Shown one piece after another: positions 1 through 64,000 of a DNA stretch of 64,000 nucleotides (positions are counted from its first letter, which is position 1; every line of letters starts with the position of its first letter). Both the position numbers and the translations under genes were made by a program. The stretch is from Octopus vulgaris (Eukaryota). The stretch covers positions 49,786,001 through 49,850,000 of the forward strand of contig OX597818.1 of the NCBI GenBank assembly GCA_951406725.2. The letters run 5' to 3'. The notes under the pieces are model-generated. The model was given only the letters and a program-made list of their open reading frames with translations, was not told the origin of the DNA and did no database searches.

Positions 1-1614
1 CTGTTGTTGTTTTAAAAGCCCTCTGGTCCTCTGAACTAGCAAAAAGGGTCCTCCATCAGTTTTAATGATGAGTGCTCAGTTATTTGAACAACTGAACTAC
101 CTACTCATTAAATTAGCATGTAAAAGGCTGAGTACTCAAAAAGCACATGTACTCTTAACGTAGTTCTCAGACTAAATTAGCATGACACTGTGACAAAGGA
201 AACCCTTTGAATTGCATGAACAATCCATTTGAGTCTTTCATATTTCCTGTCTAGCCAGTTTCACCTTCAAAGCTTGCCTCAGATGCTATAGAGAAGGACT
301 GAACCTGAGCCCTCATCTTATTGCCAAATCCAACCCCACTTTATTGACATTAGCCCTTTTAAACCAATCCTTCTTCTGTAGAGTGCCAATCATTAGGAAT
401 TTCCTCTTCATCTACATTATTCCCTTAGATATCAGTCTATTAATGTTCAAACTGATTCATATGAATCTCACCAGCCTTGGAGGGCCTGGGAAAGTCATGG
501 GTACTGCACCTTTTCCAAGCTAAAGCAGAAAAGGAAAAAAGCAGTTGTAAGGCTAAAACCACAATGGCTTAAACTAAACACTTTACTAAAGAGCTGTTTT
601 TAGATACAGTTGCAAAATAAATATTCCCACAACTAGAACCAGTTGTGAGACTTGACTACACACCAACATAATTAAAAAACTGTTGGAATTGTAATTGCTT
701 GACAAACGGCTTGCTATAGACCATGTGTTGAAACTGAAACATTTTACAATGTGAGAAAAGTCAACACACACACACGCCCACACACAAACAATATGAAATT
801 TTTTTTGTTTTCTTGACAGTATGCTATAAAATGTCAAAATGTTTTCTTATACACCTATAACCTGGTCACTGAAATGAAATACTTCCCAAGGCATTGTTAA
901 AGATATGAAATAGTTGTTAAGACGTTTCTACAAGGTTTCATACTAGAGCTTCAGAAATATGCTATCTATAGATAGCATATCAAGTAATAGAGATACTATT
1001 TATAGTCTTATCAAGCTTCTGAAGTAGCAATCATACAGACATTTTTCTTAAGATGGTGGGAAAACCAGATTAAGTACAACTGCTATATTTCTAAGAAATA
1101 TAACTATGTGGTTAATGAGTTTATTTCACACTCTTAAGGCTCTAGACTAGATCCCACTGCAGGACACCTTGAGCAAGTGTTTTCTACCACAGCCATGGGT
1201 CAACCCAAGTATTGTGAGTGAAACTGGGTGGATGGAAACTATGCAGAATCTGGCTGAAAATTTAATATAGTACCACTAGGTCCTTAAGTGCTTTAGCAGA
1301 GTCCATTCTGTTGTAAGCATTTAGCTTACATGTCTCTGGTCGGAGGGTAACTCTTGGGCCATGGTTTCAGTCTCAGAGACCTTCCAAATGTCAGGTGGGC
1401 TGGTCCTTCAACCTCTGACAGTCACAAAATACAATAAAAAAGCAGCACAAGTGACCACAGAGAAGTTCCCTTATTGGTTTAATGACTTTGTTGGTTCATA
1501 ATAACAACAGAAACTTTACAAAAAAAAAAAAAAAAAGAAATCACATACAGTTTAGAAAACTTGAAACATTAAAGAAACTATCATCAATTTATTCTGTATT
1601 CTTGATGAACCAGA

Positions 1615-1728
1615 TTTATGATTAAAAATGTTATTAATGGGCCATATTTATGATTAAAAATGTTTTTAATGGACCATATTTATGATTAAAAATGTTTTTA
1701 ATGGAGCAAATTTATGATTAAAAATGTT
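1615..1728. repeat. About 31-bp AT-rich tandem repeat, about 3.5 copies
   Basis: tttatgattaaaaatgtt(a/t)ttaatgg repeated. Confidence 0.8.
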
Positions 1729-2112
1729 CCATACATTACATCTAGAACATTATTTGATGTATGCTTCCTTTTATTTTCAAGATGGCAGGGAAATCTGATT
1801 GCTATTTATAACAAATCAAGTCCCATGTAAAAGGATTGGATTGATTGATATCTCTAACAACCACATTAAGGCTACCATGGCTTCTTGATTTCTTTGTTGT
1901 TTCACATAAGATTGATGTTGAAGGTAGTGGTGATAGAGTATCAGTAAAGTTGACACTTATAGGCATAAACATACAAATTTTATTTGAAATTATTTTCAGG
2001 ATTATATTTTCTGTGTTTACAACATCAAAGAGCATACTCATCAGCAGTTATTTTTCTTCAAAAGTGCTTTTTCCCCACTTAATCTTTGGTTATTATTGTT
2101 GATTAGCTTTAA

Positions 2113-2333
2113 CCCTTTCGTTACTGTATTTCTGTTGAGATGCTCTGTGTTTCTTTCAATTATTTTAAATATAACAAAAGAATTTAGTGAAATAGCTTAG
2201 TTATCATTGAGCTAGTGTTAGGAACATAAATTGTGACTAAGGTTTGGTGGAAGATTTTAATTCAAAACTTATGAAAACAAAACATTTGTACTCAGAGCCA
2301 GAACCGGTTTCAGCTGGGTTGGTAATGAAAGGG
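2113..2333 (+). mobile_element. piggyBac-type MITE (TTAA|CCCTTT...AAAGGG|TTAA)
   Basis: Termini and TTAA flanks; at least five similar copies in the window. Confidence 0.85.
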
Positions 2334-2602
2334 TTAATCTTTGGTTATTATTGTTGATTAGCTTTAAGTCAGCTTTGATTGAACAGACAAATGATCAAAA
2401 GTATTGAGCCATAACCATGCATATTCTCAGCCTCATAGTATAGCTAGGAGTACATTCTCCAATGTTACCTTCCACGTTTGAGAAAGCAGAGTGAGGTTTG
2501 AAGGAGATTTGGCAACTATTCATAGCAAGTCCAGTGACTACATAGAGTTTTTTGCTCTTGTAACTTTCTAGTATCTTTCAGTTACCATTTTGTATAAGTT
2601 GA

Positions 2603-2966
2603 CTGGCACCATTTGAGCATGGCCAATGCTAGTATCGCCCGACTGCCACCTGTGCTGGTGGCATGTAAAAAGCACCATTCAAGTGTGGCCAATGCCAGTG
2701 CCACCCATGCTGGTAGCATGCAAAAAGCACCATTTGAGCATGGCTGGTACCAGTGCCACTTGACTGGCTCCCGTGCTGGTGACATGTAAAAAGCACTCAC
2801 TACACTCTTGGAGAGGTTGGCGTTAGGAAGGGCATCCAGCTGTAGAAACTCTGCCAGATCAGATTGGACCCTGGTACAGCCTCTCAGCTTGAAAGTCCTC
2901 GGACAAACCATCCAGCCCACGCCAGCATGGAAAGCGGACATTAAACGATGATGATTGATGATGATG
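2603..2966 (+). mobile_element. Repeat family C: minisatellite-bearing retroposon with (GAT)n tail
   Basis: GGTTGGCGTTAGGAAGGGCATCCAGCTGTAGAAA...GCATGGAAAGCGGACGTTAAACGATGATG; about 20 copies, e.g. 7960, 11709, 12745, 20505, 22981, 29878, 33170, 39381, 41067, 43995, 46484, 48063, 53074. Confidence 0.82.
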
Positions 2967-3546
2967 AATTTTTAAAAATCATAGTTGGTTGATGGCTTTA
3001 TAAATAAGTGATGACTAGAAATCTTACTAATGCATAACATCAAATATTCTTGGTTTGTTTGCATAAATCAAGGATTGCATTATTCAGAGATTAAACATTT
3101 TGTTTCTAGAATCTTTTCTAGAAAGATTCTAGAAACAATATTTTTTCAGTTCAGTGTATAGTGTATATAGTGACATCATTTGTTATTTACTTACCCTCAG
3201 ACATAAACAATATTAAACATAAAAGAAGAATTAAATATGAAATATTTATAATGAAAACATGCTTGTTGAGTTTCATGCAGAGAATGTTAAATAACAAAAT
3301 GGATTTAAAGAAACTGATTCATTAAAAGAAGAGTTTTAGAAAGTCTTATGAAATATTTATAGATAAACAATGTTAATAAAAGCTGTTATTTCAGAACTAA
3401 TGCAAAAAAAAAAAAATAGTGTAAGGACGCATGCATATTATTAGGTAAAAGAAGCAGAAGATTTCATGCATATATAAATATCTAAAGGACTTAAGGACTT
3501 CCAGGAGAAATTTATAACAAATGGGCCCTATACACCAAATCCTTAC

Positions 3547-3594
3547 CTGTACAGGTGCCGGGTCAACCAAGGGGGGATCATTCCAGCCTGAATG
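3547..3594 (-). CDS. SEC31: Sec31 micro-exon 23 ([16 protein letters not shown])
   Basis: 48 nt, phase 0-0, acceptor tttttatctctgtag, donor CAG|gtaagg, second WNDPP. Confidence 0.85.
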
Positions 3595-3844
3595 CTACAG
3601 AGATAAAAATGGAAGTTCTACAAGGGATACATTTATAGTGCACAAAGCTAAATTTAATAAGCATAGATGCAAAATACTTTAGATTTACATTCTCTTCGGG
3701 ATAGACTTTGTCAATTAGAACTTGGCATCTTGGAGTCTTTTTTTTCTCACATTGCAGACTTGTGGAACTTTTGATTTAACTGATAAGATGTACATATTCC
3801 TGGTTTAGTTATACAGCACACTCATTTCATGTTCTGAACCCAAT

Positions 3845-3902
<58 letters not shown>

Positions 3903-6900
3903 ATGATAGATCGTTAGCCACTACACACATTTTTTTCTCTGCTTTTTTTCTCTCCTTGTTTTTTCTGTATCCTTTTCTGTAGAAGAGCGCAGGCTCGAAA
4001 TGTAAAAGACTTTTTCTATTCCTGAGCGTTATACTAATACACCTGTTTGTTTTGTACACCACCTGTCTTCGTCTTTTGTTTTTTTCGTAAACTCTCCCTA
4101 TATATATATAAATACACCCAATGTTGGAGTGAAGATTTACTTAGGTTAAGAAAGATCAAATGATAATCAGTAACAGAACAACTGAGATACACCAGTCACC
4201 ATAAGCTCTCACCAAGTCCAATAAATAAATACACACACACACACCCACACACAGAGGTATAATATGATTAAGAAGTTCTTTGCACCACCACAAAGTCCTG
4301 GGTTCAATTCCATTATGTGGCCTCATGATCATATGTTACTATATGTGTAGAAGCCTATTGGGTGGATTATTTCAGCAGTTCAAGAAGGCACAGCCTTGTC
4401 ACACCCTGTGTCATGCTGGCTCTGCCTGAGAATTACAATAAGGGTACACATGTTTGGAATACTCAGTCCTTTACACATTAATTCAGGAGCTGGTAATTTG
4501 GTTGATTGAATAACAGAATCTTTGTTAATAGAAATCCACTATTACACACACACACACACAAACACACAAGTCGTTATGTTGATTTGAGCAAGGTTAATTA
4601 TATATTTTATAGTTTCATTATTTTGTACATCAACTCCAAAACAAAGTATATTTATATACACGAAATGGATTAATTTTACCCTATTCAAATCACTACATCT
4701 TCTTTTTATCATTTCCCATCTAAAGCTAACCAGAAATTGTCAACTAGTTTATTGGCAGTGTGCATGCTATCACAATCTTCAGTCTTTATTCATAACAGAG
4801 CTGTATATCTCCTTTAATGTCTTCTATAAATATTATATAGGTTTTGATGTTTCTAAGTTGGCAGTCTGTTTATTGCAGTTGGCTTATCCCCATCCTATGA
4901 TGTATTATTCTTGTTTATATCATTTGAAGTCAATCATCAGGGCTTTGTTTCCTACTCTCATATATCCAAATAAACATTAACTGCTCTGAACACACTATCT
5001 TTGATGCAAAGCTAGCAGTCATGGACCAAAATAGTAATGAGACAATCCAGAGTACATCTAGAAAAGGGCCCTTAACTGACTGACATAGAGTCACTCACAG
5101 ACATGCTTCAACCACTGATTCTTAGGCACGCTGTCTACCCCCTCTCTGTCTCTTATACTGCTACTATCTGGCTTTTGCTCCTCAGAGCTGCCTGGGCTCA
5201 TGCAACTCTCAAGCATTCCTATTTTGCTCACCTCTCTTTTCCTCATCACTGTTGTTGTGTTCAACTCCCTAAGCTTCACACTAATCACTATGCAAGTCCT
5301 TCCGTCCCAGAACATCAACTCTTTGGAACCTCTCCCGAATGCCCTTCCTGCTCTATCTTTCCAGCAAGTGTTTAACATACAAAGGTTTAAGAGTACCATT
5401 AATGGCATCAATCTCACCAGTCTAGAAGGCCCTGCAAAGGCCACAAGTGCTGCCCTTTCCTTCGAGCCAGCACTTAGGGAAAAAAAATGGTTACAGATAT
5501 TGAGATTGATAACTCAATACAAATGTAACTACCACATTCTCACAAGGGAAATATTGTATAAAACCTTAAGGCAACGCAGGCATTAAGTGCAGAGGTAACT
5601 AATAACCACATTCTAGCTTGCATTAAGCAACATTTGCAAAATAATATAACAAGCAGGAAAAATTATTTTATCAATTGTTGAAAACATAATATAATAGTTT
5701 TATAAAATAAATTTTCTTTTGTTAAAATTTTTAAAAAATACACAAAATCATTAACTGTTATTTACATGTCAATTAGTTTGTCTATTATTTGGAAATGTTA
5801 AATGAGATATATACATCTATATAATACTAAAAGTCTGTGATTGCTTGCTTGCGTGCTTAATACAGCCAAACTGGCGCATAATGGGAAAAGCCTCTGAAAG
5901 TAAGATACCCCTGAAATGTGAATACAAACAGAGTAAAATAAGTTTTGCATAAATCGGACCAAAGATTCCCAAGATACATGGTTTTTGTGGGTTTGTTTCC
6001 ACAAATTGAAGCAGTGGAAACCTGGAGTTATTGCCCTTTATTGTGTAGTCCCCCTGAAATGAGAATACAAATTGAATAAGACAAGTTCCATGTAAATCAG
6101 ACCACAGTTTCCTGAGACACATGGTTTTCTCAGGTACCGTTATGATTGCTTGTTTGCATGCTTGCTTGTCTGTAATTTAATAGTCAAACCGGTGCATAAT
6201 GAGAAAATACTTTGAAAGTGAGGTACCATTGAAATGGGAATGCAAACAGAATAAAACAAGTTTCATGTAAATTGGACCGCAGGTTCCCGAGATATGCAGT
6301 TTTTTTGGGTACCTTGAATTATTGGTGACCCAACAGGTCATAGGTAATCTAGTACATATATATATATATGTATCCTTAATGAAGAATTATTTTATGAATG
6401 GACAATATTTACTCCATCTAATTGTAGTAAATATTAGCTATTTGTTTAATTTTCTAGATTATTCATAGTTAATTATAAAGATTACTCTTAACTCAATGGA
6501 ATATTTAAATATAAAATATTTTATAGTACTGCTAACGGTGTATTTATATTTTGTTCTTTTTCAATCGTTTGCTTTATTTCCACTGCTTCGAACCATTGCA
6601 GTTGAAACAATAAATTAACAGTGGTTTAAAAGTTAAAAAATAGTTCAAAACTAAACTTCAATTTTGTCGTTTCCATTTGTAGTGTTCTTCAGGTATACAC
6701 ATTTTTCAACATACTTTACATCTACTGAAGTGAATTTTTTCCACTCCAGTAGTGAATATTATGACATATTTAGCTATAAAATATATACATTATTATACAT
6801 ATTTATAAATTTGTAGTACCATAAAATTTCTATTCCTATTGGAAAGTAGATTTATAATTTTACAAGACAAATTCTTGATATTCAATAGTTTTTTTTTCTT

Positions 6901-9900
6901 TGTCAACAAACTGGTAAAATCTGTTTTATATTATCAAGTATTATTATCAAAGTTAAGGTAGATAAATGAAAAATTTTTGCCTTTCTTTGACTTTCTTTAT
7001 CAGTGATTCATCTCACCTTTATCTATTAAATATTTACAGAACCTGCAAATGTTTTAGATTGGATTTTGTTCTAACATTTGCCCCAAGTAAAATAGATATC
7101 TTAAGACATTCTAAACTGCTACGAAAAGTTCTCGGGCAATATTTCACCCCCAAACACTGGAACAGATACGGAAAAAAAAATGTTTAGTCTACAATGATGT
7201 TCAGCATGATTCTTATTAAAATGTTATTCATATACTATCTATTGAAAAATGTTCTATTATTTCAAATATAAGAATTTCTAAACAGAAGTTCGCCAAGGAA
7301 ATAACCAGATTAATTTGCAGTTTTTCCTTAATCTACGTATGTTACTTTGAAAAAAAAAAACATGTTAACATAATTTTTATTAAGTGTAACACACAACCAT
7401 TATCATAATGGTGTTTATTGATCTAATTCAGTTTATGACATGTTGCTTTGTGTTGTGTTGTGATTTGTGACACAATCCAAATTCAATTCAGTGAAACAAG
7501 TGCAAATCAAGAGAAAAATTCAAGAGAACAAGGTGAAGTTAACATTTTCAAACTTGTCTGTTAGTAAAATGATATGAAATCATAACAATTAAAATTTTTT
7601 TTAAATATTAAAAAATTTTCCTCTGTGATTTTAGTTTGTAAGGAACTGCAAACAACACAGACTATTATAAAAGTAATAATCATATGCCATAAAAAATATC
7701 AAGCTTATAAATAAAAGCTTTAACTTTTATATAACTGTAATCCGCATTAGTAGACAAAGGTCAAAGAATAAGAGAGAGACTCTGCTATTATCCTTGCAAA
7801 AAAGTATTCTCTTCCTCTATAAATATTGTACTTCAGTAAGAAATTAATAATAATGGTAATTGAGGTAATCAAAGAGTTTTCCCAGTAACATTGGTTACAT
7901 GACACACAGCAATTTAAATTTACTTTTACCTTGAAACTATATTTCATCATTTCGCCTTACTAGCACTTGTACTGGTGGCACATGAAACATTCGAGCGAGG
8001 TCGTCGCCAGTGTCGCTGGACTGGCTCCTGTGCAGGAGGCACATAAAAAGCACCATTTGAGCATGGCTGTTGCCAATACCACCTGACCGGCCCTCGTGCC
8101 GGTGGCACGTAAAAGCACCCACTACACTCTCGGAGTGGTTGGCATTAGGAAGGGCATCCAGCTGTAGAAACTCTGCCAGATCAGATTGGAGTCTGGTTCG
8201 CCAGACCTCAGTCAAATCGTCCAACCCATGCTAGCATGGAAAGTGGACGTTAAATGATGATGATGATGAATCTTAAGTTATTGTATTATGTTATTTTCAT
8301 TAGTAGTATATGTATCTATAAATTTCGGCCTTCATTATATCAACAGGCTTACACGAGCAACAAAGTAAAAGAAGCACTTAGCACCTGAGTACTATACAAT
8401 AAGCTCATTACTATTTATTATTATTACTATTTTGTGGAAGGCAGAAAGCCGGCACAATTGTTACCATGCCAGACAAAATGCATAGTGGCATTTCTTCTGG
8501 CTTTACATTCTGAGTTCAAATTCTGCCAAGGTCAATTTGGTATTTAATCCTTTCAGGGTTCGATGAAATAAGTTCCAGTTCAGTACTGGGGATGATGTAA
8601 TCAACTGGCCATCTCCCTCAAAATTTCAAGCTTTGTGCTTAGAGTACAAAGGGCTATTACTATTTTGGAGATCAGAAAAATGATAATCACATATTATAAC
8701 ATGTAACTCTGAATAAGGTGTGAGAGAAACTGCTAAACCCAATGTGGTGATCTTTTACAATCAAGATTCCTAAAAAGCTCTGAGAAAAAAAAGCTATTTA
8801 ATCTGAGGCAATTATTGATCCAGTAAATTTACGAGCAAAGGTATTCAAACCCAAATTATCCAATCTTTATTTCAGACTAAAGTATAACTGGTGTAATTGT
8901 TATCTAATGTGCTTTTGGCTACTATTTCTGGTAGGTTTCATGACTGCATAGTAATTCACTAGCTGTTTTGAAGGAAAAATATTAAAATTACTACATATTT
9001 TTAGCAGAAAAAGTAAGAAGTTACTTTTGTAAATCCCTAAAGCAAACATAATACAAAAAGCTATTTGTAATTCAACCATCAGAATAAATATACATGACGA
9101 TACTAATTTAGTGTTAGTTATCTGTAACAAAACATCTCTGAGAATATGTTAATAGCAATTTCAATGAATAAATTCTGATGAGATGACAAAATAATGAAAT
9201 TACAAACATTTAATTTTTGTTTCTCAATTGATTTGTTGAAATGACAGCATGAAAGATAATGAAGAGAAAAATGAATTGTTACATCAATAATAAAAGGTCT
9301 AGTTGAGATGTGAAAAGTGTTGCAGTGTTTTTTACTATATAAACAAGCAATCTAAGAACCATCACATTTTGGTAAAAGATTCTTGTCAAGAACCTTTATA
9401 TCACATTATAAAAGAACTTTCTGCAACAAAAACTAAATACATAATTAGAAAAGAAAAAACACAAAATGCTTTGCAAAATAGGATACGAGACCAGTGTCAC
9501 ATTTTAGATTTGATTGACTTACACGTGAGTTGTTCACATTATCTTTAAACACAGGTGGATCATTCCAAGGTGTGTTAGGTTTCATTTCTTGGAAGGAAGG
9601 AATATCTCCCATTGGAGCAGAAGCTTGTGGAGCCACTAGAAAGCAGAAATATCAAAATGAAAAGATGTCTAAAATTGCCAATGTATAAACAACTTTTAAT
9701 ACATTAAATTACTATAACATTTTCAGTATGAATGTTTTTAACAAGAAAAACAAATGGTTTTTTTGTGACAATTTGCTTTTGGGTTTCAATAAGTTGACTA
9801 CTTTAATTGTATAATTGATGTTCTGCAAGTTAAAAGACAGAGATCAGACAAATGATTACTTGTTGATGTTATTTGGTTTGGGTGCAGATGTGACTTATGG

Positions 9901-10236
9901 TTAAGAAGTTCACTTCACATAACAATCATGTGGTCTTGACTTCAGTCCAATTGTGTAGCATCCTCTGAGTCTTTTATTGTGGACCAGAGCTGACCAATGC
10001 TTTTTGAGTCAATTTGCTAGACAGAAACTATATGAAGCCTGTCGTGTGTGTGTGTGAGTGGGTGCAAATTTATATCCTGTGAACTTTGAATGAAAAAGCT
10101 CTGAGCTATAATCCTCAAGGTTTGTTCTTTTCCTCTTAACAAGTTTGCTGGACCTGTGCTCTTGAGGATGTATGGATTAAAGGACCCATTACTTGAAAAA
10201 CAGGTAAGGGTTAGCAATATATAGGGTATTTGGCTG

Positions 10237-10275
<39 letters not shown>

Positions 10276-13200
10276 GACATCTAATCCTTGCTAACTTAGA
10301 AAGCTAAGCACATTTGTAGAATAAATTATAAATTTATTCAATTTTTTTAATGTTTTACACAACTGACAACAATGATCTGTTTTGTAGTTTATGAGTATAT
10401 TCATGTCTCAATGCATAAAATAATTACTAATTTCTCAATATATTTGGGTTGAAATTTTTATGAAGGTTTGGCACGTATATGTAACAAGATGAAATGATGG
10501 GGATCTTCTGACTGTATATGTTTAAATTAAGATAGTTGAGACCCCCTTCTGTCATGAATGACCATGGGATTGCACCTACAAAGTTACACTCCGAGGCACA
10601 AGTCTGGGCAAGGTTGTTTATGGAAGGCCAGCAGTCACCCATGCATACCAGCCTCCCCTCTCCATGCCACCAGTGTTATCCAAGGGAAAGGCAAACGGGC
10701 CAATACAGCTTGGCACCAGTGACATCACAACTCATTTCTACAGCTGAGTGAACTGAAGCAATGTGAAATAAAGTGTCTTGCTCAAGAAGACAACACGCAG
10801 CCCGGTCCAGGAATCGAACTCAAAACCTGACGATCATAATCTCGATGCTCTAACCATTGAGCCATGGTTAATCATTGAGACAGTAAGTAGAGACAAATGT
10901 AGAAGCCCCAACTTCAGATCTTGATTCTACATAAAAGTTGTAACTTGTTCTTGTAGACTTCTGATAATGTGTTTGTTTTCCCATATATTTTTGTTCTGCC
11001 TGTTAATGTCTATCATGGATATCACATTATTATGCTAGTAACCAAACCATACTTGCTAAGCTACTCACCTATAATTTAAGACTGAAACATGTGGATGCAA
11101 TGTTAGAATTGGAAGAAACTGGTTAAGCGATGCATTCTGCACAATACCAATATGCTACATAATTTCATAGAATTTTCTTCACTGGTTTCTGGTTTTAAGC
11201 AAGTTGAAAAATAAACAATCTCTGAGAAAAAGTAACACTCAAATGATATGAATCAAAATCATGATGTATCTCAAGATACCAGTATCCACCCTGTTATGTA
11301 ATCATTAACACATGCACCCTGTCAAAACTATTATGATACAACACTTGCATATTATTACATAGGACAAAATTAAATATTTTACCTGGTGCTGAATTTGGAT
11401 TGTATACATTGGATGGCTGCATTGGTTGTTGTTGATGATAAGTATTTGAAGTTTGGTAAGAATTTGGACTAAAATATAGAAGAGAAGAGATTATTGTTTT
11501 AATTACTGAAAGGTGCAATTTTAATTAAAATGCAGAGAAATAAAAAGGTGATTTCTTGTATATTTCTGTAATATAAGGAATCAATTCATTCCCAAAATCT
11601 AATCAGAAAGTTCTAATTTTTTTTCTAAATGAATAAGCAAAAATTATAAAAATAGTCTACAGGTAAATTCTTGAATTTATGTAGTCTTTCTTTTTTTTTC
11701 TAAGTACTCACATCATCATCATCGTTTAACATCCGCTTTCCATGCTGGCATGGGTTGGATGATTTGACTGAGGTCTGGCAAACTAGATGGCTGCACCAGG
11801 CTCCAATCTTGATCTGGCAGAGTTTCTACAGCTGGATGCCCTTACTAACGCCAACCACTCCAAGAGTGTAGTGGGTGCTTTTACATGCCACCAGCATGAG
11901 GGCCAGTCAGGCGGTACTGGCAACAACCTCACTTGAATCTTTTTACACATGCCACTGGCACAACTCTTTAATAAAATTTATATCAAAGTCTTGTATAGTA
12001 CAATTCCGCTGAGAAAAGGTTATGTCCTTATATAACACCAAAGAAAAGTAAATCAACTGCATGAAATTAGAATTATGTCCTCTAGACAACTCCTGCTCAA
12101 AAAGGCATTGTTACTAACCATGACATTGTCAGCAAAACCCCTCCACCAAAATCCTATATCAACTTATCACAGAACCCACATATAAATAGCCTTTACTAGC
12201 ATGTTAGCTACAAAATGAACACATTTGATAGTTAATCTGTAAACTTTGATAATGACTGAGCAACTGCCAAAAAAACAAGGAAGGAAACAGAAGATGCTTT
12301 GGGCCATCAAGTCTGTTCATTGATAATTAATGAAGATAATGACTTCAACCATATGGCGTCTGAACAGGGGCTATAACCATACAAGGTACCACATATGACA
12401 CTTTCTGTGTGCTGAAAGTGTGGTGATACTTCATTGCTGCATATGTGTATAGTAGAGGACACCAGCCAACGGTGTTCATGTAGGGGATCAAACCTCTGAC
12501 CATATAGTTTCTAGACGGGAAGCTTGCAATGCAACTTGTGGAGTCCATGTCTTGCTTGTATATTCCACTTTTTGATATATTTTTATGTGGTTAGATGCTC
12601 TTTTTTTCATCATACAGAGTCCTCTGGGTGTATTTTATCATGCCACAAGTAGAAGTGAGCCTGTTTGTGACAGGACTAGGGAACACCTTTCCACACCCTC
12701 AACCCTGCATCAGTTTCTATTTGGAGCTACAGACTTCATTGTTTCATTTAAAGCCTGCTTTCCATGCAAGTATGGGTTGGACGATTTGACTGAGGACTGG
12801 CAAACCAGATGGCTGCACCAGACTCCAATCTGATCTGGCAGAGTTTCTACAGCTGGATGCCCTTCCTAACACCAACCACTCCGAGAGTGTAGTGGGTGCT
12901 TTTACATGCCACCGGCAAGAGGGCCAGTCAGGCGATACTGGCAATGGCCATGCTCAAATGGTGCTTTTTATGTGCCACCTGCACAGGAGCCAGTCCAGTG
13001 GCACTGGCAACAATCTCGCTCGAATGTTTCTGAAGCATTTTCCTTATTACTAATTTAAGAATGTAAAAAAGCTTCCGATGTTAACTTATATAAAAAGTGG
13101 AGTGAAAACTAGCATTTCACTTTAGAGTGAGTAAACACTTTTGAGTTTCTACAAGGCTTAAGTGAAACTCACAATGGAATCCTGCTCCTATATCTGGGAT

Positions 13201-15031
13201 GCTGCTGCTGCATTCACATGAATATCCTAAATCATATCCAAAGGAAAGTCATCTGGTTGGTCGATAAAGTTTTACTTGCCAACACGCCAATCTCTGGCTC
13301 GTAGACACATTGTCTCTTTACTTTTCCTTTCTTATTTCTTTATTGCCCACAAGGGGCTAAACATAGAGGGGACAAACAAGGACAAACAAAGGGATTAAGT
13401 CGATTACATTGACCCCAGTGTGTAACTGGTACTTAATTTATCGACCCCGAAAGGATGAAAGGCAAAGTCGACCTTGGCGGAATTTGAACTCAGAATGTAA
13501 AGACAGACAATATACTGCTAAGCATTTCACCCGGCGTGCTAATGTTTCTGCCAGCTCGCTGCTTTCCTTTCTACTACTAGTTATACACACACACTCTCTC
13601 TCTCTCTCTCTCTCTCTCATTAGCTATACTATGTCTGCTTCTCCAGAACATGCATCAACCACAATTCCCAATCATCTGAGTTCTCTTGCAATTTGTAAGG
13701 TCCAGTCAAGGTTCTGAGCACAATCTTTTTTTTCCTGACTAAACAATAAAAATAAAGGATAGTAGTAATAAAATGCAATAAACAGTAGTAATTTGGAAAT
13801 TTTAATAATATATCTCAATATACAAACCTAGGATAACTCTGTTGTTGGTATGAACTTTTATTAGAATAATCTGGATTTAAGGCAATGGTTTGGTTGTAGT
13901 TTTCCATTCCATAACCAGCATTTGCAGAACCAGAATGGGTACGATATTTTTGTGCTAAAGGACCTGAAAAATAGAGTTAAGTCAAGTATTTTCCTTCATG
14001 CTGTTTGAGTTACATAATATGTTTCCAGAACCATTCTCCCAAGATAAAGAGAAAGTTGTAAAAATCCTTCTCTCTCTCTCTCTCCACATGCTAGAAGTCA
14101 ACTCAAGATTGACAAAGACCCCTGCTTAGATAAACTTCACTGTAAAAAACATTTTAAGTTTGGTTTCCCCATTGCTGATAATAATAATAATAATAATGAA
14201 ATTATTGTATACAGTGCTCAGGTGCACCACAACTTGTCAAAAGTGCATATAAAGTACATGCAGTAATGTACAAATGTCTGGAAAGCGAACAGTGTATGAG
14301 TCAGATACATGCTTGTGTATGTATGGAGGGGATAAAATCAGGTGTAGTGTTGGCGAATCTCAGGAAGCATGGAAGTTTTGAAGGATGCAGTGTTCCGACA
14401 ACTAACAACTGATGCCGGCAGTTTGATGATGGCTCACATGGCTCCAAAGGCCTGCAAGGCACTTAGGAGTTCTTTCACACAGACCTCAAATCAGCCTTCC
14501 AGCAAAAGTTCAACCATCTGGATGTTGGGACCTACAATGCTGAATGAGTCCACTAACTGACCTGCACATACTGCTACACAAGGTGTGAGAGAACATGCTG
14601 GTTATCAGTGTAGGCAAGGGAACCTACATGATCAGGTTTGGGGCTAAGGAGGCCTGCCTTGAGAAGCAGACACAGCCACACTGATCACGCACACATGCAC
14701 ATACACATATGTAGCCCATAGCTTATAGTTGAAGACATCAGGTAATAGTGTCTAGGCAATGAAAACGAACTCTAAATCATGTGGTTTTGAAACAAACATT
14801 TTAACCACATGGCCATGTCATCATGTGTACACACACACATTTATTAAACTTTTACAAGAGAGGCGCAGGAGTGGCTGTGTAGTAAGTAGCTTGCTAACCA
14901 ACCACATGGTTCCGGGTTCAGTCCCACTGCGTGGCATCTTGGGCAAGTGTCTTCTGCTATAGCCCCGGGCCGAACAATGCCTTGTGAGTGGATTTGGTAG
15001 ACGGAAACTGAAAGAAGCCTGTCGTATATAT

Positions 15032-15073
<42 letters not shown>

Positions 15074-15979
15074 GTTTGTGTGTCTGTGTTTGTCCCCCTA
15101 GCATTGCTTGACAACCGATGCTGGTGTGTTTACGTCCCCGTCACTTAGCGGTTCGGCAAAAGAGACTGATAGAATAAGTACTGGGCTTACAAAGAATAAG
15201 TCCCGGGGTCGATTTGCTCGACTAAAGGCGGTGCTCCAGCATGGCCGCAGTCAAATGACTGAAACAAGTAAAAGAGTAAAGAGAGAGAGGAATCTGTGAC
15301 ACTGAAGTTTCAACACACTAAACTCCGTTCGATTGTAAGCCCTTGTAAAAGTTTAAAAAGCAGGTGCTCCATTAAAAATGCATTGAGTAATTCCTCAATT
15401 TAGTGTTTAATTGTTTTCATACATAACTTGACATAAAAACTAACATTTACGCACACACACACACAAGCTGGCTGATATGTGAATAAACTTTGTGTATTTA
15501 TGCTTCACTCCAAGATTTTATTTCAAAGTAATTAGTATAAAAACAATTTAGAGATAATTATCATCAATAAAAGTCACTAGTATAATATATATATATAGGC
15601 GCAGGAGTGGCTGTGTGGTAAGTAGCTTGTTTACCAACCACATGGTTCCGGGTTCAGTCCCACTGCGTGGCATCTTGGGCAAGTGTCTTCTGCTATAGCC
15701 CCGGGCCGACCAATGCCTTGTAAGTGGATTTGGCAGACGGAAACTGAAAAAAGCCTGTTGTATATATGTATATATATATATGTGTGTGTGTTTGTCCCCC
15801 TAGCATTGCTTGACAACCGATGCTGGTGTGTTTACTTAGCGGTTCGGCAAAAGAGACCGATAGAATAAGTACTGGGCTTACAAAGAATAAGTCCTGGGGT
15901 CGATTTGCTCGACTAAAGGCGGTGCTCCAGCATGCCACAGTCAAATGACTGAAACAAGTAAAAGAGTAAAAGAGAGTAA

Positions 15980-16028
<49 letters not shown>

Positions 16029-19000
16029 AAGAGAGAGATAGTAAAGATCTTACCTTTAGACATTGGGGCACCAGTTGATGGAGCCATCATAGAACTCATA
16101 TGTGTTGGATAAGATGGAATTTGTGGTGCGGCAGCTGAACCATTCGTACTAGGATACTGATTTTGTCCAAAATATGAACTAGGGGTAGTCGTAGTTCGAA
16201 ACTGGCTGATTGCTTGAACCTGAAATAAATTCAAAATGGAAATCAACAATATTAAATGACATTAACCAAATACAGTGTCAACAGAGATTCTATAAACTCT
16301 ACTTAACCCTTTTGTTACTGTATTTATTTTGAGATGCTCTGTATTTCTTTCAATTAATTTTAAATATAACAAAGACTTTAGTAAAATAACTTAGTTATCA
16401 TTCAGCTAGTGTTAGGAACATAAATTGTGACTAAAGTTTGGTGGAAGATTTTAATTCAAAACTTATGAAAATAAGACATTTGTACTACAGAGCCAGAGCT
16501 GGTTTCAGCTGGGTTGGTAATGAAAGGGTTAAGAATTGTTTCTCTATCATATATTTTAACCCTTTTGCGACCATATTTCTGTTGAGATGCTCTGTGTTTC
16601 TTTCAATTAATTTTAAATATAACAAAGAATTTAGTAGAATAACTTAATTATCATTAAGCTAGTGTTAGAAACACAAATTTTGACTAAGGTTTGGTAGAAG
16701 ATTTTAATTCAAAACTTATGAAAACAAGACATTTGTACAACAGAGCCACAGGTGGTTTCAGCCGGGTTAGTAACGAAAGGGTTAATTACTTTAAATTCTG
16801 AGGGGTTTATGTTTATTTACTAGCTGTCAGAAGAGAAAAGGTAGCAGTTGTTGCCTTTTCAGGGTATTTGTAACTGGGGAAAGTTATTTTGAGATCAAAG
16901 ACCTGCCCAAATGTCCACTAAGGACCCCCAGGTGCCAGGCGTTGATATTAAAAAGTGTATCTACTACACCAATTTTTTTTTTTATTTTGTGAAATTTTGG
17001 CTTAAGATTGAGTTGGACAATATTATATAAATTTAATAAACGATATTAATGATTAATTAATAAGCGTGATTTTTTTTGCATAAGTTATCCATTCTTCAAG
17101 AATCCAAGCTAGAGTTGTCAGAATTTTATTTCACTTACCTAATTGCTTTTCTATGTTAAGTGTAGAGCAGTCTATCAATCACCATAAAACAAACATAAAA
17201 TATTGTTACCATTTGCTATCATGTTTAAATCATCATCATCATTTAATGTCTATGTTCCATGCCGGCACAGATTTGCTAGACAAAAGGCTTAGCGGCATTT
17301 TGTCTGTCTTTACGTTCTGAGTTCAAATTCCACCGAGGTTGACATTGCCTTTCATCCTTCCAGGATTGATAAATTAAGAACCAGTCAAGCACTAGGGATT
17401 GATGTAATTGACTAGTTCCCCCTTAAAATTTCAGGCCTTGTGCCAATAGTAGAAAGGATTTTATTAATTATGGAATATTGTGAACGTCTGTGAAGGTGAT
17501 AATAAAATTTTATGTATAAGAGTGTTCACAATATTACTTAATAAAGTCAATATTTTGTTAGGTGTTAATTCATCATTAATTAATTAATGACTCAATGTCA
17601 GTTTGAAATGGTGACATTTGTTTCCTAAAATGCTTTTAGAAATGATAGGAATTGCAAAAATATGAAAATTCACTTCCTCATAACTTAAAAAAAAATTGCT
17701 TTCAGGTACAGGTTTTGATGAAAGACAGAAAACTAAAACTTCAAAAGACAATTTACTTCCACTTATAAATACCTATTTCTTTACTACCCACAAGGGGCTA
17801 AACACAGAGGGGACAAACAAGGACAGACAAACAGATTAAGTTGATTACATCGACCCCAGTGCGTAACTGGTACTTAATCTATTGACCCCGAAAGGATGAA
17901 AGGCAAAGTCGACCTCGCCGGAATTTGAACTCAGAATGTAACGGCAGACGAAATACCTATTTCTTTACTACCCACAAGGGGCTAAACACAGAGGGGACAA
18001 ACAAGGACAGACAAACGAATTAAGTCGATTACATCGACCCCAGTGCATAACTGGTACTTAATTTATCGACCCCGAAAGGATGAAAGGCAAAGTCGACCTT
18101 GGCGGAATTTGAACTAAGCACGTAACGGCAGACGAAATATGGCTACGCATTTCGCCCGGCGTGCTAACATTTCTGCCAGCTTGCCACCAATTATAAATAC
18201 CAATGATACAAACATACTACTAACATTGGTATCGCCGGTTTTAATACCCACTCCCAACCTCACACACACACATTTAGTTAAGGTGGGGTTTTTTTTCCTG
18301 TAGCCTTCTTTCTGTACTTTTCTTGCCTTGCAAGCTACTTGGCAATTTCCCAAGTACTGATGGCATAAAAAAAAGTACCCACCACACTCTGTACTGTGGT
18401 TGGTGTTAGGAAGGGCATCCAGTTGTAGAAACCACGCCAAAGCTGACATTAGAATTCAATGTGACACTATGGCTCACCAGATCCTGTCAAACTATACAAT
18501 CTATGACAGCGTGGTAAACAAACATTAAATGATGATAGTGATGATGATGATGATGAAGATGGTGATGGTGATGGCGATGATGTCAAATATTGCACTGACT
18601 TAAATTCAATAAAAAACAGAAAGTGTAAAACCTCGTTAAATTTGACCTGTTGTGGGTTCAATCCAAGTCTTTGTTCTTCCTGTTGTTTCTGGAAAGATTG
18701 ATTCTGTTGCAGATTCGGCTGGTACAAATTTTGTGGCGCTTGTCCATAAGCCTGTTGGGGTTGTGACGCTTGATAAGGCTTTTGTTGTTGATGTAGTTGT
18801 TGATGTTGTTGATGATGTTGTTGCTGTTGTTGTTGCTGTTGTTGTAGTTGCTGCTGCTGCTGCTGTTGTTGTTGTTGTTGTTGTTGGCTCCTTTGAGCCC
18901 CTTCTGGAAGGATTTCGACTTTTTGAAACGGAAAAGCTGGTTGTTGCACACCCGCTACATTCCCATTGAGAGCATGAAACAAACGGTCCTTCATTGAATC

Positions 19001-22000
19001 TAGGGCAGGCTGGGAACAGAAAAAAAATTACATGAATAAGAATAAATAATTACAAACAAAACTTAAAATAAGATTTATAATTTACATAGTGCTAGTGCAT
19101 GTATATACAGCTGTGTGCGTGCGCACATACACTCGAGTACTGTCCAAATCTCCGACCAATCACATACAGCTAGCTGGCATTCAATTGGCGTATCAAGTTT
19201 TTGGACATTTTGATTGGGTTTTGGATAGAAAATTCACAAAAATGTTGATTTTTTTAATGGCTTTGCGGGGTGACTGGAGAAATGTAAAGATGTGCACGAC
19301 CACCCTTGGACGGTTTTGAATGACCATAGAAAGTGTGAGCCCTCTAACTGAAAAATTGTGGATTTGTATAAAGGACACGCACACACAGACAGACATTTTG
19401 CCATTTATATATATAGAGAGATAACTTTCAGATAGAAACAATACTATAAATCAATGTTCCATTTTTACTAAAGAAGATACTGTTACTTAAAATTTAATTC
19501 ATAATTACCCCTGGAAATGAGTTCATGTAATTAATGGCAGTATTCAAATTTCCTTGTGCAGCAAGAATTGAGGCATATTTGCAAAGTTTATCAGCAACTA
19601 ATCCTTCTTTTATTGGTATTTCTTGGCCTTGAGAAAATTCAACAGCTTTGCGTAATAACATGACTTTTTCAACCAGGTCCTAAAATCGAAAGAAAAGATT
19701 GTAAAATAGAATATTTCAATTAGTCAATGTATACATTTGTAGTCACCGTTGATGTCATTATTCTCTGTCTTAACTTGAAAAACTTCAAAATTTTCCCTTT
19801 TTCCTGCAATTTCCGACAAGTTAAAAAAAGATATAAAATCCTTTATCAGTTATACTAACCTGAAGAGCTGAGGGCTCATTTGCATTCTGTGAATTTTGTT
19901 GCCAATTTTCAACAAGTTTTTCAACATTTCCCGAACAAATATAACACAAACTAGCATTGACTGATGATTCCTTCTCAGCTTCAAGTCGACTTCCCAAGGA
20001 ATCTAAAGAAGAAAAAAAACAAAACATTTCATTATATTTTCATTATTGCAAACAAAAAAATGAGAAGAGATACAAAATCTAATTTAGTTGTGAGAGTTAA
20101 TCTGAAAATTAAATTGAAATTGGAAATTTAGAAGTTTTATATGAAACAATTACAAATAGGTGCTGGAGTCATATAAAAAGCACCCATGTTGGTGTCACAC
20201 AAAAAACACCTGTGCAGGTGTCATGTAAAAAATCCCCAGTACACTCTATAAAGTGGTTGGTGTTAAGAAAGGATTCAGCTGTAGAAACCTTGCCAAAACA
20301 GACAATTGGATCTAGGTGCAGCTCTCTGGCTTGCCAGCTTTTGTCAAACTGTCCAACCCATGCCGGCATGGAAAACAGATGCTAAATGCTGCTGAGAATG
20401 ATGTATGAGCGAACAAGAGAGCCTATACAGGTCAAATTTCACTCAAACTACACCCTACCATCTTAAAAAGAAAGGACGACTTTGATTATAGGTTTGTTTG
20501 AAATCATTCAACATCAATGGAAATTGTAGCTGTGATACCAGTGCTGGTGGCACGTAAGAGAACCATCCGAATGTGGCCGTTGCCAGCGCCGCCCCGACTG
20601 GCCTCTGTGCCGGTGGTACGTAAAAAGCACCATCCGATTGTGGCCGTTGCCAGCCTCGTCTGGCACCTGTGCAGGTAGCACATAAAAAGCACCCACTACA
20701 CTCTCAAAGTGGTTGGCGTTAGGAAGGGCATCCAGCTGTAGAAACACTGCCAGATCAGACTGGGCCTGGCGCAACCTTCTGGCTTCCCAGACCCCAGTTG
20801 AACCGTCCAACCTATGCTAGCATGGAAAACGGACGTTAAACGATGATGATGATGATGATAGGAGACAGGAGGACCAACTGCAACAACATAAAGTATTTCA
20901 GAATATATAAAAAAATTAAGGCATGCTATATGATTAAGAAGTTCACTTTGTAACCATATAGTTTTGAGTTCAATCCTAGTGCAAAGTACCTTGGGCAAAT
21001 TTCTTCTACTATAGACCTAGGCTGACCAATGTTTTGTGAGTGAGTTTGGTGGATAAAAAACACTCTGTGTGTGTGTGTGTGGAGAGATATATGTGTATGT
21101 GTGAGTGCACGCATGTGTCTGATGTTTTTCTTTGACTTGACATTTTAAGGGTCACCAGACAAAGTCACCAATCAGACAAACGGTGTCACTTATTTGCAAT
21201 CTTTCATGAAAACATGCCCAGCCATTGGGTTGCTGCTTTTTCGAAGAACTATAGGAAATATTGTCTCATTTGGAGACAGATGCGGGTTGGCAATAGGAAA
21301 AGCATGCAACAATAGAAAACCTACCTCAAACAAGTTTCATCAGGCGCAACAAGTATGGAAGAGTAACTGTTAAAACAATAATGATGATCATGAACACTAA
21401 AGGAAAGTCAAGTAAATAATTGAAATTATAACTTACCACATAGAAAAGAAAATTCTTCTGGAGAAGTATATGTTATAAGTACAGCTAGAGCTTCTTTCCA
21501 GTTCTCCAGGTTACAGGTTTGAATGACATGAGTCCAGTCATGAGTCACAATTGATGAAATTAACTGAAGAAGAACAGAATAACCATTATCAAATCAGCAT
21601 ATTTATTTTATATATATATGTATATAAAAATCAACAATTAAAAAAATATATACTGGGAACAAAATGAAAGAAATTGATCTTTGGTCTATTCTATTATAAT
21701 CATAATTCTGCATAACACTAATTTAATTTTGATGCTGAATTCAACAATTTGCGAAAGATGGCAACAGCTCTCATGTTAAATATCCAAATGGACATGGGTT
21801 ATAATCCTAATTCTGCATAACACTAATTTAATTTTGATGTTGAATTCAACAATTTGCGAAAGATGGCAACAGCTCTCATGTTAAATATCCAAATGGACAT
21901 GGGTTATAATCCTAATTCTGCATAACACTAATTTAATTTTGATGTTGAATTCAACAATTTGCGAAAGATGGCAACAGCTCTCATGTAAAATGTCCAAATG

Positions 22001-25000
22001 GACATGGGCAATATAATTTTTACTACCTTTGAAAACTAAAAATTGCCATGTATCTCCTCTATAGCAAGACACCTTTGCTTGTCACCCTGTCATACTTTAG
22101 CCTCTCAACAACTGGCATAAAGCCAGCTCTATCTCTCTCAAACATTCACCCCACTTACTCTCTCTTTTTTACTCTTTTACTTGTTTCAGTCATTTGACTG
22201 TGGCCATGCTGGAGCACTGCCTTTAGTCGAGCAAATCGACCCCAGGACTTATTCTTTGCAAGCCTAGTACTTATTCTATCGGTCTCTTTTGCTGAACCGC
22301 TAAGTTACGGGGATGAAAACACACCGCCATCGTTTGTCAAGCGATGTGGGGGGGGACAAACACAGGCACACAAACATATACACACACATACATATATATA
22401 TACACATATATACGATGGGCTTCTTTCAGTTTCTGTCTACCAAATCCACTCACAAGGCTTTGGTCAGCCTGAGGCTATAGTAGCAGACACTTGCCCAAGG
22501 TGCCATGCAGCGGGAATGAACCCGGAACCATGTGGTTGGTAAGCAAGCTAGTTTTTTTAAATTATATTTTATATCTTTTTACACCTTTCCCTGCTTTGTT
22601 TTTCTGTCAAGCAAATTACTTGGCAACCTCAATAGTGCCAGTGGCACAACCCCCCCTCCCATTACACACTGTAAAGTGGTTGGCGTTAAAAAGGGCATCC
22701 AGCTATAGAAACCATGCCAAATCTGACACTAGATCCTGGCACAGCCCTGCAGCTTGCTGGATCCTGTCAAACCACCCAACTCATACCAGCATGAGAAATG
22801 GATAAAAAAAAAAAAACGATGATGATGACAGCCATTTAAAATAAGGCCAGGTCAATTGAACATACAGTTGCCAAATAAAGATGTTTGCTGTATTACCAAA
22901 ACACTGCTTTTAATGATATTGATTTCTGCACACTGGTGCATAGCAATGGTACATAGAAATGTCCATTTTTAAGGGATGTTATCATCATCATCATCATCAT
23001 CATTGTTTAACGTCCGCCTTCCATGCTAGCATGGGTTGGACGATTTTGACTGAGGGCTGGCAAACCAGACGGCCGCACCAGGCTCCAATCTTGATCTGGC
23101 AGAGTTTCTACAGCTAGATGCCCTTCCAAATGCCAACCACTCCGAGAGTGTAGAGGGAGCTTTTTATGTGCCACCGGCACGGGGCCAGTCAGGCAGTACT
23201 GGCAATGACCTCACTTGAATCTTTTTACACATGCCACCGGCACAGGTGACATTATGCTGAATATGAAAGTTGGCTTACTCGGCTCAAAGAACTGTGATTA
23301 GTGCTGAAATATTTATTCTGTGTACGTCGAAGCAAATCGGGACCACCTGCTATGGCAAGTAAAATAGCTTCAGCCATTTGATTTTCATGAAGACACATCT
23401 CAACTGCAGCTTCAAAATTGCCCATTAATAATGCTTGACTAAGCAAGCCATTTGCATCTGAAATAAAAAGAATTATTACTTTGTAATTATTAATGTATCT
23501 TATTCAAAATATACACAGCAAGTTATTATGTAGCATAAATCAGTAAACTGGATTATCGTATTTCATAAATATGTCATTGGATAGATGGATGGATGGATAG
23601 GCGGGCTGACAATATGGAAAAACAAAGCATTTGCTGCTTGTTTGTTTGTTATTGAGCAAAGCGGTCTTCGTCCCAGTGGGAGAAGTCCGAAACGTGGTCC
23701 TTTGCTATTCGTAAGACCCGCAGAATAGAAAGCAGGTCAACCCCCAACACCAAGAGCATCGATGGATGGATGAATGCGCATCCAGGCTCAGCGGTTGCAT
23801 AGGAAGTCGGGGGCAAGAAACAGGAAGAAAGAGTGAGAGTAAGTTGGAGCGAAAGAGTACAACAGGGGTCGCCACCCCCCCCTGCCGGAGCCTCTTGGAG
23901 CTTTAAGTGTTTTCGCTCAGTAAACACACACAACGCCCGGTCTGGGAATCGAAACTGCGATCCTCCGACCATGAGTCCGCTGCCCTAACCACTGGGCCAT
24001 TGCGCCTCCACAGCATTTGCTGCTGAAATTAGAGTTATTAAAGTATTCAAACTTTCAATGAAGTAAACTAATATTACCAATAATTTTGAATGAATTCCAT
24101 TATGAGAATGAAATTATGTAAATATATATAGTTAAAAGAAAAACTTCAAGGAACATTTCTATTTCTTTATCATCATGTAATAAACATAAGACAGGATCTT
24201 TACTTTTTGACCGACAGATTTAAAAAATAATTTTTTGTAACTAAACACTTTCAAACTTCGGATACTGGTAGAATGTGTCATATAAAACATCTTTTACTCT
24301 TAGCATTTTTGAGAAAAACTTATATTTACAAAGTTATTTCATGTTAAAGTTCTCGTATTTCTGTAATTTCAACCAATCAATGACATGTATTCAGCTGAAT
24401 AAAATTGCTGCTGTTGTTTGTCAACAACAACTATTGGCAGTGTATTTTTCATTTGTCACTGTTATTTATGACAACCCTAAAACCCTAACTCTAACCTTAA
24501 AACCGTAACCCTAACCCTAAAACCTTAAAGCTAAAACCAATACAAACGCATGAACGATGTCATAAATAACGGTGACAAACGAAAAATACACCGCCGATAG
24601 TTGTTGTTGACAAACAACGGCAGTAATTTTATTCAGCTGAATACATGTCATTGATTGGTTGAAATTACCGAAATATGACAACTTTAACGTGAAATAACTT
24701 TGTAAATATAAGTTTTTCTCAAAAATGCTAAGAGTAAAAGATGTTTTATATGACACATTCTACCAGTGTCTGAAATTTGAAAGTGTTTAGTTACAAAAAA
24801 ATTATTTTTTAAAATCTGTCGGTCAAAAGGTAAAGATCCATAAGACAATATACAAACCTGAATTAGTGGATATTGTGAGGGGAGTTCTTGAGCTTGATGT
24901 ATCTGATAAACTTGAATGAGCTGGAATAGGCATTGGGGATTGTGATCCAGACAGATTCCGTTGTTGCAAGGTAATATCTTCAAATAACGAAGATGCTTCA

Positions 25001-28000
25001 GATGGTTCTCCAATACTGTTAGGAGTCTGTGAAGAAAACCATATTGAAATAAGACATTTAATTGCTTAAAATTCCAATATATATATAAAAGATTTGAAAT
25101 GTATTTAAATATCAGTAAATTAAAAATCTGCTAGACTTGGATCTCTTTCTCTCTTTATGAAAATAATTTTTTGCCTTAGAGCTTACATTGCCTTATGTTT
25201 CTGAAAGAATATTACAGTACCTTTGAACCAACACTAGGGGAACCTTGGCCACTCAGAGGCAAACCACCCTGTCCTATGGAATCCTGAAATCAAAACAAAA
25301 TTATTCAAACATACATAAACACACATTACATTTGTGTAAACATACTTTACATTTTACAGTTCTATATTTAAGAGATGAAGAATTATGTACATTATTTACA
25401 TTTGATGGATATTTGTCCTCATCTTGTTTGTTGTTAACACAACATTTTGGCTGATATACCCTCCAGCCTCCATCAGGTGTCTTGGGGGAAATTTCGAACC
25501 TGGGTTCTCATCCTAAGGTATTTTTCAATACTATTATTATTATTATTATAATTATTATTATCATTAACCACTATGCCATATGCTGTGGACATATGGTTAA
25601 GAGCGTGGGCTACTAACCCCAAGATTCTGAGTTCAATTCCAGGCAGTAACCTGAATAATAATAATAACAACAACAACATTGAAAAATACCTTAGGAATGA
25701 GGACCCATGTTCGAAATATCTCCAAGACACCTGATGAAGGCTGGAGGGTATATCAGCCGAAACGTGTTAACAACAAACAAGATGAGGACAAATATCTGTC
25801 AAATGTAAATAATGTAAATAATACTTTACATTTATATAAACATACATCTCTGTAAGTAGCCAAAATGGCAAGCACAAGTGAATATATGCATACAAGCACT
25901 TGTAAGCAGTTATATATGTAAAGACATTTACACTCACATAAGCTGAAACTACAAACAATTAAAAGCAAAGGTCTAAGAAGCTTACAAATATCACAGAAGC
26001 ATATGACCAACATTTTTCTATTTGGTTAATTTAGCTAATGATATGGCTTACTGTCCTTTCACATTGAAAGCATTAATTCTTATCTGATCACTGAATTTTA
26101 GCAACACCAAACTCACTTAGTGCTTAGATGAGCAACCACTTCAGAAGGGAAAACTGAAATATTATAAGCACAATCTCTAGGTTCAGGCATAGCTATGTGG
26201 TTAAGGTCTTCATTTCACAACCATACAGTTTTGGGTTCAACTCCAGTGCATGGCACCTAGAGCAAAGTATCATCTACTACAGCATCAGGTTGATCAATGC
26301 TTTGTAAGTGAGATTTGGTAGATGGAAACAGTACAGAAGTCTGTTGTATCGTGTTTGTGTGCATGTGTGCATACGCTCGTAATTGCATTGATGCATTGAC
26401 ACTACTTTGGCAGTGAAGAGGCCAGCTTATGTCCCACAAAAACAATATGTCCTGCAGCTAAGTAATTTGATGTGCTGAAGGCTAGTGGAATGAAATACCT
26501 TACTTGAAAATAAGGATTTGCATCAGAAATAGCATCTGGCCATAGAACACAGTATCAAGAAATCCAACCAAATATGGAGAAAATGGATTTAAGAACAATG
26601 ATAAGGAATGTCATTTATAAAATTCTGCAAAACTTTATTGATTGATTGATTGATTCTAGTTTCAGCTTATGAGCTGTGGCCATGACATATGAGAATAAAT
26701 AACTGAAACAGGATATTGAAATGATATAATCTAAAATTTCAACTAACAATTTACTATTTTCATAAAAAAATATCAACTGCCACAACATGTACAATAAAAA
26801 AATTATTCAACTTACAGTATCCAAGAGTGACATTTTCTGAGCTAATTCTGCAGCATTTACACCTTGTTGATCCTCATTTGTGCTTACATGCTTCAATACC
26901 TACAGAAACAAATAACCATTTTAAATGTTAAATATGAGGTAAAGACTGTCTGGTATTAAAAGTAACGTTTTGGGAAAGATATATTTCAATGTGACAATGT
27001 GTAGTTATGGATAGAATCACCTCCAATGGATGGTAACATGTAGAAATATCCATGATCATAACATCCATAAATACATTACAAATGTAACAATGTGCACTAG
27101 AATGGTATGATAGTTACTTAGTAAAGCTCTGTATAAACATTATTTTACTTCTCCATGATCCCCTAGTTGTTATTTAGCCCCAAATAAAGTCTGATTGAAT
27201 AGACCTGTGATCAAAAGTATTCCAACAATGACCAGCCCATCATTTTAGAGGCATCTAAGATTACCATTGTTTAATGTGTCCACTTTTTAAGATGATGCTG
27301 TGTTAAGGAAAATTGGTCTACTTTTTATAACAGCATCAGTAACCAGAGAGGCTTCTTCTAGTTGGCTCTGCCAGAAAATAAAACAGATAAAAACACTGGG
27401 AAAATTGCTTTTTTTAGCCTTCACAACAGCAACACCTATGTTTGTGTCCAGTATAGGAGAGACCAGCTTTAAGGCTTTATAAAAGTGTGAGGTATAAAGC
27501 AATATCTCAAGAACGGTATCTGGGTCTTTCAAAATCAGACACCCTCATTCACACCCAGTTGATGAAGCCAAGGTTGGGTCCAGTTAGTGCTGCCCCTTCC
27601 AGATCTCACAAAATATATTTACATTCATCTGAACTGTAGCTAGCCTAAATAAATATTATTGAAATATATAGCTCATTTTCTTGTTTATCTTTTTTTATTT
27701 AATTTTCTCTTTTGTGTGATATACAAATTGAACTAGAATAGTGAAAAAGTTATAACCTTAACCCTTTCGTTACCAACCTGGCTGAAACCAGCTCTGGCTC
27801 TGTAGTACAAATGTCTTGTTTTCAAAAATTCTAAATTAAAATCTTCCACTAAACTTTAGTCACAATTAATGTTCCTAACACTAGCTTGATAATAATTAAA
27901 TTATTTTACTAAATTCTTTGTTATATTTGAAGTAATTGAAAGAAACACAGAACATCTCAAAATAAATATGGTAATGAAAAGGTTAAGGTCTACATCCTAA

Positions 28001-31000
28001 TGCAAATATTGCATGGTTTGAATCAGAATACACTATTCTATTTGTGTCAATCTATTGATCCATTCTGGGTAATAAGTTATTTGTGCAAGAAAATAGAAGT
28101 CACTAAAATGTCAAATCTAGAACAAACATCTGAATTTGAAAATACACTCATCAATCAATTCCTAAATCAGAATATATTCTAAATTTTATAATTTCACAAA
28201 AAAGTAATCACTTTATTTCTATGAATTTGGAATGGATTCATACAATACATCTCTGGCATTTGTTGTTGGCACTCTGTCAGTTACGACGATGAGTGTTCCA
28301 GTTGATCCGATCAACGGAACAGCCTGCTCGTGGAATTAACATGTAAGTGGCTGAGCACTCCACAGATATGTGTACCCTTAACGTAGTTCTCGGGGAGATT
28401 CAGCGTGACACAGAGTGTGACAAGGCTGGCCCTTTGAAATACAGGTACAACAGAAACAGGAAGAAAGAGTGAAAGAAAGTTGTGGTGAAAGAGTCCAGCA
28501 GGGTACACCGTCACCCCCTGCAGGAGCCTTGTGGAGCCTTAGGTGTTTTTGCTCACCGCCACCCCCTGCAGGAGCCTTGTGGAGCCTTAGGTGTTTTTGC
28601 TCAATAAGCACTCACAACACCCGGTCTGGGAATTGAAACCGCAATCCTAAGACGCGCAATTCCGCTGCCCTAACCACTGGGCCATTGTGCCTCCACACAT
28701 CTCTGGTATAATGATGGGAGAAATAAATAGATGTGTAAAAGAGATATGACATATGAAAATAAATAACTGAAACAGGATATTTAATTATTTTAATGTGAAG
28801 TAAAATAGGTAATATGTACACTGACTATGAAGTTATCAAAGTTACTGCATATCTAAGTTGTAGGAGCTGAAACCCAAAATTATGGTGTTCATTTTTGCTA
28901 ATTATAAAATTCATTCTTGTAATTGTAAAGTTGCAGAAAGTCCAATATACAGAAATTAAGAAAAATTTTCTCAGAAAACTTACATTTTGGGCAAGTTCAT
29001 TTTTGTTATAACCAAGCAACTGAAGGAATTTAGACCTTGGATCTTCTTCAAAGTTTGACTGAAATTAAAAAAAAATTTTTTTAATTTTTATATAAAAAAA
29101 TAACTATAACAAAATAAAAGATTTAATTTCAAAGGAATTATGTTTGAATTTAGTAATTATAATATACATGGTTTTGTAAACTGGTTTTTGAATGTTTTAC
29201 ATTCACATGTACATAGATTTGTAGTGATATCAGAGGGATTGTGACACTAGCAACCATTGACACAGCTTGTTTAAGTTATGAATATCCAGAGGGCAATGTA
29301 GGGTAGAGGAAGAATCTTGGTCTGGTACCAATAGCATGATAAAATATAGCCAGGCCATGCTGTAAAATAACTGGTTATAGGAAGGGCATCCAGAGGTAAA
29401 AGCCATGCCAACAAAATGAAGGAAAGCCCCTATGCTGGTAACTTATCTACAAGAAGAGTAATTCTGAATTAAAACACTGATACAAGAGAGAAAGGATTTT
29501 TCAGTCTTGTCACAGACTCTCTCTCTCTCTCTAGTACCAGTGGCATGATAAAAAACACTTAGTTCAATCTGTAGGAAGGGCATCAAGCTGTAAAATAAAT
29601 GCCACAAAACATGACATACATGACAAAGATGGATAGTTTTCTCTGTTGCTGTGTATGGCAGATGATGAAGAAGACTCATCCCAACCATGCCAACATAGAA
29701 AAGAAAAGAAAAGAAAAAGAATGATAATGATGGCACATCATAGAATGATTGCAGACACTACATGGCATAAGGAATATGGGCAAAATGCATGAAATTCCTC
29801 TTTATTAACAAACAAGATGTTTAATACTGAAGTTTGTTGTACTGGATGTGATATAAACTACCCATCTAAAAACCAGTTGAGCAAGGTCGTTGCCAGTGCC
29901 GCTGGACTGGCTCCTGTACAAGTGGCACATAAAAAGCACCATTTGAGTGTGGCCGTTGCCAGTACTACCTGACTGGCACTCATGTCAGTGGCATGTAAAA
30001 GTACCCACTACACTCTCGGAGTGGTTGGCATTAGGAAGGGCATCCAGCTGTAGAAACTCTGCCAGATCAGATTGGAGCCTGGTGCAGCCATCTGGTTCGC
30101 CAGGCCTCAGTCAAATCGTCCAACTCATGCCAGCATGGAAAGCAGACGTTAAACGATAACGATGATGATCTGATGCTTTCCCAATACAAATTTGTACTGG
30201 AAGAAAATGCAAAAGAAAAAGTACAAAGAAAAGAAGCAAACAGACAATTTAAACAATCTATGTTGACACTAGCCTCCTAATATTTAAAGGCCAACAAAGA
30301 TTAGCAATAACGGTGTGAAACAAAAATAACAGAAATATTTGTTTAAATGACAAACCTTGAGAAACTTCCAGATGTTTTGTTCCATAGAATCAACACTATT
30401 CTCAGCTTTCATTGAACAAAATTCCACAATTTCGTTTTTATTTAAAGCATTTTGAAGCTGGTTCGATCGATGTAACAAATCTGTCTCCGTAACAACTTGA
30501 CTGATACAAACAATTCGAGATTGGCTTTGCATTTGTGTAGCTGCAGGAGATTGGTTGGGATTGACAGTTCCTCGAATGTGTTCAAAAGTTATCAGCTTAC
30601 CACCAAACTGAAAACAAGCAAATATCAATTCTTTTAGTTAAAGCGACGAAAATATTTTGACAAATTAAACTTAAATGTTGAAGTGAATCGAACGGCTTTT
30701 GTGTGTTTCTTAAATGGCTTACAAACACCTTCCATGCTGCAATTGTTTCGTTTCAGCACATGATCTCAGATCAAATCACTTGCTATGCAAGTACATCTCC
30801 GTAATTTTTTTAGTTAGAAAAACAAAAAACGACTAAAAATTGTTTAACCCCTTTGATACCAACCCGGCTGAAACCGCCTGTGGCTCTGTTGTACAAATGT
30901 CTTGTTTTTATAAGTTTTGAATTAAAATCTTCCACCAAACCTTAGCACCAATTTATGTTCTTAACATTAGCTTAATAATAACTAAGTTATTGTACTAAAT

Positions 31001-34000
31001 TTTTTGTTATATTTAAAGTAATTGAAAGAAACACAGAGCATCTCAAAATAAATACAGTAATGAAAGGGTTAAAATGGAAAATAACAGAAATAACAGGAAG
31101 GGCATCAGGTTGCAAAACAAGGCTTCAATGAGTCATTTGTCTAACCCATACTAGCATGGAAAAAAGAATGTAAACACAAACATATATGTGTGCACACACA
31201 GTGATCTTTCAAGTGTCACCTACCAAATTCCACAGACAAACACTAAAGTAGAAGATAATTGCCCAAAATGCCACATAATTCTTGATCACACAGTCATAAA
31301 AGTTTCAATTGTTCAAGGAAGGAGATTGAGACATTTACAATATTCTGACCTCTTTTTTTTTGAGCATTAACAACAGAAATAGTTACAAAGGGTGACAAAA
31401 GTTTAAATAATGTCTATTGCCAGACTTGTACAATAAGACGGTACTTTTTTATATTATGAAAATTTAGAAACTTAAAGAAATATTAAGTAAATTATATTTA
31501 ATGGTGGAACTCAAAGCAGAAAAGGTGATAGATAATGGCATGTCGAATATTAAGCTAAAAGAAACCCTTGGATGGATACTTCAAGTTCCACAATATAAAA
31601 ATAACTGTAGGTACTGTTGTTAATAGGATCAATGAAGCCAATATCAAATAGCCAATACAATCAGCACAAGACTTATTCAAAGGTAAACTAATTAACAAAA
31701 GATAAACACAGTAGCATAAAAAAAATAGATTAATAATCCTTACCCCAAATGTTGCTCCAACAGGTTTACATAGCCATTTTGGGGGTTTTTGCAATGGAAT
31801 GATGACTGGTGTAGTTTGTGATGAAGATTGGTCAGGAAACACATTAGTATTAAATGATTCAGCAACCTAGACAGGTGAAAAAAAGTAGATCAGATATTAA
31901 CATTGAAGATAGAAAAGTATTTTTTATATGCACACAATTTATATCAGACTAATCAATTATCAATAATTCCTACCATATCAGCAAGCGTTGTTTGGAACAT
32001 TACATGTAAAGTTACTTGATCAGTTTGATCTCAGTTTTAATGTTTTAAAATTTCTTTGGCTCATCTTCTCATTAACTATTCTCTTCTCCTTTGCATCCTT
32101 TATTTTTACTTGCTTCAGTCACTGCTTTGCTGACCACATGGTTATTGTACTTCATTAAGGAGACTAATATACATGAATTAAGATTAGGGCATCCGGTTGT
32201 AGAAATCATGCCAAAACAGATGACTGGAGCCTGGTGCATCCCTCCCGCGTAACAGCTCCTGTTTAAACTGTCCAACCCATGCCAGCATGGAAAATGGATA
32301 CCAAATGATGATGATGGTGATGATGAGTCAATGATGTCACGCTAAGAGTTGCTGAAGCTTCATGCTAAGAGTTGCTGAAGCATGGAGCAGACTGCTGGCA
32401 TCAGTTGTTAGTTGTCGGAGCACTGCATCCTTCAAAACTTCCATGCTTTCTGAGATTTGCCAACACTACACCTGATTTTTCCCCCCTCTATACACACACA
32501 AGCATGTATCTGACTCATACACTGTTCACTTTCCAGACATTTGTACATTACTGCATATGCTTTATATGCACTTTTGACAAGTTGTGGTGCACCTGAGCAC
32601 TGCATAAAATAATTTCATTATTATTATATATGAAACACATTCTTCATTGTAATTAAAGCAGAAAACAAGTAATGCTGGTGCTTTTTAAACTTTTACAGAG
32701 AGGTATCACACATGTATTCAAATGAATCATACAAATATCCAAATTTTTTAAGCTACTCAATTAATAAAATTATCATCATAATTGTTTGAAAGTTTGTTTT
32801 CATAAAAATGATCAAAACTTCTTACAATTTGCTTTTTCCAAGAAGACAGAAACATTTTGCTGCTAACAAATGTAATAACTTTCAAGCTTTTTTCACTCCT
32901 TCCTTACCCCAGTTACTATAGTTCATTACAACCGCATCCAACATTAATTAATTCATCCAAGTAATTGTAACGAGAAAATATATCTACTGAACTTCTCAGT
33001 AGTTCACAGGCTTTATTCTATAGGTTCTGCTACAGCTAATTACTCCTGTACAACTATTACATCTCAAGTCCTGGTTCTCTGTCAGCCTACAAAAGCTCCA
33101 ACTATTCCCTTTTTTGTAAACCCATTACTTGTAATAAATGCACAGTATCAAGTTACTTCTTACTTTCTTGCCTGGCACCTGTGCCGGTGGCACGTAAAAA
33201 GTACCCACTACACTCACGGAGTGGTTGGCGTTAGGAAGGGCATCCAGCTGTAGAAACACTGCTAGATCAGACTGGAGCCTGGTGCAGCCTCCTGGCTTCT
33301 CAGACCTCAGTCGAACCATCCAACCCATGCTAGCATGGAAAACGGACGTTAAACGATGATGATGATGATGATGAAGTGGAACCAATTTGACCTATCGAGG
33401 AGACACTAATTCCAAATAAGAACTGAAATGGATTGTGACAACCACCAAACCTATGTCAATAAAGAAAGTGAATGTATGTCAATAAAAAAAGTGAATGTAA
33501 TATAAAGGTAGCAATGACTGGGATTTTATGTTCTCTCTTGCTAACAAGCACTTTGTTTCTTATATGTTAACTTTTAGATTTACATTTAAAAATTTTCAGC
33601 AACTCTTTCAGAGATTCTGCAATGAGAGCCAAATTACAAGCATGTAGAATGAACTAAGTGCAACTAGTCCTGAACTTGGTTTATTTAAGGAGTATAATGA
33701 ACAGAAGGGGTGAAAGAGCAGAGATCTGGTGGACACCAGTCTGTCCTCTGTAAACTTTGTTAACCCATACCCTCAAAAAACAAGACACTCATATATAATA
33801 CTTGCATCTACACTTAGTGTTTCCTGATCAAAAGGTCCAAAGCGAGGACTTTAATTTAAGACTGTGTCTTGCTGTTGAAAAAAGACTGACATGAAAACAT
33901 TTGGACACTCAACCCATCTACAGCCATTACATAATAGTATTACCTTGTTGGTTGGTTGACAGGGATGTCCTCCACCCATCAAAGAAAAGACGCTGACATG

Positions 34001-35382
34001 TCCATCAAATGAAGCGCTTGAAATAATTCCAGGATTTCGAGGGCACCATTGGACATCAAAACTCCACTGATTACTGGTTTCTAGTTCACAAACAACCTAA
34101 AAACAGAAGAAAGATTTAAAAAACTGAAGTCAAACTATACAATACAATATTATGTAATAAAGTAACACATTTTCTGGAGATATATGCAACATAAAATATG
34201 AGTTAATTTTAAAAGAGTAACAAATATTAATTTCACACCTCTGCTGGCCCCACATGAAGCACCCATGTCAGCACCTTGTATAGAGTACCTGTGCCGGTGT
34301 CGTGCATAAAGCACTTGTGTTGGTGTTACATAAAAACCACCTGTGCTAGTCATCATCATCATCATCATCCAGTGTTTTAAATCCAGGTTTTGTCCCCGTT
34401 AAAAGGGGTGGCTGGATCTACCTCAATGCCATAGCAACTGAGGTAGGCGGGTGCAGCCCACCTCAACCTTTGGGCTGGCTGGTGCCCATTCTCCTTTGCT
34501 ATCATGAAACTTTTTTGGAGCTGGATTCTCTATGGGGAGCATATCCTTGCTTACTCCCCAACCTCAGTTTCTAGACATGAGTGGTCATGAGACCAAGGCC
34601 TCTACCACAATTTTTAAGAAATGTGGTGGAAAATTAGCTCAGGAAGGCTGGGACGCTACTCCTTGAGATCCCTTTCGGAGCCCCCTAGTCTGTCATGTGA
34701 AAAGCACCCAGTACACTCTGTAAGGTGGTTGGGATTAGGAAGGGCATCCAGCCACAGAAACTAAGCCAAAACAGATGACTGGAACCTGATGCAGCCCTCT
34801 AGTTTACCAGCTCCTGTTAAACCATCCAACCCATGCCAACATGGAAAACATGATAATATGCTGAAATGATGATATGCTGAAACTCAAAGATAAAGACTGC
34901 ATCATTGCAAATGATATTGAGAAATTAATGGCAGAGTGTTTAATATCTCCAATCATTGATGTAAAAGCCTTTATTTTAAACTAGTGTTACCCATCAGATG
35001 GCAAGTAACTTTGGAAGTATACTTTTGCTACAATGGGCAATACCAGGAATTGTGGTATGCATATGCTTATAATTTAACTTTAACAAATTTCTTGGTGCTT
35101 ATACAAAATGCTGAAATGAATACTAATTTTCGAGTGAAAAATATTTATCATCTTTAAAAAAAAATGAAATATAACAAATTTTTCATTTCTCTTTTACTTG
35201 TTTCAGTCATTTGACTGTGGCCATGCTGGAGCACCGCCTTTAGTCAAGCAAATCGACCCCGGGACTTATTCTTTGTAAGCCCAGTACTTATTCTAATCGG
35301 TCTCTTTTGCCGAACCGCTAAGTGACAGGGACGTAAACACACCAGCATCGGTTGTCAAGCAATGCTAGGAAGACAAACACAG

Positions 35383-35433
<51 letters not shown>

Positions 35434-35621
35434 TACGACAGGCTTCTTTCAGTTTCCGTCTACCAAATCCACTCACAAGGCACTGGTCGGCCCGAGGCTA
35501 TAGCAGAAGACACTTGCCCAAGATGCCACGCAGTGGGACTGAACCCGGAACCATGTATAACTTCTCCATTAACAAATCTTGCACTTACTCCCTCCTCTCC
35601 TCCTTTGTCAGTATGACACCA

Positions 35622-35658
<37 letters not shown>

Positions 35659-36813
35659 TCCTTTACTCATTGCCTGCAGTCAAGTCTTGCATGTGCACTC
35701 ATTCTGCACCTCTTATGTTAACCCTCTCTGTATCTCTTTCCCCTTCTTTCTAAAGCATGGCTGGAGAAATTAAACAACTAACTGACCCACATTTATACTG
35801 GCTATTATTAAATAAAAATGTATACATGTTTTACAGAGGTTTCTATTTACTAAAAATAACTATTGGGAAAAAAAGTTTTTGGCAAGTTGTGAAATTTGAA
35901 TAGCTTTATGGCAAAATGCTATTAAGACAATTCATTATTTAAGAAATGATATTATTTATCTATTTCGTAATATGTTTGATATACACTCATACATCTGATT
36001 ATTTCAAATGTATATCAAGATACAACTGCATTTTTCATTATATGATATATCTAAGGCGGCGAGCTGACATAATCGTTACCACACCGGGTGAAATGCTAAG
36101 TGGTATTTTGTCTGCCTTTATGTTGTGAGTTCAAATTCCACTGAAATCAACTTTGGAGTCAATAAATTAAGTACCAGTGAAACACTGGGGTCGATGTAAT
36201 CAACTTAATCCGTTTGTCTGTCCTTGTTTGTCCACTCTATGTTTAGCCCCTTGTGGGTAGTAAAGAAATAGGTATTTTGTTTGCCTTTATTTTGTGAGTT
36301 CAAATTCCACTGAGATCAACTTTGGAGTCAATAAATTAAGTACCAGTGAAACACTGGGGTCGATGTAATCAACTAGACCCCTTTCCCCAAAATTTTCAGG
36401 GCCTTGTGCCTAGGGTAGAAATAATTGTCTGATACATCTCAGTGTATGCACAGCATTATATTCATTGTTTATAAATAAAGAAATACTTACTTCTCCACCT
36501 TGAATTGTAGTATTGGGATTCCAACACAGGATTTTGTTGTCTTTTCCACAACTAAGCAGCAAATCTGGATCTTGAGGACACCATGCTAAACTTAAAATTC
36601 CTCTGAAATAAAAAATTAAGCATTTTATTAATTAACCAAAACAATTTATGAATAATATGTATATTATGAACTAATGAGATTAATAATAATTCTTTCTACT
36701 ATAGGCACAATGCCTGAAATTTGGGATAAGGAGGCACTCGGCGATTACATCAACCCTGGTACTTACTTTATTGGACTTGAAAGGATGAAAGGCAAAGTCA
36801 ACCTAGGTGGAAA

Positions 36814-36857
<44 letters not shown>

Positions 36858-39074
36858 CAAATAAGAAAATGGAGAAACAAATTTAGTTTGTTCATCAACT
36901 TACGGATATTATAATTTTAGATTATTTATTCATTTTACAAAGGAGGACATAAAAACCATACAAAATATTATATAAATCAATAGATAAGATAATAATACAA
37001 ATACAGATTTTAAAAGTCATATTATAAATTATTGAAATCCAGAAATTACTTCTTACAGCTGTTTCAGCCTATGGTCAAAAGTGAATCGAATATTCATTGC
37101 CTGTAGATGTCAACATACTAGGGTTAACCCCTGACGAGGCCTATGGTTCTTTTAACATATAAGTATTATATTTTTTTAAATGCCTACAACCCTAGTATGT
37201 TGACATCTATAGGCAATGAATATTCGATTGACTTTTGACCATAGGCTGAAACAGCTGTAAGAAGTAATTTCTGGATTTCAATAATTTATAATATGACTTT
37301 TAAAATCTGTATTTTGTATTTTAATCTTATCTATTGATTTATATAATATTTTGTATGGTTTTGATGTCCTCCTTTGTAAAATGAATAAATAATCTAAAAT
37401 TATAATATCCATAAGTTGATGAACAAACTAAATTTGTTTCTCCATTTTCTTATTTGTATTATAAATTTATGGTAAAAATATTTCTTTACCTTCAACTGTT
37501 TAATACAATAAATGAATTAATTGCATTGCAATTAAAAACATTTATGTATTAAGAATTTTAGTACTTTACCAACAGTATATTCGATAAATGATATCCCATA
37601 GTGGGTTACACCCATAACCCCTATCTTACTTTGTACTATATATATATATATATAAAACATTTGAATTTGCTTTATTGTGTTGATTTCAATCCATAGTTAA
37701 GGTTGTTTAATGGGTAGCTCTCAATCACAAGAATGTTGTAACAAGATCATTATTACAAATATAATCTTATGTCATATTTCTGAGCTGAAAATATCTGAGT
37801 AAATTATATTGCACTATAGACTATACAGAGAGAAAGGTAACGTTAAAGTACTTATCGATTTGTCCACACAAAATGAGTTTAAATACTCTAACAGCTGAGC
37901 ATAAAATATAAATATTCAAATAGGTCAAAAGTGTTTTCATAAACCAAACACTTATGAAACTGGAATTGAAATTCAAACCCAAATGAAAAAAAAATTTTTT
38001 TCTTTTCAAGTAGATCAGAAACTAATATTCAAATTTAAATTGACTAAAAGTTACATTTTTTTTTTTTCTGCAATTAAACTGTTCATTTTTGAAATGTTTA
38101 ATTCATCTATAAAAATCAATTTAATGAAATAAATTGCAAGGACATTTCATTGAGTTTGTACAGTTTTATATTATGTATTCATATGAATAACATATGTTAC
38201 AATAAACTGATTGTTCTCAAGTTAACCACTTATGTAACAATAAAGCTAATATCAAATTTTTGCCAAAAATTATTTTTAATATTTATGTAGGTTAGTTGAA
38301 GACTGAATGGGTAAAGTGCTGTAATAAATGCCTTGCAGAGGCATTTAGAAGAACCTCTTTATGTTATGAATTCAAATTCTGCTGGTTTTGACTTTACCTT
38401 TCTATTCCCTTATATCCTTAAGATAACCCCCACCTACAATTCATCACAACAAGCTCTAGTAGCAGAGTGCCCTCAACATTCCTAGCTGCTCAGCTGAGAA
38501 GACATACTCTTTTACTTGTTTCCATATATATATATGGTCATGCAGGAGCACCACCTTTTAGTCGAGCAAATCAACCCCAGGACTTATTCTTTGGAAGCCT
38601 AATACTTATTCAATCGGTCTCTTTTGCTGAACTGCTAAGTTACGGGGATATAAACACACCACCATCGGTTGTCAAGTGATGTTGGGGGGGACAAGCACAA
38701 ACATACATACACATATATATATATATATATACACACACATATAGGACGGGCTTCTTTCATTTTTCCGTCTACCAAATCCACTCACAAGGCTTTGGTCGGC
38801 CCGAGGCTATAGTAGAAGACACTTGCCCAAGGTGCCACGCAGTGGGAATGAACTTGGAACCATGTGATTGGTAAGCAACCTACATACTACAAAGCCACTC
38901 CTGTGCCTATGTTTAATTTCATTCAAACTATTTTGGTAAAAGTATGTTCTGCCACTAGAAGCAAATACACACACATATACAAATATATACAAAGAATGAC
39001 GGGGAGAGAGAGGGAGAACCATTATACATACACAAACATAAATAAATACTCTCACATGTAAATATATAGAAGCA

Positions 39075-39108
<34 letters not shown>

Positions 39109-41709
39109 AAAACGAGGAAAACATTAAAACGCCTGACGGTAGCAACAAATCAGAAATGCCAAAACAATTGTGTCCAAACATGTCATACCCCATCAGGCTA
39201 CTACTGTAAACCTCCTTAGTAAGTAATCTACATCATGGCAAGATGTGAGTCCTCAGCCATAGTGAAGGTGACCCATCTAGGATGCTGAAGTCACAGCTAC
39301 ATTATGCTACCATCAAGTACTTCACCACCCACTTTTTTAAACTAATTCCTCCCTCCGATTTCATAGAGACAACTTGAGTTCATCATCATCAGCATTATTG
39401 TTTAACATCTGCTTTCCATGCTGGCATGGGTTTGATGGTTTGACTGGGGTCTGGCAAGCCAGCAAGTTGCACTAGGCTCCAATCTGATCAGGCAATATTC
39501 TACAGCTAGGTGCCCTCCCTAACACCAACTACTCCGAGAGTGCAGTGGGTGCTTTTACATGCCATTGGCATGAGAGCTAGTCAGTGGGCACTGGCATTGA
39601 CCATGTTCGGATGGTGCTTTTTACATGCCACCAGCATGGGAACCAGTCAGAGTGCACTGACACTGATCATGTTCAGATGATGCTTTTTAAATGCCACCGA
39701 TATGGGAGCCGGTCAGGAGGCACTGGCATCGACGACGTTTGGATGGTGCTTTTTACATGTCACTGGCACAGGAGCTAGTCAGGGGGCACTGGCATCAACC
39801 ACATTTGATGGTGCTTCTTATGTGCCATTGGCACAGGAGCCAGTCAGGGGGCACTGGCATCAACCACGTTTGATGGTGCTTCTTATGTGCCATTGGCACA
39901 GGAGCCAGTCAGGGGGCACTGGCATCGACCATGTTCGGATAGTGCTTTTTACATACCACTGGCACAGGAGCCAGTCAGGGAGCATTGGCATCAACCATGT
40001 TTGGATGGTACTTTTTATGTGCCACCGGCACAGAAGCCAGTCAGGAGGCACTGGTTGACCTTCAATTAGTAGTCAAACCTCCTCCCAACATATGGAGATG
40101 CAAGATTCTCCGTTATAGTATAGGTGACCGAACTAAAATTTTGAGTTTCCAAACAAATCGCACAGAAAAGATGTAGACTCTGCAGGTCACACAAAAGTAA
40201 TTCATTTAGTGGAGAAGTAACTCTGAATATAAGACTAATACAGAATGGAATGGACTCTTTAATCTTGACAGTGCCAACTACTGGCCTAATAAAATGCACC
40301 CACTATATGGCATAAAACGATTAGGGATAGGAAGGGCATTTAATCAGGGAAAATAAAAAACAAAAAAAAAGCATTAAAATAATAAAGATTGGCAGAGTTT
40401 TTTTTTGTTGTTGAAAATATTAAAAATTAAAAAAACTAAGTATCTTAGAGTTCTCATATACAGAAACTATATATAAATCCAAGATATTTGCAAGAATTTT
40501 CCATCAGCACAACCATATTTAATTCATATGCAAGACAGGAGCTTTCCAGTATTTATAAAGAAACTCAGCTCCATATTTTGCCTGTTTGCTGAACTATACA
40601 AACCTTTGGTGTTTTTCAAATGAGCGTAAAGGTGACGTTGCGTAACGTAAATCCCACAGTTGTATGACTGGTGTGTGATCATCTTCAGAAGATAAACAAA
40701 GTTGAGTTGCTACATCCGGACTCCAGGCAGTTAATCTACTTTTAATCTGAAATTAAATAAACATCTTGAATAATTATTTAATTTAAACATTATTCATTTA
40801 AAAATCATGTCAGAGGGTAAAATGTTTCTTTTCAAATAATTACCAACATCATTACAGTAGAAACAAAATTATTAAGTAGTTATCACATTAGACTCTCAAA
40901 TTATAGATCTGAATTTTCAAGAAGTACAAAACTATACATACAAAGGTAAAAGAAGAACTACAAGAAATGAAAAGTTCGTAGATTGTTTTTTGAAGTGTAA
41001 AAGCTTTCTCAATAACATTTTTAAAAAATGTTCTCTGAAATACTGAAACAAATACACAGCTAAAGTCATCATCATCATTTAACATCCACTTTCCATGGTG
41101 GCATGGGTTGAACGGTTTGACTGAGGACTGGCAAGCTAGAAGGCTACAACAGGCCCCAATCTGATCTGGCAAGGTTTCTACAGCTGGATGTCCTTCCTAA
41201 TGCCAGCCATTCTAAGAGTGTAGTGGGTGCTTTTACGTGCCACCAGCATGAGGGTCACTTAGGCAGTACTGGCACTGACCACACTCGAATGATGCTTTTT
41301 CGTGCCACTGGCACAGGAGCCAGTCAGGCAGCACTGGCAATGACCACATTCGAATGATGCTTTTTATGTGCCACTGGCACAGGTGCCAGTTAGGCAGCAC
41401 TGGCATCATAAAACAAATTCTTAGAATCAGAGGGAAGAGGAAATAAAAGTTTATATATTTGTTAGATTTAAATCAATGTTGAAGAATAAAATTACTTACC
41501 CCAGACATACTGTCACTAATTTTAATAATAGGCTCATTCTTCCGTAGATCCCAGACAACACATCTAGCCGAGAATGTAGAAGCCAGGATATGTTGAACTT
41601 GACAGTTCCAAGCAATACAAGTCACTTCTTCAGGAGGCTAAAACAATCATGAAACAAAATAATATACCAACTGTAAAACTGTAATACATGCTCACACAAA
41701 CGTGTATGC

Positions 41710-41740
<31 letters not shown>

Positions 41741-44700
41741 TGTGTATGGAAGAGCAAAATTTCTGTGATTAAGTGAAACTCAAAGAGGACAGAGTTGTTT
41801 TGTCCTCAGAAATAACAGTTAAAACACTAGATAAAAGCCATCAGTGACAAAGCAAGGTCTAAGATAATATCATGATGCTATATATGCAGAATTTAAAGGA
41901 AAAGGAGATCTAAAGGATGATATAATGATTTAGGTAAGATTATATTCTAGCAATAATTACTATTGAATATAATGCTTTGCAGTATTTGTTCCAACACTCA
42001 GCTCTGAGTTCAAATCCAGCCAAGATCAACTTTGCATTTCATCCTTTTGAGGGTTGATAAAGTACCAGTCTAGTGAATTGGTGGACTTGCTAACAGGGCT
42101 GTGGAGTCAGAGTCAGTGTCGGAAACAATTACGGGGGAGTCGGTAAAACTATACCAATTCACAATGTCTTTATTCTTTAATATAAACCAGTTATAATATA
42201 TAAGTCTACTCAAAGTACAAGAGTATGAATATGCTTTATGAGATATGTAGACCACAACCCCTTAATTACATAAGGAGGAATCAGAGTTGGAGGTGCCAAT
42301 AGTAGAGCGGTCGAAGTTTTTTGATTTGATTCCACAACCCTGCTTGTCAGAGTGTTAACTGAGCTGTCTTGCAGCATTTGTTCTGGCTCTTTGCATCTGT
42401 GGCAACACCGGCACTACAGATGTTGTGGCCTTTGCTTTTCTCAGGGACAACATTAGAGTGGAGAAGAGAGAGTTGCATGAATGGACAACAGCAGGTCTTA
42501 CATATAAAAAGTTGCCCAAACCAGTGCCTTGGAGGTAGACTTTACAGGTATAGATCCAGCCTCACAAGACAAGGAAACATGCAGTGGAGATGATGCCTTT
42601 ACATACAAGTAGAAGAGATGAGAGTGTAATAGTATCACCATCATCAGAACAGCACCATCACCAGTGGTGATGGTGCCGTTTGATGACTGTTAAGCACTAG
42701 TGGTGTGGACACCACCAATGATAGTGGTGATATAGTCATACACCAATAGATGGTGACACTGTGACCAGTTGTAATGGCAATATGACGATGCAGTTGTTTA
42801 TAGTACCACGATAACAATACTTTGACACTTTAGCATTTGAATCTGCCAAAATATTCTACCTGTTTTATGTTCAGACAAGTCAGATCTGGTCTCTCACACC
42901 TACCCAACAATGTTATTCTAAAATTAAAGTCACATCATTGAAAGCTACAAGATAATGCATGAGTGATTCAAAACAGCGTGAATACATAAATGTTACATTT
43001 GACAGAATAATCTGAATGCCCAAGAGTTAATGAGGGAATTAACATAAGAAGTGATTACATGACAAAATAATTATGTTGTATCAAACTCATTGATATTCAC
43101 TCACCATTGATTTTGAACCAGGAGTCATTGGAGTGTCAGGTTTATTTAAATCCCAAATGTAAATTTCTGAATCACAAGCGCCAGACGCTAATAAATTTGG
43201 CTAAAATAGAAATAAAAGAAATATAAATGCTATGAAAATACTTAAATCATTTTATGCATACAAACTGAAAATTGGGAATGTCACACATTTTCAAAAATGT
43301 AAACTGAAGTCTTTTCTGAAACAACAAAATCACAATAAACATAATCATCCTCATTTTTAAAGTCCACTTTCCCATGCTTGCATGGGTCAGATGTAGTTTA
43401 TTAAGGCAGATGTTCTATGGTCAGATGCCCTTCCTAAAGCCAACCCCCACTTGTCTGCAAGCAAGGTAATATTTCCCCATGACCAAACATGTTCTCAGAG
43501 AATACAGAAAAAGAATGACATTGATTGTATGACAATGATATTCATTTACAAATATCATCTGATATCAAGACAAAGAGACACAAACATAAACACTCACACA
43601 CACACAAACACGCAGTGAGCTTCTATCAGTTCCTATCTCTCAAATCCGCTCACAATGCTTAGATTAGCCCAGAGCTATAGTAGAAGACACATGCGCAAGA
43701 TGCCACATAGTGGGGCTGAACCCAGAACTATGTGATTGGGAAGTAAACATCTTAACCACACAGTAACACCTGCACCTATAATAGGATTTCAAATTCTTAT
43801 TTTGTGGCTAGAAATTCAATATTTTAATCACAGAAACAAGTGACTGTGCATGAGATAAAAATTAATTCTTATCTTTCTTCTTTAGTCTACTGAGCAGCAA
43901 AAACTTGCAAAACTGGACACATAAATAGAGATAACAACATTTCTAGGAAGATTTGTATTATTTTTACCATTTGTAAATTGGAATAGATTTGTCTATCATC
44001 ATCATTTAACATCCATTGTCCATGCCGGCATGGGTTGGACGGTTTGACCAGAGCTAGTAAGCTGAGGAGCTGCACCAGACTCCTGTCTGATTTGACATGC
44101 TTTCTACAACTGGCTGCCTTCCCAAATGTCAACCACTCCGAGAGTGTAATGGGTGTTTCACATGCCACTGGCATGGGTGCCAGTTGTGCGACACCAGTAT
44201 CCACACAACTATGACTTTACCTGGCTTGATGGGTCTTCTTCTCAAGCACAGCATTTTGCCAAAGGTTTCGGTCATTTGTCATTGCCTCCACGAAGCCCAA
44301 CGCTCAAAATGTGCTCATTACGTGCCACTGGAACGAGTGCTAGTTACCTGACACCAGCATCCACTGCCTCACATTGCCTCCACTGTCAAGGACAACAATA
44401 CTACACCTCATCTTCTCATTTCACTTATTCACAATTTCACAAATGCACAGACTTTCACACATGCATACACTCTTAAAAAAAAAAAGTAATGAACACCTAA
44501 AATTAAATAATGAAGCTATTTTATTTTTCTGGGTAAATGCAACTGTAAAGAATTACCTGAAAAATATTAAAATCCAATGCTTTAACAGATCCAGTGTGTT
44601 TGTCTTGTTTAAAAATAGGAGTAACTTCCTCGCCTGAAATGAGCGAGGAAGCATTATAACCTAAGACAGTGCCAGTCTCAGAACCAGCAATAATTATACC

Positions 44701-47700
44701 AGCTGGGCAAGTGCTGTTTGAGATTCCATGGGAACCCCAAAGAATTTTGTAAAACCTAAAAATATAAAAATATAAAATTAGACTTCTGTGAGATGTTTAT
44801 CAACAAATATGTTACATAGAGCAATTTGTGGTCCTAATAAACTAATATTTTTTAGTTAAACAATAATTACATAATATATTGCAGTGTGGAAGGTGTTTAT
44901 AAGCCATTTAAGAAACACAAAAACTGTTAGATTCACTTCAACATTTAAATTTAATTTGCCAAAATATTTTCGTCGCTTTGAGACTATAACCTGTTCACTG
45001 ATTTTGTGCTGCATCTCATGCAGCATGGAATTTTGTCAGTGAAGAGGTCATGGTCTCAAAGCAACGAAAATATTTTGGCAAATTAAATTTAAATGTTGAA
45101 GTGAATCTAACAGTTTTAGTATGTTTTTCAAATGGATTATAAACACCTTCCATTCTGCAATTGTTTTTGTTCCAGCACGCGATCTCAGATCAAGTCACTT
45201 GCTATGCAAGTAGATCTCTGTAATACATAATGTATATTATTTTAAAATATAATTAAACCTCAGTGATAGAGAAGAAACGAATTGGCAGCAATAATAGATA
45301 GATAAAAACTTCTTTATTTTTTTATAAGGAAATGCAAACTGCTTATCATTAATTATGACTTAAATGATGAGATATAATGAGTACCAATTTGAGACAAATA
45401 AAGAGCAACAGGCCCACTGATAGGTCTTGAATTTTACAGTTATATGCTTACTAGTTGGCTGTGTTACTGATGACCCATGGAGCACCGTCTCAAATTGGTG
45501 CTTATGTCTAATATTGTTTAGTAATTCATTAGGAAATTCAATTTTTGCAGAGATCATTCATTGTTGTAATAGATTATAAATATGGAGATACTAATGCAGT
45601 AAATCACTACATGGGAATACCCAATACAGTATTTATACATATTCATATATTACATGGGGAGATAACAAAGCAACACAAAAGGGATCTTTTCGGTTTGAAC
45701 AGCAGTTTTTTAAAATAATTTCCACATAACTAAACACTTTTAAACTTCGTATACTGGTAGAATGTGTTTATAAAACATCTTTTTCTCTTGGCTTTATTGA
45801 AAAAATTCTATAGTTTGTAAGATATTTGTTGTTTTTTTCTTCAATTTCTGCAATTTCAACCAATCAACGACATCTATTGAGGTGAAAACATTCTGTGCTG
45901 TATGAATATGTCCCTCGTTTAAGAAACAGATTGGGTTTATTTACATTTCTGAAGAAAAAAAGATACCCTTCCCCCCATCCTAACCCTAAAACAGATTGAA
46001 ATGCAATAGATCAATACTAGGGTCATAATTATGGGTGACAATTTCATATGACACCGCTAGAAAAAACTGCCGTTCAAACCGAAAAGATCCACAGAAATGA
46101 ATAATCAGAAGATATTGTTATAGCACAGAAACAATATAAAGGAACACTTATGCAGTACATAAATTACAAGAAGAACTAACACTGATGAACAAAGGTTACT
46201 TGAGGAGGTTAATAATTAGTGAAATGAAATAAGGGGATACAGAGACATTCACACAGTGAAAACCTGTTACTAAGATGCATAAAAATTACACTATACCTGT
46301 GTTCTGAAGGTACTGATCCGACCATTGGCATTTGCAAGTCATTTTCTGCTAAGTTCAGTTTATATATTTCAAGAGCAGCTGATGTACTGAAATTTAAAAG
46401 AAGAAGGTTTTAATTTCACAATTGTATTTGTTTGTCAAGTAAATTGATCTGAGATTAGACTGTTTGTTGAAAGTGAAACAATTATCATCATCATCATCAT
46501 CATTTAATGTCTGCTTTCCATGCTAGCATGGGTTGGATGATTTGACTGAGGACTGGCAAACCAGACTCCAATCTGATCTGACAGTTTCTACAGCTGGATG
46601 CCCTTCCTAATGCCAACCACTCCGAGAGTGTAGTGGGTGCTTTTACATGCCACTGGCACGAGGGCCAGTTTGGTGGTACAGGCAATGGCCACACCCAAAT
46701 GGTACTTTTTACGTGCCACCTGCACAGGAGCCAGTCCAGCGGCACTGGCGACGACCTCGCTCGAATATTTCACATGCCACCAGCACAAGTGCTAGTAAGG
46801 CGACGCAGTAACGATCACACTTGAATGGTGTGTTTAACGTGCCATCGGCACGGAGGCCAGCTTGTTCCTCTGGCAACAATTGTCATGATAGCCATTTAAA
46901 ACACACATACACACTGTTATATTAAAATTTGTTGTACTTTATGATAGTACTTAATGCTATAAAATGTCAAAATATTTTGTCAGTCAATTGACAATTCCAG
47001 TACATGCAGATTATTAATCATGTAGCACTCAGATTACACTCTCAACTATAACTCACATTGTTTTGAATTTATCATGCATTATCTCGTAGCTTCAAGAGTT
47101 TGATGATATGATTGTTATTTTTAGAATGCCATTGTAGGGTATGTGTAAGAGGCTGGATCTCGCTGGTTTGAATGTAGAAGAGGTAGAATATTCAGGCCAG
47201 ATAAGACCGTTTTAAATGATACATGGTTAAACGTGCAATGGAATTCTGTCCATGATAGTATATTTACATTTTAAATAGCTGCAATTATTGCTGTATGATG
47301 TAATTGTTAAATATTATAAATGGATGGATGGAAGCACTCCGTCGGTTACAACGACGAGGGTTCCGGTTGATCCGATCAACGGAACAGCCTGCTCGTAAAA
47401 TTAACGTGTAAGTGGCTGAGCACTCCACAGACATGTGTACCCTTAACGCAGTTCTCGGAGATATTCAGCGTGACACAGAGAGTGACAAGGCCGGCCCTTT
47501 GAAATAAAGGTACAACGGAAACAGGAAGTAAGAGTGAGAGAAAGTTGTGGTGAAAGAGTACAGCAGGAATCACCACCATCCCTGCCGGAGCCTCGTGGAG
47601 CTTTAGGTGTTTTCGCTCAATAAACACTCACAACACCCTGTCTGGGAATCAAAACCGCGATCCTACGACCACGAGTCCGCTGCCCTAACCACTGGGCCAT

Positions 47701-50700
47701 TGCGCCTCCAAATATTATAAATATTGAGATACAAAACACTGTACTGGAATATACCAGAATGATTAGGAGTTCATTCAAAAGATTGGATTTTATAGTGGCT
47801 GGTTCAAAACATGAGCTGTTGTTTATCAATTGTGACTTCAATAGATGGGAAGAGAGTAGACAGTTTAATTTGTATTCTTTGGGAGACATGGCCAGTGTCT
47901 CCATACATTTGTAGTGGATAGATATGTGTAGACATATATCCTCTAAATTGCATCTTGTAGTGCACCACAGAACAATGCAAACACATCAAAGATACCAAAT
48001 AATAAAACACACCAGGAGTTTTAAACAGCATTCAAGACCACATGCTATAACTAAATATGCGACATCATCATCATTTAACATCCGCTTTCCATGCTAGCAT
48101 GGGTTGGACGATTTTGACTGAGGGCTGGTGAACCAGATGGCCGCGCCAGGCTCCAATCTTGATCTGGCAGAGTTTCTACAGCTGGATGCCCTTCCTAATG
48201 CCAACCAATCTGAGATTGTAGTGGGTGCTTTTTACATGCCACCGGCACTTGGCCAGTCAGGCGGTACTGGCAATGACCTCGCTTGAATCTTTTTACACAT
48301 GCCATCGGCACAGGTGCCAGTAAGGTGACGCTGGTTACGATCACACTCAAATGGTGCCTTTTACGTGCCACCGACACGGAAGCCAGTTAGCCGTTCTGGC
48401 AACGATCATGTTCAGATGGTGCTCTTGGCACCCTACTAGCACAGGCACAAGTGCCAGTAAGGAGATGAATGATAAAATCTGTAACTGATGCACTGAAACA
48501 AAAGACAATGTATGCAAACATTTATTTCTTTACCAAGGAATTTCAATGGCTATGGATGGCATGGCTGCGTTGTTAAGAAGTTGGATTCCTAACCACATGG
48601 ATTTGGGTTCAGTTCCATTGTGTGGCAACTTGGGCAAGAGTCTTCTACTATCTATGTATGTACATATATTCCTTATTTCTTTACTACCCACAAGGGGCTA
48701 AACACAGAGAGGACAAACAAGGACAGACAAACGGATTAAGTCGATTATATCGACCCCAGTGCGTAAATGGTACTTGATTTATCGACCCTGAAAGGATGAA
48801 AGGCAAAGTCGACCTTGGTGGAATTTGAACTCAGAACGTAGTGGCAGACGCAATACCTATTTCTTTACTACCCACAAGGGGCTAAACACAGAGGGGACAA
48901 ACAAGGACAGACAAACAGATTAAGTCGATTATATCGACCCCCAGTACGTAACTGGTACTTGATTTATCGACCCTGAAAGGATGAAAGGCAAAGTCGACCT
49001 TGGTGGAATTTGAACTCAGAACGTAGTGGCAGACGAACTACCGCTAAGCATTTCGTCCGTCGTACTAACACTTCTGCCAGCTCGCCGCCTTATATGTACA
49101 TATATCCCTGACCTACTTCTTACTGACATCCATTCCTAATTCTTATCTTCTATACCCACCCCCTTGCTATCCATTTCTAACTCTCTTCCCATTTTTAATC
49201 CCACCCTCATCATCCCTATCACTTGTCTCTCCATCATGCTCCAATCAACTGCGTTATTCTATCGCTATAAGAAATGAAAGCAGAAAAGCAGAACCTTTTA
49301 CTATAAACCACACCATATCACTCTCTCTATACTGCTCATCACCACTCTCTTTCTATCCTTAATCATCATCTACCCTTCAATGTCATCATCTCCTACTCGT
49401 ATTTACCATCCCACCTCTGTTCCCCATTCTCTACATTCATCCCCAAGATACATCTGTCCCACTTCACCCTATGTATATATTAACATCACTCTTCGTTAAT
49501 ACCTTTACAACCTTACCCAACACTCTCCTTGATTTTTCTATATTCACACCCTTTTATACATCTTATGGGTATGTTACCGTTAGGGCATGTTCCAGCACCT
49601 TCTCTTCTCTATGTTTTGTTAGCTCTTAGCTCTACTCCAGCCTCCTCCATTTACTCATGTAAAATGCAAGATTGCCATGAAAGTCCTCCACAAACAGTAA
49701 ACCTGTTCCTGCTCTCCGTATCATACTTTAACCTCTCGACACCTTGCTTAAAACAACCACCCTATCTCCTACCTTCCTACTCAGTCAACTGGGCACTCCA
49801 GTCTTGCAAGTTGATCTCATTAGTGCCGGTGCCATGTCCATCTTTTGTGCTGGCATGGTTTTGACTGTTCAACAAAATCTGACAAGCTAGAGGACAGAAA
49901 TAAGATTTGACAAGGTAGACGACAGCATCACGCTCTGACTGATTGATACATACATGTAAGTATATATTTAAGCATAATACATAGGGTAATAATAAATTAT
50001 TATTACCAGTGGCCTAGCACAAAAAACGAATTAGTCATTAGACTATATATTATTCATATAGAAATACAATAAGAGGCTTCCAAATAGGAAAGCGTTGTGC
50101 TAGAAAGAGCAGTAGAAATCTCAAAAACCACAAAAAAAGGATAAATTCTCGAAAGGAATGAAAATTAAAAACGTTTCGAGAATTTATCCTTTTTTTGTGG
50201 TTTTTGAGATTTCTACTGCTCTTTCTAGCACAACGCTTTCCTATTTGGAAGCCTCTTAATGTACATATATATTGATATGTGTGTATGTATATCATCATCA
50301 TTTAACATCAATCTTCCATGCTGGCATGGTTTGGATGGTTTGACAAAATCTAATGAGCACAGAGCTCCAATGTCTGCTTTGGCATGATTTCTACAGCTGA
50401 ATTCGCTTCCTAATGCCAATCACTTCACAGACTATAACTGGAAGTTTTGATTTTTTTCATGGCAGCGTGTGGAGAAGTAGTAGAGAGGCAGGTGGCTTTG
50501 TAGTAGGTACTGTGAAGCTAAAATACAACACAGGGATAGGAACAGGTGATTTGCCATAGAGGAGATACATGGCTACCTTCATAATATAAGGGTAGGTGGG
50601 AACAGCTGGAAAGAGAGATAAAGATGGTGGTGACCAGGGGTCTGGGGATACACCCAAGATACAAAATAAGTAGAAAGAAGACAGAATATGGACAGAGGAT

Positions 50701-52571
50701 CAGGAAGGGTAGTAGGATAAGTTTGCAACAGTGTGAGAGGAGAGTGACATGTTTAAAGATGGGGATAGAGATAAATATAGTGAATAGTAAACAAGATATA
50801 GAAGATACAGAAAGACTAGAGATCCAATACAATAAATTACTGATAGATGAGAAATAAGATGTGTGGAGTGGGTAGGGTAAAACACAAGTGTAGGAAGAGA
50901 GTGGAGAGAGAGAGAGATTTACAGTGATAGAGATGGAGATCAAAAGAATAATGGGGTGGATATTAGTGAGTGGTGAACAAAGTTGGAAGAGAGGGCAGCC
51001 GATAGCAGTAAGAACGAGGTATGGCAGAATAAGATGTAGCTCGGGGAAAGGGAGAAATAACTGGGGACACAGAAGTGAGAGATCAGTGGAAAAATAAAGT
51101 GGAAAGATACTGAGAATGAGGGTTGGCTGTCAAAAGGAAGTGGTTCCAGGGAGAGGGATAACTGGTAGCACAAAAGGGGAATGAAATATATGTAGCTCTA
51201 TTCTCATATAATTATAGCAGCTGAGCAGTGTTGTAATTAGAAGTGTGGTAAAAGCAGCGAGCTGGCAGAAACGTTAGCACGCCGGGTGAAATGCTTAGTG
51301 GTATTTCATCTGCCGCTACGTTCTGAGTTCAAATTCCGCCAAGGTCAACTTTACCTTTCATCCTTTCGGGGTTGATTAAATAAGTACCAGTTACGCACTG
51401 GTGTAGATATAATCGACTTAATCTGTTTGTCTGTTTTTGTTTGTCCCCTCTGTATGTAGCCCCTTGTGGGCAGTAAAAAAAAAAAAAAAGAAGTGTGGTA
51501 AAGGGATAGGTGTTAGGAAGATAAGAAAGTCTGACAAGACCAGATTGAGTGCAGGGGGTAGGGCCTGATTATGCCAGTTTTGCCATGACAGATAGGTCTT
51601 CTCAAGCACACTGAATTGTTAATCATCTCAGGCCTTTGTCATTTCCTTCATGAAGGTCAAACATCCTGAAGTTAGATGTCACTAGTTCATCTCCTTTCTT
51701 CCTGGGTCCCCCTCTTACACAGGTTTCATTCACAATTAGCAAACAGCACTTCTTTATGCAGCTTCCATCAGCCATATGCATAACATGATCATACCAGCAC
51801 AGTCTTCTCTCTTGCATATAGATGTGCTTGTGTGTGTGTATGTGTGTATACATATATATACACATACACACATGTATATATATATATTTTTCCATGGTCA
51901 AGCTTGTTGTTCTGCTTGGTTGGTTTTCTTGCAGATACGCTCATAAGTCGTTCTGGTTAGTTGGTTCCCTTAAAGGGTCATTTCATTGTATTCGCTGAAG
52001 TTCGGTTATGAAGGATCCACAGCTTAACTTTGAGGGATAGACTTACAGGGCACAGGCAACAAATCTGGGACCCCCACCACTAGGAAAATTCCCCTAAGCA
52101 AGCACCTAGATCAATGCCCTGTAGACATAAACCCTAAATACCAAATCTTCCCTCTCTATCAATGCACTGGAAACACTTCAACCCAATTCCGTTCAAATAA
52201 GGAAAACATACTGATTAAAAAATATAAACCACAGCTGAATATCCTTTAGAAAGAAGAAAAAGCAGTAAAAAGGAAAAGAAAAAAAAGACTAAAAAAAAAA
52301 AGAACAACAAAAATTTTTTTTCTGCAAACTTTAGTAACAATCTTCCAATCTGTAACTGTAACTCCAAATCACCATACAAACATCAACTATTGACATCACC
52401 CACCTCCAGTCCAATGAAATTCTACAAACGCCAGTTGCTGATGTCACCTAATTACAGACCAATCAAATCCTAACTTCAGATTTTCCTATATATTTTTCCT
52501 GCGTGGAAACACCACCACCTCTTTCATTACATACATATATACATACATATGTACACATATATATAAGTTTT

Positions 52572-52618
<47 letters not shown>

Positions 52619-53348
52619 GCATATATACATATATGTATATACATATATATCTTTTGTCTCGGGAGACAATGGAGTTGCACATAAACTAATCCAGCCTGGT
52701 TTTTACATTTCATGTCCTCTCCAGTTTTGTGCAGGCCTGAGCTAGATGAAAGAAAATCCTGGGTAGCCTAATCGTCAGGATTCCTCTCTTGGCTTTGCTG
52801 ATGTAGTCCAAAGGAGTGCAGAGCATTATGTTTGGCACCAGCTTAGTTGCAGGAGCTGCCAGAAGAATGTCGAGTCGAACACTAAACCGCCTACGGGGCT
52901 CCACTCTGGATTTCTTTGAAGGTTGTCTCCTTTCCGTAGGGGCCCATACCAAGTACTGTCAGCCTGAGCCAGCTGAGCCCGGGACCCGTGTCAGACAGGG
53001 TCATCACTCCCTGAAGAAAATTGCTACCCACTACCTATACATATATATATATATATATATATACACATACATACATCATCATCATCGTTTAACGTCCGTT
53101 TTCCATGCTAGCATGGGTTGGACAGTTCAACTGGGGTCTGGGAAGCCAGAAGGCTGCGCCAGGCCCAGTCTGATCTGGCAGTGTTTCTACAGCTGGATGC
53201 CCTTCCTAACGCCAACCACTCCGAGAGTGTAGTGGGTGCTTTTTATGTGCCACCTGCACAGGTGCCAGACGAGGCTGGCAAACGGCCACGATCGGATGGT
53301 GCTTTTTACGTGCCACCTGCACGGGGGCCAGTCGGGGCGGCGCTGGCA

Positions 53349-53440
<92 letters not shown>

Positions 53441-53772
53441 CATATACATGACTGTTTCAACGAAGTCATCTTGTCCTTACCTTCGAAACGCGGAGTAGAT
53501 GAAACAGGGACAACTGAAGAAGGGGAATATCTCTTGTGTTGTATGTCTTGTACTCTCTGTTTTTTCGTTGTTTGAAAAAAAGTTTGTTTCCATGTTTTTG
53601 TTTTTATGTTTTCGTTTTCATTGTGTTCAACATTTTTTCAATGTCCTGTACCCATATATGCATGTATATATACATATAGATGTAGGTATGTACATATATG
53701 TATGTATATATGCATACATTTATATATTATTTATATTATTATATGATCAAATGCCACGCATCCTTTTCCAAG

Positions 53773-53817
<45 letters not shown>

Positions 53818-56800
53818 TAAATTAGAGAAAAACCACTATTATGTAATTCAAACAATGATAGACATAAACCAAATCATAAAGAAAAATATAATATATTATA
53901 AAACATATAACTAGATCACAAAAAGTACAAAAAAATGAATAAACAATATATAATAAGTTATTTATTATTTTGTACTTTTGTGATTTAATTATATGTTTTA
54001 TAATATGTTTTATTCTTTATTTATGATTTGGTTTATGTCTATCATTGTTTGATTTGCATAATAGTGGTTTTTCTCTAATTTATATATATTATATATTTAT
54101 ATTGTGAAATTTGATTTAATACTAAATTGAATTTTTCCCTGTAAGTTTGGAGTTATACTCCCTAATATTATTATTATATACATAGGGCTGGCAAGAAAAA
54201 GGGCATCTAACTGTAAAGAATCTACCTAAACAAATTTCCTGTGACATATGCAAGCACAGAAAAGTGGACATTAAAACAATGATGATGATGAACAAACATT
54301 TTGCCAAAGATTTTAATTTTTTGGCTTATCTTTAGAAATGAAGGAAAAACAAGATTTAAATCTTCACTACATCTCTGGAGTAACATAACTTGGCAGAGTG
54401 TGTAGTTTGGAGATCAGGCAGTCTCTCTAGGTCAAGCAGCTACATTCCAACATTGAGAGGACACAACTCTAGTCCTAAAACATATGATTACAATGTCATA
54501 GGAAAAAAATGCATGAGGGGTTCTTTAAGCCAAGCCAACTAGCAGGAGACCTGGTGATAAACAAAGAATGAGATGGTTGAGTAATATCCATAGCAGAAGC
54601 TGGTTGTGCTTGTGACTCCAGCTGAAAAGTGTAATGAAAGATGTTTCTGATATAATCATATGGAAGAGGTGTCTGAGGATTATACCTGCATCAACCCTCT
54701 CAGGAACAATGGGCAGGGAAAATGGCCTGATAGCTGACTGAAAGTGAAAGTAGTCTGATAGCTGATTGTCATCAGATTTATATCTGAATGTGTACATTGT
54801 ACCAGACGTCATTCAAACTATGAAATATAATGTAGATGTAAATATTAAAGCTTTTTTTCATCTCTAAATATGAGGTTAATGGTCAAAAAGTCTTATAAGT
54901 ATCTTATCTCAAAGATTTGGACATTTCTTCTTCAAGCAACTACAATCAAGATGCATTTCACCACACTACACCAGGAACCTCTGTCTCCCATTAGGGTGTG
55001 GATGTCTCCAAAATATAACATCTGATATGACCTGTTGTTCAGCACGATAGTAGTTACCAGCAAAGCTCACCTTGTGTTGAGCAACAGTAGTAAAGAACAA
55101 TGGAATGTGTTCATAAATCTTGATGGCAAAAACTTTGCTTCCAACCACATTGTTTTGGGTTCAGTTCTACTGTGTGGAACCTTGGGCAAGTGTATTCCAC
55201 TACAGTTCCAGACTGACCAAAGCTTTGTGAGTGGGTATGGGAGAGAAAAACTAAAAGAAACCATCATTTCAACATCCGCTTTTCCATGCTTGTAAGAGTT
55301 GGACATTGTGTGCATGTTACTGTCCCCTTGCCCAGACACTGCTTAAATAGTTGCAAATGAGTGTCACCATCAAACAAGCTGTGACCTTCATTTCCAATTT
55401 TCCATGAAATCATACCTGGTGATGGGGAAATACCACCTTACTTGGAAACAGGTGAGGGTTGGTGACAAGAAGGGCTTCTAGCCATAGAAAATCTTTTTCA
55501 ACAAATTCTGTCCAATCCATGCAAGCATGGAAGTCATAATACTTAGAGCATTTTGCTACGACTAGCTTTCCATATTTGCGCATTTTGCTACTACTAGCTT
55601 TCCATATTTGCGCATTTTGCTACTACTAGCTTTCCGTATTTGCGCATTTTGCTACTACTAGCTTTCCGTATTTGCGCATTTTGCTACTACTAGCTTTCCG
55701 TATTTGCGCATTTTGCTACTACTAGCTTTCTGTATTTGCGCATTTTGCTACTACTAGCTTTCCGTATTTGCGCATTTTGCTACTACTAGCTTTCCGTATT
55801 TGCGCATTTTGCTACTACTAGCTTTCCGTATTTGCGCATTTTGCTACTACTAGCTTTCCGTATTTGCGCATTTTGCTACTACTAGCTTTCCGTATTTGCG
55901 CATTTTGCTACTACTAGCTTTCCGTATTTGCGCATTTTGCTACTACTAGCTTTCCGTATTTGCGCATTTTGCTACTACTAGCTTTCCGTATTTGCGCATT
56001 TTGCTACTACTAGCTTTCCGTATTTGCGCATTTTGCTACTACTAGCTTTCCGTATTTGCGCATTTTGCTACTACTAGCTTTCCGTATTTGCGCATTTTGC
56101 TACTACTAGCTTTCCATATTTGCGCATTTTGCTACTACTAGCTTTCCATATTTGCGCATTTTGCTACTACTAGCTTTCCGTATTTGCGCATTTTGCTACT
56201 ACTAGCTTTCCGTATTTGCGCATTTTGCTACTACTAGCTTTCCATATTTGCGCATTTTGCTACTACTAGCTTTCCGTATTTGCATTTTGCTACTACTAGC
56301 TTTCCGTATTTGCGCATTTTGCTACTACTAGCTTTCCGTATTTGCACATTTTGCTACTACTAGCTTTCCATATCTGCACATTTTGCTACTACTAGCTTTC
56401 CATATTTGCACATTTTGCTACTACTAGCTTTCCATATCTACACATTTTGCTACTACTAGCTTTCCATATTTGCACATTTTGCTACTACTAGCTTTCCATA
56501 TTTGCACATTTTGCTACTACAAGCTTTCCATATTTGCACATTGTGCTACTACAAGCTTTCCATATTTGCACATTTTGCTACTACTAGCTTTCCATATTTG
56601 CACATTTTGCTACTACGAGCTTTCCATATTTGCACATTTTGCTACTACTAGCTTTCCATATTTGAACATTTTGCTACTACTAGCTTTCCATATTTGCACA
56701 TTTTGCTACTACGAGCTTTCCATATTTGCACATTTTGCTACTACAAGCTTTCCATATTTGCACATTGTGCTACTACAAGCTTTCCATATTTGCACATTTT

Positions 56801-57482
56801 GCTACTACTAGCTTTCCATATTTGCACATTTAGCTACTACTAGCTTTCCATATTTGCACATTTTGCTACTACTAGCTTTCCATATTTGAACATTTTGCTA
56901 CTACTAGCTTTCCATATTTGCACATTTTGCTACTACTAGCTTTCCATATTTGCACATTTTGCTACTACTAGCTTTCCATATTTGCACATTTTGCTACTAC
57001 TAGCTTTCCATATTTGCACATTTTGCTACTACTAGCTTTCCATATTTGCACATTTTGCTACTACTAGCTTTCCATATTTGCACATTTTGCTACTACTAGC
57101 TTTCCATATTTGTGTATTTTGCTACTACTAGCTTTCCATATTTGCTTGTATTTATCTCTTGATCTCATGTGTACCTAACTGTGAAAATAATGGCTAGCAT
57201 ATGATGTAGCCTTTGTAAGCAACTAAAATACCTGTTAACTAGAATAAAAATTTAAACTGATGACTAAGTGGTGAATGGTCCAGTTAATATGCCGTGATAT
57301 ATATGCTTCAGTACAGTAGTTAAATTGAAATTGGGTAATGATATTAGGAAAAATAATCAATTAACATACCTAAAAGTTGCATCAAGCTGTTGTGCAGCAG
57401 TTGCAGCTGCCAGGTACACTGGATGCTGCGAAGATGGTGACCACGCCACATTTGCAGTTCGATCAATCTCTTTTACTTTCAT
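3547..57482 (-). CDS. SEC31: Sec31 (COPII outer coat subunit), 23 coding exons in window, 3' end outside the window
   Basis: Spliced translation starts [38 protein letters not shown] and contains [76 protein letters not shown] and WNDPP, all recognisable Sec31 motifs; all junctions GT-AG with consistent phase. Confidence 0.97.
5030..5470 (+). mobile_element. Decayed LINE ORF2 C-terminal fragment
   Basis: Remnant PRTSTLWN...FKSTIN pattern; related fragments near 240-520, 13150-13720, 61590-61760. Confidence 0.5.
5816..6352 (+). mobile_element. Non-autonomous Helitron
   Basis: A|TCTATATAATAC start, subterminal hairpin TGACC-caaca-GGTCA, CTAG|T end; three diverged internal repeats of about 150 bp. 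Confidence 0.75.
9523..9635 (-). CDS. SEC31: Sec31 exon 22 (VAPQAS...[17 protein letters not shown])
   Basis: 113 nt, phase 1-0, WNDPP active-peptide motif, donor gtaagt. Confidence 0.9.
10534..10866 (-). mobile_element. tRNA-headed SINE, another family
   Basis: Minus strand TGGCTCAATGGTTAGAG...GAGTTCGATTCC head then TTGAGCAAGACACTTTATTTCAC core. Confidence 0.65.
11383..11468 (-). CDS. SEC31: Sec31 exon 21 ([29 protein letters not shown])
   Basis: 86 nt, phase 2-1, fits both neighbours. Confidence 0.83.
13330..13560 (-). mobile_element. SINE family B copy, single body
   Basis: Family B consensus; interrupts an older LINE fragment. Confidence 0.8.
13828..13963 (-). CDS. SEC31: Sec31 exon 20 ([12 protein letters not shown]...QQSYP)
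   Basis: 136 nt, phase 1-2, fits both neighbours. Confidence 0.83.
14181..14425 (-). mobile_element. LINE (CR1-like) 3' end with (ATT)n tail
   Basis: Minus translation [28 protein letters not shown]; second copy at about 32390-32628 (+). Confidence 0.65.
14862..15285 (+). mobile_element. tRNA-headed SINE family A (GGCGCAGGAGTGGCTG head, AAAAGAGT tail)
   Basis: A/B-box-like head, internal (TA)n(TG)n; further copies at about 15598-15982 (+), 22165-22550 (-), 35188-35555 (-), 38507-38908 (-). Confidence 0.85.
15598..15982 (+). mobile_element. SINE family A copy
   Basis: Near identity to 14862-15285. Confidence 0.85.
16054..16219 (-). CDS. SEC31: Sec31 exon 19 ([16 protein letters not shown]...APMSK)
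   Basis: 166 nt, phase 0-1, donor gtaaga. Confidence 0.85.
16307..16528 (+). mobile_element. piggyBac-type MITE copy
   Basis: TTAA|CCCTTT...AAAGGG|TTAA. Confidence 0.85.
16560..16781 (+). mobile_element. piggyBac-type MITE copy (tandem with previous)
   Basis: TTAA|CCCTTT...AAAGGG|TTAA. Confidence 0.85.
17770..18187 (-). mobile_element. tRNA-headed SINE family B with duplicated body
   Basis: Head GGCGAGCTGGCAGAA...GAGTTCAAATTCC, core GTCGACTTTGCCTTTCATCCTTTCGGGGTCGATAAATTAAGTACCAG present twice; other copies near 8438, 13330, 36053, 48673, 51251, 57730, 63415. Confidence 0.83.
18647..19009 (-). CDS. SEC31: Sec31 exon 18 ([13 protein letters not shown]...polyQ...GLNPQQ)
   Basis: Conserved DRL then polyQ; donor uncertain (18647 or 18632, both in frame). 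Confidence 0.85.
19092..19421 (-). mobile_element. Probable non-autonomous Helitron
   Basis: Minus strand starts A|TCTCTCTATATATATAAA followed by TGTC/TG repeats; hairpin tgtgcg..cgcaca near a CTAG end; 3' end uncertain. Confidence 0.55.
19509..19679 (-). CDS. SEC31: Sec31 exon 17 ([14 protein letters not shown]...[11 protein letters not shown]...FPG)
   Basis: 171 nt, conserved DLVEKV and LAAQG. Confidence 0.95.
19860..20002 (-). CDS. SEC31: Sec31 exon 16 (DSLGSRLE...[16 protein letters not shown]...ALQ)
   Basis: 143 nt, conserved LCYIC.GNVEKLV..W. Confidence 0.95.
21437..21563 (-). CDS. SEC31: Sec31 exon 15 ([10 protein letters not shown]...[12 protein letters not shown]...LC)
   Basis: 127 nt, conserved NWKEALA motif, donor gtaagt. 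Confidence 0.95.
21694..22008. repeat. 105-bp tandem triplication
   Basis: Units start at 21694, 21799 and 21904, nearly identical. Confidence 0.92.
22165..22550 (-). mobile_element. SINE family A copy
   Basis: Reverse complement of family A. Confidence 0.82.
23279..23457 (-). CDS. SEC31: Sec31 exon 14 ([19 protein letters not shown]...LSR)
   Basis: 179 nt, ACE1 helices (ALL.GNFE.AV, LAIAGG). Confidence 0.95.
23640..24010 (-). mobile_element. SINE with family D head and a different 3' tail ((AAAC)n end)
   Basis: Head matches the 47333 copy; distal half unrelated. Confidence 0.78.
24194..24839. mobile_element. Fold-back MITE with GGATC termini, 8-bp TSD and internal telomere-like repeats (possibly Merlin type)
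   Basis: About 280-bp inverted arms; TSD ATAAGACA both sides; degenerate (TAACCC)n core about 24474-24530. Confidence 0.85.
24858..25026 (-). CDS. SEC31: Sec31 exon 13 ([10 protein letters not shown]...PLTISTNS)
   Basis: 169 nt, phase 0-1, required to restore frame into exon 14. Confidence 0.88.
25382..25822. mobile_element. Fold-back element with hammerhead-like motif in each arm and a tRNA-like centre
   Basis: Arms about 25382-25530 and 25677-25822; CTGATGA-AGGCTG-loop-CAGCC-GAAAC at 25731-25763; A/B-box-like segment 25582-25646. Confidence 0.7.
26816..26899 (-). CDS. SEC31: Sec31 exon 12 ([28 protein letters not shown])
   Basis: 84 nt, phase 0-0, good splice sites, poorly conserved linker. 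Confidence 0.82.
27762..27982 (-). mobile_element. piggyBac-type MITE copy
   Basis: Same family, reverse orientation, TTAA flanks. Confidence 0.83.
28268..28695 (-). mobile_element. SINE family D copy with internal duplication of about 48 bp
   Basis: caccccctgcaggagccttgtggagccttaggtgtttttgctca occurs twice. Confidence 0.83.
28984..29058 (-). CDS. SEC31: Sec31 exon 11 ([25 protein letters not shown])
   Basis: 75 nt, NFE..R..FL.LLGY motif, donor gtaagt. Confidence 0.93.
30356..30607 (-). CDS. SEC31: Sec31 exon 10 (FGGKLITF...IWKFLK)
   Basis: 252 nt, FGGKL motif, overlaps ORF 30284..30628. Confidence 0.95.
30848..31068 (-). mobile_element. piggyBac-type MITE copy
   Basis: Same family, reverse orientation, TTAA flanks. 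Confidence 0.83.
31744..31866 (-). CDS. SEC31: Sec31 exon 9 (VAESFN...[17 protein letters not shown])
   Basis: 123 nt; PKWL..PVG motif of the Sec13-binding blade; donor gtaagg. Confidence 0.94.
33944..34096 (-). CDS. SEC31: Sec31 exon 8 ([22 protein letters not shown]...PTNK)
   Basis: 153 nt, WD40, AG/GT boundaries. Confidence 0.95.
35188..35555 (-). mobile_element. SINE family A copy, head truncated
   Basis: Reverse complement of family A. Confidence 0.82.
36491..36602 (-). CDS. SEC31: Sec31 exon 7 ([30 protein letters not shown]...GE)
   Basis: 112 nt, WD40, donor gtaagt. Confidence 0.95.
36852..37463. mobile_element. Long fold-back element (about 274-bp arms) with hammerhead-like core
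   Basis: Arms 36852-37125 and 37188-37463; CTGACGA 37131, GAAACAGCTGTA 37248-37259. Confidence 0.72.
38507..38908 (-). mobile_element. SINE family A copy
   Basis: Reverse complement of family A. Confidence 0.8.
39381..40058 (-). mobile_element. Family C copy with expanded internal minisatellite of about 62-64 bp (about 8 units)
   Basis: Repeated atggtgctttt..tgccactggcacaggagccagtcaggggcactggcatc units. Confidence 0.85.
40604..40746 (-). CDS. SEC31: Sec31 exon 6 ([15 protein letters not shown]...FEKHQ)
   Basis: 143 nt, WD40, AG/GT boundaries. Confidence 0.95.
41500..41637 (-). CDS. SEC31: Sec31 exon 5 ([11 protein letters not shown]...[18 protein letters not shown])
   Basis: 138 nt, WD40, donor gtaagt. 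Confidence 0.95.
43105..43200 (-). CDS. SEC31: Sec31 exon 4 ([32 protein letters not shown])
   Basis: 96 nt, WD40, donor gtgagt. Confidence 0.95.
44557..44755 (-). CDS. SEC31: Sec31 exon 3 (FYKILWG...[15 protein letters not shown])
   Basis: 199 nt, WD40 repeat sequence, AG/GT boundaries. Confidence 0.95.
44878..45224. mobile_element. Fold-back element with variant hammerhead-like cores
   Basis: Arms about 44878-45001 and 45036-45160; truncated second copy at about 30638-30805. Confidence 0.7.
45682..46090. mobile_element. Related GGATC-ended MITE with short TIRs
   Basis: ggatcttttcggtttgaac / gttcaaaccgaaaagatcc; shares the subterminal taactaaacactt...ctggtagaatgtg block and cctaaccctaa with the 24.2-kb element. 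Confidence 0.78.
46297..46386 (-). CDS. SEC31: Sec31 exon 2 ([13 protein letters not shown]...SEHR)
   Basis: 90 nt, phase 2-2, AG/GT boundaries. Confidence 0.93.
46484..46880 (-). mobile_element. Family C copy
   Basis: (CAT)n start then family C consensus. Confidence 0.82.
47333..47710 (-). mobile_element. tRNA-headed SINE family D (GGCGCAATGGCCCAGTGGTTAGGGC head)
   Basis: tRNA-like head on minus strand; copy at 28268-28695. Confidence 0.83.
48063..48462 (-). mobile_element. Family C copy
   Basis: (CAT)n start then family C consensus. Confidence 0.82.
48673..49092 (-). mobile_element. SINE family B copy with duplicated body
   Basis: Same structure as 17770-18187. Confidence 0.83.
50070..50258. 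repeat. Perfect 85-bp inverted repeat with 19-nt spacer
   Basis: 50070-50154 is the reverse complement of 50174-50258. Confidence 0.9.
51251..51480 (+). mobile_element. SINE family B copy
   Basis: Family B consensus. Confidence 0.8.
51623..51815 (-). mobile_element. RTE-clade LINE C-terminal fragment
   Basis: [14 protein letters not shown]...IKKC...RGGPRKK resembles the RRLRW.GHV.RM...RGRP pattern. Confidence 0.6.
52021..52249 (+). pseudogene. Penelope-like element GIY-YIG endonuclease, C-terminal remnant
   Basis: [18 protein letters not shown] / (one frameshift in CCCCC) / [14 protein letters not shown]...YQIFPLYQC...[19 protein letters not shown], matching the R..H, H...C, R..KE...I....P.LN pattern. 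Confidence 0.72.
53812..54090. repeat. AT-rich imperfect inverted repeat (about 130-bp arms)
   Basis: aattagagaaaaaccactattatg... / ...cataatagtggtttttctctaatt. Confidence 0.8.
55548..57145. repeat. 32-bp minisatellite, about 50 copies
   Basis: Unit GCATTTTGCTACTACTAGCTTTCC(G/A)TATTTGC, head to tail without spacers. Confidence 0.97.
57370..57482 (-). CDS. SEC31: Sec31 coding exon 1 ([16 protein letters not shown]...QQLDATF)
   Basis: ATG at 57482; donor AG|gtatgt; polypyrimidine tract plus AG acceptor 5 nt upstream of the ATG. Confidence 0.95.
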
Positions 57483-57729
57483 TGTTCCTTTAAAAAAAAA
57501 AAAAAAAAGGCAAGGCAGAGTAGATTAAAAATCATTATTTTAATAATTCCTGTTGAAATTAAAATGTTTACCAAACAAAACAAAAACATTGTAATTTAGT
57601 AAATAACAATGTATGCAGGCATACAACCTGGTGATAAGGGTTTTGTAATTATGATCCTAAGGTTGTGTTGGGTTCTTGAATGCAGCACTTTATTTCACTT
57701 TGCTCCAGTCTACTGAACAGTAAACAAAT

Positions 57730-57965
57730 ACCTACTTCTTTACTACCCACAAGGGGTTAAGCACAGAGAGGACAAACAAGGACAGACAAACGGATTAAGT
57801 CGATTACATCGACCCCAGTGCGTAACTGGTACTTAATTTATCAACCCCAAAAGGATGAAAGGCAAAGTCGACCTTGGCGGAATTTGAACTCAGAACGTAA
57901 TGGCAGACGAAATATGGCTACGCATTTCGACTGGTGTGCTAACGTTTCTGACAGCTCGCCACCTT
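57730..57965 (-). mobile_element. SINE family B copy
   Basis: Family B consensus. Confidence 0.8.
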
Positions 57966-58236
57966 AAAACAAATACCTGTAATAGCTGGGAAATTAACCC
58001 TGTAATGGACCAGCATCCTGTCCAGGGGTGAGTATTGTAATCAGTCACTAATATGCCATATAAAGTGGGTTAAGCTCCAGCCTTATGAGTTCTAGGCCAC
58101 ATGACAGACCCTCCACACCCACTAAATAATGTAGAGAGTAAAATAGAGAGAGTTTGGTTAAATTCAGTTCTTTTACTGAGTATTTATGGTAATATTTAAA
58201 ATACTGAACTGTATGTAACTAATAAAGAAGTAAATA

Positions 58237-58803
58237 TTGTGCTGTCTGGAAAGTTCGTGCCAATTTATAGTAGCTTACCTTTTGACTTATTTTAGAACAT
58301 GGTTGAGTCCATAAAATAGGATTTGACTACACCTCCATTTAGAGCACAGTTTAAACTATCTTTTCGTGGTAGAATGTTTATGTTTTTATAACCTGTGTTA
58401 ATTCTGTGACCCTTTAAAATGTAAGATAAGAAAGTTCATTTTCGGCACTTGATTCTTTGGGAACCAGACAAAAATTGCAGCAGCTCAGCTGGGATGTGTT
58501 ACCCCACCCTCCATATTCACCAGATATTGCTCCTTCAGATTTCCACTTATTCAGATCTCTGCAGAATAGTCTTAATCGTAAAAATGTCAAATTCCTTGGA
58601 TGATGTAAAAAGATACCTTGATGAATTCTTTGCTATGAAAATACTTCAGTTCTGGGAAGAGGGTACTTTCAAGCTAAAGGATAGATGGAGATGCATTGTG
58701 CAACAAAATGGTTCATATTTGGTTGATTAAAAATGTAATGGCAAGTATATATTGACCTTTTTCTTTCCTTTAAAAATCGGCACGAACTTTCCGGACAACC
58801 CAA
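58237..58803 (+). mobile_element. Internally deleted mariner element
   Basis: Imperfect TIRs (ttgtgctgtctggaaagttcgtgcc / ggcacgaactttccggacaacccaa), TA flanks, translation WDVLPHPPYSPDIAPSDFHLFRSLQNSL near 58490-58575. Confidence 0.88.
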
Positions 58804-59659
58804 TAGAAAAGGAAAGCTATAACTAAATCTACAGCAGCTGTAATGAAGGTAGTAGACATTAATGACTTGTGTAGTCATGTAGAGTAGATCTGTATCATGA
58901 CAAAGACTGACAGGTGACAACGTTCTTGTGAGACAGCTACACAAATCTGTGGTAAAATTAACATCTTGTATTAGTTGACAAAGTCACATGCTGTAAATTT
59001 TGGTGATCAATAAAAAACTATTTTAAGCTGTAAGAAATATTTTAAGCAGTAACACCTTTAAAAGTTGAGTTGGGAATAGCAATATATTTGATGGGAAGTT
59101 AAAACTTTTGGATAGGCCTTCCCCAAGCTTTCTGTTTTTGGGTAATAGACAATCTGTCACCAAGTTTAACACCACCACTAGCCTTTAGGTACCTTTAGCA
59201 GACCATTTGGGCAAGCTCTCTGATCTGAGGAGGTTTCTTCCTACCAATCTGAGCCAGCCCCTGAAATAGTCCATGAGCGCATCCCTTCATTCCAAAGATT
59301 AAAAAAAAAACAACAACAACAAAATTACCTCTTCATACTATAATTATAGTTAATGCAGAGCAGATGTTAAACAAGCCAGGAGCAATAATAGAGCAATCTA
59401 AACATATTTACCAGTTATTGGTCCAGAAAGCGATATGATCCATATTAAAGTATTAATTAGATATATGAACCCTTAAAGGTCAATAATCTCTGTGAATTAC
59501 TTTGCATAAAATACAGAAAGGAAGAAGGTTGTAATTTGAAGTATTGTTAGAAGGTAAAATAACAGAACTATTTCATAGCCATAAAAGAACAATATTCTAT
59601 AGCTGGATATATTTTAGGCTGTCAAAGCACTCAACAGCTTCTCATGGTTGAAATACATA

Positions 59660-60917
59660 CAGGGGTTGGACAAAATAATGGAAACACCTAGCATCATAGC
59701 ATTATAATTTTGAAATATCTATAAAACTGTCAAAAGCTTGTTTATTTTTGTTTTTTGATTTCTTATTAGGGTTCCTTAATATGTTTTACTAAAATTGCTG
59801 TTTCTTTTCAGATATCATCAGAAAAAGGTAATTAAAATTCATTAAAATGACAGATCAATTGGACTTTCAAAGCGGTCAAATTGTTGGTGTTCGTATGGCA
59901 GGTGCTAGTGTAATGAAAACAGCTGAAATGTCTGGTGCATCAAGAAGTGCTGTCTCAAAAGTAATGACAGCCTTTGAGAAAGAGGGAAAAAAACCTCCTC
60001 TTTGAAACAAAACTCTGGAAGAAAACCAAAACTTTCAGATAGGGACCACTGGACTTTTATGCAAATCGGTAGAAAGGATCACAAAAGTACAGCTCCCAAA
60101 ATTACTGCAGAGCTTAATGACCACTCTGAGAACCCAGTTTCCACAAAAACTGTTAGCCGGGAGCTGCAGAAAGCCAGATTTCACAGGAGGGCTGCAATTC
60201 AAAAACAAACGTTGCAAAGGGTTTAGAAAGAGGTAAAATCCTACAGAATTGGTCCCTAGAGAAGTGGAGGAATGTTATTTTCTCGAATGAATCATCCTTT
60301 ACCCTATTTCCAACCACCAGCCAAGTATACATGTGGAGACAGCCAAAAGAAGCATTTGACTCAGACTGCCTTCTTCCAACTGTTAAACATGGAGGAGGAT
60401 CTGTGATGATCTGGGGAGCTATATCTTGGAAATCTGCTGGCCCAATGGTTTCCCTTCATAGCAGAATTGATAGTCAAGACTATTTAAGCATTTTATCTGA
60501 TCAAATTCATCCTATGGTTGCAGAACTGTTTCTGGAGGGAAACACAATCTTTCAGGATGATAATGCACCAATTCACACAGCTAAAGTTGTTACTGAATGG
60601 CACGAGGAACATTCTAGTGAAGTTGAACATCTTATCTGGTCACCACAGTCCCCAGATCTCAATATTATTGAACATTTATGGTGCATTTTAGAAAAACAAG
60701 TGAAGGAGTCGATATCCTCTACAATCATCACTATAAGAACTGGAGACTGTTTTAGCTGAAGAATGGACAAAAATTCTTTTGGAAACAATTCAAACTTTGT
60801 ACGAATCCATATCTTATAGAATTCAAGCTGGAATTACTGCTAAAGGCGGTCCTACCCCATATTAAAATAAATTTGTTTGAAATTTTAAGGTGTTTCCATT
60901 ATTTTGTCCAACCCCTG
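59660..60917 (+). mobile_element. Tc1-family (DD34E) DNA transposon, near full length, decayed
   Basis: 30-bp TIRs CAGGGGTTGGACAAAATAATGGAAACACCT with TA on both sides; transposase motifs inside. Confidence 0.93.
59847..60865 (+). pseudogene. Tc1 transposase pseudogene
   Basis: MTDQLDFQSGQIVG...SGRKPKLS...FSNES...KHGGGSVMIWGAIS...FQDDNAPIH...WSPQSPDLNIIEHLW; frameshifts, stops, first catalytic D changed to N. Confidence 0.9.
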
Positions 60918-61897
60918 TATATGTAACTTTGAAGAGAAAAGCAACTCTCTTCAATGAGGTTCTAATGAAGTTAGTATTCAGCAAAAGATTACTTTTGGAA
61001 AGTATTCATGAGAAGTGTGACAGATTGAAGAGATTTGTCTTTCAAAAAGTAGATTTTGCAGTTTATAGTCTTTACTCCTTCTGTGACTATATATCAAAGT
61101 AGACTATCTATACGCTTCATTACAAGTCTTTAGAAGGGGTTTAGCAAAACATCTGTAACTTTATATATTGGTATATTAAGCTGGTCTTGACTAGCTTTAT
61201 TGCTATATCACCATTCATAGTGTAATGAAATATGAACCCCTAAACATGAACAACACACAACTGGATCCTTTAAGGTCGCTACAAATACTAGACTTCAATA
61301 TCCTGCAATTAAATACTACAGACTTCAAATATTACTCTCTACAAAGGCCCATAATGGTGTGCTGCCCCAGACTGGAACTGAACTGCTGCTACACACAGAC
61401 ATCTTAGATTGCATCCAAAGAAAGATCAAATTGGGATGATGTCACTCACTCATCTCTGGCCCACAGGTGAGCTGTCTCTTCTCCCTCCCCACGTCTGTCT
61501 TTCTATAGCTACTACAGTGGTCACTGCTCTTCAAGATCTGGTTGGTTTCCTGTCATCTAAGCACTCTCAACCAGATTGTGTCTCTCCATCCATATTATAT
61601 CTACAACCCCGAGTCCTGCCCTAGCTACCTACCTACCTCACTCCAGAACATCAACTTTCTGTAATTCATTCTGCACATGTCTTTCCTGCAGCTGCCAACT
61701 TATGAATGGTCAAGAGTAATATTAATTGTATCGATCACTCCAGATGCATTAGGTCTACAAGGAGTTTGGATACTACTCCTTCCGTTAAACCAATCCAATA
61801 AAAAAGAAAAGGTTCAATATTATAAGGAACCTCGTTTTTCTAGTCTTAGGAACAATAATTCCCAACAATATAAAAACGTTACTTCAAGTGACTAAGA

Positions 61898-62098
61898 CAG
61901 TGCTTTTCAAACTTTTTGCTGGAGCGGAACCCCAAGAAAACATTCCACTGGCTCGAGGAACCCCTGTGCAATAATTTAATAGTCTTATGCACACATATCT
62001 GCACAGGAGAATTAAAAATTACTGCCGATTTTAGCAGTTTTCTAACTTCTTGCGGAACCCCTGGACTGTACTGGCGGAACCCTGGTTGAAAATCACTG
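61898..62098. mobile_element. hAT (Charlie-like) MITE
   Basis: CAGTG...CACTG termini, 8-bp TSD GACTAAGA on both sides, internal GCGGAACCC repeats. Confidence 0.85.
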
Positions 62099-63118
62099 GA
62101 CTAAGACATCTATAAACTAAAAACATTCAATAACAAGGCCACATGACGGGGTACTTCCAGTTACGTAAGAGCAAAATAACAAACTTACGAACGATGGAAT
62201 AGTTACCGTGGCTTATATCAACACCAATAAACGATTATTAACCATTTTATGGATTATAGAAGAAAGGTGATGTTTATCTTGATGGATTCGAGCTCAACAC
62301 ATAAAGGGACGCAACTAAACACCGCAAGACATCTTCGACGCTCTACCGACTTTTCCGCTCTATCGGCATTTCTTAGATCTCTTGGATTCTATCAACATTT
62401 AATATTGGTGTGACTGGACTCAGCTGTTGACGACATCCAGCTTCTTTTGTGTGCATGACACATATTTCATAACTGATTATCTTTCATATTTTTTTATTTA
62501 CGGCAGCTACAGCTACATACACATTTATCAGGTTTGTAAAAAAGATAAGACATTCGACAAATGAATATCTTGTGGTGGTTAGTAATGAAGACACGTAGCA
62601 AAGGGAGACAAAGATGAGGCAATTAAATCAGACAATGGTAAGTCTCACAGATCATATTAGAAACGTGTTTAAGTAAAAAATCTTTTGTCGAGGGGGAAGA
62701 AATTCAACGAAGCATTAATCTCTGTAATCGTTGCAAAATAAATTGTAAAAGAAAAAAATAAACCAAATTGGTATTTTCTGTTAAATGTCAAATGGTTTGT
62801 TAGAATGGTTTATATAGTCCACATCATAAAAGGTTAAATGAGAATTTATGAGGTTTAGGACTTTCTGAAAGGAACTAACGGCTTAAGTAAGGAAATTCCA
62901 ACTAGATAAATTGACACCTGTTAACATAGTTCGCCAAGAACTTGCCATTAATACAAGTGTGAGATAAAATATAGTAAACCACGTACACTATATATATATA
63001 TATATATATATATATCGGAGTAAGCACATAAATGTGAAACTAGGTGGAAAAAAGAGTACTCAAATACCAGAGGTAGAGTAATATGCTTTATTTAAAAGCA
63101 GCAGAAATATAACAAAAG

Positions 63119-63156
63119 CTGTTACTCAGAGTTTCACGTTCCCGTTCGTCGGACAG
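63119..63156 (-). ncRNA. Minimal type I hammerhead-ribozyme-like motif
   Basis: CTGT-CCGACGA-ACG-GGAA-CGT-GAAA-CTC-T-GAG-TA-ACAG: all three stems pair; U4C core change. Confidence 0.55.
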
Positions 63157-63202
<46 letters not shown>

Positions 63203-64000
63203 AGATACAAATGATTGATATCGCTCGCTCAGTATCATACTCTGGTAGATATTTGGGGGGAGGGGATTACCCTATGAATTTCAGATTATAATTAGGAAAG
63301 GAGATGGTGTGATTTATTAGCTAACATGAAAGAAGCGAATTCAAAGACCCAATCTTCGGCGAGGCGACAACACTATGACTACTACTACTACTAATAATAA
63401 TAATAATAATTATAATTTAGGCACAAGGCCAGCAATTTCGAGGGTGAATAGAAGTCGATTACATCGACACCAGTGAAGATACAACTGATACTTATTCTAT
63501 CGATCCCGAAAGGGTGAAAGATAAAGTCGACCTCGGTGGCATTTGAACTCGGAACGTAGAGAGCTAAAACGACCACTACCACTTACAGTAATAACAATCG
63601 TGGTCATATGCCACGAAAGCAACAGGTAAGAGGGCATTACAAGAATAGTAACAACAAGAATAATAATTAATAGGGTATGCTAAGTAGTGAGATAGAGTAG
63701 GTGGTGTCCAATGAATTACTAATTGAATCTCTTCGTACCGAAGAGAATCTTTGATAACCTTTACAGAAGTTGATGATAGAATATGATATAAAAACTGACA
63801 GAAAACTAAACTGTAGTATATGGAATTAAATTGGTTTACAAATTGAAATCTCAAGCGTTAATTCGATACAGCTGATGTAACTTGTGACTATATCTGCAAT
63901 ATCGTATAATGTCATAATGAATACGAACTAGATCCAAAAATATGAAAGGTCTGCATAATGATATGTATACAGAATTAAGTTTCTTGGACACTATTCATAG

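Follow-up and report, generated by a model that had tools for sequence, protein, structure and literature searches.

An optional micro-exon encodes a second WNDPP motif in the active fragment of octopod Sec31

The Sec31 gene of Octopus vulgaris carries a 48-nt cassette exon, which gives the active fragment of this COPII outer coat protein a second WNDPP, a short motif that in yeast is known to accelerate turnover of the coat. The cassette is a real, alternatively spliced exon, and both isoforms exist. As the optional second motif is common to octopus and decapodiforms, its splicing likely adjusts how cargo leaves the endoplasmic reticulum. At a probability of roughly 55%, we favor the reading that the second motif changes how Sec31 engages Sar1-Sec23, and with it GTP hydrolysis, by swapping the register of the motif rather than by adding to it. 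Coat assembly and the trigger for coat release both fall to Sec31, and the isoform pair offers a handle on how Sar1 GTP hydrolysis is timed for different cargoes and in different cell types. Optional splicing at the Sec31 active fragment is already known from human exon 24c.

The Sec31 gene and its cassette exon

The window, that is, the whole stretch of 64,000 nt that was analyzed, was searched by tblastn with the Sec31A-like protein of Argonauta (P0001). This gave 27 collinear blocks, 23 in the window and 4 at -1249, -2385, -5017 and -7649. We took as Sec31 a protein with an N-terminal WD40 propeller, an ACE1 solenoid, a proline-rich region and a C-terminal helical domain, in that order. This architecture was recognized through the tblastn collinearity and through the matches of the decapodiform orthologue P0003 to human Sec31A (7sul_A, 4.9e-130) and yeast Sec31 (1e-61). 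The PF07304 profile had no match in the genome. By this collinearity and these matches, the gene is an octopod Sec31 (Table 1).

Table 1. Features of the Sec31 gene around the cassette exon (window coordinates unless a locus is named)
Feature	Position	Strand	Remarks
Sec31 gene (COPII outer coat)	1..57482	-	start codon 57482; last four coding exons beyond the left edge of the window
First-WNDPP exon	9523..9635	-	113 nt; W codon 9567; phase 0 end; common to both isoforms
Upstream intron	3595..9522	-	5,928 nt; GT-AG
Cassette micro-exon with second WNDPP	3547..3594	-	48 nt; phase 0-0; 16 residues; W codon 3585
Downstream intron	1..3546	-	leaves the window toward the next exon
Next exon	L002:8751-8623 (G000:C5:49784751-49784623)		1,249 bases outside the window; codes for the active fragment's C-terminal half
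TGCATG, candidate RBFOX site 1	3465..3470	-	about 77 nt after the donor
TGCATG, candidate RBFOX site 2	3430..3435	-	
TGCATG, candidate RBFOX site 3	3274..3279	-	

Six-frame translation of the window yielded two WNDPP motifs only, both on the minus strand and both containing the W-N-D core of the Sec31 active fragment. An earlier note on this DNA had placed the first motif in exon 22; the motif is indeed present in the upstream exon, but by tblastn this exon is the 23rd coding block. It is followed by a GTAAGT donor, and the 9635-11383 joint was present in four of four runs, X1, X3 and X13 among them. The cassette is flanked by a pyrimidine-rich TAG acceptor and a CAG/GTAAGG donor. The proposal of a separate phase 0-0 exon after an intron of 5.9 kb was borne out by spliced joints in the runs, and the W-to-W distance, put at about 18 residues in the note, is exactly 18 when the cassette is included.

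The cassette was spliced in by five of six runs (X1, X3, X13, X17 and X24, from studies P1, P2, P4, P5 and P10 and organisms A, B and C) and skipped by one (X9, study P3), the contigs being presumed RNA; none of the runs is recorded as such, and contigs drop rare forms. The exon thus toggles Sec31 between one and two WNDPP, as had been proposed, and the inclusion contigs contradict the alternative that no reads enter 3547-3594. The 3594-9523 joint was spliced with GT-AG borders in three of the four runs of one search (X1, X3 and X13), and the 3′ end of the cassette was joined to the next exon (L002:8751) in three of the four runs of a second search (X1, X17 and X24). The skipping contig of X9 (1,473 nt, n=1) consists at positions 587-699 of exon 9635-9523 and at 700-828 of the next exon. 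No skip form was seen in the contigs of X1, X17 and X24 and no spliced inclusion form in those of X9, keeping in mind that contigs cannot prove absence.

With a length of 48 nt, AG and GT sites, a frame that is kept, and both inclusion and skipping observed, the cassette is a micro-exon in the usual sense (≤51 nt). Other accounts of this stretch were discarded. A chance ORF or pseudo-exon was ruled out by the spliced joints and by the conservation of the cassette in decapodiform proteins, and a constitutive exon by X9 together with nine single-motif cephalopod proteins. A mutually exclusive exon pair was ruled out as both exons occur together in inclusion contigs.

The cassette in cephalopods and its junction in other animals

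An orthologous 16-residue cassette was found, both present and absent, in Sepia pharaonis and in a second decapodiform-like cluster (cuttlefish- or squid-like). In S. pharaonis it is part of CAE1306985.1 (P0042) and missing from CAE1306987.1 and CAE1306988.1. The 18 cephalopod Sec31 proteins of at least 750 aa comprised nine with two motifs and nine with one, and all five aligned two-/one-motif pairs differed solely by the cassette. The W-to-W spacing of 18 residues was identical in 10/10 two-motif sequences (the nine proteins plus the Octopus gene), and GWNDPPLVD was invariant across all cassette copies seen. In the cassette, the octopod shared 11/16 residues with S. pharaonis and 10/16 with the second set. 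The values were 9/18 and 10/18 at the end of the upstream exon that matches the cassette, and 45-52% in the exon that follows. For the cassette this comparison covers 16 residues only, five of them being the motif itself.

We infer that the exon originated in the coleoid ancestor when the 3′ part of the exon before it was duplicated. The argument is made at the protein level because DNA similarity between the two is only 22/48. No Octopus or Nautilus protein was among the matches of three protein searches, and the age of the exon is therefore bounded only as coleoid and not seen in other molluscs.

Outside cephalopods, tandem WNDPP occurred in none of 306 other animal Sec31 proteins, 291 of which have the W-N-D core, and in none of 150 wider representatives, a set weaker than its size implies because the strict motif is absent from 82 of them and the C-terminal domain is reached by only 94. 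When the tandem region itself was probed by a word search, a weak test, only three candidates came back, all cephalopod. The sole non-cephalopod two-motif protein was Lingula P0102, whose identical copies lie 679 residues apart in an over-long gene model. A tandem motif general in Sec31 was thus rejected; with the X9 contig, these counts also answer the concern of the earlier note that the exon might be constitutive and the tandem general among animals. The peptide of the first-WNDPP exon matched no PDB chain, and two intronless Arf-family ORFs in the genome presumably do not resemble Sar1.

Several other animals also carry optional inserts at the cassette's junction, none with a WND: 23 aa in amphioxus, 26 or 6-8 aa in termites and cricket, 7 aa in the nemertean Lineus, 3 aa in the clam Mya and 2 aa in Babylonia. 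Judged by their gene models, such inserts are common in bilaterians at this Sec31 junction. Splicing there is thus not special to the cassette, and it may be only the spacing that is under control.

Motif register and engagement of Sar1-Sec23

That the W-N of Sec31 contacts Sar1-Sec23 and accelerates GTP hydrolysis, as stated in the earlier note, is in print: the active fragment has about 50 residues, with W and N in the Sar1-Sec23 site (PMC7594496; role of W and N also in PMC6175875). From homologues we derived a P-I-T-type element 19-27 residues after W, and the spacing fell in this range in 80 of the 85 non-cephalopod proteins in which the element was found. When the cassette is skipped, the distance is 21 for motif 1. 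Inclusion pushes motif 1 to 37, out of range, and sets motif 2 at 19 (P0042, P0003), which favors a register swap over a doubling. Motif 1 has Pro before W, a residue found there in 0/105 and 1/68 proteins of two other sets, and motif 2 has Gly, as do 46/105 and 44/68.

In the proposed swap, inclusion would make motif 2, with the common Gly, the principal register on a single Sar1-Sec23 unit, at normal spacing to the downstream half. Motif 1, with its rare Pro, would keep the upstream flank and stay tethered nearby as a reserve that makes rebinding more frequent. On balance, affinity and GAP stimulation would change without simply doubling.

Motif 2 has Asp at +7, a residue found there in 0/105 others (D or E in 3/68 of the second set), and its net charge over the next 8 residues is 0, 0 and -1, against at least +1 in 104/105 and 57/68 others. 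The basic tail that, by a criterion derived from homologues, follows the motif is missing from motif 2; the contrast with motif 1 is weak in the octopod, since motif 1 there also has a net charge of 0. Asp +7 and the missing tail could weaken motif 2. It is thus possible, if unlikely, that the cassette mainly separates motif 1 from the downstream half, motif 2 being weak or a decoy, so that GAP stimulation drops and the coat is stabler. The importance of charge-driven contacts for coat assembly (PMC7594496, as far as described there) and the optional non-WND inserts of five other lineages would fit this possibility. Nevertheless, spacing by itself would not call for GWNDPPLVD to stay invariant in octopods and decapodiforms, motif 2 brings the distance to the downstream element back to normal, and 11/68 single natural motifs also have a net charge of zero or below.

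The COPII outer rod is about 28-30 nm long, and a stretched polypeptide measures 0.36 nm per residue. Four inner heterotrimers are reported to span one rod (PMC3778437), which leaves about 7 nm per unit, a distance that 18 residues (about 6.5 nm) approach only when fully stretched. This bears on the idea that the two motifs engage two adjacent Sar1-Sec23 units at once and double the Sar1 activated per Sec31. The intact W-N-D-P-P of both copies and their constant spacing speak for it, as does the 1:2 outer-to-inner stoichiometry described on coated tubes, where only half of the inner subunits are bound via the known Sec31 interface (PMC3778437). The downstream half is available to one copy only, and we regard simultaneous engagement as improbable.

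In yeast, deletion of the whole active fragment from full-length Sec31 is described as causing no growth defect (PMC7594496), and the effects of the cassette may therefore be small. The same tolerance would suit a duplicate that serves a partner other than Sar1-Sec23, or a backup tolerated without effect on coat turnover. A GWNDP-coding, exon-like stretch elsewhere in the Octopus genome (L018) likewise suggests use of the motif outside Sec31. However, the cassette is conserved above its flanking disordered exons and its skipping is retained in all three lineages with data; together with the TGCATG cluster below, this points to a regulated function at the Sar1-Sec23 binding site, and we consider a copy for another partner or a mere backup marginally less probable still than simultaneous engagement.

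Splicing control and comparison with known systems

Three TGCATG were counted in the 300 nt after the cassette, against 0-1 after 26 other exon ends, whose positions are approximate. The Poisson P(≥3) from the gene's own density is 2.9e-4, for a cluster first spotted by eye and with four motifs counted. TGCATG is described as a mark of the region 3′ of alternatively spliced micro-exons, whose inclusion it promotes (PMC4317164), and as the conserved Rbfox site in flies (PMC8742874). The three putative RBFOX-type sites are consistent with neural or muscle control of the cassette; if RBFOX binds these UGCAUG, it would favor inclusion in those tissues. A fuller coleoid switch, in which such inclusion yields two working W-N cores that reach two neighboring Sar1 or recycle on one and so set coat lifetime and carrier shape by cell type, seems rather unlikely. 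We also considered control of the eMIC/Srrm type, whose described marks are an extended AG-exclusion zone and a UGC close to the acceptor (PMC8797185). Such control is not supported, since the closest TGC before the acceptor lies 48 nt away and there is another AG that ends 23 nt before it.

The RBFOX-regulated micro-exons of ≤51 nt of Li et al. 2015 (PMC4317164) share with the cassette the length class, alternative inclusion and TGCATG in the 3′ flank. As reported there they come from human brain, whereas the Octopus cassette is linked to this class by its sequence sites.

An isoform pair that differs only by a second W-N core and is kept in both main coleoid lineages offers a natural test of whether coat turnover is tuned by motif number and register. 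The S. pharaonis cassette was already in the public record (CAE1306985.1), as an unannotated isoform difference with no name or function attached. The amphioxus, termite, cricket, Lineus, Mya and Babylonia inserts are, like the cassette, optional and located 11-15 residues after W, between WNDPP and the P-I-T element. Unlike it, in these public gene models they have no WND and only lengthen the spacer; we found no paper on them.

Yeast Sec31 (W922/N923/L925; PMC7594496, PMC6175875, bioRxiv 10.1101/2020.06.18.159608) has its W-N-D core in a proline-rich region before the C-terminal helical domain, as here. As described in these sources it has one W-N motif, and it owes its multivalency to PPP motifs and charge clusters rather than to a repeated W-N.

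The closest precedent is human SEC31A exon 24c (Ostwaldt et al. 2025, PMC12265942), which is likewise short (39 nt), frame-keeping and alternative, alters the active fragment, and has a proposed influence on Sar1/Sec23 contacts and on the export of cargo. The active-fragment junction, as a recurrent splicing site of bilaterians, would generalize that result. As described, exon 24c overlaps the beginning of the fragment, ahead of its only WND, and contributes no further one, whereas the cephalopod cassette lies downstream and brings its own WNDPP. Exon 24c is reported to be controlled by RBM47, with high inclusion in liver and gut and low inclusion in brain; the cephalopod cassette, in contrast, carries putative RBFOX-type sites.

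Structure and splicing of the octopus Sec31 gene

The gene was mapped by tblastn with the Argonauta hians Sec31A-like protein, the closest named protein to one window exon (92% identical), yielding 27 collinear Sec31 blocks on the minus strand. Four of them sit past the left edge of the window (genome stretches L002-L009), and the Argonauta model gave no block at the 48-nt exon, hereafter the cassette. Two WNDPP-coding sites were found in the window, at 9567 (motif 1) and 3585 (motif 2). The cassette, which carries motif 2, is flanked by a pyrimidine-rich TAG acceptor and a CAG/GTAAGG donor, and given its phase and that of the next exon, the frame is intact with skipping or inclusion. The two tryptophans are 18 residues apart when it is included. 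The two motifs described in the earlier note thus stand, with motif 1 in block 23 rather than in exon 22. Used as a query, the motif 1 exon matched only itself in the genome (2.8 Gb, 227 contigs).

Features of the Sec31 gene (window numbering unless a stretch is named)
Feature	Position	Strand	Remarks
Start codon	57482	-	tblastn map
Gln/His-rich tract	18640-19010	-	long; encoded by one Sec31 exon
Exon with first WNDPP	9635-9523	-	block 23; tblastn map
Cassette with second WNDPP	3594-3547	-	48 nt; phase 0-0
TGCATG, three copies	3470, 3435, 3279	-	within 300 nt behind cassette; candidate RBFOX-type sites
Next exon	begins L002:8751		phase 0
Intron repeats	7947-8528, 10275-10856, 3873-4163		high-copy, interspersed; very high contig depth in 4/4 runs (X1, X3, X9, X13)

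Splicing was assessed in six of the 24 listed sequencing runs, using assembled contigs presumed to derive from RNA. Over window positions 3000-11700, the upstream joint 11383-9635 was present in all four runs (X1, X3, X9, X13), and the GT-AG joint 9523-3594 was present in X1, X3 and X13 and absent from the X9 contigs. On the next exon, the loose end of the X1, X17 and X24 contigs was the 3' end of the cassette, and that of the X9 contig was the 3' end of exon 9635-9523. This 1,473-nt X9 contig carries the motif 1 exon at positions 587-699 and the next exon at 700-828. Joints and loose ends together indicate inclusion in five of six runs (five studies; organisms A, B and C) and skipping in one (X9); as the runs were those covering a mostly intronic stretch, 5/6 is no inclusion rate, and contigs cannot prove absence. 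The proposed comparison of the 9523-3594 junction with skipping therefore returned both forms, confirming a switch between one and two WNDPP motifs. X9 also has a low-depth, unspliced 196-nt contig spanning 3547-3742, and the X24 cassette has one synonymous change.

Elsewhere in the genome, an exon-like stretch (L018, G000:C16:39302638) codes for GWNDPP after AG; we take it as a candidate resembling the SRA1 N-terminus. PF07304 had zero matches in the genome. Two intronless Arf-family ORFs (L021, G000:C3:164618208; L022, G000:C2:100513683) are presumably Arl4-like and Arl6-like, not Sar1. No domain is described as more closely homologous to the C-terminal domain of Sec31 than the SRA1 folded domain, and SRA1 is termed mammal-only and functionally unrelated (bioRxiv 10.1101/2020.06.18.159608).

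Distribution of the cassette and of inserts at its junction

A 16-residue cassette including WNDPP occupies the same place as the octopod's in the Sepia pharaonis protein CAE1306985.1 (P0042) and is missing from CAE1306987.1 and CAE1306988.1. Both forms also occur in the P0003 protein cluster, decapodiform-like because it is 79% identical to the Sepia cluster versus 59% to Argonauta. Among 18 cephalopod Sec31 proteins of at least 750 aa, nine have two motifs and nine have one, and the cassette is the sole difference in 5/5 aligned isoform pairs. The octopod cassette is identical to those of Sepia and P0003 at 11/16 and 10/16 residues, and the corresponding end of the motif 1 exon at 9/18 and 10/18; the next exon is 45-52% identical, the two exons before 42-55%, and one other disordered-region exon is more conserved (80-82%). 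Since the DNA of the cassette and preceding exon is identical at just 22/48 positions, we infer from protein only that the cassette arose by partial duplication of that exon. Upstream of the active fragment, two more segments, of 19 and 21 residues, are optional in decapodiform Sec31, and their presence does not follow that of the cassette (P0060/P0058 versus P0003/P0057; P0044 versus P0002).

We surveyed 306 non-cephalopod Sec31 proteins of at least 750 aa, many of them isoforms or close relatives, from molluscs, annelids, a brachiopod, nemerteans, chelicerates, insects, echinoderms, hemichordates, amphioxus, cartilaginous fish, lamprey and cnidarians. One motif was found in 291, none in 14 and two in one, an over-long Lingula model with copies 679 residues apart. 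Among 150 representatives at 50% clustering, 94 of which extend to the C-terminal domain, 68 carried a single strict motif, 82 lacked any, and no protein had two. With 0 tandem copies in these 306 and 150 proteins, the tandem WNDPP is not general across metazoan Sec31, a possibility the earlier note had raised against its own proposal, and appears only in coleoids among the sets surveyed. In eleven proteins, the named ones cnidarian, W-K-D or W-S replaces W-N-D (P0140, P0143, P0156, P0157, P0161-P0163, P0175, P0185, P0166, P0183), so the Asn held catalytic in yeast is not universal.

The cassette junction, 11-15 residues past the active-fragment W, appears to be a recurrent optional-insert site in bilaterian Sec31 models, known outside cephalopods from public gene models. 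Non-WND inserts there comprise 23 aa in amphioxus (P0135/P0123), 26 or 6-8 aa in termites and cricket (Zootermopsis P0181/P0217/P0218; Gryllus P0176/P0237/P0238), 7 aa in Lineus (P0298/P0119), 3 aa in Mya (P0250/P0113) and 2 aa in Babylonia. Termite and cricket have two distinct inserts besides the skipped form. Where mollusc isoforms differ otherwise, they do so about 40-70 residues past the W.

Anatomy of the two motifs and proposed effect of inclusion

In yeast, W922/N923 of a fragment of about 50 residues enter the Sar1-Sec23 active site and confer nucleotide-dependent affinity and faster hydrolysis; full-length Sec31 tolerates the fragment's loss (PMC7594496, PMC6175875, bioRxiv 10.1101/2020.06.18.159608). 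With a single such site per Sar1-Sec23, both cores could presumably not work on one unit simultaneously. As used by Ostwaldt et al., the human fragment is 967-1036 with W at 1008 (PMC12265942), which puts the P-I-T-type element within its C-terminal half. This element follows the W by 19-27 residues in 80/85 non-cephalopod proteins having it. On inclusion, its distance in P0042 and P0003 is 19 residues from the motif 2 W and 37 from the motif 1 W, the latter falling to 21 on skipping; the octopod translation gives the same distances. This spacing suggests that on inclusion motif 2 would take over the downstream half of the active fragment, and motif 1 would retain the upstream flank. Such a register swap with a tethered spare is our favored account of the cassette's effect (probability about 0.55).

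A Pro precedes the motif 1 W (9567-9570, minus strand) in all cephalopods seen and in 0/105 and 1/68 others, and the Gly before the motif 2 W is common (46/105 and 44/68 others). Motif 2 has an Asp at +7, found in 0/105 others, with D/E in 3/68. Net charge over the eight residues after motif 2 is 0, 0 or -1 and that following octopod motif 1 is also 0, whereas it is positive in 104/105 and 57/68 others. The cassette might instead act as a spacer or damper, which we consider unlikely; that the second copy is redundant or serves another partner is the least probable reading.

Outer-coat rods are about 28-30 nm long. The two motifs could also bind two lattice neighbours at once, an attractive idea since on tubes the known interface engages just half of the inner subunits, but one rod is spanned by four inner units (PMC3778437), leaving about 7 nm per unit at this rod length, at or past the reach of 18 stretched residues. 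We thus rate such bridging as improbable, barely above redundancy. The register swap remains preferred, the function of the second WNDPP being a predicted one.

Candidate splicing regulation and relation to known work

Three TGCATG copies lie behind the cassette, compared with 0 or 1 at 26 other exon ends (approximate). At the gene density of 0.41 per kb, the Poisson P for three is 2.9e-4, for a motif spotted by eye with four motifs counted, and three were reached in 0.15% of 6,510 sliding windows. TGCATG is reported as the only motif over-represented 3' of alternatively spliced human micro-exons, RBFOX bound downstream promoting inclusion (PMC4317164), and is also recognised by fly Rbfox1 (PMC8742874). 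The eMIC signature, a UGC near the acceptor with a long AG-exclusion zone (PMC8797185), was absent at the cassette acceptor. Together, these observations make neural or muscle inclusion plausible.

The cassette is real, conserved and skippable. In the Sec31 literature surveyed, mostly non-subscription papers whose supplementary exon tables may list the event, neither a repeated WND nor a cephalopod Sec31 exon was described. Human SEC31A exon 24c (PMC12265942) offers the nearest parallel and, like the cassette, is alternatively spliced within the active fragment. Alternative splicing there was therefore already known; so far, the cassette alone repeats the activator core.
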